Source: a virus
Taxonomy: Duplodnaviria > Caudoviricetes
Direction: 5' to 3' (one strand)
Length of the DNA stretch: 61,100 nucleotides
IMG/VR virus record: IMGVR_UViG_3300032259_000005
Span: 1-61,100 of that record
Below are positions 1 to 61,100 of this stretch, in pieces. Positions within the stretch are counted from its first letter, which is position 1, and the number at the start of each line of letters is the position of its first letter. The notes below the pieces were generated by a model. That model was not told the DNA's origin, searched no databases, and worked only from the letters and a program-made list of their open reading frames with translations. Both the position numbers and the translations under genes were made by a program.

Positions 1-10600: not shown

Positions 10601-13161
10601 TTAACTCCAGCAACGAAAGCTTCTATACTAGCACCTGCAGGTCGATTTGGCAATCCTAGCATGCCAGTTCTATGGTGGAATACAGCTGTAGGATCTGTAG
10701 GATTAAGGTTAAACCTAGAAGTTATTATATCTCCATGCACTCTGCCAGCAGCTATAGCCTCTTGTGTTCCAGGTGCCCCACGTAGCTGATGAGGGTGTGC
10801 CATACGTGCAGTCATCCTGTGCATCTGATTGACAAGGAAAGATTCCTGAGGAGGATTTGAGAGATCTGAAGTACCAAAGAAGAACTTCATATCTGCTCTG
10901 CCTATACTTCCAGTCATGCCAGTTAAGTAACGAGCGTCTTTTGGAACTCCTAAACTTGGATCTATATTTTTAGGCAGAGGGATTTTCATCCGTAGATTTT
11001 CTGACCCAGCTAATAGCTTCTGTGGATCAGCCTTTAATATAGCCTGCCATTCATCACTAGTGCTTCCTCCAGATAACCTTGATAAGAAATCTGTGAACTG
11101 AGTGGTATTCATAGTTCCTTGAACACTATGAGTTACTCTAGATCTCTGGAATACATTCGGTCTCCCAGCGTTACCAAGAGTCATTAGGGCGCCAGCGTCA
11201 CCAAAGCCACGTGCTCTAGCTGCGTACTCACTGCTAAAGTGAGGTATCTGCACAAGGAGTGGGAAGCCTACAGCTCCATGACCAATCCCTTTTACACCTA
11301 TCGCTTTTGGCAACTGTGAAGGAGATGAGTATGCCGCATTCAACCCCTCCATAATACTCATGTTGCCAGCAGTAACTCCTAGGGTACTTGCTCTAGGAAG
11401 CATTCCAGCTGCTGCTCTACTACCTTTAATAGCATTTATGTGAATAGGATCGTAGATTTCTTCTACTCCTCTTGCGGCATATCTACCTTTCTCTCTAGCG
11501 TTCGTTGTATCCAATACACTTGGTAGGAATACAGTACCGATACTTCGTAATGGAACTAAGCCTCGTTCTAATGCAGCTTGGCCTTTAATAGCAGGAGCTA
11601 AGGCATTTGTGTTATGCTTTATGTGTAGCTGCTGCTGCAAGTCTTGATCAAGCTCATGCATGAGGCTCTTGACTTCATCAGGAGGAAGTACACCTTGTGA
11701 CTGAAGCTTAGCAATCTCTTGACTTTTTGCATTGTATCTTGCATAGGCTGCGTTTCCTGCAGAGAATGTATGCGCATCATATAGCGCAGAGTACATAGAG
11801 AGTCTTCCTCTAGAGGTAAGGTTTCCTCTAAGGATATCAAAAGTCGTATCAGAGTTGCCTATAATGGCTTCTCTAGTTGCTTCTTGATGTGCTTTAGACA
11901 GTGATTGAATGATAGACCTATCGTTCATACCTGAGCCTGGAGTACTAATAGCAGCTTTTACGAAGCTCTTAATATGCATAGGTGAAAGATGGCTAATCTG
12001 ACCAGTTCCAACGGCTACCTTTCTACCTGAGAACTGCCTGTTGCCATGGGTCATTACACCTGCAGGGAAACCCATCTTAGATATCGCACCAGGGTCACCC
12101 ATTACTTCTGCAGGTAGAGATACATAGCTTCCTGAGAAGCCACGCTTACCAACAAAGACTCCACCTTTGCCAGATAGTACCATGTTGACCTGGTCGCCTC
12201 CTGCTTCTCGCAGTTGCATATAGGCATCCTCTAGAACGTTTGCGTACTTACCTCCAAAGAAATCGCTTACTGCACCAAAGAACTTTAGCTGTCCAGCCTC
12301 TGCAAGATCCATACCTGTCTCAATGCTACCCGCTTTTATACCAGCGAGGATACTTGTCATGCCATTTGGGTCAGTAGAATTCCAAAGAGGCCGACCTCCT
12401 ATAGAAAGGCCTTCTACCCCAAAGTTAGATAGCATCTTCTTGAAAAACTCTATGCCATATGGGCTGTCTGAACCAGCGGCACTGGCACGCATGAACGCTC
12501 CATTGAATATAGTATGCATCATCTGGTCTGGGCCAATGTTAGTTCCAGAGCCACCGCCAGTAACCTGCTCTAAGGCTTCCCTTAGATACCTGATACCTCC
12601 ATCATCAGTGGAGTCCGCTATCTGCTGTATTACGCTCTCTGCTTTACCTACTTCCTTCCATGGTACCTCTCCAAAGAAAGCGTTTAATATTTTCTTTACT
12701 GGTACGAAGACAGACTTAGAGCCTCCCTTAGTGATTCCTTTTACTAGATTAGCTTGACTCTCTGCGTCCCAGCCAAGCATTATATAACTTGTCTTGGGGT
12801 TAAATGATCCTAATCTAGGGTTAAATGGGTCCCCACTAGGTAATTGTTGTGACGCTTCTACGAGTCTTCTGGATATATCGTGTACGCGCTGTTCAACCAG
12901 CGGACCTTTTCCAGTTACATTAAAATTACGGGTAGTGCCAAAGCGGTTTACTGCTGAGCCAAAGAATTGTTTTAATGGGCTAGTAGAGGCCTGCTCAATT
13001 ACCTTCATCTCCTCGCCAAGAGCATCTTTAGTTCTAAGGTGTCCTGGTATCTTGCCTGTACCCAATCTAAAGAATAGAAGCTTAGAGTCAGACCCTTTAA
13101 GGGCTTCCTCAAAAAGCTTATTGTGAGTAGACTTTAATTTATCCCTGAGGCTATCGCTCAT
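7681..13161 (-). CDS. Large virion/ejected protein, candidate single-chain double-psi-barrel RNA polymerase (1826 aa)
   Basis: VMQPTPVHG...GLAMSPLQLFAVNRDLDQDVADML aligns by eye with beta-prime NRAPTLH...[22 protein letters not shown]. DxDxD is at aa 1323-1327. Gly-rich hydrophobic segment near the C-terminus. TAATG-coupled to its neighbours. Confidence 0.5.
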   Translation of the reverse strand: MSDSLRDKLKSTHNKLFEEALKGSDSKLLFFRLGTGKIPGHLRTKDALGEEMKVIEQASTSPLKQFFGSAVNRFGTTRNFNVTGKGPLVEQRVHDISRRLVEASQQLPSGDPFNPRLGSFNPKTSYIMLGWDAESQANLVKGITKGGSKSVFVPVKKILNAFFGEVPWKEVGKAESVIQQIADSTDDGGIRYLREALEQVTGGGSGTNIGPDQMMHTIFNGAFMRASAAGSDSPYGIEFFKKMLSNFGVEGLSIGGRPLWNSTDPNGMTSILAGIKAGSIETGMDLAEAGQLKFFGAVSDFFGGKYANVLEDAYMQLREAGGDQVNMVLSGKGGVFVGKRGFSGSYVSLPAEVMGDPGAISKMGFPAGVMTHGNRQFSGRKVAVGTGQISHLSPMHIKSFVKAAISTPGSGMNDRSIIQSLSKAHQEATREAIIGNSDTTFDILRGNLTSRGRLSMYSALYDAHTFSAGNAAYARYNAKSQEIAKLQSQGVLPPDEVKSLMHELDQDLQQQLHIKHNTNALAPAIKGQAALERGLVPLRSIGTVFLPSVLDTTNAREKGRYAARGVEEIYDPIHINAIKGSRAAAGMLPRASTLGVTAGNMSIMEGLNAAYSSPSQLPKAIGVKGIGHGAVGFPLLVQIPHFSSEYAARARGFGDAGALMTLGNAGRPNVFQRSRVTHSVQGTMNTTQFTDFLSRLSGGSTSDEWQAILKADPQKLLAGSENLRMKIPLPKNIDPSLGVPKDARYLTGMTGSIGRADMKFFFGTSDLSNPPQESFLVNQMHRMTARMAHPHQLRGAPGTQEAIAAGRVHGDIITSRFNLNPTDPTAVFHHRTGMLGLPNRPAGASIEAFVAGVNKRAGVTMLEHVRGGEEYIKHTEHFTDRGFKTASRLTMQAMGYSHRSILGYMHGLHDLEGKAIKGQEGVEEYMSLPGRTVSLRGIAKKERLLALSGNLREGATEGILQQKNAIRVRLNTFGDIIQGARSMGYSKPFMHPLIALFGKQLEDSSKRAFGGSGLLFNKGEGTSRATLLKETPLELRRILAPYQEGALNTLGAEVLTLEQARTKFGQGPGRLTLGSLDNSHGGAINYEDLLETKLFKNENGFFIDIGEQYLAPSSGKSTGGKEAARLSNHVYVGPGKFLSRMVEGGEGSPVNLKEGDMVHSIAALLSPNRGPNKDVNSAVRDATSLTRSYVRLGGKDAKLDKTFFSASWGGAGNLKGRLVSTIDSTTALSDLVNNPTFKEEMFEVGISRSTISDAVSSSSEAKRILAMLDDGKHVYSVMQPTPVHGIGHLRLVRLKLDATLEGISSTEPGLAMSPLQLFAVNRDLDQDVADMLILESRHLETIEKLTGDRSSMSHLRNTGRSMSIEKLWKNQLSMGPGLHAQFVRSLKTDLDFKPMLGRPKNKEDALRMITALFSFGGSTPALPFTAMQSAMELSTLIKDPKDPGYIAKKINSISRQSQGTKNQLNIPFTAEHIEEYSSALGTRAQVSRASTYNMAPRQGGIQKAGAFLSAINKYYLSMQHSANIAYAQGRSHQDFIHGIDGKGGTIRGVRSLIDEMGVKFQMHASSTIVDPAADVAEVLGRTLGISSWIRAKHYEAGSRGLVNIVFDAIRSENPTLDKLSNLAYPGQEMLPPLRESIELLTSSQEALADLDPDLPDGLPKKAKGSTKAAKDMLKKIMSSKVKSFFRNNWKLIGGVGAGLIGANILFGSDDLEPPSYGGMMSPGGLPPQPLISMAAPGPFMQNTPARAYVTPDNGAFSNDSYRGTASAVNINESTSNFMSNFGSFNNLRATMTVSDSRSYSNNYKMQQVANMHADSDFIHPFMGSEA

Positions 13162-16100
13162 TATCTATAGGCCGTATTGTAAAAGGAGAATACGTCATTC
13201 TTTCTAGAGTCTTCATAGAAAGCGTTTACTATATTTATTTCCGGACCAGTGCCTAAGCTACCTCTGCTAAAGTACGTTTTGCGTACAGGTTTAAAAATAC
13301 TATTTATTATATGTCGCCTATTAGCCTCTGTGAGATCTGTAATATCATCAAACGGGAAATCTAGACCTGGATACCTATGGCCTACTTCTTCTATCTGTCC
13401 AGGGAAGTAGCCAAGCCTATGAGCTTCATCAGAGTGACTACCTATGCCAGCCTGAACAGCTCTTATATCTATAGCTGCGTCTGGCACAGATGGATGCCAA
13501 CCAGCCCAATTATCGTTAGGCAAAGCATGTGTACGGAAGTAGTCACTGACATTAGCAGCTGCATCACCACCTGAGCTTTTATTGCTATATACATTAGATA
13601 GCATCTTCTTCATATGATCAGGAACTATAGATAGTATCTCTGATCTTTTTTCATGAGGAGCTTGCACGAAATGCTCAAAGTAAGTTCTTTCATTTTTATC
13701 AAGAGATAAAATGTATTGCTCGGGGTCATTACTGGCAACACCAAATGCTTTTGTTGTCTCTACTTGTTTTCTGAATTGGTCTGCTAAGCCACCTTGGCCT
13801 CGGCTCTGCGCTATATCTTGGAGAGTAGAATACTTAGCATACTTGATGTTGTCCAGGTACTCTTCTAGCTTTCGGTCATTCTGAATATGCCTTGGTACAA
13901 AGTTACCTTGTACTGCACCTGTTTGTCCCATTCTAAATACTGACAGGCTTAAGCCGCCTACTGCCCCTGCTATCGCACTGATGCCAGGCCTTATACGCAT
14001 AGCAGATATAGGATTAAGGAATGCGCCTGCTCCTGCAGAGCTATAGTATGCTGTCGCTCCACCTTTAATAGTAGCAGTAAGAGGATCTTCTCCAGCTAAG
14101 TCCATTAAGGCTGGCCTGATTATAGTTCCATAAGGCTGATTCCAGTTAGCGAAGCTTTCTCCCTCTACCTCGAATTTCTTATAGTGTTCTACTGGATCTC
14201 TATGAGGGAAGAACTTAGAGCCAAGTATAGGAATCTCAGATAGTATGTTCTCGTTTAAGCTAGTCCATGATTTACTTAGGCCACGAATAATAGGTGATTT
14301 GTTTGCTTCTGCTATATTACCTTGGTTCCAACCTATGTCGTAACGATTAAGCTTTGCTTCACGCTGCTCTTCTGCTATTTCTATCTTGCGCTGCCACTCT
14401 GGAGATAGGCCCGCACTTTGTGCTCTACTTTTATACTTCCAGTATCCAGCAGAGTGAGGAGCTATGTCAGCCAAAATCAAGTACTTGTCTACGTCACTAT
14501 ATGTGGTACCACCATGCAATTCATTTACAGATTCGTATCCTGGTCCTGGTAAGCGGTATTCTCCTCCACTTATCTTTGTATAGGGGTCTCCCTTGTGGAA
14601 GTCAGCATACCATGTCTGATCTTTCTCTGCTTCACTAAGGCTACCAGGTAACCATGCAGGCATCGTGTTGTATATAGGATTGATCTGCCGGTTTAAATTA
14701 TTAGGAGTAGCATAGTCGGCCATTAAGAAACGACGTATGAGTTCTGTCTCACCAAACATACCACCAAAGTTTTTATCGTAGAAAGCTCTGGCAACGCTAT
14801 TCATATTGCTAGCGTCTGCCATAGTTCTGACGTCATCAAATTTAACGCCAAAGAATTCAAGAGCGAACTTCCAAATACCTAATGGTTCTAATGCAACGTT
14901 TGCATACTTACCCAACCTGTCTCTTCGGACATCTGGTCTATTGACGTCAACTAAAGCATTAGGTATGTCAGCTATGCCAAGCATTGAGGCTGCATCTGGG
15001 GAGACACCACGCATTCTAACATTAGATGTGGCAGTCATATGCCCCTGTGAGCTTCGATGCATCACCTTCCTTGGCTTAATAAATGAGCCAATTGTATCGG
15101 ATATAATTGGGCCTATAAGGGGAACGTTCTCACCTAGACCTCCTGTCACAGGGTAAGGTCTGTTGTAATAGTTCTTCTTCTCTAACCAGTAGGGAGCCAT
15201 TAGCCAGTCAAGACCAAACTTATTACTAGGCGTTGGCAGCATAGAGCCATGCTTCCAATAGTTCTTTGCTGAACCATATACACTAGTTTGATATGGCTTA
15301 TTCTTTAGTTTAGTATACCAGCTAGGAGCGTAGTGATCTACGTCTCCACCAGAGAATGGCTGATAGCCCATCATCCACCATCTAGCTTTTCTTATAGGTA
15401 CTTTGCGGTCTCCTGAGTACTCTTCTCTAAGCTCTCCAGGGTCCTGGCCTACATCTGGTCCGCCTATAGCAGCATAGATTAAGCCAGCTATAGCCTTGCC
15501 AAAGATAAGCGGCTTACCCTTAGGTAGCCATGGAGTTTTCTCCATAGCTTTCATTGCAGTAAGTGCGGCAGTAACAGTGCCTAGTGCGCCTACGCTAACG
15601 CCTGGTAGCGCTTCTTCTATTGCTTTAGCAGAGCTAGATATACCAGATGCGCTTCTGATCTGTTGCTGAATTACTCTAGCGTTAGTATATATATCAGCAG
15701 CTTTCTCTATAGGAGATACACCAGTGACTTTCTCTGTTACATAATCTGTATATCTAATTGCCTCTGTGCCTAACATGTACGCAAGAGGTACAGCTCCTAC
15801 ACGAGCCCAGTTGACACCTAAGCTAGCACTAGGCTTAAATCCTATACCTAGTAAACTTGAGCTAGCAAGCTTATTAAGTCTAAGCGCCATCCAGTTCGCA
15901 AAGTCATATGCTTTATCTACTTTACTAGAAGAGGCAGCATATTTTGTAGCTCTAGCTGTATATTGTTTTTGGCCGCTAAGAGAAATGCTTACTGGATCAT
16001 GTGTCTTAGAGTAAGTCTTAGTGACGTTCTCTAGGCCTTTATATGTACCAGAGGTACTACCAAAGTATAAGTCCGATTGCAGCAGATCATCTTTAAGAGC

Positions 16101-17522
16101 AGATTCTGTTTTAACCAAAGCTATATCTTGGTTCATACCTAGATAAGCAAGGCCTCTCTCATAAAGGCTAAGCTCATGTGCAGGAATAACTCCGCCTTCA
16201 TATCCTGCGTATTTACCTGGGATAGCTACCTTGCCACTTGTAGTGATCTGAGCTTCTGGTATATCCCTCTTTAATAAAACATCGAGAGGCTTATCTCCAG
16301 CATACTTGTACTTCCTAGCATAGAAGACAGCATCGCCTTTACCAACTGCTCTTGATCCCAACGCAATGTTGCGAACCATACCTTGTAGAAAGCCTGTACG
16401 TTTATCGTGAAACTTTCTGCCAATGCCGATCCTATCCTGTAGACCACCTAAGAATGTATTGCTAGGACTAGTCTCTATATACTTATCCAGATTACCTGCT
16501 TTAGCAGCCTCTCTTAATGTAGCAGGAATAAACCTTAGGTCACCTACATCACCAAGGCTTTGATTAGTAGCTACTTTCTTAATCCCCTTGACCCCTAGAT
16601 CAAATACATCACCGCCAAGAAAGATTTGCCTGTTCCCTGTAAGCTTACTTGTGCCCAGGTCTGCTACGCCACCAGCTGAACCAAATAGGCTAGCGGTACT
16701 TTTGACAACGCCAGCAATATCTATACCTATATCAGATATAGTATGGATTAGGGCGCGAGGACTCTTAAGCCTTAAGTCTAGTACTCTTTCAGATGTACCC
16801 TGACCAATTGTCTTGAAGATATTAGCATCTATAAGAGTCTCTTCGGTAATCCATCTTGTCTCTAGGGCTTTCTCTAGGATACCTATGCTAAGCACATTAG
16901 TCTTACCACTCGCGTCCCTAGTAGGCATGCCTGTAGTAGTAACATCATTTATAAAGCGCTTGCTGTTATCCAGTATCTCCTTGACTGTTATTCTTTCTAA
17001 GTCTTTGTGATGATGCTGCAACGGTCTCTCTAGAGTGCCTGATCTAGGTAGGTCATTAAAGCGCCTCTTGAAGCGCTCATTCATACCAGCTCTAAAGACT
17101 TGGTTACGAGGATCGTAAAGAAAATTACGTGCTTCAGCTAGATCCTGAATTATACTAAGCTCTTCTAATCTACCTCCACCAAAGCCACGAAGCGTTGCGT
17201 CTCCACCAGCATTCTTAGGGATGTCTAGCTGACGATGGAGCATGTCAGATGTTTCTCTGATTATGCCTCTGGTCTTTCGCTTGTTAAGGTTGCCTACAAA
17301 GTTAGCGCCCCTACCGCTAAGATTCATTAGCTCGCCAAATAGATTCGTCTTATAGTGCTTTGCACCAAGTATTGTAGCTCCTATTGCCAGCCCACCTAAT
17401 AGCGCCATCCACCTAGCGTCACTAGCATTAGACCGTTCAATCAGATCTTCATGGCTCTCTCCTCTATTGAACTGACGTTCAAAGGAAGGCCTGTCTACAG
17501 GTCTGTCTGGTAGCTCGGGCAT
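13161..17522 (-). CDS. Tape-measure-like / ejection protein (1453 aa)
   Basis: Immediately downstream of the tail chaperones, the usual tape-measure position. Several Gly/Ala-rich hydrophobic segments (WMALLGGLAIGATILG, VSVGALGTVTAALTA, ISAIAGAVGGLSL). Confidence 0.55.
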   Translation of the reverse strand: MPELPDRPVDRPSFERQFNRGESHEDLIERSNASDARWMALLGGLAIGATILGAKHYKTNLFGELMNLSGRGANFVGNLNKRKTRGIIRETSDMLHRQLDIPKNAGGDATLRGFGGGRLEELSIIQDLAEARNFLYDPRNQVFRAGMNERFKRRFNDLPRSGTLERPLQHHHKDLERITVKEILDNSKRFINDVTTTGMPTRDASGKTNVLSIGILEKALETRWITEETLIDANIFKTIGQGTSERVLDLRLKSPRALIHTISDIGIDIAGVVKSTASLFGSAGGVADLGTSKLTGNRQIFLGGDVFDLGVKGIKKVATNQSLGDVGDLRFIPATLREAAKAGNLDKYIETSPSNTFLGGLQDRIGIGRKFHDKRTGFLQGMVRNIALGSRAVGKGDAVFYARKYKYAGDKPLDVLLKRDIPEAQITTSGKVAIPGKYAGYEGGVIPAHELSLYERGLAYLGMNQDIALVKTESALKDDLLQSDLYFGSTSGTYKGLENVTKTYSKTHDPVSISLSGQKQYTARATKYAASSSKVDKAYDFANWMALRLNKLASSSLLGIGFKPSASLGVNWARVGAVPLAYMLGTEAIRYTDYVTEKVTGVSPIEKAADIYTNARVIQQQIRSASGISSSAKAIEEALPGVSVGALGTVTAALTAMKAMEKTPWLPKGKPLIFGKAIAGLIYAAIGGPDVGQDPGELREEYSGDRKVPIRKARWWMMGYQPFSGGDVDHYAPSWYTKLKNKPYQTSVYGSAKNYWKHGSMLPTPSNKFGLDWLMAPYWLEKKNYYNRPYPVTGGLGENVPLIGPIISDTIGSFIKPRKVMHRSSQGHMTATSNVRMRGVSPDAASMLGIADIPNALVDVNRPDVRRDRLGKYANVALEPLGIWKFALEFFGVKFDDVRTMADASNMNSVARAFYDKNFGGMFGETELIRRFLMADYATPNNLNRQINPIYNTMPAWLPGSLSEAEKDQTWYADFHKGDPYTKISGGEYRLPGPGYESVNELHGGTTYSDVDKYLILADIAPHSAGYWKYKSRAQSAGLSPEWQRKIEIAEEQREAKLNRYDIGWNQGNIAEANKSPIIRGLSKSWTSLNENILSEIPILGSKFFPHRDPVEHYKKFEVEGESFANWNQPYGTIIRPALMDLAGEDPLTATIKGGATAYYSSAGAGAFLNPISAMRIRPGISAIAGAVGGLSLSVFRMGQTGAVQGNFVPRHIQNDRKLEEYLDNIKYAKYSTLQDIAQSRGQGGLADQFRKQVETTKAFGVASNDPEQYILSLDKNERTYFEHFVQAPHEKRSEILSIVPDHMKKMLSNVYSNKSSGGDAAANVSDYFRTHALPNDNWAGWHPSVPDAAIDIRAVQAGIGSHSDEAHRLGYFPGQIEEVGHRYPGLDFPFDDITDLTEANRRHIINSIFKPVRKTYFSRGSLGTGPEINIVNAFYEDSRKNDVFSFYNTAYR

Positions 17523-18154
17523 TATTTTGTAATACTACCTTCTATCTTTTCCCATTGTACCGGGTCAGCATGCTCAGGAGACAATATATCTTCTGTACTC
17601 TCCATACCAGGTGGCACAGGATAGTCTATCTCTTTATCTTCAATTTCTAGTAGCTCATTCAAGTCTAGCTCTTGGCCTAAGACTTTCTCTGCTTTTGCAA
17701 ACAGTTCTATCTGCTCAATCATAGTCATATTTTGTATATCATCAGGTATATATTTATGGTATGCTGTGCATATAAAGGTCTCTATGATATTCTGAAACTT
17801 ATTTGTCTCTTCTCTTTTCTCTTTTATTAAGTCTATAAAAGAGTTTTCATCTGCGAAACCAGAGACGTTAACTATTTTATCTGCCAGTATATCAGGGTAA
17901 CCAGCGAGTAGGGTGTCATCAGCAAGCCAGGTGTCTACGCTTCTACTCTCGCCTATAAAAAGAACAGCTATTCTTAATAAAGCTTCGTTAGCTAACGACC
18001 CGTCTACGTATTTCTCAAGGTTAACCATATCAGTATACTCACCTAGAGTTAGAGGCTTGAACAATACATCCAAGCCTCCTATCTCTACAAAGTATATTGT
18101 ATTGTTACCTTCAGATTTTAACGACAGGTATTCATCAAAAGTTCTTTTTTCCAC
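17522..18154 (-). CDS. Tail assembly chaperone 2 (G-T-like), start uncertain
   Basis: Acidic protein before the tape-measure-like gene. Its N-half parallels the 135-aa neighbour (VLFKPLT vs FVYKPVT; AGYPDILADKIVNVSGF vs AGTVDSLSDSILLSSGF). The GTG start has a weak RBS. Confidence 0.6.
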   Translation of the reverse strand: MEKRTFDEYLSLKSEGNNTIYFVEIGGLDVLFKPLTLGEYTDMVNLEKYVDGSLANEALLRIAVLFIGESRSVDTWLADDTLLAGYPDILADKIVNVSGFADENSFIDLIKEKREETNKFQNIIETFICTAYHKYIPDDIQNMTMIEQIELFAKAEKVLGQELDLNELLEIEDKEIDYPVPPGMESTEDILSPEHADPVQWEKIEGSITK

Positions 18155-18197
18155 TCTTCAAATGCTTTGTTTCTATCTAGCTTATCAGTATTAAACA

Positions 18198-18605
18198 TTA
18201 TAGCCTTATTGGATCGACTTCTGCGCCTCCGAAGCCTGAGGATAATAGGATAGAATCTGAGAGAGAGTCTACTGTACCTGCGTATAGATTTTCACTATTC
18301 TCATAATAGACTTCGCACATACGAACAAGGCGTTCTAGTTCTTCTTCTCTGAGTTCAGCTGCAGCCAAGTCATCATCTTGATCTATTTTTGATGCGGCCT
18401 CGGACATACGTGTCCGTAGCTCTCTCCATTGTTTTCTAGTAACTGGCTTATAGACGAACTCTTTGCCAGATATTTTAGTGAACACTGGTTCGTAGCCTGC
18501 TTCTTTAGCAGTTAAGATAGCTTTTCTTGCAGCCTCACTGAGGTCAAGTTGATCATATATTGCCTGCTGATCTTCTGAGGCAGTTAATTCTTTATTTTCT
18601 GACAT
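18198..18605 (-). CDS. Tail assembly chaperone 1
   Basis: Small acidic protein between the tube genes and the tape-measure-like gene. Confidence 0.6.
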   Translation of the reverse strand: MSENKELTASEDQQAIYDQLDLSEAARKAILTAKEAGYEPVFTKISGKEFVYKPVTRKQWRELRTRMSEAASKIDQDDDLAAAELREEELERLVRMCEVYYENSENLYAGTVDSLSDSILLSSGFGGAEVDPIRL

Positions 18606-18612
18606 TATTATT

Positions 18613-19437
18613 CTATATATTGGTATTGGTTCTGGTTTCTATAGTCCTACAAAAGAACGGGTATACTTCTAGTATAGGTTGTGCACTGCTAGACATATCA
18701 TTTCCGGCTCCTGCAGAAGCAGAAACGGTTTCTTCTTCGCCTGTTATGTAGCACTCTTTAAATACTCTGTAGAAAGTAGCACGTTGTCCTCCGTAGTGGA
18801 CAGTAAGATCAAACGTAGAGTTCTCTATGTGCCGAGAATCTAACGGACTAGATAATGTACTTTGTATATTGCCTTTTGGGCCTACTCCTGGGTCAGGAGT
18901 GGAGAACCTTTTAAAGTAGTTCTCTCTAAGGGCTTCCACCATAGCTGTAGTACTTGCGGGAACCGTTGAGGCAGAGATACCTTTGCCAGCTGTGAAGCTA
19001 CGGTTCTGACCTACGGTTATATCACTGTTAGCGTGATTTTGACCTATAAGCATATTACCTATTATCTTAGCTTTATCTTCTGAAGTTAAAGCTGTATCAG
19101 CATTGTTGACTAACTCTTCTACGTCCATGTAGGAGAAGTTGTCAGTAGTAATGCCTTTAAGTTTTTTATCCAGCTTAGCGGCATTCTCATTTTCCCTAAG
19201 CTTACCATCTACTATTACATTGCGTAAGTAGCCTGGATATCTAAAGTTAATTATAAGATTCCCGGTTATTAGCTCTTTGCCGTCTGCTACAAAGTCAAAC
19301 TGTCTACTGTTATATCCGTAGACTGGCTGACGGTTAATAGCTCTCCTGAAATCCACTCTGTACATATCGTCTATCAACACGCCATTGATATAGTATGTTG
19401 TAGTAGATGGTGTAAGGTATAATTTTTTAGATGCCAT
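18613..19437 (-). CDS. Tail tube-like protein (tube paralog / tube initiator)
   Basis: PVYGYNSRQFDFVADGKELITGNLIINF parallels PIYTMGSADPRSFSRGKRGIAGSLIF of the main tube protein. Confidence 0.6.
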   Translation of the reverse strand: MASKKLYLTPSTTTYYINGVLIDDMYRVDFRRAINRQPVYGYNSRQFDFVADGKELITGNLIINFRYPGYLRNVIVDGKLRENENAAKLDKKLKGITTDNFSYMDVEELVNNADTALTSEDKAKIIGNMLIGQNHANSDITVGQNRSFTAGKGISASTVPASTTAMVEALRENYFKRFSTPDPGVGPKGNIQSTLSSPLDSRHIENSTFDLTVHYGGQRATFYRVFKECYITGEEETVSASAGAGNDMSSSAQPILEVYPFFCRTIETRTNTNI

Positions 19438-20342
19438 TATAGGTTTTTATACAGTAATGTGTCGCTACCTTCAACGTACTCTTGGATAGGGCCATTGGCA
19501 TATGTGTTGATGCCAAATAGATTAGAGATGACCATTTGACCTTTGTACTGAGAGTTAGCAAGGAGATTTTCCATGCCATTGACAGTTGATTGTGCCCCTG
19601 GTGACTTTATCCACCAATCAAATGTGCTATTGCTATTAATAGCGCTTACTCTATTGGATCCTGGCTGATTGTTAGAATACCAGTCATTAACTGCAGTAGC
19701 AACATCGTCAGGAGTTTTGTCTCCTTTGTTGCCACGATTCCTTATCATAGCATCTACTACACCATACAAAGACAGTGTATCTAATGGGCTAAAAATGAAT
19801 GGCGTCACATGTTCTGCCATGTACGTATAAGTGCTTTCTGTGTACACGTCGTCTACTGAATAGGTTGTACCCCAGTTAGCAATAACCATTCCATGAATGA
19901 TCTGTACTCCGACACCACCAAACTCATTCTCTGCTATGATGATAGCATCGAAGGGTGGCATCTGGTCTATGAACCAGTGCTTGTCAACAGCAACAGAGTT
20001 GTTGAGAGCGTCTACTGCGTACAAGGATTGGAACGGATCACCTTGCACAGTGAAGATCATAGATCCAGCAAACGTTCGGGCGCCCTTGCCATAAGCTAAT
20101 GGCTTAGCGTTACCTGTTGCTCTAACTGGTAGTATAGAAGTGGATGAACTAATAGTTATAGTCTGTAGTTCATTCGTCATCTTAAAGGCGTCACCAACAT
20201 TTAAGCTAGGTGAGTCAATTGGTATATCAAAGATAACAGATATGTCGGTACCAGCAAACGTTTGAAAGCCTGCTGGAACTACTGTGTCTACTGGCCTTGC
20301 TTGGCCAGGACCTATATCCGTGTCTATCTTATTGATGGTCAT
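19437..20342 (-). CDS. Tail tube-like protein (tube paralog)
   Basis: TFAGTDI...ELQTITIS...GKGARTFAGSMIFTV...DQMPPFD...ENEFG...SVDD matches the main tube protein motif for motif. Confidence 0.7.
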   Translation of the reverse strand: MTINKIDTDIGPGQARPVDTVVPAGFQTFAGTDISVIFDIPIDSPSLNVGDAFKMTNELQTITISSSTSILPVRATGNAKPLAYGKGARTFAGSMIFTVQGDPFQSLYAVDALNNSVAVDKHWFIDQMPPFDAIIIAENEFGGVGVQIIHGMVIANWGTTYSVDDVYTESTYTYMAEHVTPFIFSPLDTLSLYGVVDAMIRNRGNKGDKTPDDVATAVNDWYSNNQPGSNRVSAINSNSTFDWWIKSPGAQSTVNGMENLLANSQYKGQMVISNLFGINTYANGPIQEYVEGSDTLLYKNL

Positions 20343-20349
20343 AATATTA

Positions 20350-20374
20350 GGGACCAGGCTTAATACCTGGCCCC
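20350..20374 (-). terminator. Stem-loop after the major tail tube gene (partial terminator or mRNA stabiliser)
   Basis: Minus strand GGGGCCAGG-TATTAAG-CCTGGTCCC forms a 9-bp stem with one G-U pair. No strong U-tract follows. Confidence 0.5.
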
Positions 20375-20382
20375 CATTTTAA

Positions 20383-21063
20383 TTATACTGCGCCGCTGAC
20401 TCTCTTCTTGTCAACGCCGATACCAGAAGTAAGATTAGACAATACGTACCCTTGGTTATGCCATGGCGTTACCGCCGTAGCAACAAAGGTGCATGCTTCA
20501 TCTGTTGTGATATCGTCGATACTCATACCAGAACCACAGTTCAGAAGTTCCACACCGTGGATCTTCATAACAGCAAATGAGCCATACTCATTAGCTGCTG
20601 TGACTACTACCTCGAAGGGTAGAATCTGGTCGTGGTAACGAGGTCTAGCTAGAACCTTATCTAGTGTCACAGTTCTTAGTCCGAACTTTCCTACGGAAGA
20701 GTTCTCTACCCCATTCAATTCAATGGCTGGGATACTAACATCAGCAATGACACCGAAGTGCGTTTCGCTTTTGCCAATTAAGAATGGAACGTCATTAAAG
20801 GCATCGATCAGGGCTGACCTGTCGAAGACCATAAAGATAAGTGAACCAGCAATGCCCCTCTTTCCACGAGAGAAAGAACGAGGATCTGCGCTACCCATGG
20901 TATAGATTGGTGCCTTCTCCCTTTGAACGGTATATGAAATACCTTGGAGCTCTCCAATGAGAGTTCCGCCAAAGGTGACTAGCATGTCTACGCCAGAGAA
21001 AGAGTTATACGTTTTAGTATAACTGTCAAGAGTTGTAGGATTTACAGGTGTTTGTGCAACCAT
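20383..21063 (-). CDS. Major tail tube protein
   Basis: Directly after the sheath, with a GGAGG RBS. SFSGVD...GELQGISYTVQREKAPIYTMGSADPRSFSRGKRGIAGSLIF is a tube-type motif of large myophages. Confidence 0.8.
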   Translation of the reverse strand: MVAQTPVNPTTLDSYTKTYNSFSGVDMLVTFGGTLIGELQGISYTVQREKAPIYTMGSADPRSFSRGKRGIAGSLIFMVFDRSALIDAFNDVPFLIGKSETHFGVIADVSIPAIELNGVENSSVGKFGLRTVTLDKVLARPRYHDQILPFEVVVTAANEYGSFAVMKIHGVELLNCGSGMSIDDITTDEACTFVATAVTPWHNQGYVLSNLTSGIGVDKKRVSGAV

Positions 21064-21076
21064 ATTAGATTACCTC

Positions 21077-22606
21077 CTAAATCTCTTTCCGTAGTGAAAC
21101 ATTAAGCGAGATGTTGATTAGCTCGAAAGCTGGTACAAGCGTTAGCTCAATGGTTGCTTCACCAAGGACCTGTTGGTCAGGTGTTGCAGATACGAAGAAT
21201 TGGTAATCGTTAAGAGCAGTTGCTGTCTTCATCTTGGATAGTAGCTTATCTATTTCGGCTGCCATAGCATTTCTATGTGCGGCTGAATTAGGCTCACCAA
21301 TGAATCGGTCACCAACAGCTCTGACTATATCAATCGCTGCATCAACAATACGTACAGTAGTAAGCCTAGTAAAGTCAGACCTTACAAACTTACTAACATT
21401 ATGTGCCCCAGTAATTGCGCTAGAAACTACAAAACCTGTCGACCTCTTATGGAAAGTCACTATTCTACGGCCCACAATGCCATTGGCTTGTGAGCTAGAT
21501 AGTGGTCTCTGAGGTGACAGACTTGCGATCTGCTTGTTAGTTGGGGCTGAGTGTGGTCTAAGTCGAGACATAAACCCAGCATAAGCAGCTGCTCCATCAG
21601 TAGTGTGGAACGTGTTGCTTGCGGAAGCACCTACACCAAGAGCAAGATTTCTTGTCAATGATGTTGATGTGCGGAGTGGAGATCCAACAACTGTAATACG
21701 TGATCCAACATCTACCTTATTACCAAGCCTGTCCGTTGCTAGCGTACCAGCAGTGGTCTGTGCTTGCCAGTGATTCCAGTATGAACTGTTCACTGACACA
21801 GCGCCATTGGCGTTGTTCGTTGGATAATAGTTTGCACTTTCATCCTCTGAACCATTAAGGTATGAACTCCAGATTGTGGGGAACACAGCATTACCTGGTT
21901 CGACAATTGGAGTAGATGTTTGTGATGCGTATTTTGCCCACTCTGATACCAGTGCTGTAGACGGGCTTCCGAAGAAGTAATCCCCATCATCTTCAACAAT
22001 ACTTAATACCTCACCAGATACGGCACTGTTTCCAGTGCTAATATCGGTTTGATATACATCAGCCCAGTGCACAACAGGCATCATCGAGATGACACCTACT
22101 GCTGAGCTATCGATTTCAGTAGTACTTTGATAACAGAAGTTTGCAAGTTGTTTACCATATCCACCTGTTGACGGTACATCGTCTGCGTATGCCCCTACGG
22201 GCACGACAATGTCAACGTCTCTATCTAGTAAGATATCATATGCTGTACTGAGGTCAGCGTAACGCACTGCGCCACCTGCGCCACCTGTAACAGCAATGTA
22301 ATCTCTCAAGGCTTGACCACTAACGTGCCCAATGACCATAAGTTCAATAGCACCTGCTCCTGCCAACGCAGCTTCTTCGGCAGCTAGGGCTAGTTCCCCT
22401 GGGTAAACATTACCCGAGAGTCCACTAAACCATAGTTGTGAAGTTGCCTGGCCAAGGTTAGTAATAGTTAAAGGCTCATTGATCGGAATCAAAAGATTCG
22501 ATGTGATGCCTAGTAACGTAACCTTAGGCCCGCTTGGGGGAGGAGATACTTGTAAACCTAGGTCATTCAGAGTTACTGTCGTACCCGGAAGATTGGGAAA
22601 AGCCAT
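21077..22606 (-). CDS. Tail sheath protein
   Basis: N-terminal LPG(T)TV and a C-terminal sheath domain RLTTVRIVD...FIGEPN...IELTLVPAFELINI. GGAGG RBS. Confidence 0.9.
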   Translation of the reverse strand: MAFPNLPGTTVTLNDLGLQVSPPPSGPKVTLLGITSNLLIPINEPLTITNLGQATSQLWFSGLSGNVYPGELALAAEEAALAGAGAIELMVIGHVSGQALRDYIAVTGGAGGAVRYADLSTAYDILLDRDVDIVVPVGAYADDVPSTGGYGKQLANFCYQSTTEIDSSAVGVISMMPVVHWADVYQTDISTGNSAVSGEVLSIVEDDGDYFFGSPSTALVSEWAKYASQTSTPIVEPGNAVFPTIWSSYLNGSEDESANYYPTNNANGAVSVNSSYWNHWQAQTTAGTLATDRLGNKVDVGSRITVVGSPLRTSTSLTRNLALGVGASASNTFHTTDGAAAYAGFMSRLRPHSAPTNKQIASLSPQRPLSSSQANGIVGRRIVTFHKRSTGFVVSSAITGAHNVSKFVRSDFTRLTTVRIVDAAIDIVRAVGDRFIGEPNSAAHRNAMAAEIDKLLSKMKTATALNDYQFFVSATPDQQVLGEATIELTLVPAFELINISLNVSLRKEI

Positions 22607-22624
22607 AATAATTAGCCTCCTAGG

Positions 22625-23719
22625 TTAAAAGTTCCCATCGTTTATAGTAAAACTGCCAAACAAATATTCGCCGTCCGAATTTTTGAACAAGTCATTATAC
22701 GCTTTCACTGTTAACTGGCCAGGAGCTACCACCTTTTGATCGGCAATGTAAGTAAAATAATCTACTTGTAACTCTGAGTCAACTTCGAATGTATAATCTA
22801 TGCTCACTATATCCTTACGGGTGACTATATCTATATCTTCTGTTCTTACAAAGTACTGCAGTGTTCTACTTATGAGGTCTTGCCTCCACTTCGTAACTGC
22901 GGAATCACGTAGCCGTTGCCAGAAGAGCATCTCCTGAACACCGTTACGTTTAAGTATAGGAATATATAGACTCAGAAACTTCTTGAACCAATTTGCCAGT
23001 TTATTGGAAGCGAAATTGTCTGTGGTCCAGCAGTCAAACTGAACCAAGTTATCAAAGGTTTGCACACGAACATCAATACTGTGACCTGGGTTATCAGGAT
23101 CCTTCAAGAGTTCACGAGGTCGTCCCTTGTATAATTTTTGGGGACCAAACGGTTCCCGACCGAAGGTACCTGGTTCCTCACGAATGAGAGCCCAAGTAAC
23201 TGTTGGAATCATAGGTCCCGCATCTATCTCTGTTTCGTTAACAGATTGCTGAGACCCTTGTGGAATTTGTAGAGGAGCTGAGAACTCCTGAGTGAAACGT
23301 ACTCTATCCTTGATATCAATGAACTTAAGTTTATGCAATAAGTTCTTGTCAGGAGGAGTAGTAGAACTAATTCTTACTAGCCCTTCCCATCTCTTAGTCT
23401 TAGGATTGGAGACAATGTCTTCAATGACATACACTTCATTAGTTGTAGTGTTAATCATTCTTGTCCCTTCATCTGGCTTAAGAAATAGATAAGGCATATG
23501 CAGAAGATTCTTATCTATGCTATGTGGATAGTATGTCATCTCATAGAACTCAAGGAGCTGGTTAATCATACCCATGGATTGATCCAGGTTAGCACCACGC
23601 TCTCTAACTGACATGTCAGGAGAGAAGGCAGTACCATAGTTAACCCTATATTCATAGGGCTCATAATATGGATCTATATCCTGCAGTACTGGTCTGCCTC
23701 TATTGTCTTCGTGTGACAT
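22625..23719 (-). CDS. Neck / tail-terminator-like protein
   Basis: Just upstream of the sheath. PTVTW...FDNLVQFDCW...ANWF...SRTLQYFVRTE pattern typical of tail-completion proteins. Confidence 0.55.
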   Translation of the reverse strand: MSHEDNRGRPVLQDIDPYYEPYEYRVNYGTAFSPDMSVRERGANLDQSMGMINQLLEFYEMTYYPHSIDKNLLHMPYLFLKPDEGTRMINTTTNEVYVIEDIVSNPKTKRWEGLVRISSTTPPDKNLLHKLKFIDIKDRVRFTQEFSAPLQIPQGSQQSVNETEIDAGPMIPTVTWALIREEPGTFGREPFGPQKLYKGRPRELLKDPDNPGHSIDVRVQTFDNLVQFDCWTTDNFASNKLANWFKKFLSLYIPILKRNGVQEMLFWQRLRDSAVTKWRQDLISRTLQYFVRTEDIDIVTRKDIVSIDYTFEVDSELQVDYFTYIADQKVVAPGQLTVKAYNDLFKNSDGEYLFGSFTINDGNF

Positions 23720-24228
23720 TATTTTTGTATGATGCCCTGGCCTCTAGTGAAGTTACGCTCTTCTACGAAGCATCTCCAGAATTCTATGCGGCCTTTGTCT
23801 CCTCTTAGAGGGAAGGCCCCTTGTATTTTAAATACCCTTGTTATCTTGAATGGCTGAATAGGAGCGCCAGTTACTTCATTAAGCTCTAGCTCTACAATGT
23901 AATCTGTAGACTTAGGCTGCTTATCATGTTCTATAATAAAGACTTCTGCCTCAGTGTTTACATTGCCTATCTGTGTTGCAAAATCAAAGCCTGGTGTGGA
24001 TAGATATCTAAATCCCTGAGTGACCTTATCTACAAAAGGATATCCAGAGCCAAGGCAAGTAATACAGTCAGGGTTAGGACCTTCTGTCTCTGCCCCTATG
24101 CTCTTTAAACATTCAGTGCAACGTTGAGATAAACTTGCAGTTCTTAATGCGACCCAATAGAAGCCAACCGCTTCTCTGATTGTATCGATCTCTTTACGTA
24201 AGTCAATGAATGTTATTTTCTTCGCCAA
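23719..24228 (-). CDS. Head-closure / neck protein with Zn-finger (CxxC...CxxC)
   Basis: CTEC...CITCLGSGY and C-terminal PLRGDKGRIEFW. Located in the neck module. Confidence 0.55.
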   Translation of the reverse strand: MAKKITFIDLRKEIDTIREAVGFYWVALRTASLSQRCTECLKSIGAETEGPNPDCITCLGSGYPFVDKVTQGFRYLSTPGFDFATQIGNVNTEAEVFIIEHDKQPKSTDYIVELELNEVTGAPIQPFKITRVFKIQGAFPLRGDKGRIEFWRCFVEERNFTRGQGIIQK

Positions 24229-24447
24229 TTACTTGCCGCCATTAGCCATTTTTCGCAAAGTACTTATTGTACTTTTTGGAATACTTCTAGCGCTCTCTTG
24301 CTTCATGCCTGGTGGCATCACTCTTTTAATAGGATTAGGTTGACACAATGGTTCATGACAATTCTGTGCTGCCTGTAGCTGCTGTGGATCATTAAACCCT
24401 AGTGGTTTAGCAGGGTTTATTCTGTGATTAGTCTTGAAGGCGCCCAT
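24229..24447 (-). CDS. Small basic hypothetical virion protein
   Basis: ATG at 24447 lies 1 nt after the upstream TAA and is preferred over the TTG start in the track. Confidence 0.5.
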   Translation of the reverse strand: MGAFKTNHRINPAKPLGFNDPQQLQAAQNCHEPLCQPNPIKRVMPPGMKQESARSIPKSTISTLRKMANGGK

Positions 24448-24448
24448 A

Positions 24449-24619
24449 TTAACCGCCAATCATCCAGGGGCCTTTGCCTCTAGTGATGGTAAGAGGCTTG
24501 GTCTCCGGTGGCTCACCCTTTGTTTGTGGCACTGGGTTCGTCTTGGGGTTAGTCATCTCTTGAGTAACCTGCTTAACTACTGAAGCGTAGTTCTTTGAGT
24601 TCTTATTCTGTTCTGCCAT
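24449..24619 (-). CDS. Small hypothetical protein (56 aa, MAEQNKNSKN...KGPWMIGG)
   Basis: Fills the gap between neighbours, with an AAGGA RBS upstream. Below the ORF-track size cutoff. Confidence 0.55.
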   Translation of the reverse strand: MAEQNKNSKNYASVVKQVTQEMTNPKTNPVPQTKGEPPETKPLTITRGKGPWMIGG

Positions 24620-24648
24620 TTTATTGTTCCTTGATTATTGCTCTATAT

Positions 24649-26001
24649 TTACTTAGGCTTTACTTTAGCCGCTCTATTCAGATCGGAGTTAGCTGCAGGT
24701 ATATCCGGTTGATAAGTTTTGAATCTTTCTGATACTAGTTTTCCGTTAACGCCATGCCATAATCTGTCTGGCCTGTCATAATAATTACTGACTTTGGCGT
24801 TATCTATCTTTTGTACTAGTAACTTATTGCCAAACAATGTTTTGTCTGCGTCCTCAACGGCCTTGAGAGCTCGTGCATGCTTCAATGCTAGCTTACCTAT
24901 AACAGCATCAATGGATACGTTAAGATCGCCTAGCTGGCGTCTGGTGCCCGCTACGAGAGCCTTCTCTAATTCTTGGTCATCCAGGATATCAACAATGGTC
25001 ATATTGACTATCCATTTTATTGCAGAGAATGAAGGAGCGGTAGCATCGAATGCTGCGTATCTTGTGAGTAAAGCTATAGTGTTCTTAAGTAACATAGCGC
25101 ATATGTAGTCATCTACTAACTCATCTGCTGCAGCTTTGATCTCACGCTTAATCATATGTACGCCAGACACCTTAGGATATCTATCAGTAGCGAACTGCAG
25201 TAAGTAGTTTGATGGTCCAAACTCTGAGCCATCAGTAGCTGTTACTGTCTCCCCTATCTCTACTTGAATACCTACGTTCTTTGGCACCTCGCCGCTGAAC
25301 GTAGCGTATACATATTGACCTGAGCAACTTACCCCTGTTAAGCCAGGTATAGTCCCTGCGCCTAACGTAGTGCCTGATGCGAGATACTGATCCATGTCTA
25401 ATAGAGGGAATGTAGTGACTGTTAACCAGTCATCAGAACATAGGCTACCGGATAAAGGCTTAGTGAATTTTACCTGGATTCTGTTCTGCCCATCTATGCT
25501 AGTGGATATGTCGCATGCATTGTTCTTTGGTAACGTCGTTGCTACCGCGAAATTTCCTAGTGCCTTGATGTGTACAGGGAGATTGAGATCACCCTCTAAA
25601 GATAAGTTTGTAGCATCCTTATCAATAGAGGAGTCATCTATGAATAGACGTAGACCAGTGGTGAACGTCAGTGTAATAGTTGTAGTTAGTACTTCATTGC
25701 TGCTATCAGCAATTGCAAATGATGAACTTATAGCTATGTCTGTACCAGGGAACCTAATAACATACACTGTGCTTTCCTCTAGTACACTCAAAGGTGTTAT
25801 TGTTAGCACCTGTGTGGTCTCGTTATATACGAGATTCTTTGCTACGATCTCATCAGTGGCTACATTCAGTAGTACTACACTAGTATCTTTAACAGAGGAG
25901 GCTAGAAGAGCTACACCAAATGTGACTGTTAACGGCTTGTTGAGGAAAACATCCGTTGCATTGTCTACAGGGGAAGAGCTTTGTACACTTGGCTGGGCCA
26001 T
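24649..26001 (-). CDS. Head-tail adaptor-like protein with N-terminal Ig-like (Big_5-type) domains
   Basis: PSVQSSSPVDNATDV..LTVTF..LTITP..L..STVY Ig-like pattern, repeated. Helical C-terminus with RRQLGDLNVS. Located after the capsid genes. Confidence 0.6.
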   Translation of the reverse strand: MAQPSVQSSSPVDNATDVFLNKPLTVTFGVALLASSVKDTSVVLLNVATDEIVAKNLVYNETTQVLTITPLSVLEESTVYVIRFPGTDIAISSSFAIADSSNEVLTTTITLTFTTGLRLFIDDSSIDKDATNLSLEGDLNLPVHIKALGNFAVATTLPKNNACDISTSIDGQNRIQVKFTKPLSGSLCSDDWLTVTTFPLLDMDQYLASGTTLGAGTIPGLTGVSCSGQYVYATFSGEVPKNVGIQVEIGETVTATDGSEFGPSNYLLQFATDRYPKVSGVHMIKREIKAAADELVDDYICAMLLKNTIALLTRYAAFDATAPSFSAIKWIVNMTIVDILDDQELEKALVAGTRRQLGDLNVSIDAVIGKLALKHARALKAVEDADKTLFGNKLLVQKIDNAKVSNYYDRPDRLWHGVNGKLVSERFKTYQPDIPAANSDLNRAAKVKPK

Positions 26002-26017
26002 CTAGTCTCCTCTTAAA

Positions 26018-26680
26018 TTAACCTAGAGCCTTGTCAATTGCTTTGGCTCTATCTGGATCTAATTTTTGCTTATCTAGTTGCTTTTGTCGTTTCGACACTT
26101 TAGCACTTTGTATAGGCTTTTTAACTTTTGGTTCTCTACTATCTTTAACTGTACCTTCAGTTAAGTCAATGTGAACCTCATATGCTTCATCTGGCTCGTC
26201 CTTTACAACTTGAACTGGGCCAGTATATGCTTCTATGGCAGCCTCGAAAAATGAAACCCATTCTTTTCTATGAGTAGTCTCAAGCTCGGTCTTCAAGCAA
26301 TAAGACAAGATCTCTAATGGAGTACAGTTTTTTACCGCTGTCATTTTTACTAGTTCAATGAATGGTTCTTTTTCCCTTGACTTTAAAGGCTTTCCTTTTG
26401 CCATAAGCCAGTACTTTTCTAAGACAGATGTATCTTTAATTTTAGCTGGTAACCATTGCTTTCCTAACACAATATTATTGGATCTTAGCCCATTAGTTAT
26501 CATGTCTACAGTTCCTTGATCTAATCCCTTAGGAAGCTCTGTATACCAGTCATCCGTAGATAACCATATCTCTGGTCTTCCTTCTTTGGTCATAGGTCCG
26601 CAACCAAAGTATGGTCCGTACTTCTGATTCAAGGAGATCGTTTGTCCTTCGTAATTCTTAATTAATCCTAATTTTGTCAT
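26018..26680 (-). CDS. Hypothetical protein after the major capsid gene
   Basis: Long ORF co-oriented with the operon. Basic C-terminus. Confidence 0.6.
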   Translation of the reverse strand: MTKLGLIKNYEGQTISLNQKYGPYFGCGPMTKEGRPEIWLSTDDWYTELPKGLDQGTVDMITNGLRSNNIVLGKQWLPAKIKDTSVLEKYWLMAKGKPLKSREKEPFIELVKMTAVKNCTPLEILSYCLKTELETTHRKEWVSFFEAAIEAYTGPVQVVKDEPDEAYEVHIDLTEGTVKDSREPKVKKPIQSAKVSKRQKQLDKQKLDPDRAKAIDKALG

Positions 26681-26704
26681 TGTAATAAGTTTTGTATGAA
26701 ATGA

Positions 26705-26740
26705 TTGAGCCCCCTAGGAACGGATCCCTAGGAGGCCCAA
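26705..26740 (-). terminator. Long stem-loop downstream of the major capsid gene (likely terminator)
   Basis: Minus strand TTGGGCCTCCTAGGGA-TCCG-TTCCTAGGGGGCTCAA forms 16 bp with three G-U pairs and is followed by TCATTTTC. Confidence 0.65.
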
Positions 26741-26786
26741 TAGAAATCTATAAGATAACTAGACTCCTAGCGGAGTTAGCTTAACC

Positions 26787-28232
26787 CTACGGAGTGTTAC
26801 TAGTAATAGCGCCACTGTATGTAGGATCAGTATGAAGGGGGTTAGTGAGGTCACCAGTGTTGTACTGCACAGAGATGTTCGTCTTAAAGTCGAAACTCTG
26901 AGCCAGTGAAATACCATTGACTTGGCCTGAACCTTTGCCTTCGTTCATACTACCGATACCGTAACGCTCACGAAGCTTCACTTTACGGATATCTCTTGCT
27001 GGATCGTCCCAGCTTTCAGTCATGACTTCTTCGTCCACAACAAGAACGCCTAGCTCACTCGTGTCACAAAGGATCATGTCCGTAGTATCAGAGCTAGCAT
27101 AGTGTGGCATGTATGGCGACACGATGATTCTGAATGGGTACGGGAAGATCGATGGAACATTAGTAAAGGAAGTGGCAACGTTCTTAGGAGCTGTTACAGT
27201 GGTATTCTGTAGCAGGCCATTTCCGAAGCCACCATTGCCCCACTCAGAGGCATTGCCAGGAGCGCCCTGCATTTGTCCCCACATGGCTGCGCCATTGTTG
27301 AACCCGAAGATCCTTTGTAGACCTTCGTCCGCAAAGATTTCCCAACCAAACGCATTCATAAGAAGCGCGTTAGGAATGAATCCTCTGTTCACCATTGTAG
27401 CGTACATAGTAAAGATATCATGCAGTGATAACGTACCGTTGAACCCACCAGTGGCATTACGGCCAGTTGATGACTTAGCGGTAGCCGCTGTGTTGTCAAG
27501 TAGAACGTTGGATCCACCAGCATTACTAATAATCTGGTCAGATACCTTCTGCTCTTTATGACGGATAAGAGCACGACCTGCGGCTCTTAGGTGCATTGAC
27601 ATCACGTCGTACAGTGAATACCGGATCATCTCTTCAGTCATTTTCACGGCAACACCGGATTTACCGATGATTGCCACGACTTGACCAGCGAAGTCCAGGC
27701 TTCTTTCAGGGTACTCGCCACCTTCTGCGATGTCAGCTGCTGTGATAGCGCCGACTGCAGGGAAAGTTAACTGTGTACCATGAGAGTAGTTGATTCTCTG
27801 TAGTAGTGGAGTCAAAACGATATTAGGCTCAATGGCTTCTTTAACAACCTCACTAATGACTCTAGGAATCAGTAGCGGATGGTCAGTAGAGAAGTTGTCC
27901 ATTGCTTCAAGAGCAGCTCTGTTCTCTCCATTGAACTTCTTATCAAGCTCCATGAATTCACTCATGGTAAGGATTGATTTGCCGTTAGGTAGCTTACCGT
28001 TATTCTTCCAAATATTAGTAGCTCTATCTAACCGCTTCTTATCCTCGACATAAAAAGTTCTCTCGCCTGCGTCAACTTCTTCGAAGTCAACTTCATCTTT
28101 CGTTTCAATGCTATTTCTAGCATTTTCTATTTCTTGCTTCATGCCATCATGAAGCTTTACGAGCACTTCCCTTTGGTCTTCGTCAAAGACTGCAAGGTCG
28201 GATTCGTCTAGTAATTGATCTAGTTCTTCCAT
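26787..28232 (-). CDS. Major capsid protein (HK97 fold)
   Basis: LIPRVISEVVKEA, IAEGGEYPE, KSGVAVKMTEEMI, PNALLMN, WDDPARDIRKVKLRERYG. Follows the protease and decoration genes. Confidence 0.9.
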   Translation of the reverse strand: MEELDQLLDESDLAVFDEDQREVLVKLHDGMKQEIENARNSIETKDEVDFEEVDAGERTFYVEDKKRLDRATNIWKNNGKLPNGKSILTMSEFMELDKKFNGENRAALEAMDNFSTDHPLLIPRVISEVVKEAIEPNIVLTPLLQRINYSHGTQLTFPAVGAITAADIAEGGEYPERSLDFAGQVVAIIGKSGVAVKMTEEMIRYSLYDVMSMHLRAAGRALIRHKEQKVSDQIISNAGGSNVLLDNTAATAKSSTGRNATGGFNGTLSLHDIFTMYATMVNRGFIPNALLMNAFGWEIFADEGLQRIFGFNNGAAMWGQMQGAPGNASEWGNGGFGNGLLQNTTVTAPKNVATSFTNVPSIFPYPFRIIVSPYMPHYASSDTTDMILCDTSELGVLVVDEEVMTESWDDPARDIRKVKLRERYGIGSMNEGKGSGQVNGISLAQSFDFKTNISVQYNTGDLTNPLHTDPTYSGAITSNTP

Positions 28233-28250
28233 TTTTTAGTCCTTTCTGTC

Positions 28251-29114
28251 TTATAGACGAATTAATAGGGTTAGCGCATGATAGGTGCCATTGCCATCGG
28301 CTTGGGCTTTTTGTAGCCAAGCTGGGACGCCGCCAGTACCTGAACCTGCAAGACCCAGACCAGGAACGGTCTGAACTTTGTCAAGTCCTTTGAATTCTGC
28401 TGAACCAGCTGTAGTAATACTAGCAGTGGTGTCAGCATCGTAGACTGTGTTAACAGCCGCTGTGCCATCAGCAAATTCGATGCGTTGGAAACAACGTCCA
28501 ACGATCCATTTTGCATCGGCAACTGTGTCCTCGTATCTACGGTAACGGCCCATTGGGGCTGTACCAGCAGCTACTTGACCTTGCTCATTAGCAGAAGTAT
28601 CAACCATAACCAGGTCACCAGCTTCAATGAGTCTCTCCTGTGCAGTGATGCATGGGATCTGAATCATGTAGTCAGTAACCATACCAACGTTATCATTTCT
28701 CTTATAGTTCGTGAATGCGTTCTGTAAGTTAAATGAATAGATTGGTTGGTAAACAACACCTAGTGGCTTAACAGGTCCACCTGTTAAGAATAGGGATGTA
28801 TTAGTGATATCTGTAGTTGAGAGGCCCCATGATGCACCATCAGAGTGGTGCCTTAGGACAATATTAGAGCCGCCGGTGACGGCGTGTGCGGGGAATAATT
28901 TTCCAACTGCAACAGAACTGTTCCCTGTAGCAAAACCAACAATCGTACCAGCATCGATAACGATTGGGTCATGATGGAGCTCATCGATTCTTACGGGTGC
29001 AAGGCCCGAATAAGCTTCCATAGGAACAGTACTTGCTTGTGGACGTACTCCCTCGCTCAGCTCCTGATATTGCGGTCTATTAACCGCGTATCCTCTTGGA
29101 GTTCTAAACGCCAT
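28251..29114 (-). CDS. Capsid decoration / cement-like protein
   Basis: Lies between protease and major capsid. Gly/Thr-rich with IEAGDLVMVD and IVGRC motifs. Confidence 0.6.
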   Translation of the reverse strand: MAFRTPRGYAVNRPQYQELSEGVRPQASTVPMEAYSGLAPVRIDELHHDPIVIDAGTIVGFATGNSSVAVGKLFPAHAVTGGSNIVLRHHSDGASWGLSTTDITNTSLFLTGGPVKPLGVVYQPIYSFNLQNAFTNYKRNDNVGMVTDYMIQIPCITAQERLIEAGDLVMVDTSANEQGQVAAGTAPMGRYRRYEDTVADAKWIVGRCFQRIEFADGTAAVNTVYDADTTASITTAGSAEFKGLDKVQTVPGLGLAGSGTGGVPAWLQKAQADGNGTYHALTLLIRL

Positions 29115-29160
29115 ATCTTATCTCCTTAAAAGAAATATATAGTAGGGTAAATAAAAAGTC

Positions 29161-30726
29161 TTAATTGCTTAAGTACTGATTGAAAGAGGTGACTTTTTCT
29201 TTTTGCCTAGAGTTCTTAGACTTTACTTTCTTCTTCTGGTCCGTAGTACTTCTGCTAAGCCCACCCCTTACAGGGTTTTTTGTTTTAGGCTTGTCTAGCA
29301 GGTCCTTAGAACCAAGAGCTGTCGGCTTAATCTCAGAGATCTCGTTTGACAAATCGGCAATCGCATCTTTCAAAGACTCAATCGTACGCTTAGCGTAACC
29401 TTCAATCATCGCAGTACGCTCATCACCCTTAAGGTTTGAAGCGTCTGTTTTGTTTAGGAATGAACGCTTATCAAAGAGAGCAGTCGCATAAGCTGTCCGA
29501 AGCTCAGTCTGAGCATCAGTTAGCGTTTGCCTTACTCTAGATAGTTGTTCATCTCTATCATGAAGTTTTGCTTTTAAGCGTAGGATCTCGGGAGAGTCAT
29601 CTCCCTCAGAATCAGTATCTTCAGATTTCTCTGCTTCAACTTCCTCTGTTTTCTCCTCATCAGCTTTATTGTCAGCTTCTTCTTCAGGGGCTACGACACC
29701 TTCCTTATTTTCTGCTGTAGTTTCTTCTGATGTAGAAGAACTGTTGTCGTCACTGGCCGTTTCGTCAACAGTTGTTTCGTTTGTTTCTTCTTGGACGTCT
29801 TCGTCCTTCTTATCTTTATCCATGGTTGTTTCCTCAATATTCTTTGAATTGAACAGTGGGCTAATAGCTATAATTGTTTTACCGGTAAGTTTTTGTCTAT
29901 CTTCTGATGTGACATATGTCATTGGGCCTTTACTGTCAGATCTTAGGCCTTGAATGAGCCCTACCATCTCTGCTCCATTGCTTAATTTCATATCACAGAT
30001 CTCTGCCATAAGGTCTTCTTTAGAATGGATAACGAATATCTCTTCGCTATCCTGCTTTATAGTCTCAAAGCCAGTAACTAAAGCATGATCATCTCCCGGT
30101 ACGTTGACGGGTGATACTTCCTTGTATGACAATTTACCTGTGATACCAAAACACATGTAGCTACTTCCAGAGCTACCTGCTCTATCTGATGCCACCTTGT
30201 ACGTTTTACCTGGGAGATGGTTACACTCTGAGTCATAATCAGAAAAGTCTTCTCCGCATATACTGCAGAAAAGACCTTGTATCGATTGTCGAGTGGAGAC
30301 TGTGGTAAAGCGACCGTCAACGAATTTCTCGATTGAGTCTTGGTCAAATATCGTAGTCTCTAGTTTAATGAAGCCAGAGCCCTCTCCATTACTGGGGTTG
30401 ACGAAATCCTTATTAAAATCGTCGCCCCTCTTTAATTGGACATAGGTCGCTCCCGTGACCCTGCCAATAGCATCCTTCATGTCATCGTGATGCTTAAGCA
30501 CTGGCTTAGCATAAGGCTTGAGAAAGGAATCGGCCCCAGCTTTCATTTGCTTACCAGGGTATACCCGAAGGTTAGTTAATCGACCAGAATGGGTGGCATC
30601 AATAGTAACAGCTAGATTAGGCTTGCCGCCTGCGCTGATTAAATCGTCAAGCAAATCTTGAGCCCCGTCCTTTAGGACTAGAGGCTTAAAGTCTAAGCTG
30701 TCTATTACTTCTATTTTTCTTGCCAT
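29161..30726 (-). CDS. Prohead protease fused to a scaffold region
   Basis: ATHSG, PVLKHHD..AIGRV, TVS, CSICG..C.H.PG and KEVSPVNVPGD, followed by an acidic low-complexity linker and a coiled coil. Confidence 0.85.
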   Translation of the reverse strand: MARKIEVIDSLDFKPLVLKDGAQDLLDDLISAGGKPNLAVTIDATHSGRLTNLRVYPGKQMKAGADSFLKPYAKPVLKHHDDMKDAIGRVTGATYVQLKRGDDFNKDFVNPSNGEGSGFIKLETTIFDQDSIEKFVDGRFTTVSTRQSIQGLFCSICGEDFSDYDSECNHLPGKTYKVASDRAGSSGSSYMCFGITGKLSYKEVSPVNVPGDDHALVTGFETIKQDSEEIFVIHSKEDLMAEICDMKLSNGAEMVGLIQGLRSDSKGPMTYVTSEDRQKLTGKTIIAISPLFNSKNIEETTMDKDKKDEDVQEETNETTVDETASDDNSSSTSEETTAENKEGVVAPEEEADNKADEEKTEEVEAEKSEDTDSEGDDSPEILRLKAKLHDRDEQLSRVRQTLTDAQTELRTAYATALFDKRSFLNKTDASNLKGDERTAMIEGYAKRTIESLKDAIADLSNEISEIKPTALGSKDLLDKPKTKNPVRGGLSRSTTDQKKKVKSKNSRQKEKVTSFNQYLSN

Positions 30727-30853
30727 CCTTATTAGACCGATCTTTCTTGTCTTTGGGCTTAGAATCCTTCAGCTTTCGGACACGTCTTCGATCCTCATCC
30801 TCAAGCTCTTCCGAAGTTAAATACTCATCCTCAGGATCAATATCTTTACTCAT
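30686..30853 (-). CDS. Small highly charged hypothetical protein
   Basis: ATG at 30853 after the portal stop. The 3' end overlaps the protease start. Confidence 0.4.
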   Translation of the reverse strand: MSKDIDPEDEYLTSEELEDEDRRRVRKLKDSKPKDKKDRSNKDGKKNRSNRQLRL

Positions 30854-30881
30854 GTCTTCTGGTTTCTTTCCGTTCCTATCC

Positions 30882-33152
30882 TTATTTGCTGCCAAGTGTT
30901 ATAGCAAAATCGCAAATACTATGTGTGTTTAATATAGTAGTTATGGGAATGTCTTTATTGATAATTGAAACTTCTAGGTCACCTGCTTCAGAGCAGGCAG
31001 TACACGTGCCTGCGTCATCAGGCCGTAGTATAATAGTCTTATAGCCATGATTTTTGGCTGCCCTAGTGAAGCCAAAGCGATAAGCTATATCCATATGCTT
31101 ATGGGTTATAGTTTTGATTTCTCTCTCCAGTTCGTCAAAGATAGAGTTGACAGCTGTAACCGGAGAAGAAGAGTTGTCTATACCTGCTAAAATATTGTTA
31201 TTATTTATTAGGTTCCGACATATGTCTCCTGTATGTTGGAACGACTTACTTATAAAGTTTTTGAAGAGCCTGTCTATCAATTTTTTGGGTATTCTATATG
31301 AGCCTATAATGCTCATGTCTTCCATGCAATTATCTATACCTATATCTATGATAGGCTCTAGTACTTGCCTAGCATTTACAGTAGATGCAATGTCAAAGGT
31401 TCTAAGAATAGAGTTGAGCTCATCTTCTTTAGTTGTTGTATCTAGAGGGTCTCCGGAGGCAGCTACCCCAGAACCGTGCCTCTTAATAAAGTTATGCACT
31501 AAGTTCTTGCAGTCTTCTAGTACTGATAGCTGGTTAGCTTCATATATTAGTAGCTCAGACTGAAAATTGTTATTGGCTGTTACTCTAGTCTTAGTTGCCT
31601 TCTTGCCACTTTGATTAGTGGGCCGCGTTTTATTAGACGACTTGTTTTTAGTAGCAGTAGAAGTTTTCTTTGCAGTGGCGCTAGCTTTAGCAGCAGCTTC
31701 AGCAGCAGCCATCTTTTGTAGTTCTTTTGCGTTCTCGTGGTCCATTGACTTATTGGTATCTTTCATCTCTTCTTCTGAGAGAGGTTCTTTACCAAGGAAG
31801 TCTTTACGGAATTCAGAGCAGGTGATGCCATTAGACAACCACATGTCATTGCCATGCGCTTCTCTAGCTCGTTGTTCTTCTCTATTGATCATCTCAAAGA
31901 TGAACTGTACATTATTTTCTTTAGTGACATTGAATCCACCTTCATGTAAAAGTGGCATCACTAATTGCATAGAGATAACGTCTTCTATGACTGACTGGAA
32001 GTCCTTAGCGCTATCCTGTAGCCCTTGGCTAACAGTAGCTGCTGATGACTTAGAGACCTCTCCTCTACCTAGGTCTAGCTCTGATAGGCGCAGGCCACCC
32101 ATTACTCTTTTTTCAAAGTATGTCAGGTTCTTATCCATGTCAAGAACTTGCTCGCCTGCAGCTAATACATTAGCTTCCACTCTATGAGAGGTAACCACAC
32201 CGCCTTCTGAAGGCATGTTTTGTATCTCACTTCTAACTAGGCTGATCTCATCTGAGCCATCATCTAGTATCTGTGCAGGCTGGGTATCTGTACCAACCTT
32301 CCAGTGCACTAAACCAAAGGCATGTTTATGAGCTATAACCTCTGTGATTTCTTCTAGGCGTCTTAGTGACCTTACGTCATCTAAGGTAGGTAGGATATAC
32401 GGCGTTCCAAAGATGAATCCACTCTTCTTGTCCATCGTTGCAACAATAATATCACTTGCATCGAAGACAACAGTGTCATCTTTGCCGTAAGCGTTTACTA
32501 CCGTCTGCTTCCACTTTACTGGGTGACCATATTTATTTAATGCCACTGAAACTGTAGTAGGGTCGAGAGGGTAAATAGCAGCGATAGGCTCTAGCCGCTT
32601 GCCGTATAGCCGTGTAGCTCTACCGCTGCTCTTGTTACCATCTCTTTTTAACACCAGAAATGCGGTGGCATAAGCCACCAAATTGGTACAGAATTCTCTA
32701 ATTACACTATTGAATGTCGTACCAGAAACAAGTTCTATTTCGAAGAGGCGCTGATTAACATAGTTAATCATCTCTTCATCGGAGCCAGTAAAAGAAAACC
32801 CTTCTTTAAGGATCTGCTCCCTATGCTTTCTTACTGATTGATTGATATAGGGCTCTACATCTATTGCCCTAGCTATCTCTCCAAGGTCGTATACTGGTCC
32901 TTGGAATGTAGTGTTGATGCCCTTGCGCCCTACTCTGTAAGATGATATATTATTAGTCTTGTATATCAGGGGCTTTGATAAAGTTCGCCGTTCAATCTTA
33001 ATGATCTTAGCTATTTCACCGGGCTCCTTAGCTTTATTGCTTATAGCTAACCTGAAATCTTTAGCCTCTTGAGCTTCCGTTTCTAGCTCAAATATCTTAG
33101 CTTTGGACACCTCTAAGTCTTCTGCGTTCTTAAATATATTATACCACGACAT
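30882..33152 (-). CDS. Portal protein
   Basis: Between terminase and protease. IYPLDPTTV, FGTPYILPTLDDVRSLRRLEE, HWKVGT and GITCSEFRK portal-like motifs, plus a C-terminal extension with CTAC...H..C. Confidence 0.85.
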   Translation of the reverse strand: MSWYNIFKNAEDLEVSKAKIFELETEAQEAKDFRLAISNKAKEPGEIAKIIKIERRTLSKPLIYKTNNISSYRVGRKGINTTFQGPVYDLGEIARAIDVEPYINQSVRKHREQILKEGFSFTGSDEEMINYVNQRLFEIELVSGTTFNSVIREFCTNLVAYATAFLVLKRDGNKSSGRATRLYGKRLEPIAAIYPLDPTTVSVALNKYGHPVKWKQTVVNAYGKDDTVVFDASDIIVATMDKKSGFIFGTPYILPTLDDVRSLRRLEEITEVIAHKHAFGLVHWKVGTDTQPAQILDDGSDEISLVRSEIQNMPSEGGVVTSHRVEANVLAAGEQVLDMDKNLTYFEKRVMGGLRLSELDLGRGEVSKSSAATVSQGLQDSAKDFQSVIEDVISMQLVMPLLHEGGFNVTKENNVQFIFEMINREEQRAREAHGNDMWLSNGITCSEFRKDFLGKEPLSEEEMKDTNKSMDHENAKELQKMAAAEAAAKASATAKKTSTATKNKSSNKTRPTNQSGKKATKTRVTANNNFQSELLIYEANQLSVLEDCKNLVHNFIKRHGSGVAASGDPLDTTTKEDELNSILRTFDIASTVNARQVLEPIIDIGIDNCMEDMSIIGSYRIPKKLIDRLFKNFISKSFQHTGDICRNLINNNNILAGIDNSSSPVTAVNSIFDELEREIKTITHKHMDIAYRFGFTRAAKNHGYKTIILRPDDAGTCTACSEAGDLEVSIINKDIPITTILNTHSICDFAITLGSK

Positions 33153-35085
33153 TAGATGATTCTTTTATACTTTTGCTTATCCTATTAGCTATTTCAATTG
33201 CTCTTGATGCGGGTGCGCTATCACTAGAGCAATCGTCATCTACTGCATTCTCTAGTATAGGAATGGGGGCCCCTGTATCATTGAAGCCTGGTACTTCTAC
33301 CTGTAAATTGTCAGTTAAAAAGTTGTCCACGTTTCTAAAGTGTTTCCTCCTAACCGCTTCTGGTAAATCTAGAATAGGATACATCTCAGGCAGCTCGTCT
33401 ATAACAAAATTTAATGCTGCTTTAGAAGTGACGTCATCAAAATTAATTGCATCAGCGTTTTCATCTAACTGGCATACCAGCTTTGCCTGATCTAATTTAG
33501 AGGCTAAGGCATCCAGGAAGCCTGTTAGTGTAGCTAGATACTTCCTGTCTACATAAGCACTTACTTCTGCTGCAGTCTTCAACTCTCCTACTTTTAAGAG
33601 CGCATTTAACTGAGAGACTATATCATCTAGTAAAGCCACTATAGCCTCTATGGAAAAGTTTAATGCTTGCAGTAGTATCTCTATGCCTACGCAGTATTTA
33701 ATTGCGGCATTTAAGTCTGTCTCTGGTATAGAGAATAATTGTTTTGTAATCTTGCTTACTATCTGATCAAGATATTGGTTTAAGTTGGCCACTAATAGAT
33801 TGATCATTGAAGACTGTACGTTATCTATTAGGGTCTTTATTAAGTCTTTGAACTTAAATTCTACCTTGAACAGGCCTAGTTTTAACATAGATGATATGCC
33901 GCGTAATATTTTACTGTCTATATCACCTATGAAGTACAAGATGCAACATAAATATCTTTCATCTATTCTTAACGTAAAGCTAGATGCGTATTTATTATAC
34001 GTATCGTTATTAATAGCGTAAAGGTTAGAGAGATAACTCTTTAGTCCTACAGTAAGAGCAGACTTAACCTGCTCTTCTATTAGGCCAGAGCCTTCTAGTT
34101 CACCTCCCAGCACTTCTATCTTTGTACTTTTGTTCCTAAACTCTTGCCACTTGTTAGAGAACATAGGGGCCATGGCCATGCCAGACTGAAGAGTACTTTG
34201 GCTTTCTATTATCCTTAGGTATGCTACCCAGTGATCATAGTTTAGCTTCCCTGGGTTAGCACAGATGTACTTAAGCGCATAGTCTTTGACTGCCTTGTAG
34301 TCATTGAAGCTCTGGTTTTTACGAAAGAGCTCATAGTTATATCCAGCTTCTTCTAGTACTGCCTGCCTGGCAGCTTGATCAGAGTATTTATCTATTGCGT
34401 TTTTGATCTCTGGAGAACTAATGGAACTCTCTGTGTTGAACAGAGTGTATAGTGAGTAAGCATTTACACCTAGTTCTATTAGAAGCGCTATCCCTACTAG
34501 AAAGCCATGTGAACTAAACTGTTTTACTTCGTTAAGGCCATATGTTGGACGTGGCTGAGCTGTAACAAAGATGTCTGTTAGGAACCCTGCTATAGTTAGG
34601 CCAGCGAATGGCAAGAGCATCTCTAGAAAATCTGTTATCCAGTCGTTGCCATCACTAGTTACGCCTTTGTACTTCTTGGTAAACTGTGTATGCTCGTTCT
34701 GTGGGTCTACTATGTTCCATGTGGCTAGGAACTTCTCGTCTATTACGCCCGACCTCTCTGCTATGAACTCGCATGCTTCCTTGTATAAACCGAAGGTGAT
34801 AGCTTGCCTGCTTGCTAACGTACTATCTAGTCTTGCTATAGAGGCTAATACTGCTGCATTATCTTCGACAGGTACAAAGGCTGCAGGATTCATATCTCCT
34901 ATACCTTCTTTTAAAGCCTCACCTTTCAGAAACACTCTAGCTATATTATCAAAGATAGCATCTTCTTCTGGATCTTCATCGCTAGTAGTAGATAGCACGG
35001 AGTCTACCTTATTACTATTTAACTTAGATAGTATTAAGTCTCTTTCCCTTTTAAAGGATGATTTTCCTGTATAGTCCAGTCCCAT
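33139..35085 (-). CDS. Hypothetical helical protein between terminase and portal (648 aa)
   Basis: Long co-oriented ORF coupled at both ends. Two hydrophobic segments. Confidence 0.65.
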   Translation of the reverse strand: MGLDYTGKSSFKRERDLILSKLNSNKVDSVLSTTSDEDPEEDAIFDNIARVFLKGEALKEGIGDMNPAAFVPVEDNAAVLASIARLDSTLASRQAITFGLYKEACEFIAERSGVIDEKFLATWNIVDPQNEHTQFTKKYKGVTSDGNDWITDFLEMLLPFAGLTIAGFLTDIFVTAQPRPTYGLNEVKQFSSHGFLVGIALLIELGVNAYSLYTLFNTESSISSPEIKNAIDKYSDQAARQAVLEEAGYNYELFRKNQSFNDYKAVKDYALKYICANPGKLNYDHWVAYLRIIESQSTLQSGMAMAPMFSNKWQEFRNKSTKIEVLGGELEGSGLIEEQVKSALTVGLKSYLSNLYAINNDTYNKYASSFTLRIDERYLCCILYFIGDIDSKILRGISSMLKLGLFKVEFKFKDLIKTLIDNVQSSMINLLVANLNQYLDQIVSKITKQLFSIPETDLNAAIKYCVGIEILLQALNFSIEAIVALLDDIVSQLNALLKVGELKTAAEVSAYVDRKYLATLTGFLDALASKLDQAKLVCQLDENADAINFDDVTSKAALNFVIDELPEMYPILDLPEAVRRKHFRNVDNFLTDNLQVEVPGFNDTGAPIPILENAVDDDCSSDSAPASRAIEIANRISKSIKESSNVVV

Positions 35086-37004
35086 TATAGCCTGCTTCGT
35101 CCAGATGAACCAGGATGCCCTCCTAGGCTTGAGTTCCTAGAGATACGCTTGGCGCTAAAGTACTTGCTTCTAGCTGCATTGCCATTTTTAAGCATCTTAT
35201 TTCTTAAGCTCTCTGTATGCTTTTGGCCACCCAGCATACTCATGAGAGCGTCAGTGCTATTCAAGGATTCGTTCTCAGGCCCAAGGCTTCTAGTTATTTG
35301 AGCCAGTCTATCTTCTCTTGAGTCTTCAAGTGATGGAGCGTTATAGTAAACTGAAGTAGCTATATTAAGACTTCTCATGTCTGAGAATTCTAGGATGAAG
35401 CCTACTATGCAAAGCATGTAGGCCACAAGCGTGTGATCCTCTCCCTGACTATAAGTAGGTAGGCCTAAGGTAGAGTATCTTAGCACTTGGTAGTTACGCA
35501 TTTGCTGTACTAGCCCTTGACCTTTACCAGTCTCTTTATCTTTAGCTGTAGCAGCGAGTACCTGGGTGTCTTCAGATATTGGTAGGGTCAAACGGCCTTC
35601 TTCTAACTGAATAGCACAGGTGTTAACCATGAATGGTTTAGCTGGCTTCTTAATAATTTGGCTAGTCTTAGGCTCGATAAGCTCTATTTGTTCACCAAAT
35701 GAATAAGCTACTACCTTTTTGTGAAGTCCAGTATTCCTATTATTCATGCCATGCTTATGTAGCATCTCTACTTGTACTTCACCATAGCCTTTGTCTACAT
35801 ATATAAAGGCAGGGTTATACTGTGCATTAAGAGCAATGATTCTATCAATAGCTGAGTGCTGAGTAAACTCTGTTGTTTTAATAATGATTTTATCTAGTAG
35901 CACGTAATGTTCGCCATCCCATTCTACTACTGTTATGTGAACTCCAATATCTGATCCGTTCCAGTCAACGCCCATCATTACTCTACTGCCAGGACTAGGC
36001 TGCCTTGGCAACGAGTAGTTATCTAAAGCGTCATCGACTAAGTCATTTCGGAATACACCTTTGACTTGTATACCAAACTCAGCAAGGAACTCATGCTCGA
36101 ACTTGACAATGTCATAGTCTTGCTTATAGAACTCTTCTGTTTCTTGAGTCCATGATGGAGACTCAGCTGAGATGTAGTGGAATTCTTTGAACCCCAATTG
36201 CTTTTGAACACACCATTGATAAAATTTCCCGTGCAAACCAGTAGGAGTACTAGAGGCCCATAGCCCACACTCAGGGTGAGAAGCAAGGATAGCTAAGATA
36301 GCTTCAAGGTCGTCATCAGCTAAGTAGTCAGCTTCATCTAAGACTATGTAGTTAGCATCTTGTCCACGAATCTTATCTGATCTAGCGGCAGACTTAGAGC
36401 CTGAGGAGAATCCTAATAGCTTAGAGCCATTATTGAATTCGATCCTATGTGGGTTCTTAGTGTTTCTAGCTATCGATCCTGATAATTCAGAAGATAGTGC
36501 TAAGAACTTATTAAGCGCGTCGAAAAGAAGTGTGACTTGTGCCTGGTACGGTGCAACAACTAGAACAGTAAAGTTACTGTTTACGTTAGTAAGCCAGAGC
36601 ATGTGCATAACGATGTTTTCAGATTTCCCGATACGTCTACCAGCACGTACTACTTTCTTCTGCGCAGTACAACTTTGCATATCTTGTTGATACCAGCGAG
36701 CCTGCCAACCGAATTTACTGTATGCCCAGGCTACTGGGTCATGCATAATGAGAACATCATCATACTCTTCTGGGTCATCGAAGTCATCTTCTTCTATCCA
36801 GGCAATAGTATCGTTTATATGACCTTGGCACTTAACTGGGAACTCTGTCTCAGTTAAGCCTAGTTCATTTATGTTCTTGTAATAATGCTTACAGTTGCCA
36901 CATAGGTCTGCAAAACCCTTGCCGTAAGTTTTGTATTTACGTTCTTTGTATGGCCTCTCGGGCGTATACTTTTTTTGCGCTTCTTGTGGCTTCTGTTCAA
37001 CCAT
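35085..37004 (-). CDS. terL: Terminase large subunit
   Basis: Walker A RAGRRIGKS, Walker B YIVLDEA, SSTP coupling motif, and RNase-H nuclease motifs GVDWNG / YVDKGYG / EDH. Confidence 0.95.
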   Translation of the reverse strand: MVEQKPQEAQKKYTPERPYKERKYKTYGKGFADLCGNCKHYYKNINELGLTETEFPVKCQGHINDTIAWIEEDDFDDPEEYDDVLIMHDPVAWAYSKFGWQARWYQQDMQSCTAQKKVVRAGRRIGKSENIVMHMLWLTNVNSNFTVLVVAPYQAQVTLLFDALNKFLALSSELSGSIARNTKNPHRIEFNNGSKLLGFSSGSKSAARSDKIRGQDANYIVLDEADYLADDDLEAILAILASHPECGLWASSTPTGLHGKFYQWCVQKQLGFKEFHYISAESPSWTQETEEFYKQDYDIVKFEHEFLAEFGIQVKGVFRNDLVDDALDNYSLPRQPSPGSRVMMGVDWNGSDIGVHITVVEWDGEHYVLLDKIIIKTTEFTQHSAIDRIIALNAQYNPAFIYVDKGYGEVQVEMLHKHGMNNRNTGLHKKVVAYSFGEQIELIEPKTSQIIKKPAKPFMVNTCAIQLEEGRLTLPISEDTQVLAATAKDKETGKGQGLVQQMRNYQVLRYSTLGLPTYSQGEDHTLVAYMLCIVGFILEFSDMRSLNIATSVYYNAPSLEDSREDRLAQITRSLGPENESLNSTDALMSMLGGQKHTESLRNKMLKNGNAARSKYFSAKRISRNSSLGGHPGSSGRSRL

Positions 37005-38026
37005 TACGCCATATACACAATTCCATTTGAACCAACGAGCTTATATCCGTTAATTGCATGTTGAGTAACTGAAAAGTCATCTCCATCAAATTGTAAAGTA
37101 GTAAAACCATGTTGCCAGTCTGGGAACCTAGCGTACTCTACGTCAAAGTCGCAGAGGGTGCCGTTCTCAATCATAGCATGGTGGCCATTCTTGTTTCTTT
37201 TGTAAGCCACACTGAGTCTATGGACATGTCCTATCAGGACACTGCATCCATACATTTCGAAGTGTCCACGTGCAGAGTTACCTGCATGCTTACGAACTAA
37301 GGTGCCATGAGTGAACATTAAGTTACCTATGTAAAGGTCTTCATGTTCTGGCACCCAAGTAATACCTAGTCTATCTAGCTCTAGGTTCTTCTCTATATTA
37401 AGGCTCCTCATGCATTCTAATGCTGGGACATCTCTCTTGACCATTCTTTTAAAGCGACTCTCGTGGTTACCTTCTACATAGTAATGGTCTGCATCACTAA
37501 AGGTATTAACCCATTCATCAAGCTTATTGTATCCATAGTCTAGTTCATCCTGAACGTTCATCTTTTTATGGATACTTTTCTCGTACTTAGAGACAGAGTA
37601 CATATCCATCACGTCTCCGTTCCATACTATAGTATCTGGCTGATAGTCTAATAGGAAGGCTTTAGTTATAGCTAAGGCCTGGCTATCTTCATAAGGAAAG
37701 TGAATATCACTTAGCACAGCAACCTTAAGGTCAGCTTTTCTAGTGGTTACCTTATTAGGTATATCGCTCTCTTCTGTACTAGATATTATCCTAGTAGTAG
37801 TGGGTTTAGATTTTCTGCTGCTTTTCTTTACTTCCTTAGTGTGCTCTATTCTTTTTTTTGTTTTCTTTGCCTTATGACTGTCTAGGGGAAGAAGGTCTTT
37901 AACGACTATCTGCATTAGGCCTCTTGCGGCCCATTCAGTTACGCCTAAGTCTTTTGCAATGCGTCGTCTCCCATATCCTTTGGCAAGCAGGGTTTTTACT
38001 GTTCTTAATTGTGTTTCTATATCCAT
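37004..38026 (-). CDS. Calcineurin-like metallophosphoesterase with N-terminal HTH
   Basis: DIH, GDxxD, GNHE, THG and GHVH motifs. N-terminal GRRRIAKDLGVTEWAAR is HTH-like. Confidence 0.9.
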   Translation of the reverse strand: MDIETQLRTVKTLLAKGYGRRRIAKDLGVTEWAARGLMQIVVKDLLPLDSHKAKKTKKRIEHTKEVKKSSRKSKPTTTRIISSTEESDIPNKVTTRKADLKVAVLSDIHFPYEDSQALAITKAFLLDYQPDTIVWNGDVMDMYSVSKYEKSIHKKMNVQDELDYGYNKLDEWVNTFSDADHYYVEGNHESRFKRMVKRDVPALECMRSLNIEKNLELDRLGITWVPEHEDLYIGNLMFTHGTLVRKHAGNSARGHFEMYGCSVLIGHVHRLSVAYKRNKNGHHAMIENGTLCDFDVEYARFPDWQHGFTTLQFDGDDFSVTQHAINGYKLVGSNGIVYMA

Positions 38027-38083
38027 GTGTAATTAGCTTTAGACAGGGCTCTGTCTTATAGATTTCCGCGTTACAGCAAAACA

Positions 38084-38626
38084 TTATTCCACTTCTTTAG
38101 CTTTGATCTTAGTGATCTCTAATGTATTGTAGTTTGCATCCTGAGCCGTGTCATTTACAAGCCTAAAGATAACGGCTTGCTGTGTAGTTAAGTTTGCCAG
38201 CTTTTTATTTACATCCAAGATAGCTTTTTCAATATCATCTTGGTCTATGCTCATGTATTCTATTCCAATAGACTGAGCTGCGTTAATAGTACTGACTTCT
38301 TTTTCATGTGATACTGCAAATGCACTTAAGGTAGCTAAGCTATCTTGATGGGAATCCATTCTTTGATTCATGCCCCATGCTATAATACTTCCTATAGCTA
38401 TCATTATAGTAACTACTAATGCTGCAGCAGATATAAGGGCCTTCCAGTCAGTACCCTTATTATTAATGTTGTCAATTTTTCGTGACAACGTTTCAAAAGA
38501 CGTGCTAATATTATCGAATGATCGTTCAATGTTTCTTTCGAATACTTCGAATTCATCCCTGCTGATATAAGTACGATCTCTTGTTGTCCTGGATTGTTGG
38601 CCATTTCCGTTTCCTGACATATTCAT
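38084..38626 (-). CDS. Single-pass membrane protein with coiled coils (holin/spanin-like candidate)
   Basis: Hydrophobic ALISAAALVVTIMIAIGSIIAWG flanked by heptad-like regions. Confidence 0.5.
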   Translation of the reverse strand: MNMSGNGNGQQSRTTRDRTYISRDEFEVFERNIERSFDNISTSFETLSRKIDNINNKGTDWKALISAAALVVTIMIAIGSIIAWGMNQRMDSHQDSLATLSAFAVSHEKEVSTINAAQSIGIEYMSIDQDDIEKAILDVNKKLANLTTQQAVIFRLVNDTAQDANYNTLEITKIKAKEVE

Positions 38627-38787
38627 GATCTTTCTCTAGTAATGCATGTATCGAGCTTCTGGAGCCTTATGGATTGCCTTATGACATTCCACTTTTATAA
38701 GCTCCATCTTTTAACGCAATCCGTGAAGCTACAATGTCATATGGCTGACTAGCTGCTCGTCTTTTTCTCGGTTTATATACTTTCATA

Positions 38788-39372
38788 TCACGCGTGAAGA
38801 TATCTTGCTTCGTTGCCTAAGGCGGCTCTAGTACTTAATTGCGAATTATGAATGACTTGTATTGCTCTTTGCCTTTGAGTAAAGGCACCGCCAGAATCCA
38901 TGAACTCTGACTCATACATAGGGTCAGACATACTGTTCATTTCATCTTTTCTTTGCCGAAAGTTTTCCCCTATTCCAGCTAAACTCTTACCTAGGTTTAG
39001 GCCTCCTATAGCTAGACCAATGCCGCCAATGCCTCTACCTATACTCTGTAGGTGCTTACCGAATTTAAGCGTACCTTGTCCAGCAGCTTTTGAAGTAAGG
39101 AAGTCTTTTTTAATACGTTTGCTCTCATGAAGGGGGCTAGGTGTATCGATTCCAGCGCCCCAAGATTGACCAGTGCGTACTCCAGCAGCCCTGAGTTTCG
39201 CTTTTTTCTTTTGGTATTTTACTGCACTTGATGAGAGTCGGCCTTTAGCATATTTGGCTATACCTCTGCCTCCAAACTCTGAGCCAACACCTAATCCTAA
39301 TTCTAGGAATATATGGTCTGTCCATAGATTGTCTCTATGCTGTTCCTCGTAAAGATAGTCCATGCCTGGCAT
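38788..39372 (-). CDS. Gly-rich putative internal virion / ejection protein
   Basis: Gly-rich hydrophobic segments and C-terminal TQRQRAIQVIHNSQLSTRAALGNEARYLH. Confidence 0.5.
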   Translation of the reverse strand: MPGMDYLYEEQHRDNLWTDHIFLELGLGVGSEFGGRGIAKYAKGRLSSSAVKYQKKKAKLRAAGVRTGQSWGAGIDTPSPLHESKRIKKDFLTSKAAGQGTLKFGKHLQSIGRGIGGIGLAIGGLNLGKSLAGIGENFRQRKDEMNSMSDPMYESEFMDSGGAFTQRQRAIQVIHNSQLSTRAALGNEARYLHA

Positions 39373-40116
39373 TTACATTCCCCTATCTTTTCTTCTGTTG
39401 TGAATTGACAAAGGCAAACCTTGTGTAGAGAACTGTAGCTCTGGACTAATGCCTCCAGCAGGAGATGACCCTATAGCAGTGATATTTCCTTCTGCTGCCA
39501 TAAATGGCGAACGTACGCTCTGGCCTGCTCCTACTCCTACACCACCTAAAGCTGAAGCTCCAAAGGCTGTTATATATGGGTGCTTCTTAACTGCACCGTA
39601 TGACTTTTGAATTGTACGATAGCTTGCCATGAAATTGCTGCCCATGAAAGCTTCCTTCGAAGACATACGTGGGGCTCGTGGCATATGTGGGGCTCGTGGC
39701 ATAGGATAAGGTCCGCTACCATCGCCATAGTTCTTTGCCCTTGGCTCGTAATGAGCATTGACTTTAGAAGAGGGACGGGCTATTTTGGGACCTCTATTAC
39801 GGCCTACTCCTAAGCCTACTCCTATGCCTATTGCAGCGCTAGTCACTGTGCCTATAGCTCCAAATGTATTGGATACTTTTCTATTACGCTCTGTGTCTCC
39901 ATGCCTAGATAGGTATACTTCTCTTTGATGCTCTGCTATAGGACTTAATATAGCTCCTGCCCCATATGCAGCGGCACCACCAGTCAAGAGACCTGTTATT
40001 TTAGGGTTATTAGCGCGCCCATATTTATAGGCAGCGCCTACTCCGCGAAGACCTAGCAATGGCAATTTAATGCCTATGCCTATAGCTCCAGCTGTAAGTA
40101 GTTTAGTATTAACCAT
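39373..40116 (-). CDS. Gly/Ala-rich basic putative internal virion protein
   Basis: Several GxxxG hydrophobic stretches and an internal MPRAPH tandem duplication. Confidence 0.5.
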   Translation of the reverse strand: MVNTKLLTAGAIGIGIKLPLLGLRGVGAAYKYGRANNPKITGLLTGGAAAYGAGAILSPIAEHQREVYLSRHGDTERNRKVSNTFGAIGTVTSAAIGIGVGLGVGRNRGPKIARPSSKVNAHYEPRAKNYGDGSGPYPMPRAPHMPRAPRMSSKEAFMGSNFMASYRTIQKSYGAVKKHPYITAFGASALGGVGVGAGQSVRSPFMAAEGNITAIGSSPAGGISPELQFSTQGLPLSIHNRRKDRGM

Positions 40117-40119
40117 GCT

Positions 40120-41013
40120 CTAGTTCTTAGGTATATAACGGGACTTGTTGACAGTGTAATTTCCGCCTAAACGTCTCTTAGTAAAGGGCATAGACGGATT
40201 TCTAGACATCTGATCTCTTATTTTACTGGTTGATTGTTTGCCTATGATTCCTTGCCTCTGGGCGCGCAACTGCCTAAGTATACCTTCATAATATTCTGGT
40301 GGCCTACTTTTAGCTACTGTTGCAATAGCTTCGTCCATACCTTCAAATATTTTGTCTATTCTTTTTTGCCTATGCGCTTTTGTAGCAGGCTTAATTAAAC
40401 CAAATCTTTCTAGGCCTTCTCTGTATTTATCATCTTGAGTTTTACTATAGTCATAGGTTCTAAGGTGTAGTTGAGCTTTTCTTGTCTTAGAGCCTAAGGC
40501 TCTAGCAAATCTAGTTTCTTCAGCTATGACAGTTCTATTTTGGTGGCTACCAAATGCGCGTGCTTCGCCTCTCCTCATCATCATTTGATCCATTTCTAAC
40601 ATCTCATGTATTACTAATGACTTATTGCTTGTATTGAGGCCTCGCTTAGTCATTATTTCCAAGTTTCCTTTTCCATCTGCCGTAATACCTGACTTTAGCA
40701 TACTAGGAGCCTTTTTAAAAGTAAGCTTATGATTGGCGCCTTCAGCCATTAAAGCTCCCATTTCTTTTAACTCATTAGTGTTTATCCTTTTTAATTTGGC
40801 GGCATCACTTAATGATATCTTAGATTTAGTAATAAAATCATCAGAAAGCCCAAAGGTAATTTGAAGCGCTTCTCTGAAGAACTGTGCTCTACCACCTGGA
40901 AAACCGTGGGAGCTATGCGACTTCATTACCTCAAAGCCTGCATATGATGACTCTGCTGTAACAGAGCTTCTTACGCCTAGAGGTAGCCTTCCTCCTGGCT
41001 TAAGTATCTTCAT
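40120..41013 (-). CDS. Basic hypothetical protein with HExxE...SH...EE motif
   Basis: VIHEMLE...FGSHQ..VIAEE is a possible metal-binding site. Confidence 0.5.
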   Translation of the reverse strand: MKILKPGGRLPLGVRSSVTAESSYAGFEVMKSHSSHGFPGGRAQFFREALQITFGLSDDFITKSKISLSDAAKLKRINTNELKEMGALMAEGANHKLTFKKAPSMLKSGITADGKGNLEIMTKRGLNTSNKSLVIHEMLEMDQMMMRRGEARAFGSHQNRTVIAEETRFARALGSKTRKAQLHLRTYDYSKTQDDKYREGLERFGLIKPATKAHRQKRIDKIFEGMDEAIATVAKSRPPEYYEGILRQLRAQRQGIIGKQSTSKIRDQMSRNPSMPFTKRRLGGNYTVNKSRYIPKN

Positions 41014-41776
41014 CTTTTATCTCGTATTCTGCATCTGTAATGGTGCCCATTTGTTGCCTCTTAAGTGCAATAGTCTTGGCTTTCTCTTTAAGCTTGGCGG
41101 CTCGTATAGATGGATCTCCTTGCAAGTGACCAACAGATGCTTGGGCCTTTCTAGTTGCAAGTAGTTGTTCTCTGATCTTGTTGATCGCTTTAGAGTTTCT
41201 CTCTATGATAAAGAGAGATGCTGCTGGCTTCTCATCATATATAGGGTCTCCTTGAGGAGAGTAGCCAACGATCTTCTCTTCTACTAGCTTAGGGCTTTCA
41301 GATAGCTCATATGCTGCACGCATACGTATCAGCTCCATGCCTGCTATCTCATAGACCATCTCCATGTCAATAGAGTACTCTGGATCAAGTGGGTCTATAT
41401 CTAGAGCAGCTATACTTCTTGATACCCACTGTTCCATTACCGCTTTTTCTACAGGACAGCGCTTTCCTATTGGTAAATCTAGCTCGGCCTCATGTAGCGG
41501 ACACATATTAAGGAACGGGCAGGCAACACCCTGGCACTTCATCACTATGGTAGCTTGATGGCCGAATTTAGCCGAGTCCATGAACTTATGTATGATGTCC
41601 ATTTTCTCGCTGGGGATGCTCACACCGGCTTCAGTGGCAGCTAGAACTAGCGAATTTGTATTATTGTTTAAGACAGGTGCAACAGCCGTAGCTTTTTCAG
41701 GGCCTGGCTTGTCCTGGTCTCGCTTTTTATTTAACGCTAGGTCTAATAGCTTATCGTCTTCCGGTGTGAGCGCCAT
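41000..41776 (-). CDS. Cys-rich protein, terminase small subunit candidate
   Basis: CQGVACPFLNMCP...CPVE Zn site followed by helices. Lies upstream of terL. The function is inferred from position only. Confidence 0.4.
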   Translation of the reverse strand: MALTPEDDKLLDLALNKKRDQDKPGPEKATAVAPVLNNNTNSLVLAATEAGVSIPSEKMDIIHKFMDSAKFGHQATIVMKCQGVACPFLNMCPLHEAELDLPIGKRCPVEKAVMEQWVSRSIAALDIDPLDPEYSIDMEMVYEIAGMELIRMRAAYELSESPKLVEEKIVGYSPQGDPIYDEKPAASLFIIERNSKAINKIREQLLATRKAQASVGHLQGDPSIRAAKLKEKAKTIALKRQQMGTITDAEYEIKDEDT

Positions 41777-41891
41777 AATATTATTCTTTTATAGTGACCT
41801 AATCTCCTTTCCTATAAGCGTCTTTAGATTGATTGACTTACTTAAAGGAATAAAATAGATTAGATCACCTCCTGTTAATGGTATAACGCTG

Positions 41892-42131
41892 TTATTCATA
41901 GCCGTCCCATTGGTTTGTTTTTACACGTCTTAAGAAATCAGCACCATTTCTTTTAATCTCTGCAGCGTATATATATTTAGCAGCTGCTTTACAGAAAGGG
42001 CACTGCGGTCCATTCATTTTACGGAATCTCAAGTACTGCTCCATATATTGTTTATGGTGCACTAGAATAACATTAGTAATGCTATCTTCTAGTATCTTTT
42101 GAAAGTTCTTAAGGTCAACCGTACTAAGCAT
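41892..42131 (-). CDS. Hypothetical protein (CPFC)
   Basis: Co-oriented, tightly packed ORF. Confidence 0.5.
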   Translation of the reverse strand: MLSTVDLKNFQKILEDSITNVILVHHKQYMEQYLRFRKMNGPQCPFCKAAAKYIYAAEIKRNGADFLRRVKTNQWDGYE

Positions 42132-42134
42132 CAG

Positions 42135-42485
42135 TTACTTTTTCCTTTCTTTCAACTGTTTTTGTCTACGAGATCGGACTTCATCCATACGAGTCGCTTC
42201 TATCTTGCCTTGCTTTGAGGTAAGGTAAATAGCTAAGTCGTCTATATACAAAGCTATTCTATGAAGCAACTCAGGGGTTATAGGATAACCAACTGTTTTC
42301 CTCATCTCTTGTTCGAGATCCTTATCAAAACGAGTCATGGAGAACTTTAAATTAGCCTCCTTCATTAGATAAGCGCCTACTCTATCTATATTAATACGTA
42401 GAACAGTAGGGTCCCTATGATCAGGAGCTATACAGGTTAGTATAGCCTGTATTCTTTTTTCTTTACCCTTGTCCAGTAGAGACAT
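42135..42485 (-). CDS. Hypothetical protein
   Basis: GAGG RBS. Overlaps the upstream gene end. Confidence 0.6.
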   Translation of the reverse strand: MSLLDKGKEKRIQAILTCIAPDHRDPTVLRINIDRVGAYLMKEANLKFSMTRFDKDLEQEMRKTVGYPITPELLHRIALYIDDLAIYLTSKQGKIEATRMDEVRSRRQKQLKERKK

Positions 42486-42867
42486 TTGCTACCTCTTCAA
42501 AAGTAGGCGGTACAACTTCTCCAGATTCTACATCCTTATAAAGCTTTATCGTACCTTTAACTTGCGCTATCATCATCTCCTCTAGATCTTCAATGCTATC
42601 TGAGTCCACGAGCATCATAGGAGCTTTAGCTTGGATAACTGTAGGGTCTTCCTGGTCATGATACTGAGGGATGCAGGACATGGACCATAGAACGCCATAC
42701 TTCCTTTTTCTTTCTCCGCCATTGATTATATCAGGGACCTTCTTGGAGATGTAAGGGCAGTACTGCACTTCCATCATGGGGTACACGCCTACACGTTTCT
42801 TTAAGTCTTCAGTGACATAATTATAGTCTTTTTCTTCTACTACTTTATCACTTTTTTGGTTTGTCAT
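42463..42867 (-). CDS. Hypothetical protein
   Basis: Co-oriented ORF in the operon. Confidence 0.6.
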   Translation of the reverse strand: MTNQKSDKVVEEKDYNYVTEDLKKRVGVYPMMEVQYCPYISKKVPDIINGGERKRKYGVLWSMSCIPQYHDQEDPTVIQAKAPMMLVDSDSIEDLEEMMIAQVKGTIKLYKDVESGEVVPPTFEEVANVSTGQG

Positions 42868-43033
42868 TTCTTTGTTTTCGTTTTTGTTTTGGCTTAATTT
42901 CTACAGTCAATGGTTCCATTATGTACTCTTCACAAAAGGCACACAGATCTTCAACTATGATATCTCCTTGCGGAATGGTTCTCCAATTCTTTTTCTTACA
43001 CTTGGCTTTATCGCATACCCAATAAACTCGCAT
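42848..43033 (-). CDS. Small Zn-ribbon-like protein
   Basis: CDKAKC...CAFC. Starts 3 nt after the stop of the FN3 giant. Confidence 0.55.
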   Translation of the reverse strand: MRVYWVCDKAKCKKKNWRTIPQGDIIVEDLCAFCEEYIMEPLTVEIKPKQKRKQRNDKPKK

Positions 43034-43036
43034 ATA

Positions 43037-46000
43037 CTAAACGCTTTCTGCATCTATCCCTAGTGTGAAGTCAAAGCTACCACCTTCGGTTTCTGATTCT
43101 TCAATTTTATGTACAATCCAGATTGGTACCGAGAACTCTTTAGCGGTTCCTACATTTATATTTCCACCTACTACTCCATTCTCATCTCTAAGAATGACAG
43201 GCTTGGAGAAGCCGCCTAGCACTTGGAAGTCTGGCCTTGGAGATAAAACGCCATTTTCACTGAACCATTGTATATTTTTTTGTGAGCCTTGTGCAGATGT
43301 ATTGTCAGTGATAAAATCATTATAATGAGGAGTGGTGCCGATCAGTATCTGGCCAACTCTAGGTTTCCTTAATAGATACAACTTTACATTTTTAACTTGT
43401 TCACCTGTAGAAGCCCCAGCTTCTAACGCCCTTTGTAGCTCACCTATTAATGGCGCACAGCCATTTTCTGTAAAGTTAATTTTCTTTAGATTCCCTGGAG
43501 AGAGGTTATCGTAAATGCCATCTCCAAGATCCATTATCCAATTTAACTTAGCCTGTATAGATGATCTAGACTCTATGTAAAAGTTACTTCCATTTAAAAA
43601 TTTATTATTGGTATTAAGAGCAGTCCCATTTAATATATGGTCAGCTACTGCACCAATTACAAACTGATGCCAGCCATGCAAATTGTCAAGAAGGGAAACT
43701 CCGTTTCCAAAAAGCCCATACGGATCAGGTTGAAATGGATTCGCCACAGGTTTTATAATTTGAGGATATTGTTTTGGCCATGCTGGATCACTATCCCATA
43801 GCTGAGTCTGCGCACTAGTAGCAAAAATCACGGAGTTTCCATTGTTATACACTACTCCTGGCTCTCCTATCGATGTCTCGCCACTAGCTACGTGCCTAAC
43901 TGCCCAGGTAGCGATTAATTGCCTGCCGTTACCGGTTTTTTTCATTGGAGCGGATGTAGCACCAGGGTCATTGATAGGATCAGGTGGCATAAAGTTTGAC
44001 GCGTAATCAATGTGATGCTGCAGCATGCCATTGTACTGCTGTTGAGTTGCCGTCTTTGTCAGGAATGGATCATTAGGATGCTCAATTGTAGGGTTAAGCC
44101 ACCTATTCTTAAGGTATAAATTAGTGACTCCCCATAACATACCTTCTATATACTGGGTTTGATATGTCGCAAAGTCATACTTGCCTTGTGGACCAATATT
44201 AGTGTCTGTAAATTTGTTCCAACCAATGGAGCTATAGTAATCTACTCCTGGCCATTGTCCAACAGTTTTCTTTTGAGTGTTGCCTCCTGTGCCGTTTCTT
44301 CTTCTGTCTAATACTCCTGATGGAGGGTTAACAAAGTTAATTACCTCTACTAGCCTTTGAAGTGTATAAGCTTTACGTTTTCTAGTGGCTGTATCCCCAT
44401 ATGCATATTGAAGTATAAGAGTGCCTACTGGAGAGTAATCTCTTCCAAATGGAGTACCGGTATTTGCTGGAAAGCCAGACTTATTCATTAATGCGCCGCC
44501 GCCAAAGCCATTCTGCTTAAATGCAGATAATATGCCATGACAACTCATTTCAGAATAAGCTTCAATATTATCTTTCGTAATTGCGTCGTTCAGTAACTCA
44601 GACAGTATAGGTTCGTGCTTAAAAGCTGGCAACCAGTGTTGCCAATCTAATGATACGAAGCCTTGGTCTCCTCCGTAAGATGCTGGGGGGTTACTGCCTG
44701 GGATTGGATAGTATGCCCAGTTGCTATCCCACCATACATTACTGCTGTTCTGCTGTATTTTACCTTCATAAGGGCAGAAACCAGTATTATACGCCCTGAC
44801 CAGATTGGTATTACTGCCAGTGTAAGTATATGGATACAAATTAGTATTTATAACTGATGTCCAGTTCCACTTGATGCCACTTGATGTGTGCGCTGGAGTT
44901 TCTCCTACCTGAGAATTAGATGAATTATGATAGAATGCATCCCAGGTTTCAACAGATGCAAATTCCCCATTATCCAAATACATCCATCCAAATATTCGCT
45001 CCATACTACCTTGAGATAAAAGAGCTGCATTTTTAGCCATATAGATGGATAGATGGCAGCCCATCCAAGGACGAACATTAGGAGCTCCAGTAGGACCTTG
45101 AGCCTTAGCGTGACTAGGTTGCCACAAGCCATAAGCTTTACCTTGTTCATCGCCAGTCAATGCTATGCCGCTGCCAGCCGGCGGCGGCGTTCCGGGTGGC
45201 GCACCTGTCTGCTGCCTTTTCTTTGTGCCTTCTTCGTACCACTCTTTTGCCGGTATTTCTATTCCATCATATCCGGTGTTAACCTCTAGAATTCCACTCT
45301 TACCTCTCCAACGAGTTTTATACGTACTGTCTAGCTCTCCTATCCTCAAGCCGCCAAAAAGATACCCCGGAACTCTATGCCAGTCTCTTAGGCCGCCAGT
45401 TTGACAGACAAATAGCCTTGATAGCTCTGACTCTTCTCTGGCTCTCTCCTTGTTACCCGTGCCAGTGTCATGAATTGCAAACCTTCTAGTAAAGCAACTG
45501 TTAGGAGGCATAATATGTTGCTGTTCTTGTACCTTAGCTAATGTTAGTCTAGAGCTAGAGCCAGTTCCTAGACCTGTCTGTTCTGTCATGCTGTTTCTGA
45601 GAACAGCTGTGGTTATTTCTTTACTACCATTTATACCATTGGCATAGTCAATGTACAGCTCATCAAAGTATATTTTTCCAATTGTCTCTCTAGTAGAGCC
45701 AGAATTAGGATCTGGATTAACATGGCCATTGCTTACTCTAGCTTCTACAAGTATAGTAGGGTCATTCTTAAAGTAGGTTACGTAAGTATGTATGCCAACT
45801 GTTGGAATACCAGAATGCAATAGTCGCTTATAGTATCTGTACTGCTTGCATAAGTGCCCATCTTTTATTAACTTTTCGTTGAAAGACGGATCTGTTAATG
45901 TGGAGCTAGCTGTTCCTTGCGTCAGTAACATGCGAGCTGTCATAAATCCAGTAAACGAAGGGTCGTTAATGCCTATCTTATTTGGAGCATATGAAGACGC

Positions 46001-49000
46001 AGCAGGCTTAGGAGTAGACGTAGCTTTAACGGTAAGATTTAGCTTAGACCCTTTAGCTGGAGGGTTAGCTAATGTAACTTGGCTTATAAGCTCTGCAGTA
46101 AGAGGGTTATCCTCAGAGTCTCTTTTTACTACTTCTACTTGGCATATATTTCCTGCTGTATCTTCGTCAATGGTAAAGTTTATAGAATCATCTAGATCAT
46201 TAGCGTCCTGAAGAGGAATTGTAAAGTCTACATAGAAGGGATTCCAACCTGGATAGTATCCTCTGATAGATGCAACAGTATTGCCGTCACTAAAGTTAGA
46301 GCTACCACTTGAAGGAGTTAATGTAGTAAACGAATTATCTGAGCTTACTGACTCATTTCCATCTGTATCTTCAGACCTAACTCTGTAATGATAGAGTTGA
46401 TTACCAGACAGAGGAGATATAGAGAGGAAGTGACTTTGTGTTTTCTGAGTGCCCTTAGTAGCGGTCTCTCCATAGCCAGTAGTAAAGCCATACTCTACCG
46501 TTGAAGTTGCGTTTTCATCAGTGTCCCAGGCTATATCAGCATTAGTCGAACCAGTGTTCGCTACTCGCACGTTAGTTATTACTGGTGGAGTCCCATCTAA
46601 CGTAGTGAACGTGAAGTCTGGTGACTGACCTGAAGCTATCTGGCCAGAGTTAATGCTTCTAGCTCTGTAGTGATATTGTGTTTGCTCAGATAAATTAGAT
46701 AGACCAATAGTATGTGCAGTAGTTAAGGCGCCAAGGCTTTGCTGGCTGCCATATCCAATAGTTGGCCCGTAGTCTACTATAGAGTTAGCTGCGATAGACG
46801 TATTCCATGTTATACTGGCTGCACTAGATGTAACGTTAGATGAGTTAACATTCGTAATGCTTATTGTATTAGGATCTGTAATAAAGCTTTCGTTTAAACT
46901 ACCAGTAACTGAAACGTTATCGGCTTGGTCAGCTGCAGTAATTTGGAAGTAATATTGAGTAGATGGACTAAGATTCGTTATTGTAGTTGAGTTAGCTCCA
47001 TTGATATAAGTGCCACTAGTAGCAAGCTCTCCTGATAAATAGTTGCCAAACTGTCCCCATACTACCTTCTTATTTGCCGCTTCATTAGTATCCCACGACA
47101 CAGAGACTGTATCTTTACTAATTACATTCGATTGTACATTACTTATTATAGGGGCTGTAACATCTGGCGTAGAAAATTGCGCATCTAATGATTGACCTGT
47201 TACACCAGAGGCCGCACTACGAACTCTGTAGTGGAACGTCGTACCATCTTCAAGGCCAGCCATGCCAATGCTGTGATTGATAGTAGTCTCTCCGCTATTA
47301 CCAAATAAGCCAGTATATATGTTAGCTGTTCTGCCCCAGTCTACTAAAGTGCTAGACGGCTGACCTAATGTATCCCATGTGATAACAGCGCCAGTAGCAT
47401 TGATCTGATTAGCTTCAACATTACTTATCTCAATTGTTACTGGGTCAGTTGTAAAGAACTGTCCAGCTCCACCAGCTTGCACAAGGTTGCCAGCAGTGTC
47501 TGCTCCTTCAATATAGAAGAAGTACTTCGTGTTAGTGTCTAAGTTGGTTATCTGCTGTGAATGAATGTTTTGGTATAGGCCACTATTAATAGAGCTGCCC
47601 TTAGAGTAGGACAAATCTGTGCCCCATTCTATATGCTTATTAATATTCTCACTTGCAATCCAAGAGATATTAGCTGATGTCTTTGAGGGGTTACCAGTAT
47701 TGATCTCTGTTAAAATTGGTGGAGTTCCATCTAACGTAGTGAAGATAATATTAGATGACGAAGCTGACTGTGGTGAATTCTGAGATATTACCTTAGCATT
47801 GTAGACTGTGCTCTCTGACAGGCCAGTCAAAGCAATGCTATGAGAGGTTACATTAGAAGCGTCGAATACATTGCTACCATAACTAGTTGTTGGGCCATAT
47901 CTAACTTTGGAGTCACCTGCTGTATTAGTCTCCCAAGTAAATACAGCTCCAGAAGGAGTTATATTTACTACATCTATATTAGAAAGAGCAAACGACAATG
48001 CTGAATCTGAAGTAGTAAATGTTTTATTTGCGGTCTGACCTTGATTACCAGCTGAATCAGTAGCGGTAATCATATAGTTGTAAGTAGTAGAGAACGTTAA
48101 GCCTTGAAGACTTTTTGAGTGATTAAGTGCAAATGCATCTTGACTGTGTATTACAGAGCCATATGACTGAGTAGCTCCATAGTCTATACGACCAGTAGAT
48201 GGCTCATTAGTTGCCCAACCCATAGTGGCAGAGTTAAGCCCTATATTGGTTACGCCTACAGAAGACACATTTGGCGCAGTAATATCTAGTGTATTAAATG
48301 TTATGTCTGAGGATAGCTCAGAGATAGCTCCACTAGTGCTACTTACTTGAGCATGATACAATGTTTCGCTATTTAAGCCGCTTAGAATAACTTGATGATT
48401 TGTTACTAGTTCTCCAGCGTTACCTTGCGTATTCTCATAGGCTGTTGTCTCTCCATAATTAACTATAGAGTTACTGGCAACAGCAGTTGTCCAATCAAAG
48501 GTACTAGAGGTACCTCCTACATTGGAGACACTAATATTATTAATATTAATGGCTATTGAAGAAGTAGTGAACTCCTGTGTTACACCAGTGCTGGTATTGC
48601 CCGCTTGATCTGTAGCCACAGGGTACCATTCATAGTTAGTAAGAGGCACTAAGTTATTTAATATAGCAGAGTGACTAGTAGTTTGTGTAGCACTTGTAAC
48701 TTTCTTATTACTTAAGTTACCTACAGTTCCCCAGTTAATCTCTCCTGTTGTGCCTTCATCTGTAGTAAATACTGCGGTTGCATTAGCGAAGCCAATATTC
48801 TGTGTAGCAGCAGTGAGAAAGGTAGGTGCTATATTATCTACCGTAGTAAGGAATAAGTTATTAGATTTCTCGGTAGTATTTCCTGTTGCACTACTTACTC
48901 TAAAGTCATACCTAGTATCTCCAGACAGACCTGTCACTGTAACTGAGTGAGAACTTACAAGCTCTGTAGCGTTACCTTGTGATAATAAGTTGTATACTCC

Positions 49001-50173
49001 AGCAGGTGGGAACGAATCTCCTAGGTCAATTATTGAATTGGAGTTTAATTCTGTCTCCCAGTCAACAGTAAAGCCTGAAGTAGTTACGCTACTTGGCTGC
49101 ACATTATTAATGTTAATATTAAGAGCAGGAATAGTGAAGCTTAGGTCTCCTAGCTCTCCTGTTGTCCCAGAGTTCCCTGCAACGTCTGTAGCAGTTATTT
49201 TATACAAATAGGTAATACCACCTGCAAGACCAGTGACTGCTACTGAGTGAGCTGTGCCGAAGGCTATGGATGGACCAATAGTGCTACCAAAAGAAATATC
49301 AGTGCCGTAGTCTATTTGATCATCTGCTGCTTCATTAGTGTCAAACAGTATTGTGGCTGAGTCTATACCAGTAGCAACTGATAAATTACTTATTATTGGA
49401 GGTAAACCATCTAAAGTAACAAAATTGAATATGCCACTGGTACCTGTATTGTTACCAAAGTCTACTGACTCTACTTCATAGAAGTATTGTGTCTCACCAG
49501 TTAACCCCTCTAAACCAATTTGATGACTGGTGACTAAGCCTGCCTCTCCTATGACAGTTTCTCCTAGTCCTATGCTAGGTCCGTAATTTACTACGGAAGT
49601 AGCTGGCTCATTAGTGATCCAGCTAATCTCTATGTTGCCACTCGTTATATTGCCTGATGTTATACCTGATAACACAGGAGCTGTCGTATCAGCTGTTATA
49701 AAACTGCTAGCGATAGAAGCAGTATTTGAATTTACACTTAGATCTGAAGAGCTAGCTAGAATATAATAGGTAACGCCTTCTTCTAGGTTATTTAAACTTA
49801 CTACATGACTAAGGAGAGTGGGATCCCCTGTTGTAGTTAGGTCATAGTTTATGTTAGTACCATAGTTAACAACGCTAGTAGAGAACTCATCAGTGTCCCA
49901 AGTAACATTAGCGCCAGTAGTGGTTATACCACTAATGGCTAAATTACTAATTACCGGCGGTGTGATATCTCCAGTAGTCAAGAAGTTAGTTACACCAACG
50001 AATACTTTACGGTACTCTTGCAGCGTACCTATGCCTAGGTTGACAGAAGAAAGGTTGCCCGGAAGCGAGTCTGTACCAAAGACTGCTCCCGGACCGCCGC
50101 CATAGACAAGATCTCCTGAGGTCCCGGTAATACCGGAGAACTCTGGATTCCTTATGTTTATTGCCAGTGCCAT
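43037..50173 (-). CDS. Giant FN3-repeat protein with a large C-terminal globular domain (putative adhesin/appendage, 2378 aa)
   Basis: 13 counted repeats of P.I.N....IT...A.I.W.T.E.....V.YG...H...L.GL...T.Y.Y, then ~950 aa of non-repetitive aromatic-rich sequence. Confidence 0.85.
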   Translation of the reverse strand: MALAINIRNPEFSGITGTSGDLVYGGGPGAVFGTDSLPGNLSSVNLGIGTLQEYRKVFVGVTNFLTTGDITPPVISNLAISGITTTGANVTWDTDEFSTSVVNYGTNINYDLTTTGDPTLLSHVVSLNNLEEGVTYYILASSSDLSVNSNTASIASSFITADTTAPVLSGITSGNITSGNIEISWITNEPATSVVNYGPSIGLGETVIGEAGLVTSHQIGLEGLTGETQYFYEVESVDFGNNTGTSGIFNFVTLDGLPPIISNLSVATGIDSATILFDTNEAADDQIDYGTDISFGSTIGPSIAFGTAHSVAVTGLAGGITYLYKITATDVAGNSGTTGELGDLSFTIPALNININNVQPSSVTTSGFTVDWETELNSNSIIDLGDSFPPAGVYNLLSQGNATELVSSHSVTVTGLSGDTRYDFRVSSATGNTTEKSNNLFLTTVDNIAPTFLTAATQNIGFANATAVFTTDEGTTGEINWGTVGNLSNKKVTSATQTTSHSAILNNLVPLTNYEWYPVATDQAGNTSTGVTQEFTTSSIAININNISVSNVGGTSSTFDWTTAVASNSIVNYGETTAYENTQGNAGELVTNHQVILSGLNSETLYHAQVSSTSGAISELSSDITFNTLDITAPNVSSVGVTNIGLNSATMGWATNEPSTGRIDYGATQSYGSVIHSQDAFALNHSKSLQGLTFSTTYNYMITATDSAGNQGQTANKTFTTSDSALSFALSNIDVVNITPSGAVFTWETNTAGDSKVRYGPTTSYGSNVFDASNVTSHSIALTGLSESTVYNAKVISQNSPQSASSSNIIFTTLDGTPPILTEINTGNPSKTSANISWIASENINKHIEWGTDLSYSKGSSINSGLYQNIHSQQITNLDTNTKYFFYIEGADTAGNLVQAGGAGQFFTTDPVTIEISNVEANQINATGAVITWDTLGQPSSTLVDWGRTANIYTGLFGNSGETTINHSIGMAGLEDGTTFHYRVRSAASGVTGQSLDAQFSTPDVTAPIISNVQSNVISKDTVSVSWDTNEAANKKVVWGQFGNYLSGELATSGTYINGANSTTITNLSPSTQYYFQITAADQADNVSVTGSLNESFITDPNTISITNVNSSNVTSSAASITWNTSIAANSIVDYGPTIGYGSQQSLGALTTAHTIGLSNLSEQTQYHYRARSINSGQIASGQSPDFTFTTLDGTPPVITNVRVANTGSTNADIAWDTDENATSTVEYGFTTGYGETATKGTQKTQSHFLSISPLSGNQLYHYRVRSEDTDGNESVSSDNSFTTLTPSSGSSNFSDGNTVASIRGYYPGWNPFYVDFTIPLQDANDLDDSINFTIDEDTAGNICQVEVVKRDSEDNPLTAELISQVTLANPPAKGSKLNLTVKATSTPKPAASSYAPNKIGINDPSFTGFMTARMLLTQGTASSTLTDPSFNEKLIKDGHLCKQYRYYKRLLHSGIPTVGIHTYVTYFKNDPTILVEARVSNGHVNPDPNSGSTRETIGKIYFDELYIDYANGINGSKEITTAVLRNSMTEQTGLGTGSSSRLTLAKVQEQQHIMPPNSCFTRRFAIHDTGTGNKERAREESELSRLFVCQTGGLRDWHRVPGYLFGGLRIGELDSTYKTRWRGKSGILEVNTGYDGIEIPAKEWYEEGTKKRQQTGAPPGTPPPAGSGIALTGDEQGKAYGLWQPSHAKAQGPTGAPNVRPWMGCHLSIYMAKNAALLSQGSMERIFGWMYLDNGEFASVETWDAFYHNSSNSQVGETPAHTSSGIKWNWTSVINTNLYPYTYTGSNTNLVRAYNTGFCPYEGKIQQNSSNVWWDSNWAYYPIPGSNPPASYGGDQGFVSLDWQHWLPAFKHEPILSELLNDAITKDNIEAYSEMSCHGILSAFKQNGFGGGALMNKSGFPANTGTPFGRDYSPVGTLILQYAYGDTATRKRKAYTLQRLVEVINFVNPPSGVLDRRRNGTGGNTQKKTVGQWPGVDYYSSIGWNKFTDTNIGPQGKYDFATYQTQYIEGMLWGVTNLYLKNRWLNPTIEHPNDPFLTKTATQQQYNGMLQHHIDYASNFMPPDPINDPGATSAPMKKTGNGRQLIATWAVRHVASGETSIGEPGVVYNNGNSVIFATSAQTQLWDSDPAWPKQYPQIIKPVANPFQPDPYGLFGNGVSLLDNLHGWHQFVIGAVADHILNGTALNTNNKFLNGSNFYIESRSSIQAKLNWIMDLGDGIYDNLSPGNLKKINFTENGCAPLIGELQRALEAGASTGEQVKNVKLYLLRKPRVGQILIGTTPHYNDFITDNTSAQGSQKNIQWFSENGVLSPRPDFQVLGGFSKPVILRDENGVVGGNINVGTAKEFSVPIWIVHKIEESETEGGSFDFTLGIDAESV

Positions 50174-50194
50174 TTAAGGCTTAGCCTTTTTCTC

Positions 50195-50551
50195 TTACGT
50201 ACATAGTGTCTCGTTTACGCATCGTACGCTGCCGTCTGATGCAACCCATTTCATTGTATCAGTATTATCAGTAGTGTATACAGTCTCTGTAGCTTGACCT
50301 TGTTGATACTTAAAAGTAGGAGCTACACTGTCAGGATGACCGGCTACATCGGCCCAGGTCTGATGACTCGGCCAAGTAATACCACTTGGTATAGTTTGGG
50401 CGGCTCCATTGTCACTATCTATTTTGTTAGCCTTCTTATAGCATCTCATCACAGTCTCTAGTAGCTCGAATCTTATACTATCTTCTAGGCCAATACTATC
50501 AGCCATTTCATTGACTTCAATAAGTAGTTGTTTTAAATCACCGCTTGTCAT
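50195..50551 (-). CDS. Hypothetical protein
   Basis: TAATG-coupled to the GroES gene. Confidence 0.55.
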   Translation of the reverse strand: MTSGDLKQLLIEVNEMADSIGLEDSIRFELLETVMRCYKKANKIDSDNGAAQTIPSGITWPSHQTWADVAGHPDSVAPTFKYQQGQATETVYTTDNTDTMKWVASDGSVRCVNETLCT

Positions 50552-50922
50552 TAGGCGTCCTTTCTAAGAGGGGCATTAGTAGAGCAGAGTATATCGTCCT
50601 CATGCAATACAATGAGTGCGCCGTTCGTTTCACCAGTCTCGAAGTCATTTATTTCACGAGCTGCATGCGTTTCAAACGCGACCAAGTCGCCCGTCGACCA
50701 GGGTCCTTGACAATCATTGCCAATTCTGCAAATAAGACCTCTTGTCTGCATCTCAACTGGAGATCCAGGAATAACGATACCACCTGCGGTGGTCTTTTCC
50801 ATCTCGATCTTTTTAACCAAGAGCCTGTGGCCGCAAGGCTTAAACTTGGTTTTCACGGAAGCATTTGGCGTTTTCTTCGTTCTCTTCATGGCATTCTGTT
50901 GTAGCTTGCTCGTAGTTTTCAT
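50551..50922 (-). CDS. groES: GroES-like co-chaperonin
   Basis: FKPCGHRLLVK, mobile loop EKTTAGGIVIP, GDLVAF and LHEDDIL. Confidence 0.9.
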   Translation of the reverse strand: MKTTSKLQQNAMKRTKKTPNASVKTKFKPCGHRLLVKKIEMEKTTAGGIVIPGSPVEMQTRGLICRIGNDCQGPWSTGDLVAFETHAAREINDFETGETNGALIVLHEDDILCSTNAPLRKDA

Positions 50923-51301
50923 TGTTTGTAATTGGAGGTGTATTTATTGGAGGTGTATTTATTAGTATGGATTCTATGATAGGTATATTAAGCTGTGAGG
51001 CAATTAAAGTCTCTACGAGTACTCCATTGGAGTTGCTGCTAATCGCGCCAGGAAGGAGCACTAGAGCGTCTGCAGAGATCATGCCGATGACATCACGCTT
51101 GAGTACATTCCAGTACTTCTCTCCATAGTCTGGATCATTTACTTGATCCATTTCGAGAGGACTGATAACAACATAGCCTAAGGCTCTGAGTCGCGTGGCT
51201 TCCGCGTCGAACGCGGGCTTATTAAGGTCCTCATAGCCCGTCATAGGGCCAGAGAGATATAAAACTTCTAGGGCGTTGCCCCAGGGATCACATGTGAACA
51301 T
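50840..51301 (-). CDS. DUF4406 / nucleoside-deoxyribosyltransferase-like protein
   Basis: YLSGPMTGYEDLNKPAF..EA..LR..GY.V.SP...D...ADALVLLPG...S.G...E...A. The likely start is ATG (MFTCDPW) at 51301. Confidence 0.8.
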   Translation of the reverse strand: MFTCDPWGNALEVLYLSGPMTGYEDLNKPAFDAEATRLRALGYVVISPLEMDQVNDPDYGEKYWNVLKRDVIGMISADALVLLPGAISSNSNGVLVETLIASQLNIPIIESILINTPPINTPPITNNENYEQATTECHEENEENAKCFRENQV

Positions 51302-51305
51302 TATA

Positions 51306-51569
51306 TTATTCGTCTGGGTCCAAGATGTAATAATCACGGACAAAGTATATAACATTCCCTCCATATAAAGATTGTATACAATGAGTCATCTTATTGAACT
51401 CCATTGCTATCTCCTGTTGCTGATCGGTAGTCAGCTCTCTAAATGGTAAGGTTTTTGTCCAGTCCATGGCTATCGATAATAAGGCTTGTAGCCTTAACTT
51501 GTTTCCGCTCTGGAACGTTCGTAACGTTTTATCGCAATAGAAGATGCAATCTTCTAGAGTACCTAGCAT
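51306..51569 (-). CDS. Hypothetical protein (first gene of the leftward arm)
   Basis: ATG-initiated ORF next to the divergent intergenic region. Confidence 0.55.
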   Translation of the reverse strand: MLGTLEDCIFYCDKTLRTFQSGNKLRLQALLSIAMDWTKTLPFRELTTDQQQEIAMEFNKMTHCIQSLYGGNVIYFVRDYYILDPDE

Positions 51570-51900
51570 TTAAAAAGTCTTATAGGGTAAAAAGCTAACA
51601 AAAAAATAAAAAAGAAAGAGGGGTCAAGACTAGCCGCGAGCTTTTGAAGTGCAGAGAACTTCAAGCGCGATAGAGCTGAACAGCTCTAGAGCTTTTGACA
51701 TGTTTGGAAAGTGTACCTGAAAAGAAGTCAATGATAGGCGCGACTTTTATAATAGCTTTGCTATTGCGTTCAGAATATAATTTCAGAGAAATTTTATACT
51801 ACAGGATATAAAAAAAGGGGAGTCGGGCTGGGTGATTATGTTTGTTTGTGGGTATATGAAGAAGTGGAAGTTCCATTTCATGCCCACGGGTCGTTTTCTG
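51570..51900. promoter_or_regulatory. Divergent intergenic control region
   Basis: Strand switch point with A-tracts, hairpins (TTGAAGT..ACTTCAA; TAGAGCTG-AA-CAGCTCTA) and isolated TTGACA and TATAAT hexamers without canonical spacing. Confidence 0.5.
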
Positions 51901-51912
51901 AAAGGAAACACC

Positions 51913-52320
51913 ATGTTTGCTCTCTTCTCGTTTCTGATCGTGGCTCTGTGTGTGTTCGTATTGGTCATCACTTGGTACAGTGATAACATCGTGAGTGTGC
52001 TGCGCTCATGTGTGGATCGCTTCGTACGGCTGTTCGTGGTCAAGGGTAGTGCGCTGTCTGGTAAGGAGATGCATGTGGCACTCATCAAGGAGAACAAGGC
52101 AAGGCAGCTCACTATTGACATGATGCGTGCACACAATAGGCATATGTCCTTCGTTGAGTGGTGTGAGGACACCGTTGAGTACGAGGCTACAATGGGATGG
52201 CAAGATGCTCAACAGGCATACTACTGGTTGGACGCATGTGGTAACTCATTGGTCAGTGAGGGTGCACATAGGATAGCTAGTAGGGAAGCGCAGAGGCAGA
52301 AGGAGATGGGTCAGTGGTAG
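51913..52320 (+). CDS. Cassette gene 1: N-terminally membrane-anchored hypothetical protein
   Basis: GAAAGGA RBS before ATG 51913, hydrophobic N-terminus, TAG stop. Confidence 0.7.
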   Translation: MFALFSFLIVALCVFVLVITWYSDNIVSVLRSCVDRFVRLFVVKGSALSGKEMHVALIKENKARQLTIDMMRAHNRHMSFVEWCEDTVEYEATMGWQDAQQAYYWLDACGNSLVSEGAHRIASREAQRQKEMGQW

Positions 52321-52445
52321 TGGTAGGGTAGTGGCAGGGTAGTAGTACAAGGGGGCTTGTATCATACATGTGTATGGTATAGGCCCCTTTTTTAGGTATG
52401 CATGTTGCTACCTATCGTTTCTACCCATGTCTGAAAGGACATATC

Positions 52446-52655
52446 ATGTTCAGTCGTCGTCACGAAACCAACGAGCTCCACGAAGAAGCCAAGATGAACC
52501 GTGCCGCCAAGGCGCAGCTCAAGCAGATCCACGTGGACCAGCAGATCGAGAGGACCGCGAGACGGACCCCGGAGCAGATCAAGTTCCAACGCGCTCGCAA
52601 GGCCCTCAAGATGACCGAGGTGCAGTACCAAGCGCATCTGGATCAAGCCAAGTAG
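52446..52655 (+). CDS. Cassette gene 2: small helical basic protein
   Basis: GAAAGGA RBS, C/G-ending codons, ends GCC AAG TAG. Confidence 0.75.
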   Translation: MFSRRHETNELHEEAKMNRAAKAQLKQIHVDQQIERTARRTPEQIKFQRARKALKMTEVQYQAHLDQAK

Positions 52656-52772
52656 TCTCTGACTGCTGAATGATTTAGGGGTGAGTACCACATGGTGCTT
52701 GCCCCTTTTTTAGAGGCATGCGCATTAAGCAATTGCCCAAGTCAATGCAACGACATGTTCAAGGAGAACATC

Positions 52773-52964
52773 ATGAAAGCCAAGATCCTCGACGACATCC
52801 AAGTCTACGAGCAAGCTCGTCCCGCTCATCGTGTGGCTGTGGATCGCAACGCAGCGCAGTACTTCGAGACTCAGCGGTTGGCGTACAAGCAGCCCAAGGG
52901 CAGTGTTCGTCGTGATCAGTTGCTCGCGCTGGCTGAGCGTCTGATTCGGCAGCGTCAAGGCTAG
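52773..52964 (+). CDS. Cassette gene 3: small hypothetical protein
   Basis: AAGGAG RBS before ATG 52773, TAG stop. Confidence 0.75.
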   Translation: MKAKILDDIQVYEQARPAHRVAVDRNAAQYFETQRLAYKQPKGSVRRDQLLALAERLIRQRQG

Positions 52965-53073
52965 TCCATAGGGACTGACAATCTAGGGGTGCATCATACA
53001 TATGTGTGATGTGCCCCTTTTTTAGAGGTAACGCATTCCGTGTTATCATTGCAACAGAGATAGAGACAGCGCT

Positions 53074-53331
53074 ATGCATATCAAACTCAAGATCGTCGTC
53101 CAAGCCAACGTCGTAGGTGTCACTGAGCACAACGACATGCCCTTCACTGATGGTGGGCTCAACGTCCAGTTCGAGAGCGACATGGACTGTACCCTGGAGG
53201 AGTACCAAGAGCTCCACACCAACACCATGGCCATCATCAACGAGGCCAAAGAGGCAGTTACTGGTGAGACCAAGGAAGAGCCCAAGAGCTGCATCTACTG
53301 TGCTGGCCAGGGCTGCAACCACTGTAGCTAG
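53074..53331 (+). CDS. Cassette gene 4: acidic protein with C-terminal CxxC.G.GCxxC
   Basis: Bounded by hairpin elements 3 and 4, TAG stop. Confidence 0.7.
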   Translation: MHIKLKIVVQANVVGVTEHNDMPFTDGGLNVQFESDMDCTLEEYQELHTNTMAIINEAKEAVTGETKEEPKSCIYCAGQGCNHCS

Positions 53332-53454
53332 ACCTTAGGGCCTAGACAACTACAAGGGGCTCGTCTATTAATTTAGGCGGGCCCCTTTTTTGATAGTGGT
53401 GTATTGATATGCATCACTTAGGTTTTACTGACACTAACAAGAAAGTATACTGAT

Positions 53455-53607
53455 ATGTCTAAGATGATTGAGAACATATGGTCTGATATGCACGAACACT
53501 TCATCGAGTGCTTCATCCTGTTGGTCATGTGGGTTGTTCCAATGACTACACCTCTTGCATTCGCAGCCACATGCTGCTGGTGCTACAACGCATGGACAAG
53601 GGACTAG
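53455..53607 (+). CDS. Small membrane protein (50 aa)
   Basis: MSKMIENIW...FILLVMWVVP...TRD*, read manually. Confidence 0.5.
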   Translation: MSKMIENIWSDMHEHFIECFILLVMWVVPMTTPLAFAATCCWCYNAWTRD

Positions 53608-53611
53608 TCAT

Positions 53612-53920
53612 ATGATCACTACCCAATGCTATGCATGTGACATCACTGTACTCGTGCATGATGAAGAGGAGGGTAAGCGCAACTACTGTGTTGTATGCAA
53701 GCCCCTTACTGATAGGCGCAGTGTGCATGCATGTACTCATTGTGGTGAGCCTGCCTCTATCATGACAGGTGTCAAGCAGTGTGTCCCTACTACCAAGGGC
53801 TATGTGTATACATACATGTGCCTCAGTGGTGTGTGCAAGGAGCGTGTGTATAGCCTGTTCAGTGCTAAGCCTACACATGAGGGTCGTGTGTTCAGAGTCC
53901 GTTACAAAAGGAGTAAGTGA
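53612..53920 (+). CDS. Cys-rich Zn-finger protein
   Basis: CYAC, CVVC, CTHC and CLSGVC. ATG at 53612. Confidence 0.65.
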   Translation: MITTQCYACDITVLVHDEEEGKRNYCVVCKPLTDRRSVHACTHCGEPASIMTGVKQCVPTTKGYVYTYMCLSGVCKERVYSLFSAKPTHEGRVFRVRYKRSK

Positions 53921-54018
53921 TATGTGGTTATGGATGTGTTACAGTTACTATCCGCTCAGTGAGTGGACCATCGAAGACTACCACGCATGGATGAAGTGGT
54001 AACAACAAGGAGACTGAT

Positions 54019-54159
54019 ATGAACATCAATGACGCCCCTAAGGCTACGTTCAGGCAGAACATGGTCACTATCATGGTGGTCTGTGTTGCTGCAACGAGAC
54101 TCACATGGTGGATGCTTACAAGCAAAGAGTTCAGGGACATGTGGGGGAAGCGTAAGTAG
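54019..54159 (+). CDS. Small membrane protein (46 aa)
   Basis: AAGGAG RBS. MNINDAPK...RK*. Ends AAG TAG before element 5. Confidence 0.6.
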   Translation: MNINDAPKATFRQNMVTIMVVCVAATRLTWWMLTSKEFRDMWGKRK

Positions 54160-54276
54160 TAGATAGCAGTCATACAAGGGGCTGTACTATTAAGTTAGTA
54201 TGGCCCCTTTTTTAGTGGTCGCGCATTGTAGTGTGACCCAGTTTCTGTTACCTCATGTACATAGGAGTACATAGTT

Positions 54277-54564
54277 ATGCAACTCAACATCAACATCCCC
54301 AGCTTCGCAGATGTCATCGAAGGCATCAACAAGCGCACCCGCAAGCCCATGTCAAGCAACACCTTGGAGATGAAGACCATCGTGCTCAAGTACGAGCGTC
54401 TCGATGAACTCATGTCAAGGGCCAACAAGATCGAGACCCAGATGGAGCGTGATGAGAGTGCCTACATCAAGGCTCGTGCCAAGAAAGAAGATAAGCTCCA
54501 CACCATCAAGGAAGAGCTGCAGTCGTTGGCCAAGGAGCTGCCGTCTGGTTCTGAAGAGAAGTAG
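54277..54564 (+). CDS. Cassette gene: coiled-coil protein
   Basis: AGGAG RBS, heptad-like K/E-rich helix, ends AAG TAG. Confidence 0.75.
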   Translation: MQLNINIPSFADVIEGINKRTRKPMSSNTLEMKTIVLKYERLDELMSRANKIETQMERDESAYIKARAKKEDKLHTIKEELQSLAKELPSGSEEK

Positions 54565-54686
54565 TCTCTAGGTAGAGTGTAATCAACAAGGGGTAGTATC
54601 ATTAGCTTGGTACTGCCCCTTTTTTAGGACACGCATTTTGTGTGTTCTGTTTTACTAAACGCCTAACTCAGAAGAGGCATACTACT

Positions 54687-55097
54687 ATGGGTATCATTCC
54701 CAACATCAACGTCACGCAAGCCACCTACAACTTCAGCATCAACACTGTCGAGTTCAAGAGTGGTGAAGGCCCTGACACTGGTGACCTGGTCCTGCACTGC
54801 CACATCATGGATGAGGGTCAGTTCAAGGGTACCAAGGTCCGTACGCTGTTCCGGTACACGGGTGAGGGTCGTGACAAGAAGACCAGTATGAAGCTCGGCG
54901 CTCTGACTACCCAAGTGGGTCTTGTAATGGAGTTGGTCTTCAAGGATGGAGAGAGTGCTGGTGATGCCTACGTCAACTGGCTCTGCGAAGCTCTGCCTGG
55001 TGCCAGCTTCATCAGTGAGGCCAAGACCTACAAGGGCGCTCCTTACGGTGAAGAGGTTGTCATGAACCTGTGCTTCATCGATCCCAACGCCAAGTAG
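54687..55097 (+). CDS. DUF669-like OB-fold ssDNA-binding protein candidate (A)
   Basis: ATYNFSINTVEFK...LVLHCHIMDEGQFKGTKV matches the DUF669 pattern GxYxxxIxxV...LxxxIxxGxxxGxxV. GAGG RBS. Confidence 0.5.
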   Translation: MGIIPNINVTQATYNFSINTVEFKSGEGPDTGDLVLHCHIMDEGQFKGTKVRTLFRYTGEGRDKKTSMKLGALTTQVGLVMELVFKDGESAGDAYVNWLCEALPGASFISEAKTYKGAPYGEEVVMNLCFIDPNAK

Positions 55098-55216
55098 GCT
55101 AGTGGTCTGATGTAATACTACAAGGGGTAAGTCTATTAAATTAGGCTTGCCCCTTTTTTAGGACGTACGCATTGTGCGTTCTATTCACAGTTACCTAACC
55201 ACAGAAAGGACCCGCC

Positions 55217-55621
55217 ATGGGTTCCAAGTTCACTTCAGAAGACATCAACGACATGCCCGCAACCATCGAAGACGGCACTTACCTGCTGCAGCTGAAGACG
55301 GTGAAGGACAACCCGAAGTCGTGGACGTTCATGACTCGTATCGCAGATGGTCCGCTCACTGACAAGGAGGTGTTGCTGGTCATCCCTGTGTCCAATGATC
55401 CGGTGCAGGAGAGGACCAACAAGCGCAAGGTGATTCACATGATCACTGCGTTCTCTGGTGAGCGTCCCAAGAGCAACCGTCAGGGCACTGAGAAGTACAT
55501 CACGGCTTCGTGTGTCGACAAGCTCGCTGTGATGCAGATCTGGCGTCAGCGTGATCAGTACGGTCGTCCCAACGGTTACTGGGGCTTCTGGATTGACATG
55601 CCTGCGTCTGCCAACGTCTAG
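55217..55621 (+). CDS. DUF669-like OB-fold ssDNA-binding protein candidate (B)
   Basis: DGTYLLQLKTVK...WTFMTRIADGPLTDKEV. GAAAGGA RBS. Confidence 0.5.
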   Translation: MGSKFTSEDINDMPATIEDGTYLLQLKTVKDNPKSWTFMTRIADGPLTDKEVLLVIPVSNDPVQERTNKRKVIHMITAFSGERPKSNRQGTEKYITASCVDKLAVMQIWRQRDQYGRPNGYWGFWIDMPASANV

Positions 55622-55723
55622 TCACTAAACTAGCCAGTTAACTACAAGGGGTACATCTATTAAATTAGGTGTGCCCCTTTTTTAGAGTGTAATAGTGCAC
55701 TCTGTTACAAGGAAAGCTAGGCA

Positions 55724-55933
55724 ATGAAGAAGAACGTTACTACTACACTGGTGATGGTCCTGGTCGTACTGACCATCGGCCTCGTTACATCGAACCTGCT
55801 GGGCCTCTGGCTTGGCTACAACCACGTCATCGGTCAACACGAAGGCAAGGGCTTCTGGCACAGGGTCTGCACTGAATGCCCATGCTTGGTCCACGAGGGG
55901 TGTCACCCCATGAAGGGGAACAGTAATGAGTGA
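55724..55933 (+). CDS. Small membrane protein with C-terminal Cys/His cluster
   Basis: Hydrophobic N-terminus, CTECPC..H..CH, AAGGA RBS. Confidence 0.6.
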   Translation: MKKNVTTTLVMVLVVLTIGLVTSNLLGLWLGYNHVIGQHEGKGFWHRVCTECPCLVHEGCHPMKGNSNE

Positions 55934-56081
55934 ATGTCAAGAGAAGGCTCTGAAGAGAGTCTTCATGAAGAACTTCGTTTGGCATCGCAAAGTGCGAGGC
56001 TTCACCCAGAAGCAGCTTGAGGAGGCAGGCCGCTCATTTGCGACCAGCTTTCTCAAGTGGCAAAGTGAATGGGCCAAGTAG
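55926..56081 (+). CDS. Small hypothetical protein (51 aa)
   Basis: MSECQEKALK...WAK*, read manually. Ends GCC AAG TAG before element 9. Confidence 0.6.
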   Translation: MSECQEKALKRVFMKNFVWHRKVRGFTQKQLEEAGRSFATSFLKWQSEWAK

Positions 56082-56200
56082 GCGGGTCTAGACAATTACA
56101 AGAGGCAGGCATCAGCAATGGTGTCTGCCCCTTTTTTAGGTAGTAGCCCGAGCGAAGCGAGGGCGTTACTATTGGTTACTCTTACCTTAGGAGGTTACTC

Positions 56201-56356
56201 ATGTTCTACTATGTGCTACTAGGTATTATTGTGCTATTCCCTATTGTTAGGGTATGGCTTGCTAATAATAAGCGGCGAGCGAAGCGAGCTGCTAGTAATG
56301 AACTACGTGATTATGTGCGTATGGTGATTAAGCGCGATCTTGGAAAGGATGCGTGA
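56201..56356 (+). CDS. Small membrane protein (51 aa)
   Basis: AGGAGG RBS. MFYYVLLGIIVLFPIV... then a basic tail. Confidence 0.6.
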   Translation: MFYYVLLGIIVLFPIVRVWLANNKRRAKRAASNELRDYVRMVIKRDLGKDA

Positions 56357-56550
56357 TGACAAATGTGACGCTGGCTAGTATTAAAGGTGATCTTCAAGTA
56401 AGGATGGCTATTAAGCAACTTGTTGTAAATACACTTACTGAGAAGGATATCTTGCAATATATTGCTGTACTTCAAGATAATATGATTGATCTTAAGGTAC
56501 GTGTACGTGACCTGGAAGACAAGCTAAAAGGAGTGACTGATGGACGATGA
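56353..56550 (+). CDS. Small coiled-coil protein
   Basis: Start overlaps the upstream stop. GAAAGGA RBS. Confidence 0.55.
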   Translation: MMTNVTLASIKGDLQVRMAIKQLVVNTLTEKDILQYIAVLQDNMIDLKVRVRDLEDKLKGVTDGR

Positions 56551-56707
56551 AAAGTGTATTTGTATGATCTGTTCTAAAGAGATATTTAAATATGATGCTT
56601 ATACCAGTGATGCTAAATGGTGGTGTATTGTATGCGATGTTCGTTTGTGCGAGCTCTATGCTGAAACTCTTACTGAAGGTATTCTGAAGAAACTGGAGTT
56701 GATATGA
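56540..56707 (+). CDS. Small Zn-finger protein (CxxC...WWCxxC)
   Basis: AAGGAG RBS. MDDEKCICMICSK...WWCIVC, read manually. Confidence 0.6.
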   Translation: MDDEKCICMICSKEIFKYDAYTSDAKWWCIVCDVRLCELYAETLTEGILKKLELI

Positions 56708-56898
56708 GCAAGAAAGAGATAGTGATACGACTGTGTATGCTTACTACTAAAGTCATGAATAAGAAGTACAATTATACTGAGCCCGCAGATTGTTTCTGTG
56801 ATGCTAGTGTGCTTAATAGTTCCTTTAACTTCAGCCCTGAGGTACTGAAGTTCATTGAGGAAGCTGTTGACGAGAAGCTTGAAAAGGAGACTGTCTGA
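56704..56898 (+). CDS. Hypothetical protein (PADCFC motif)
   Basis: ATGA overlap and GGAG RBS. Confidence 0.6.
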   Translation: MSKKEIVIRLCMLTTKVMNKKYNYTEPADCFCDASVLNSSFNFSPEVLKFIEEAVDEKLEKETV

Positions 56899-57608
56899 TG
56901 AAAGATAGAACTGATGTCGCGATTTGTGAGCAATGCGGTCAAAGCATTCTCATTTCTGAAGCTGGTTGCATCGAGTACAATTCATTGTACTGGTGCAAGA
57001 CATGCTGTGGTCAGTCTCATATGAGTCCTGACTGTGACAAGAACTATGACTACGACGAGCCTGAGCTCGTCAACGTTGATGGTGAGGAGCCCATGTGTCT
57101 AGTCTGTGGCAAGCCTGGTCCTGACAGGATTTGTCCTGATTGTGAGCCCAAGTGTCGAGGTTGTGGAACAACCTACGACTTGAGTGATGGTTGGTGTCTT
57201 GCTTGTGCTAGGCGAAGCGAGGGACCTACTCACATCAGTGGACCTATTGCTGATGTGCTCGCGTCTATTACCGTTGAAAAGCCCAAGGACAATATGATTG
57301 ATTGCAGTGAATGCAATACTACTGGCGTTATTCATAGGTATGTTCGTGTAACATGCTTGTGTGAGAACTGTGAAGGCCAAGGACACTTTCCTGAGCCGCC
57401 TATTACCATTGACCGACAGCCAGAAGACCCTGGTAAGTACCATGGCGTTATGAAGAGGTCATGGATGGATCATGATACGTGCTTGGCATGTAACATGAAT
57501 CGGGTGGATACTAATAGTTATCCTGCTTACTGTGATGAGTGCTTGGACTACTACCGCGAGCTTGACTTGTGGTCTATGCGCATGGATATGCCTGAAGGCA
57601 TTGAGTGA
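56898..57608 (+). CDS. Multi-Zn-ribbon protein (about 10 CxxC motifs)
   Basis: CEQC/CKTC, CLVC/CPDC, CRGC/CLAC, CSEC/CENC and CLAC/CDEC pairs. Confidence 0.7.
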   Translation: MKDRTDVAICEQCGQSILISEAGCIEYNSLYWCKTCCGQSHMSPDCDKNYDYDEPELVNVDGEEPMCLVCGKPGPDRICPDCEPKCRGCGTTYDLSDGWCLACARRSEGPTHISGPIADVLASITVEKPKDNMIDCSECNTTGVIHRYVRVTCLCENCEGQGHFPEPPITIDRQPEDPGKYHGVMKRSWMDHDTCLACNMNRVDTNSYPAYCDECLDYYRELDLWSMRMDMPEGIE

Positions 57609-57610
57609 AC

Positions 57611-57639
57611 GTGTTATGGCCCTTGTTGGGCCATAATAC
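57611..57639 (+). terminator. 12-bp stem-loop right after the stop codon
   Basis: GTGTTATGGCCC-TTGTT-GGGCCATAATAC with one G-U pair and a weak U-tract. Confidence 0.5.
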
Positions 57640-57714
57640 ACTAGTTTGACCCTTGAGTGACTAATAAAATGTTTATTAGCGCGCTTATTACCCTGTTTAG
57701 ACACTGGAGTCAAC

Positions 57715-57858
57715 ATGGAAGATAGAGACTTGATGTTACTAGTCCTTGGATGTTTGGTAGGCTGGCCCTTGGGCAAGCTAGCGTTCTACTTGTACCTTGA
57801 GTATCAAGAGCGTAAGCGTCTTAAGAGGCTGCATAAGAAGTGGAAGGAGAGTGAATAA
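57715..57858 (+). CDS. Small membrane protein (47 aa)
   Basis: GGAG RBS, hydrophobic segment followed by a basic tail. Confidence 0.55.
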   Translation: MEDRDLMLLVLGCLVGWPLGKLAFYLYLEYQERKRLKRLHKKWKESE

Positions 57859-58150
57859 AGCCCCCGAAGGCTATGTGCCTTCTAGGGGTCTAGAAGTGGT
57901 CTCCCACCCTAGGGGATATCGATACCACCCCTCTTTAAGATGCCTAGAACAATGGTTCTAGCGGGGGACCTTATCTCCGGGGTTCTTAGGACTATGAGTA
58001 TGAGGTATATAAGATGCAATATATTGTGTAATATCTCTTGTTTTAGTGTTACATCTACATCTAAAATAATAAGTAGTGGGGGTGAGTATATGTGTGTGGG
58101 ATAGCTAGTAAGTGGTTCTAAAAAAGGTTTTAGAGGGTCTCTATGTGTTT

Positions 58151-58208
58151 GTGAGTATCTAAATGGATATATTGGTGAGTATCTAAATGGATATAATCGT
58201 ATCTAAAT
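58151..58208. repeat. Tandem 24-bp-period direct repeat GTGAGTATCTAAATGGATATA (x2 plus a partial third)
   Basis: Copies at 58151-58171 and 58175-58195, plus GTATCTAAAT at 58199-58208. Confidence 0.85.
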
Positions 58209-58234
58209 CAACTGTTTTGACTGAAAGGACACTG

Positions 58235-58429
58235 ATGATTCATGAAACTGATGTTGTAGTGTGTGAGCACTGCAAAAAGAGCGTACTCAAGGGTGACACT
58301 GTACAGAACTTGGATACCTACTGGTGTACTGAGTGTAATGAGGTACTAATTGAAAATCAAGAGTGGCTCCGTAAGAGCCATCTCTATGGTACTGATGAGT
58401 CTAATTGGCCTAAGGGTGTATCTGATTGA
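58235..58429 (+). CDS. Small Zn-finger protein (CxxC...YWCxxC)
   Basis: GAAAGGA RBS before ATG 58235. Confidence 0.65.
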   Translation: MIHETDVVVCEHCKKSVLKGDTVQNLDTYWCTECNEVLIENQEWLRKSHLYGTDESNWPKGVSD

Positions 58430-58460
58430 TAATTCCCGCGATTTCTAACAAGGAAGACTG

Positions 58461-58622
58461 ATGACAATCATTCTACTGATTATCTATGGTATTGGAGCCT
58501 ATCTAAGGTATGCTAGTCTTACAGAGGATAGTCGTAATAACTTGAATGACTATTATAAGTATGGGTATTCAATGTTCTGGCCTATTCATATGTTTAATAT
58601 GACTAGGAAACAGGATCTATAA
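58461..58622 (+). CDS. Small membrane protein (53 aa)
   Basis: Starts at a junction-motif ATG. Hydrophobic N-terminus and FWP motif. Confidence 0.55.
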   Translation: MTIILLIIYGIGAYLRYASLTEDSRNNLNDYYKYGYSMFWPIHMFNMTRKQDL

Positions 58623-58658
58623 TACTAATACCCGCGATTCTAACAAGGAGAATGACTG

Positions 58659-58907
58659 ATGAGTAAGGTTACAGTAGACTGGATTACTTGGAGTCACACT
58701 AGGCAAATTGAATTTGCTCGTGATACTGAGCATTGTGATAGGTATCAGGAGTTCGTATATGAAGATAAGGAGATAATTGATTGCTTCCCGTGCTTGAAAG
58801 ATTCAAGTATAGTCAAGACTACAGTAGATCCTGATAAAGGGGAGTATACTGTTACTTATGGTAGAAGGGTCTACACTGCTAATACCCGAGATTCTAAGGA
58901 GAACTGA
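58659..58907 (+). CDS. Hypothetical protein
   Basis: AAGGAG RBS within the junction motif. Confidence 0.65.
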   Translation: MSKVTVDWITWSHTRQIEFARDTEHCDRYQEFVYEDKEIIDCFPCLKDSSIVKTTVDPDKGEYTVTYGRRVYTANTRDSKEN

Positions 58908-58910
58908 CTG

Positions 58911-61100: not shown

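Follow-up and report, generated by a model that had tools for sequence, protein, structure and literature searches.

Early operons that work by processive antitermination (lambda N/nut, HK022 put and EAR/LoaP-type leaders) carry one conserved cis signal in the 5' leader and several intrinsic terminators. The SPO1 host-takeover module has host-type promoters, T7 has intercistronic RNase III sites without U-tracts, and in N4-type promoters it is the template strand that forms the hairpin, whose stem is short. In the PeSL regulatory cassettes of T4-type phages, a stable stem-loop with a G/C tract serves as terminator or attenuator and the cassette ends in a Shine-Dalgarno (SD) site, according to the parts of two reports used here (PMC2839356; PMC4122927). 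The PeSLs flank non-conserved ORFans in a plastic region, where close copies provide homology for gene shuffling, as described in the same part of the first report (PMC2839356). The locus compared with them here lies in a 61.1-kb record, analysed over its whole length (the window), from a large myovirus of sediment that is uncultured. The record represents 32% of the genome, which is estimated at ~190 kb.

The original prediction described a gene-cassette array with nine covarying hairpins and GCCCC-T6 ends, and match counts, folding and covariation all confirm it. The sequence GCCCCTTTTTT has nine exact matches in the 61.1-kb record, only on the plus strand (starting at 52383, 52701, 53013, 53381, 54203, 54615, 55149, 55673 and 56127), with no further copy elsewhere in the record and none in the backwards control. 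The nine exact ends span 52383 to 56137 (+), against a chance expectation of 0.91; a tenth match, with one mismatch, lies on the minus strand at 51811, and at least ten matches were reached in 0 of 100 shuffles. As had been stated, the T run is exactly six T in all nine copies and is directly followed by AG in eight of them (GA in copy 4), and copies 4–9 align over 42 nt without gaps, so that each measures 30 nt from the first G to the last C. The hairpins (H1) lie on the coding strand, 21–33 nt past a stop codon, and hairpin plus U6 folds in 9/9 copies (z-scores −4.2 to −8.0), none of 200 shuffles equalling any copy; the claimed stem length of 12–17 bp becomes 13–19 bp when the flanking A-U pairs are counted. 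H1 with its U6 shows every part of a Rho-independent terminator. Under strict settings (dG no higher than −12, a minimum of 7 bp and of 5 T), a terminator finder returned nine sites in the window, all of which are the array.

The inner stems vary between copies and still pair, as the covariation in a model-fitted alignment of the nine H1 copies, which leans towards structure, confirms: 97.6% of 124 cells are paired, and both sides have changed in 7 of 14 pairs (23 cells). The observed percentage paired, the number of double-change cells and the covariation score were each reached in 0/500 shuffles, the number of doubly changed pairs in 59/500, and slid controls of the alignment were 38–63% paired. 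The G-U pairs per H1 stem on the plus strand number 4, 3, 3, 2, 2, 2, 2, 2 and 2 in copies 1–9, so the predicted two to three holds for eight copies but not for copy 1, while the reverse complement has none in eight copies and one in copy 9; the single A-C pair expected in copy 9 is present. The summed dG is −210 kcal/mol for H1 on the plus strand versus −130 on the reverse complement, and −111 versus −76 kcal/mol for a second hairpin (H2) described below. Covariation together with this asymmetry of folding energy argues for selection on the structure of the plus strand, which is the coding strand, as had been proposed. In both hairpins the apices and flanks are more conserved than the mid-stem.

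The original prediction had overlooked H2, the reach of the module from stop to start codon, the compositional island and the head box with its conservation. H2 is present in 9/9 modules (z −1.8 to −4.3), begins at the last U of T6 or at most 4 nt 3' of it in all nine copies, and is more stable on the plus strand than on the complement in 7/9. CGCATT is exact in 5/9 H2 apices (shuffle maximum 3), TACGCATT occurs with at most two mismatches downstream of T6 in 9/9 modules, and a GTTAC/CCTAAC box is found in the short leader of some. The conserved module fills the interval between a stop codon (TAG in most cases) and the start codon that follows, in the order H1+U6, H2, short leader and SD site, and the nine modules are copies of one paralogous intercistronic family. 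The T6-to-ATG distance is 43–66 nt, most of it occupied by H2 and the SD site; the conserved motifs stand 14 to 32 nt apart, depending on the copy.

All features of the island lie on the plus strand. The first ORF, o0 (51913–52320; 135 aa, hydrophobic N-terminus, TAG stop), is followed by module 1 (52347–52414; H1+T6 52347–52395, H2 52393–52414), o1 (52446–52655; 69 aa, TAG stop), module 2 (52674–52737; H1+T6 52674–52713, H2 52715–52737 with apex CGCATT), o2 (52773–52964; 63 aa, TAG stop), module 3 (52982–53047; H1+T6 52982–53025, H2 53027–53047 with CGCATT) and o3 (53074–53331; 85 aa, C-terminal CxxC..CxxC motif, TAG stop). Module 4 (53352–53418; H1+T6 53352–53393, H2 53395–53418) precedes cassette 4 (53455–54159), in which four small ORFs follow one another without an internal terminator: o4a (53455–53607), the Cys-rich o4b (53612–53920), o4c (53922–54002) and o4d (54019–54159). 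Then come module 5 (54174–54239; H1+T6 54174–54215, H2 54215–54239 with CGCATT), o5 (54277–54564; 95 aa, TAG stop), module 6 (54586–54649; H1+T6 54586–54627, H2 54625–54649 with CGCATT), o6 (54687–55097; 136 aa, TAG stop), module 7 (55120–55183; H1+T6 55120–55161, H2 55159–55183 with TACGCATT, then a ACCTAACC box), o7 (55217–55621; 134 aa, TAG stop) and module 8 (55644–55704; H1+T6 55644–55685, H2 55683–55704). Cassette 8 holds two overlapping ORFs, o8a (55724–55933, TGA stop) and o8b (55926–56081, TAG stop), and module 9 (56098–56172; H1+T6 56098–56139, H2 56140–56172) marks the end of a GC3-rich island.

Within this island (51913–56139) GC3 is 0.51–0.77, versus a mean of 0.37 in 30 structural ORFs, and 10 of 12 stops are TAG, versus 6 among the 30 structural ORFs (Fisher p=2.5e-4); from 56201 onward GC3 is 0.24–0.60 and the stops are mostly TGA. 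At the island head, a box TCATGCCCAC (51878–51887, +; consensus CAYGCCCAC) ends 25 nt upstream of the ATG that opens the island; it is unique in the window (0.06 expected) and invariant in a 4-way alignment of island heads, and no consensus fold was found at it. About 60 nt upstream of the box, an A-rich stretch TATAAAAAAA was read from the sequence (51806–51817, +), whose run of A can be aligned between three of the four heads compared; it is a candidate for the −10-like region of the head promoter of the island. A sigma-70 scan, whose consensus may differ from that of the host, called no promoter at this stretch; from 50 to 61.1 kb it gave 20 sites versus 19.7 expected. None of them takes a fixed position in the modules, in line with the earlier statement that no sigma-70 consensus is visible. 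Neither the scan nor manual reading found a −35/−10 pair at consistent spacing across the nine modules, nor was any motif pair of fixed spacing found in them.

The nine units, each closed by one module copy, hold 13 small ORFs. No two of these cargo ORFs are related at better than E=0.18, none reaches the curated threshold of a Pfam or PHROG family, and no homologue was detected in 1.33 Mb of related loci; o4b gave only a weak, sub-threshold zinc-finger match. For o6, an Atlas structure and feature search gave a DUF669/SSB-like match (TM 0.61–0.69) that is a lead only; Pfam gave no match even at an E of 10, and modelling with AF2 gave a poor result (pLDDT 44). The Atlas search with o7 produced the same kind of lead (TM 0.65–0.72), its AF2 model being likewise poor (pLDDT 37); a word-index search matched o7 itself alone, and exhaustive phmmer found o7 itself and four long repeat proteins matching residues 27–73. 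A neighbouring ORF of 2378 aa encodes an Fn3-repeat protein.

The best TerL match among GenBank phages is Moorella phage MTATph1 (36% identity), the others belonging to the 0305phi8-36 group. Relatives with 40–55% TerL identity have syntenic GC3-rich islands. Such an island, divergent, is found in 7 of the 27 related loci that reach 7 kb or further upstream of TerL; in another 5 loci, two GC3-rich ORFs stand at the locus edge, and two of these five loci were confirmed with more sequence. CAYGCCCACC occurs once per locus on the island strand in 12 loci, representing 9 distinct related records, in all of which the head box has the same position. Two-hairpin modules fold in three related islands, G019 (two modules), G003 and G006, with different cargo; TACGCA and ACCTAACC are common to module 7 and the G019 modules, and in the R1 search of nine related loci the second-best match was an H1 within the island of G003 that shares the 12+6+12 geometry. 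A sequence profile of the whole module found nothing significant in the relatives, so the homology of the modules rests on architecture and short shared motifs. The relatives keep the island, the head box and the two-hairpin module type and have none of the genes in common; the check in relatives that the original prediction proposed had a mixed outcome, the module type recurring with other cargo but the nine-terminator array being absent from every relative examined. The equivalent H1 flank in relatives is T8, TTTTAYTG or no T run, so that the invariance of GCCCC-T6 is specific to this lineage. Moreover, most island hairpins of the relatives have no U-tract (none in G003, two each in G019 and G006 do), so that what is conserved in the module may be a role other than termination. 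The phage occurs in four metagenome runs, all DNA; no gain or loss of cassettes was seen in the three other runs, the sequence being identical wherever the island is covered.

We consider it about an even chance that the two-hairpin modules are intrinsic terminators or attenuators plus RNA-stability hairpins punctuating one early operon, the early timing being presumed only from position and gene content. Transcription would start at the single conserved signal at the island head, the A-rich stretch with the CAYGCCCAC box, and H1-U6 would end or attenuate plus-strand transcripts after each unit, so that distal units would be expressed only via partial read-through or regulated antitermination. 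The resulting RNAs may be protected by H1 at their 3' end and by H2 at their 5' end. The modules share homology whereas the cargo does not, which also makes them likely sites of homologous exchange by which the cargo genes would be turned over. The original claim that the invariant flank implies sequence-specific recognition is not supported, as intrinsic termination favours a G/C clamp with a U-tract and the flank varies in relatives. If all nine terminators worked efficiently one after another, hardly any transcription would reach the distal genes except through antitermination or from internal promoters, and neither was identified in the island; o0, judged by its hydrophobic N-terminus against lambda N, does not seem to resemble a known antiterminator. 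The shortness of the head box (9–10 nt, no conserved fold), the hairpins of relatives that lack a U-tract and the identity of the island between metagenome runs also weigh against this reading.

Expression beyond nine strong terminators would be accounted for if the units were autonomous PeSL-like cassettes, each module combining a terminator with its own non-sigma-70 or host-specific promoter, perhaps overlapping the hairpins; we regard this as unlikely, though deserving serious weight. PeSLs, in the part of the report drawn upon, are stop-to-ATG modules of ~100 bp with a G/C-tract stem-loop and flanking ORFans, the stem-loop often lying in the −35/−10 spacer or covering the −10 box (PMC2839356), and here motifs 3' of T6 are conserved, TACGCA and ACCTAACC also in G019. 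In copy 4, TAGACA and TATTAA stand 17 nt apart by manual reading, and the loop of H1 contains the −10-like hexamer. However, no such pair recurs at consistent spacing, H2 and the SD site leave little of the T6-to-ATG interval, the spacing of the conserved motifs varies, and the only signal conserved across the clade is at the island head and not in the modules. That one head signal would also suit a single polycistronic RNA, cut by an endonuclease in the pyrimidine-rich linker between the two hairpins, whose hairpins would define and protect monocistronic RNAs, termination in this phage being secondary. The two-hairpin layout with its short U- or pyrimidine-rich linker is kept where H1 lacks a U-tract (G003-b, G006 type B), H2 starts 0–4 nt 3' of the last U in all nine copies, and the arrangement would resemble REP stabilisers and the intercistronic sites for RNase III in the early operon of T7. 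Processing alone needs no complete terminator anatomy with exactly six U, as 9/9 copies have, and H1 and H2 show no internal loops or features linkable to a known nuclease; this reading is improbable in our judgement. Binding of the hairpins by a dedicated phage protein, on RNA or ssDNA, is very improbable. An N/boxB-like antiterminator on H2, an attC-like or IS200/IS605-like single-strand recombination site or an N4-like hairpin promoter would be the candidates, and the conserved apices and flanks, the toleration of G-T pairs also in plus-strand ssDNA, the SSB-like fold lead of o6 and o7, and cargo unrelated between cassettes, as in gene-cassette arrays, are consistent with it. Against it, it is the coding strand that folds, with 13–19 bp stems, unlike N4-type promoters, the invariant flank is not kept in relatives, and the four metagenome runs showed no circles, joints or cassette differences. 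The scanned window ORFs hold no integrase, transposase or polymerase domain, which is weak evidence because the record covers so little of the genome.

Compared with known systems, the array, read as terminators of one operon, shares with intrinsic terminators the G/C-rich stem by a U-tract just past a stop codon on the coding strand, the compensatory pairing and the G-U pairs that make the signal one-directional. It differs in that nine copies of one family stand within 3.8 kb, with no strong terminators in the other 57 kb, and in the long stems, each coupled to a second hairpin. A conserved 5' head signal and a first short gene before the first terminator recall the antitermination operons, but nine terminators in 4 kb are far denser, H2 follows every one of them, and the island yielded neither an antiterminator protein nor a fold in the leader RNA. 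SPO1 and T7 likewise have a compact block of small early genes, mostly of unknown function, with repeated signals or hairpins, whereas neither host-type promoters nor RNase III sites without U-tracts were found here. The predicted likeness to PeSLs and the host-takeover module holds in architecture, homologous modules without a sigma-70 consensus bounding unrelated ORFans. With PeSLs, as far as the cited portions describe them, the locus shares modules of stem-loop and SD site that flank ORFans, yet the modules are not PeSLs: the sigma-70-type −35/−10 promoter with an AT-rich upstream element is lacking, the phage, by its TerL sequence, is not T4-like, a second covarying hairpin follows each terminator, and the whole array lies in an island that stands out strongly in GC3 and TAG usage and has one conserved box at its head.

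The nine plus-strand hairpins that the original prediction had placed at the ends of successive gene cassettes are present as described. The end sequence GCCCCTTTTTT occurs nine times between 52383 and 56137, always on the plus strand (0.91 occurrences expected) and nowhere else in the record, and each copy closes a hairpin, here called H1. As had been stated, the T run is exactly six nucleotides long in all nine; the next two nucleotides are AG in eight copies and GA in copy 4 (copies are numbered along the plus strand), and copies 4-9, said to be of equal length, are co-linear across 42 nt. The stems comprise 13-19 bp with a folding energy of -19.8 to -27.4 kcal/mol, they begin 21-33 nt 3' of the stop codon of a plus-strand ORF in every copy, and their clamp is GGGG/CCCC in eight of nine (GAGG in copy 9). 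A covariance model trained on copies 4-9 (R1) found the nine plus-strand copies as its only strong matches in the window. In the alignment fitted to this model, 97.6% of the cells are paired and 7 of 14 pairs are changed on both sides (23 cells), which agrees with the proposed covariation of the stems. None of 500 shuffles reached the observed pairing or the covariation score, and slid controls pair at 38-63%; 59 of the 500 reach the count of double-changed pairs, so that this one measure is unexceptional. Every non-Watson-Crick pair except one is G-U on the plus strand, again as claimed, and the summed free energy is -210 kcal/mol for the plus strand versus -130 kcal/mol for the reverse complement. 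The folding species is therefore the plus strand, with mRNA as the simplest candidate. A strict terminator finder applied to the whole window returned nine sites, all of them those of the array, and H1 combines a stable G/C-rich stem, an adjacent U-tract and a position downstream of a gene on the coding strand. Judged by its sequence, H1-U6 has every feature of an intrinsic terminator, and it very probably terminates plus-strand transcripts. The idea that the invariant flank implies sequence-specific recognition found no support, as the flank varies in relatives.

The extent of the element had been drawn too narrowly, since a second hairpin (H2) follows all nine copies of H1, starting at the last T or at most 4 nt beyond it. 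Most copies of H2 are built of 8-11 pairs, the G-U pairs again being those of the plus strand; z-scores range from -1.8 to -4.3 across the nine, and in seven of them the plus strand is stabler than the complement. CGCATT lies at the H2 apex in five of nine copies (shuffle maximum 3), and TACGCATT is found with at most two mismatches in all nine (shuffle maximum 8). At the 5' edge stands the stop codon, usually TAG, which TC often follows, and 20-40 nt downstream there is a clear Shine-Dalgarno site with ATG, accompanied in some copies by CCTAAC or GTTAC. H1 and H2, flanked in this way, make up a module that spans about 100-130 nt from stop to start and recurs nine times. The nine modules delimit nine units with 13 ORFs, unit 4 holding four and unit 8 two. 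One more small hairpin, drawn across the stop codon, was rejected as insignificant (z -3.6 in one copy, -1.3 to +1.0 in eight). The sequence GAGCGAAGCGAG occurs twice (0.13 expected), at 56150-56161, in the H2 apex of module 9, and at 56277-56288 inside the following ORF.

The record has a CheckV completeness of 32%. Its first 51.4 kb carry structural and packaging genes on the minus strand, which include those for a tail sheath, major head protein, portal, large terminase, a Cpn10-like protein, a DUF4406 protein and four giant proteins of 1453-2378 aa, and small plus-strand genes begin at about 51.9 kb. To the left of the island, on the minus strand, lie the 2378-aa protein (43037-50173), with many Fn3 and purple-acid-phosphatase-N-type repeats, and the genes at 50551-50922 and 50840-51364 for the Cpn10 (GroES)-like and DUF4406 proteins. 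Among GenBank phages, its terminase comes closest to those of Moorella phage MTATph1 (36% identity) and of the Bacillus 0305phi8-36 group, which makes the phage an uncultured myovirus, distantly related, whose genome would measure about 180-190 kb. The region matched none of 50,697 GenBank phage records by blastn, and single-protein queries with the 2378-aa neighbour and the terminase gave no close relatives. No tRNA and no Rfam family was found, a single snoRNA match being at chance level (E=0.78).

The plus-strand genes at 51913-56139 form a sharp compositional island, with a GC3 of 0.51-0.77 versus a mean of 0.37 in 30 structural ORFs. TAG stops end 10/12 island ORFs versus 6/30 structural ORFs (p=2.5e-4), the structural genes using mostly TAA. 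The 13 island proteins are mutually unrelated (best pairwise E 0.18), and neither Pfam nor PHROG assigns a family to any of them; by the same searches no antiterminator factor is seen among them. For the protein of ORF o7 (55217-55621), tblastn against GenBank phages found no match, and large protein collections, including an exhaustive phmmer search, returned, apart from the protein itself, only short repeats within four long proteins. ESM Atlas models offer, as a lead only, a common DUF669/SSB-like fold (TM 0.61-0.72) for o7 and the adjacent o6 (54687-55097), which lack sequence similarity to each other despite this shared lead. Pfam gives no support for DUF669 in either even at an E of 10, and their single-sequence AF2 models are poor (pLDDT 37 for o7, 44 for o6). 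In a limited look at the literature on GC3 of early and late phage genes and on terminators of 0305phi8-36, nothing equivalent was found, which does not imply absence from print.

Downstream of the island, at 56201-61100, 16 plus-strand ORFs have a GC3 of 0.24-0.60 and end mostly in TGA stops overlapping the next start codon. Recurrent start contexts TGGAGAAAACTGATGAA with TGATG-type stop-start overlaps lie near 59725-59745, 60285-60305 and 60985-61005, and many junctions at 56.3-59.4 kb have contexts and overlaps of the same type. This arrangement suggests translational coupling in that region, where strong terminators are absent. A second intergenic repeat family, ACCCGCGATTCTAA, stands directly before the Shine-Dalgarno sites of consecutive small genes in this AT-richer region (58630-58643, 58884-58897 and 59364-59377 with at most one mismatch; variants near 58435, 59125 and 59664). 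In addition, some 600 nt at 57600-58190 are non-coding; several hairpins occur there, as do direct repeats (TGAGTATCTAAATGGATATA, for instance, appears twice), and no Rfam or tRNA match was obtained. A run of small Cys-rich proteins of the CxxC type is encoded at 56540-57608 and 58187-59674, with weak, sub-threshold zinc-finger matches.

A single conserved signal marks the head of the island. The box TCATGCCCAC (51878-51887, plus strand) lies about 25 nt before the first island ATG and is unique within the window. Its form CAYGCCCACC is present exactly once per locus, on the island strand and at the island head, in 12 loci, corresponding to 9 distinct related records. From CAYGCCCAC(C) to the first ATG there are 25-45 nt, both in the window and in the related loci L044, L047, L056, L071, L078, L092, L097, L103 and L104. 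An A-rich TATAAAAAAA lies about 60 nt further 5' in 3/4 aligned heads, and no consensus fold of the head leader was found. The box is absent from every internal module. The statement that no sigma-70 consensus is visible holds, for a scan gave 20 sites versus 19.7 expected, none at a constant module position, with a consensus that may not be that of the host. No motif pair with fixed spacing runs across the modules either (the gap from CGCATT to GTTAC or CCTAAC is 14-32 nt). A promoter of the sigma-70 type whose -10 would lie in the H1 loop, or which would span T6 and H2, was rejected; by eye it fits copies 4 (TAGACA-17-TATTAA, -10 inside the H1 loop) and 3 (TTTAGA-17-TATCAT) only. The modules may contain a non-canonical promoter.

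Element searches elsewhere gave scattered single sites. The exact pattern AAGGGG-N18-26-GCCCCTTTTTTAG was found in IMG/VR at 23 loci with one site each (one palindromic and read on both strands), and ACAAGGGG-N20-24-GCCCCTTTTTTAG in JGI metagenomes at 5 loci with one site each; all 28 are unrelated to the window by blastn or tblastx. Aligning terminase homologues yielded 70 related IMG/VR loci (36-60% identity), and the proposed check in relatives had a divided outcome: a nine-terminator array was not found, and the island and the two-hairpin type of module were. The covariance model R1 revealed no array in MTATph1 and 0305phi8-36, and none in 18 related IMG/VR records, with isolated weak matches in 3/18; with nhmmer, neither the whole-module profile nor the H1 profile had a match below E=0.17 in 1.33 Mb of related loci. 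A GC3-rich island, called as at least three divergent ORFs with GC3 ≥0.2 over the locus baseline, occurs in 7 of the 27 loci whose sequence extends 7 kb or more upstream of the terminase. In five further loci a pair of such ORFs lies at the locus edge, and two of these five, G003 and G019, were confirmed with extra DNA. In the near-complete locus G006, the homologue of the gene at 42463-42867 of the window immediately precedes the island, which is thus syntenic.

The intergenic regions of the related islands are long and strongly structured, and three of them (G019, G003 and G006) have the two-hairpin layout. Two modules of G019 consist of a 17-bp GGGGAG...CTCCCC stem, TTTTAYTG, an H2 with apical TACGCA, then ACCTAACC and a Shine-Dalgarno site. 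H1 of G003 has the same 12+6+12 geometry as in the window with a ATTAAGTT loop and no T run, and it ranks second among the matches of the model in the nine related loci to which this was applied (E 0.003). In G006, T8 is present in two modules and a T run is lacking in two others. Canonical hairpin and T-run sites are scarce in these islands (none in G003, two each in G019 and G006), and the dense T6 array is specific to the present lineage. No homologue of the window cargo proteins was detected in the related loci, while two-hairpin islands recur; conservation thus extends to the island and the type of module, while the genes turn over completely. Since TACGCA and ACCTAACC are common to the window and G019, parts of the module are sequence-constrained. 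Homology of the modules across phages is proposed from architecture and motifs of 6-9 nt, with no significant profile match.

Other structured elements were seen in related loci. In four records AGACCT, followed by a short covarying hairpin with a TGTCTATAAAC loop, lies just 3' of island stops on the island strand (L059:3470, L092:2664, L097:2687 and 1371, L104:1871). This loop resembles the H1 loop GTCTATTAAA, a likeness too short to be told from chance. The likeness of GTCTATTAAA to GTCTATAAAC in hairpins of the same four loci was rejected as too short and compatible with chance (56 matches in 1.35 Mb). About 4 kb upstream of the terminase, six loci share a syntenic plus-strand terminator, a hairpin with covarying stem and T6-7 (L059:5699, L060:6232, L062:5787, L092:5863, L097:6045, L104:5777). 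Moreover, several related large terminases of about 1000 aa carry the intein domains Hint and LAGLIDADG (P0015, P0016, P0038, P0045 and others, one locus being G006 57433-60420); the window terminase of 639 aa has no intein.

DNA of the phage is present in four sediment-metagenome runs, all of DNA. Contigs from the other three of these runs are identical to the island where they cover it and show no joints in the covered parts, rare forms being dropped from contigs. No recombinase family was found in the scanned window ORFs, the record being 32% of the genome. One contig of run X3 matches the 3' end of o5 and diverges at 54543 just before the stop, yet keeps TAGTCTC after the stop; it is possibly from a related strain with other neighbouring sequence.

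To explain the array, we favour a single early operon, a reading to which we give about an even chance. Transcription of the island would start at the head signal, its early timing being proposed from position and gene content, and the modules would punctuate the operon as terminators or attenuators, with H1 as 3' and H2 as 5' protective hairpin; the distal units would be expressed through read-through or antitermination. One conserved head signal, the lack of module promoters and a two-hairpin layout that survives loss of the U-tract favour this reading. What weighs most against it is the mechanism of read-through or antitermination that nine strong terminators in series would require, and for which no factor was found. 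Autonomous cassettes in the manner of PeSL, with one promoter per unit, would remove that difficulty; they have no visible promoter, and we regard them as unlikely. Hairpins acting purely as processing punctuation are rather more doubtful, and dedicated sites for protein recognition or recombination are improbable.

Returning to the operon started at the head, we also entertain, as a long shot, a broader scheme in which modules and head box form a clade-specific platform for expression and gene capture. A factor encoded by phage or host would board at the CAYGCCCAC leader, re-engage at the H2 apices (ACGCAUU) and pass otherwise absolute terminators, so that only head-started transcription expresses the island; frequent homologous exchange at the repeated modules would turn over the ORFan cargo, and GC-biased gene conversion arising from it would hold GC3 at about 0.7 in an AT-rich genome. 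If true, the scheme would be a counterpart of gene-cassette arrays that needs no integrase, spread over a whole clade of ~180 kb phages. In large phages, much of the gene content yet to be explored lies in early and host-takeover regions, and to our knowledge the expression and exchange of such genes are understood for few model phages only. The island is a compact and clearly bounded case, with a repeated two-hairpin module bearing conserved short motifs, a single clade-conserved head signal, and a GC3 jump of about 0.3 and TAG preference that recur in relatives. Read-through or antitermination, if true, would give phage early operons a regulatory layout of a new kind, and exchange mediated by the modules, if true, would extend PeSL-type shuffling beyond T4-like phages; composition and head box would also give a handle on early or anti-host gene islands in metagenomic phage contigs. 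Furthermore, the nine H1, diverged and all different in sequence, offer a set of candidate parts for strong termination.

Among known systems, N4-type promoters are short template-strand hairpins used by a giant virion RNA polymerase. They were rejected as a model, for the coding strand folds better than the template and the stems are 13-19 bp (H1) and 8-11 bp (H2). The four giant proteins scanned contain no polymerase domain (Fn3 and related repeats in the 2378-aa neighbour, a sub-threshold SET1_RBD match in a 2377-aa protein). Integron attC sites have paired R/L boxes and extrahelical bases, fold as ssDNA and belong to arrays with a tyrosine-recombinase integrase alongside; the window hairpins are near-perfect stems followed by T6, with terminator anatomy. 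Lambda-type antitermination operons, the SPO1 host-takeover module, T7 RNase III sites and GC-biased gene conversion were also compared. A processive-antitermination operon combines a cis element in its 5' leader with several internal terminators; the island has a conserved head box, for which no fold was found, and nine predicted terminators. Closest in architecture are the PeSL cassettes of T4-type phages (PMC2839356, PMC4122927). PeSLs are repeated stop-to-ATG modules around ORFans in a plastic region of T4-like genomes, with a sigma-70-like early promoter (-35, -10 and an AT-rich upstream element) inside the module and a stem-loop with G/C tracts in the role of terminator or attenuator; recombination between the modules shows as indels between close strains and as mini-circles. 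The original analogy stands for the architecture: the window modules have the anatomy of the G/C-tract stem-loop (a predicted terminator), and they are repeated from stop to ATG around ORFan cargo that differs in relatives, though in a phage that is not T4-like. It fails for the defining sigma-70 promoter, which the scan did not find in the modules, and for the lineage, which is an unrelated one; the modules are therefore classed as PeSL-like in their working rather than as members of the PeSL family.
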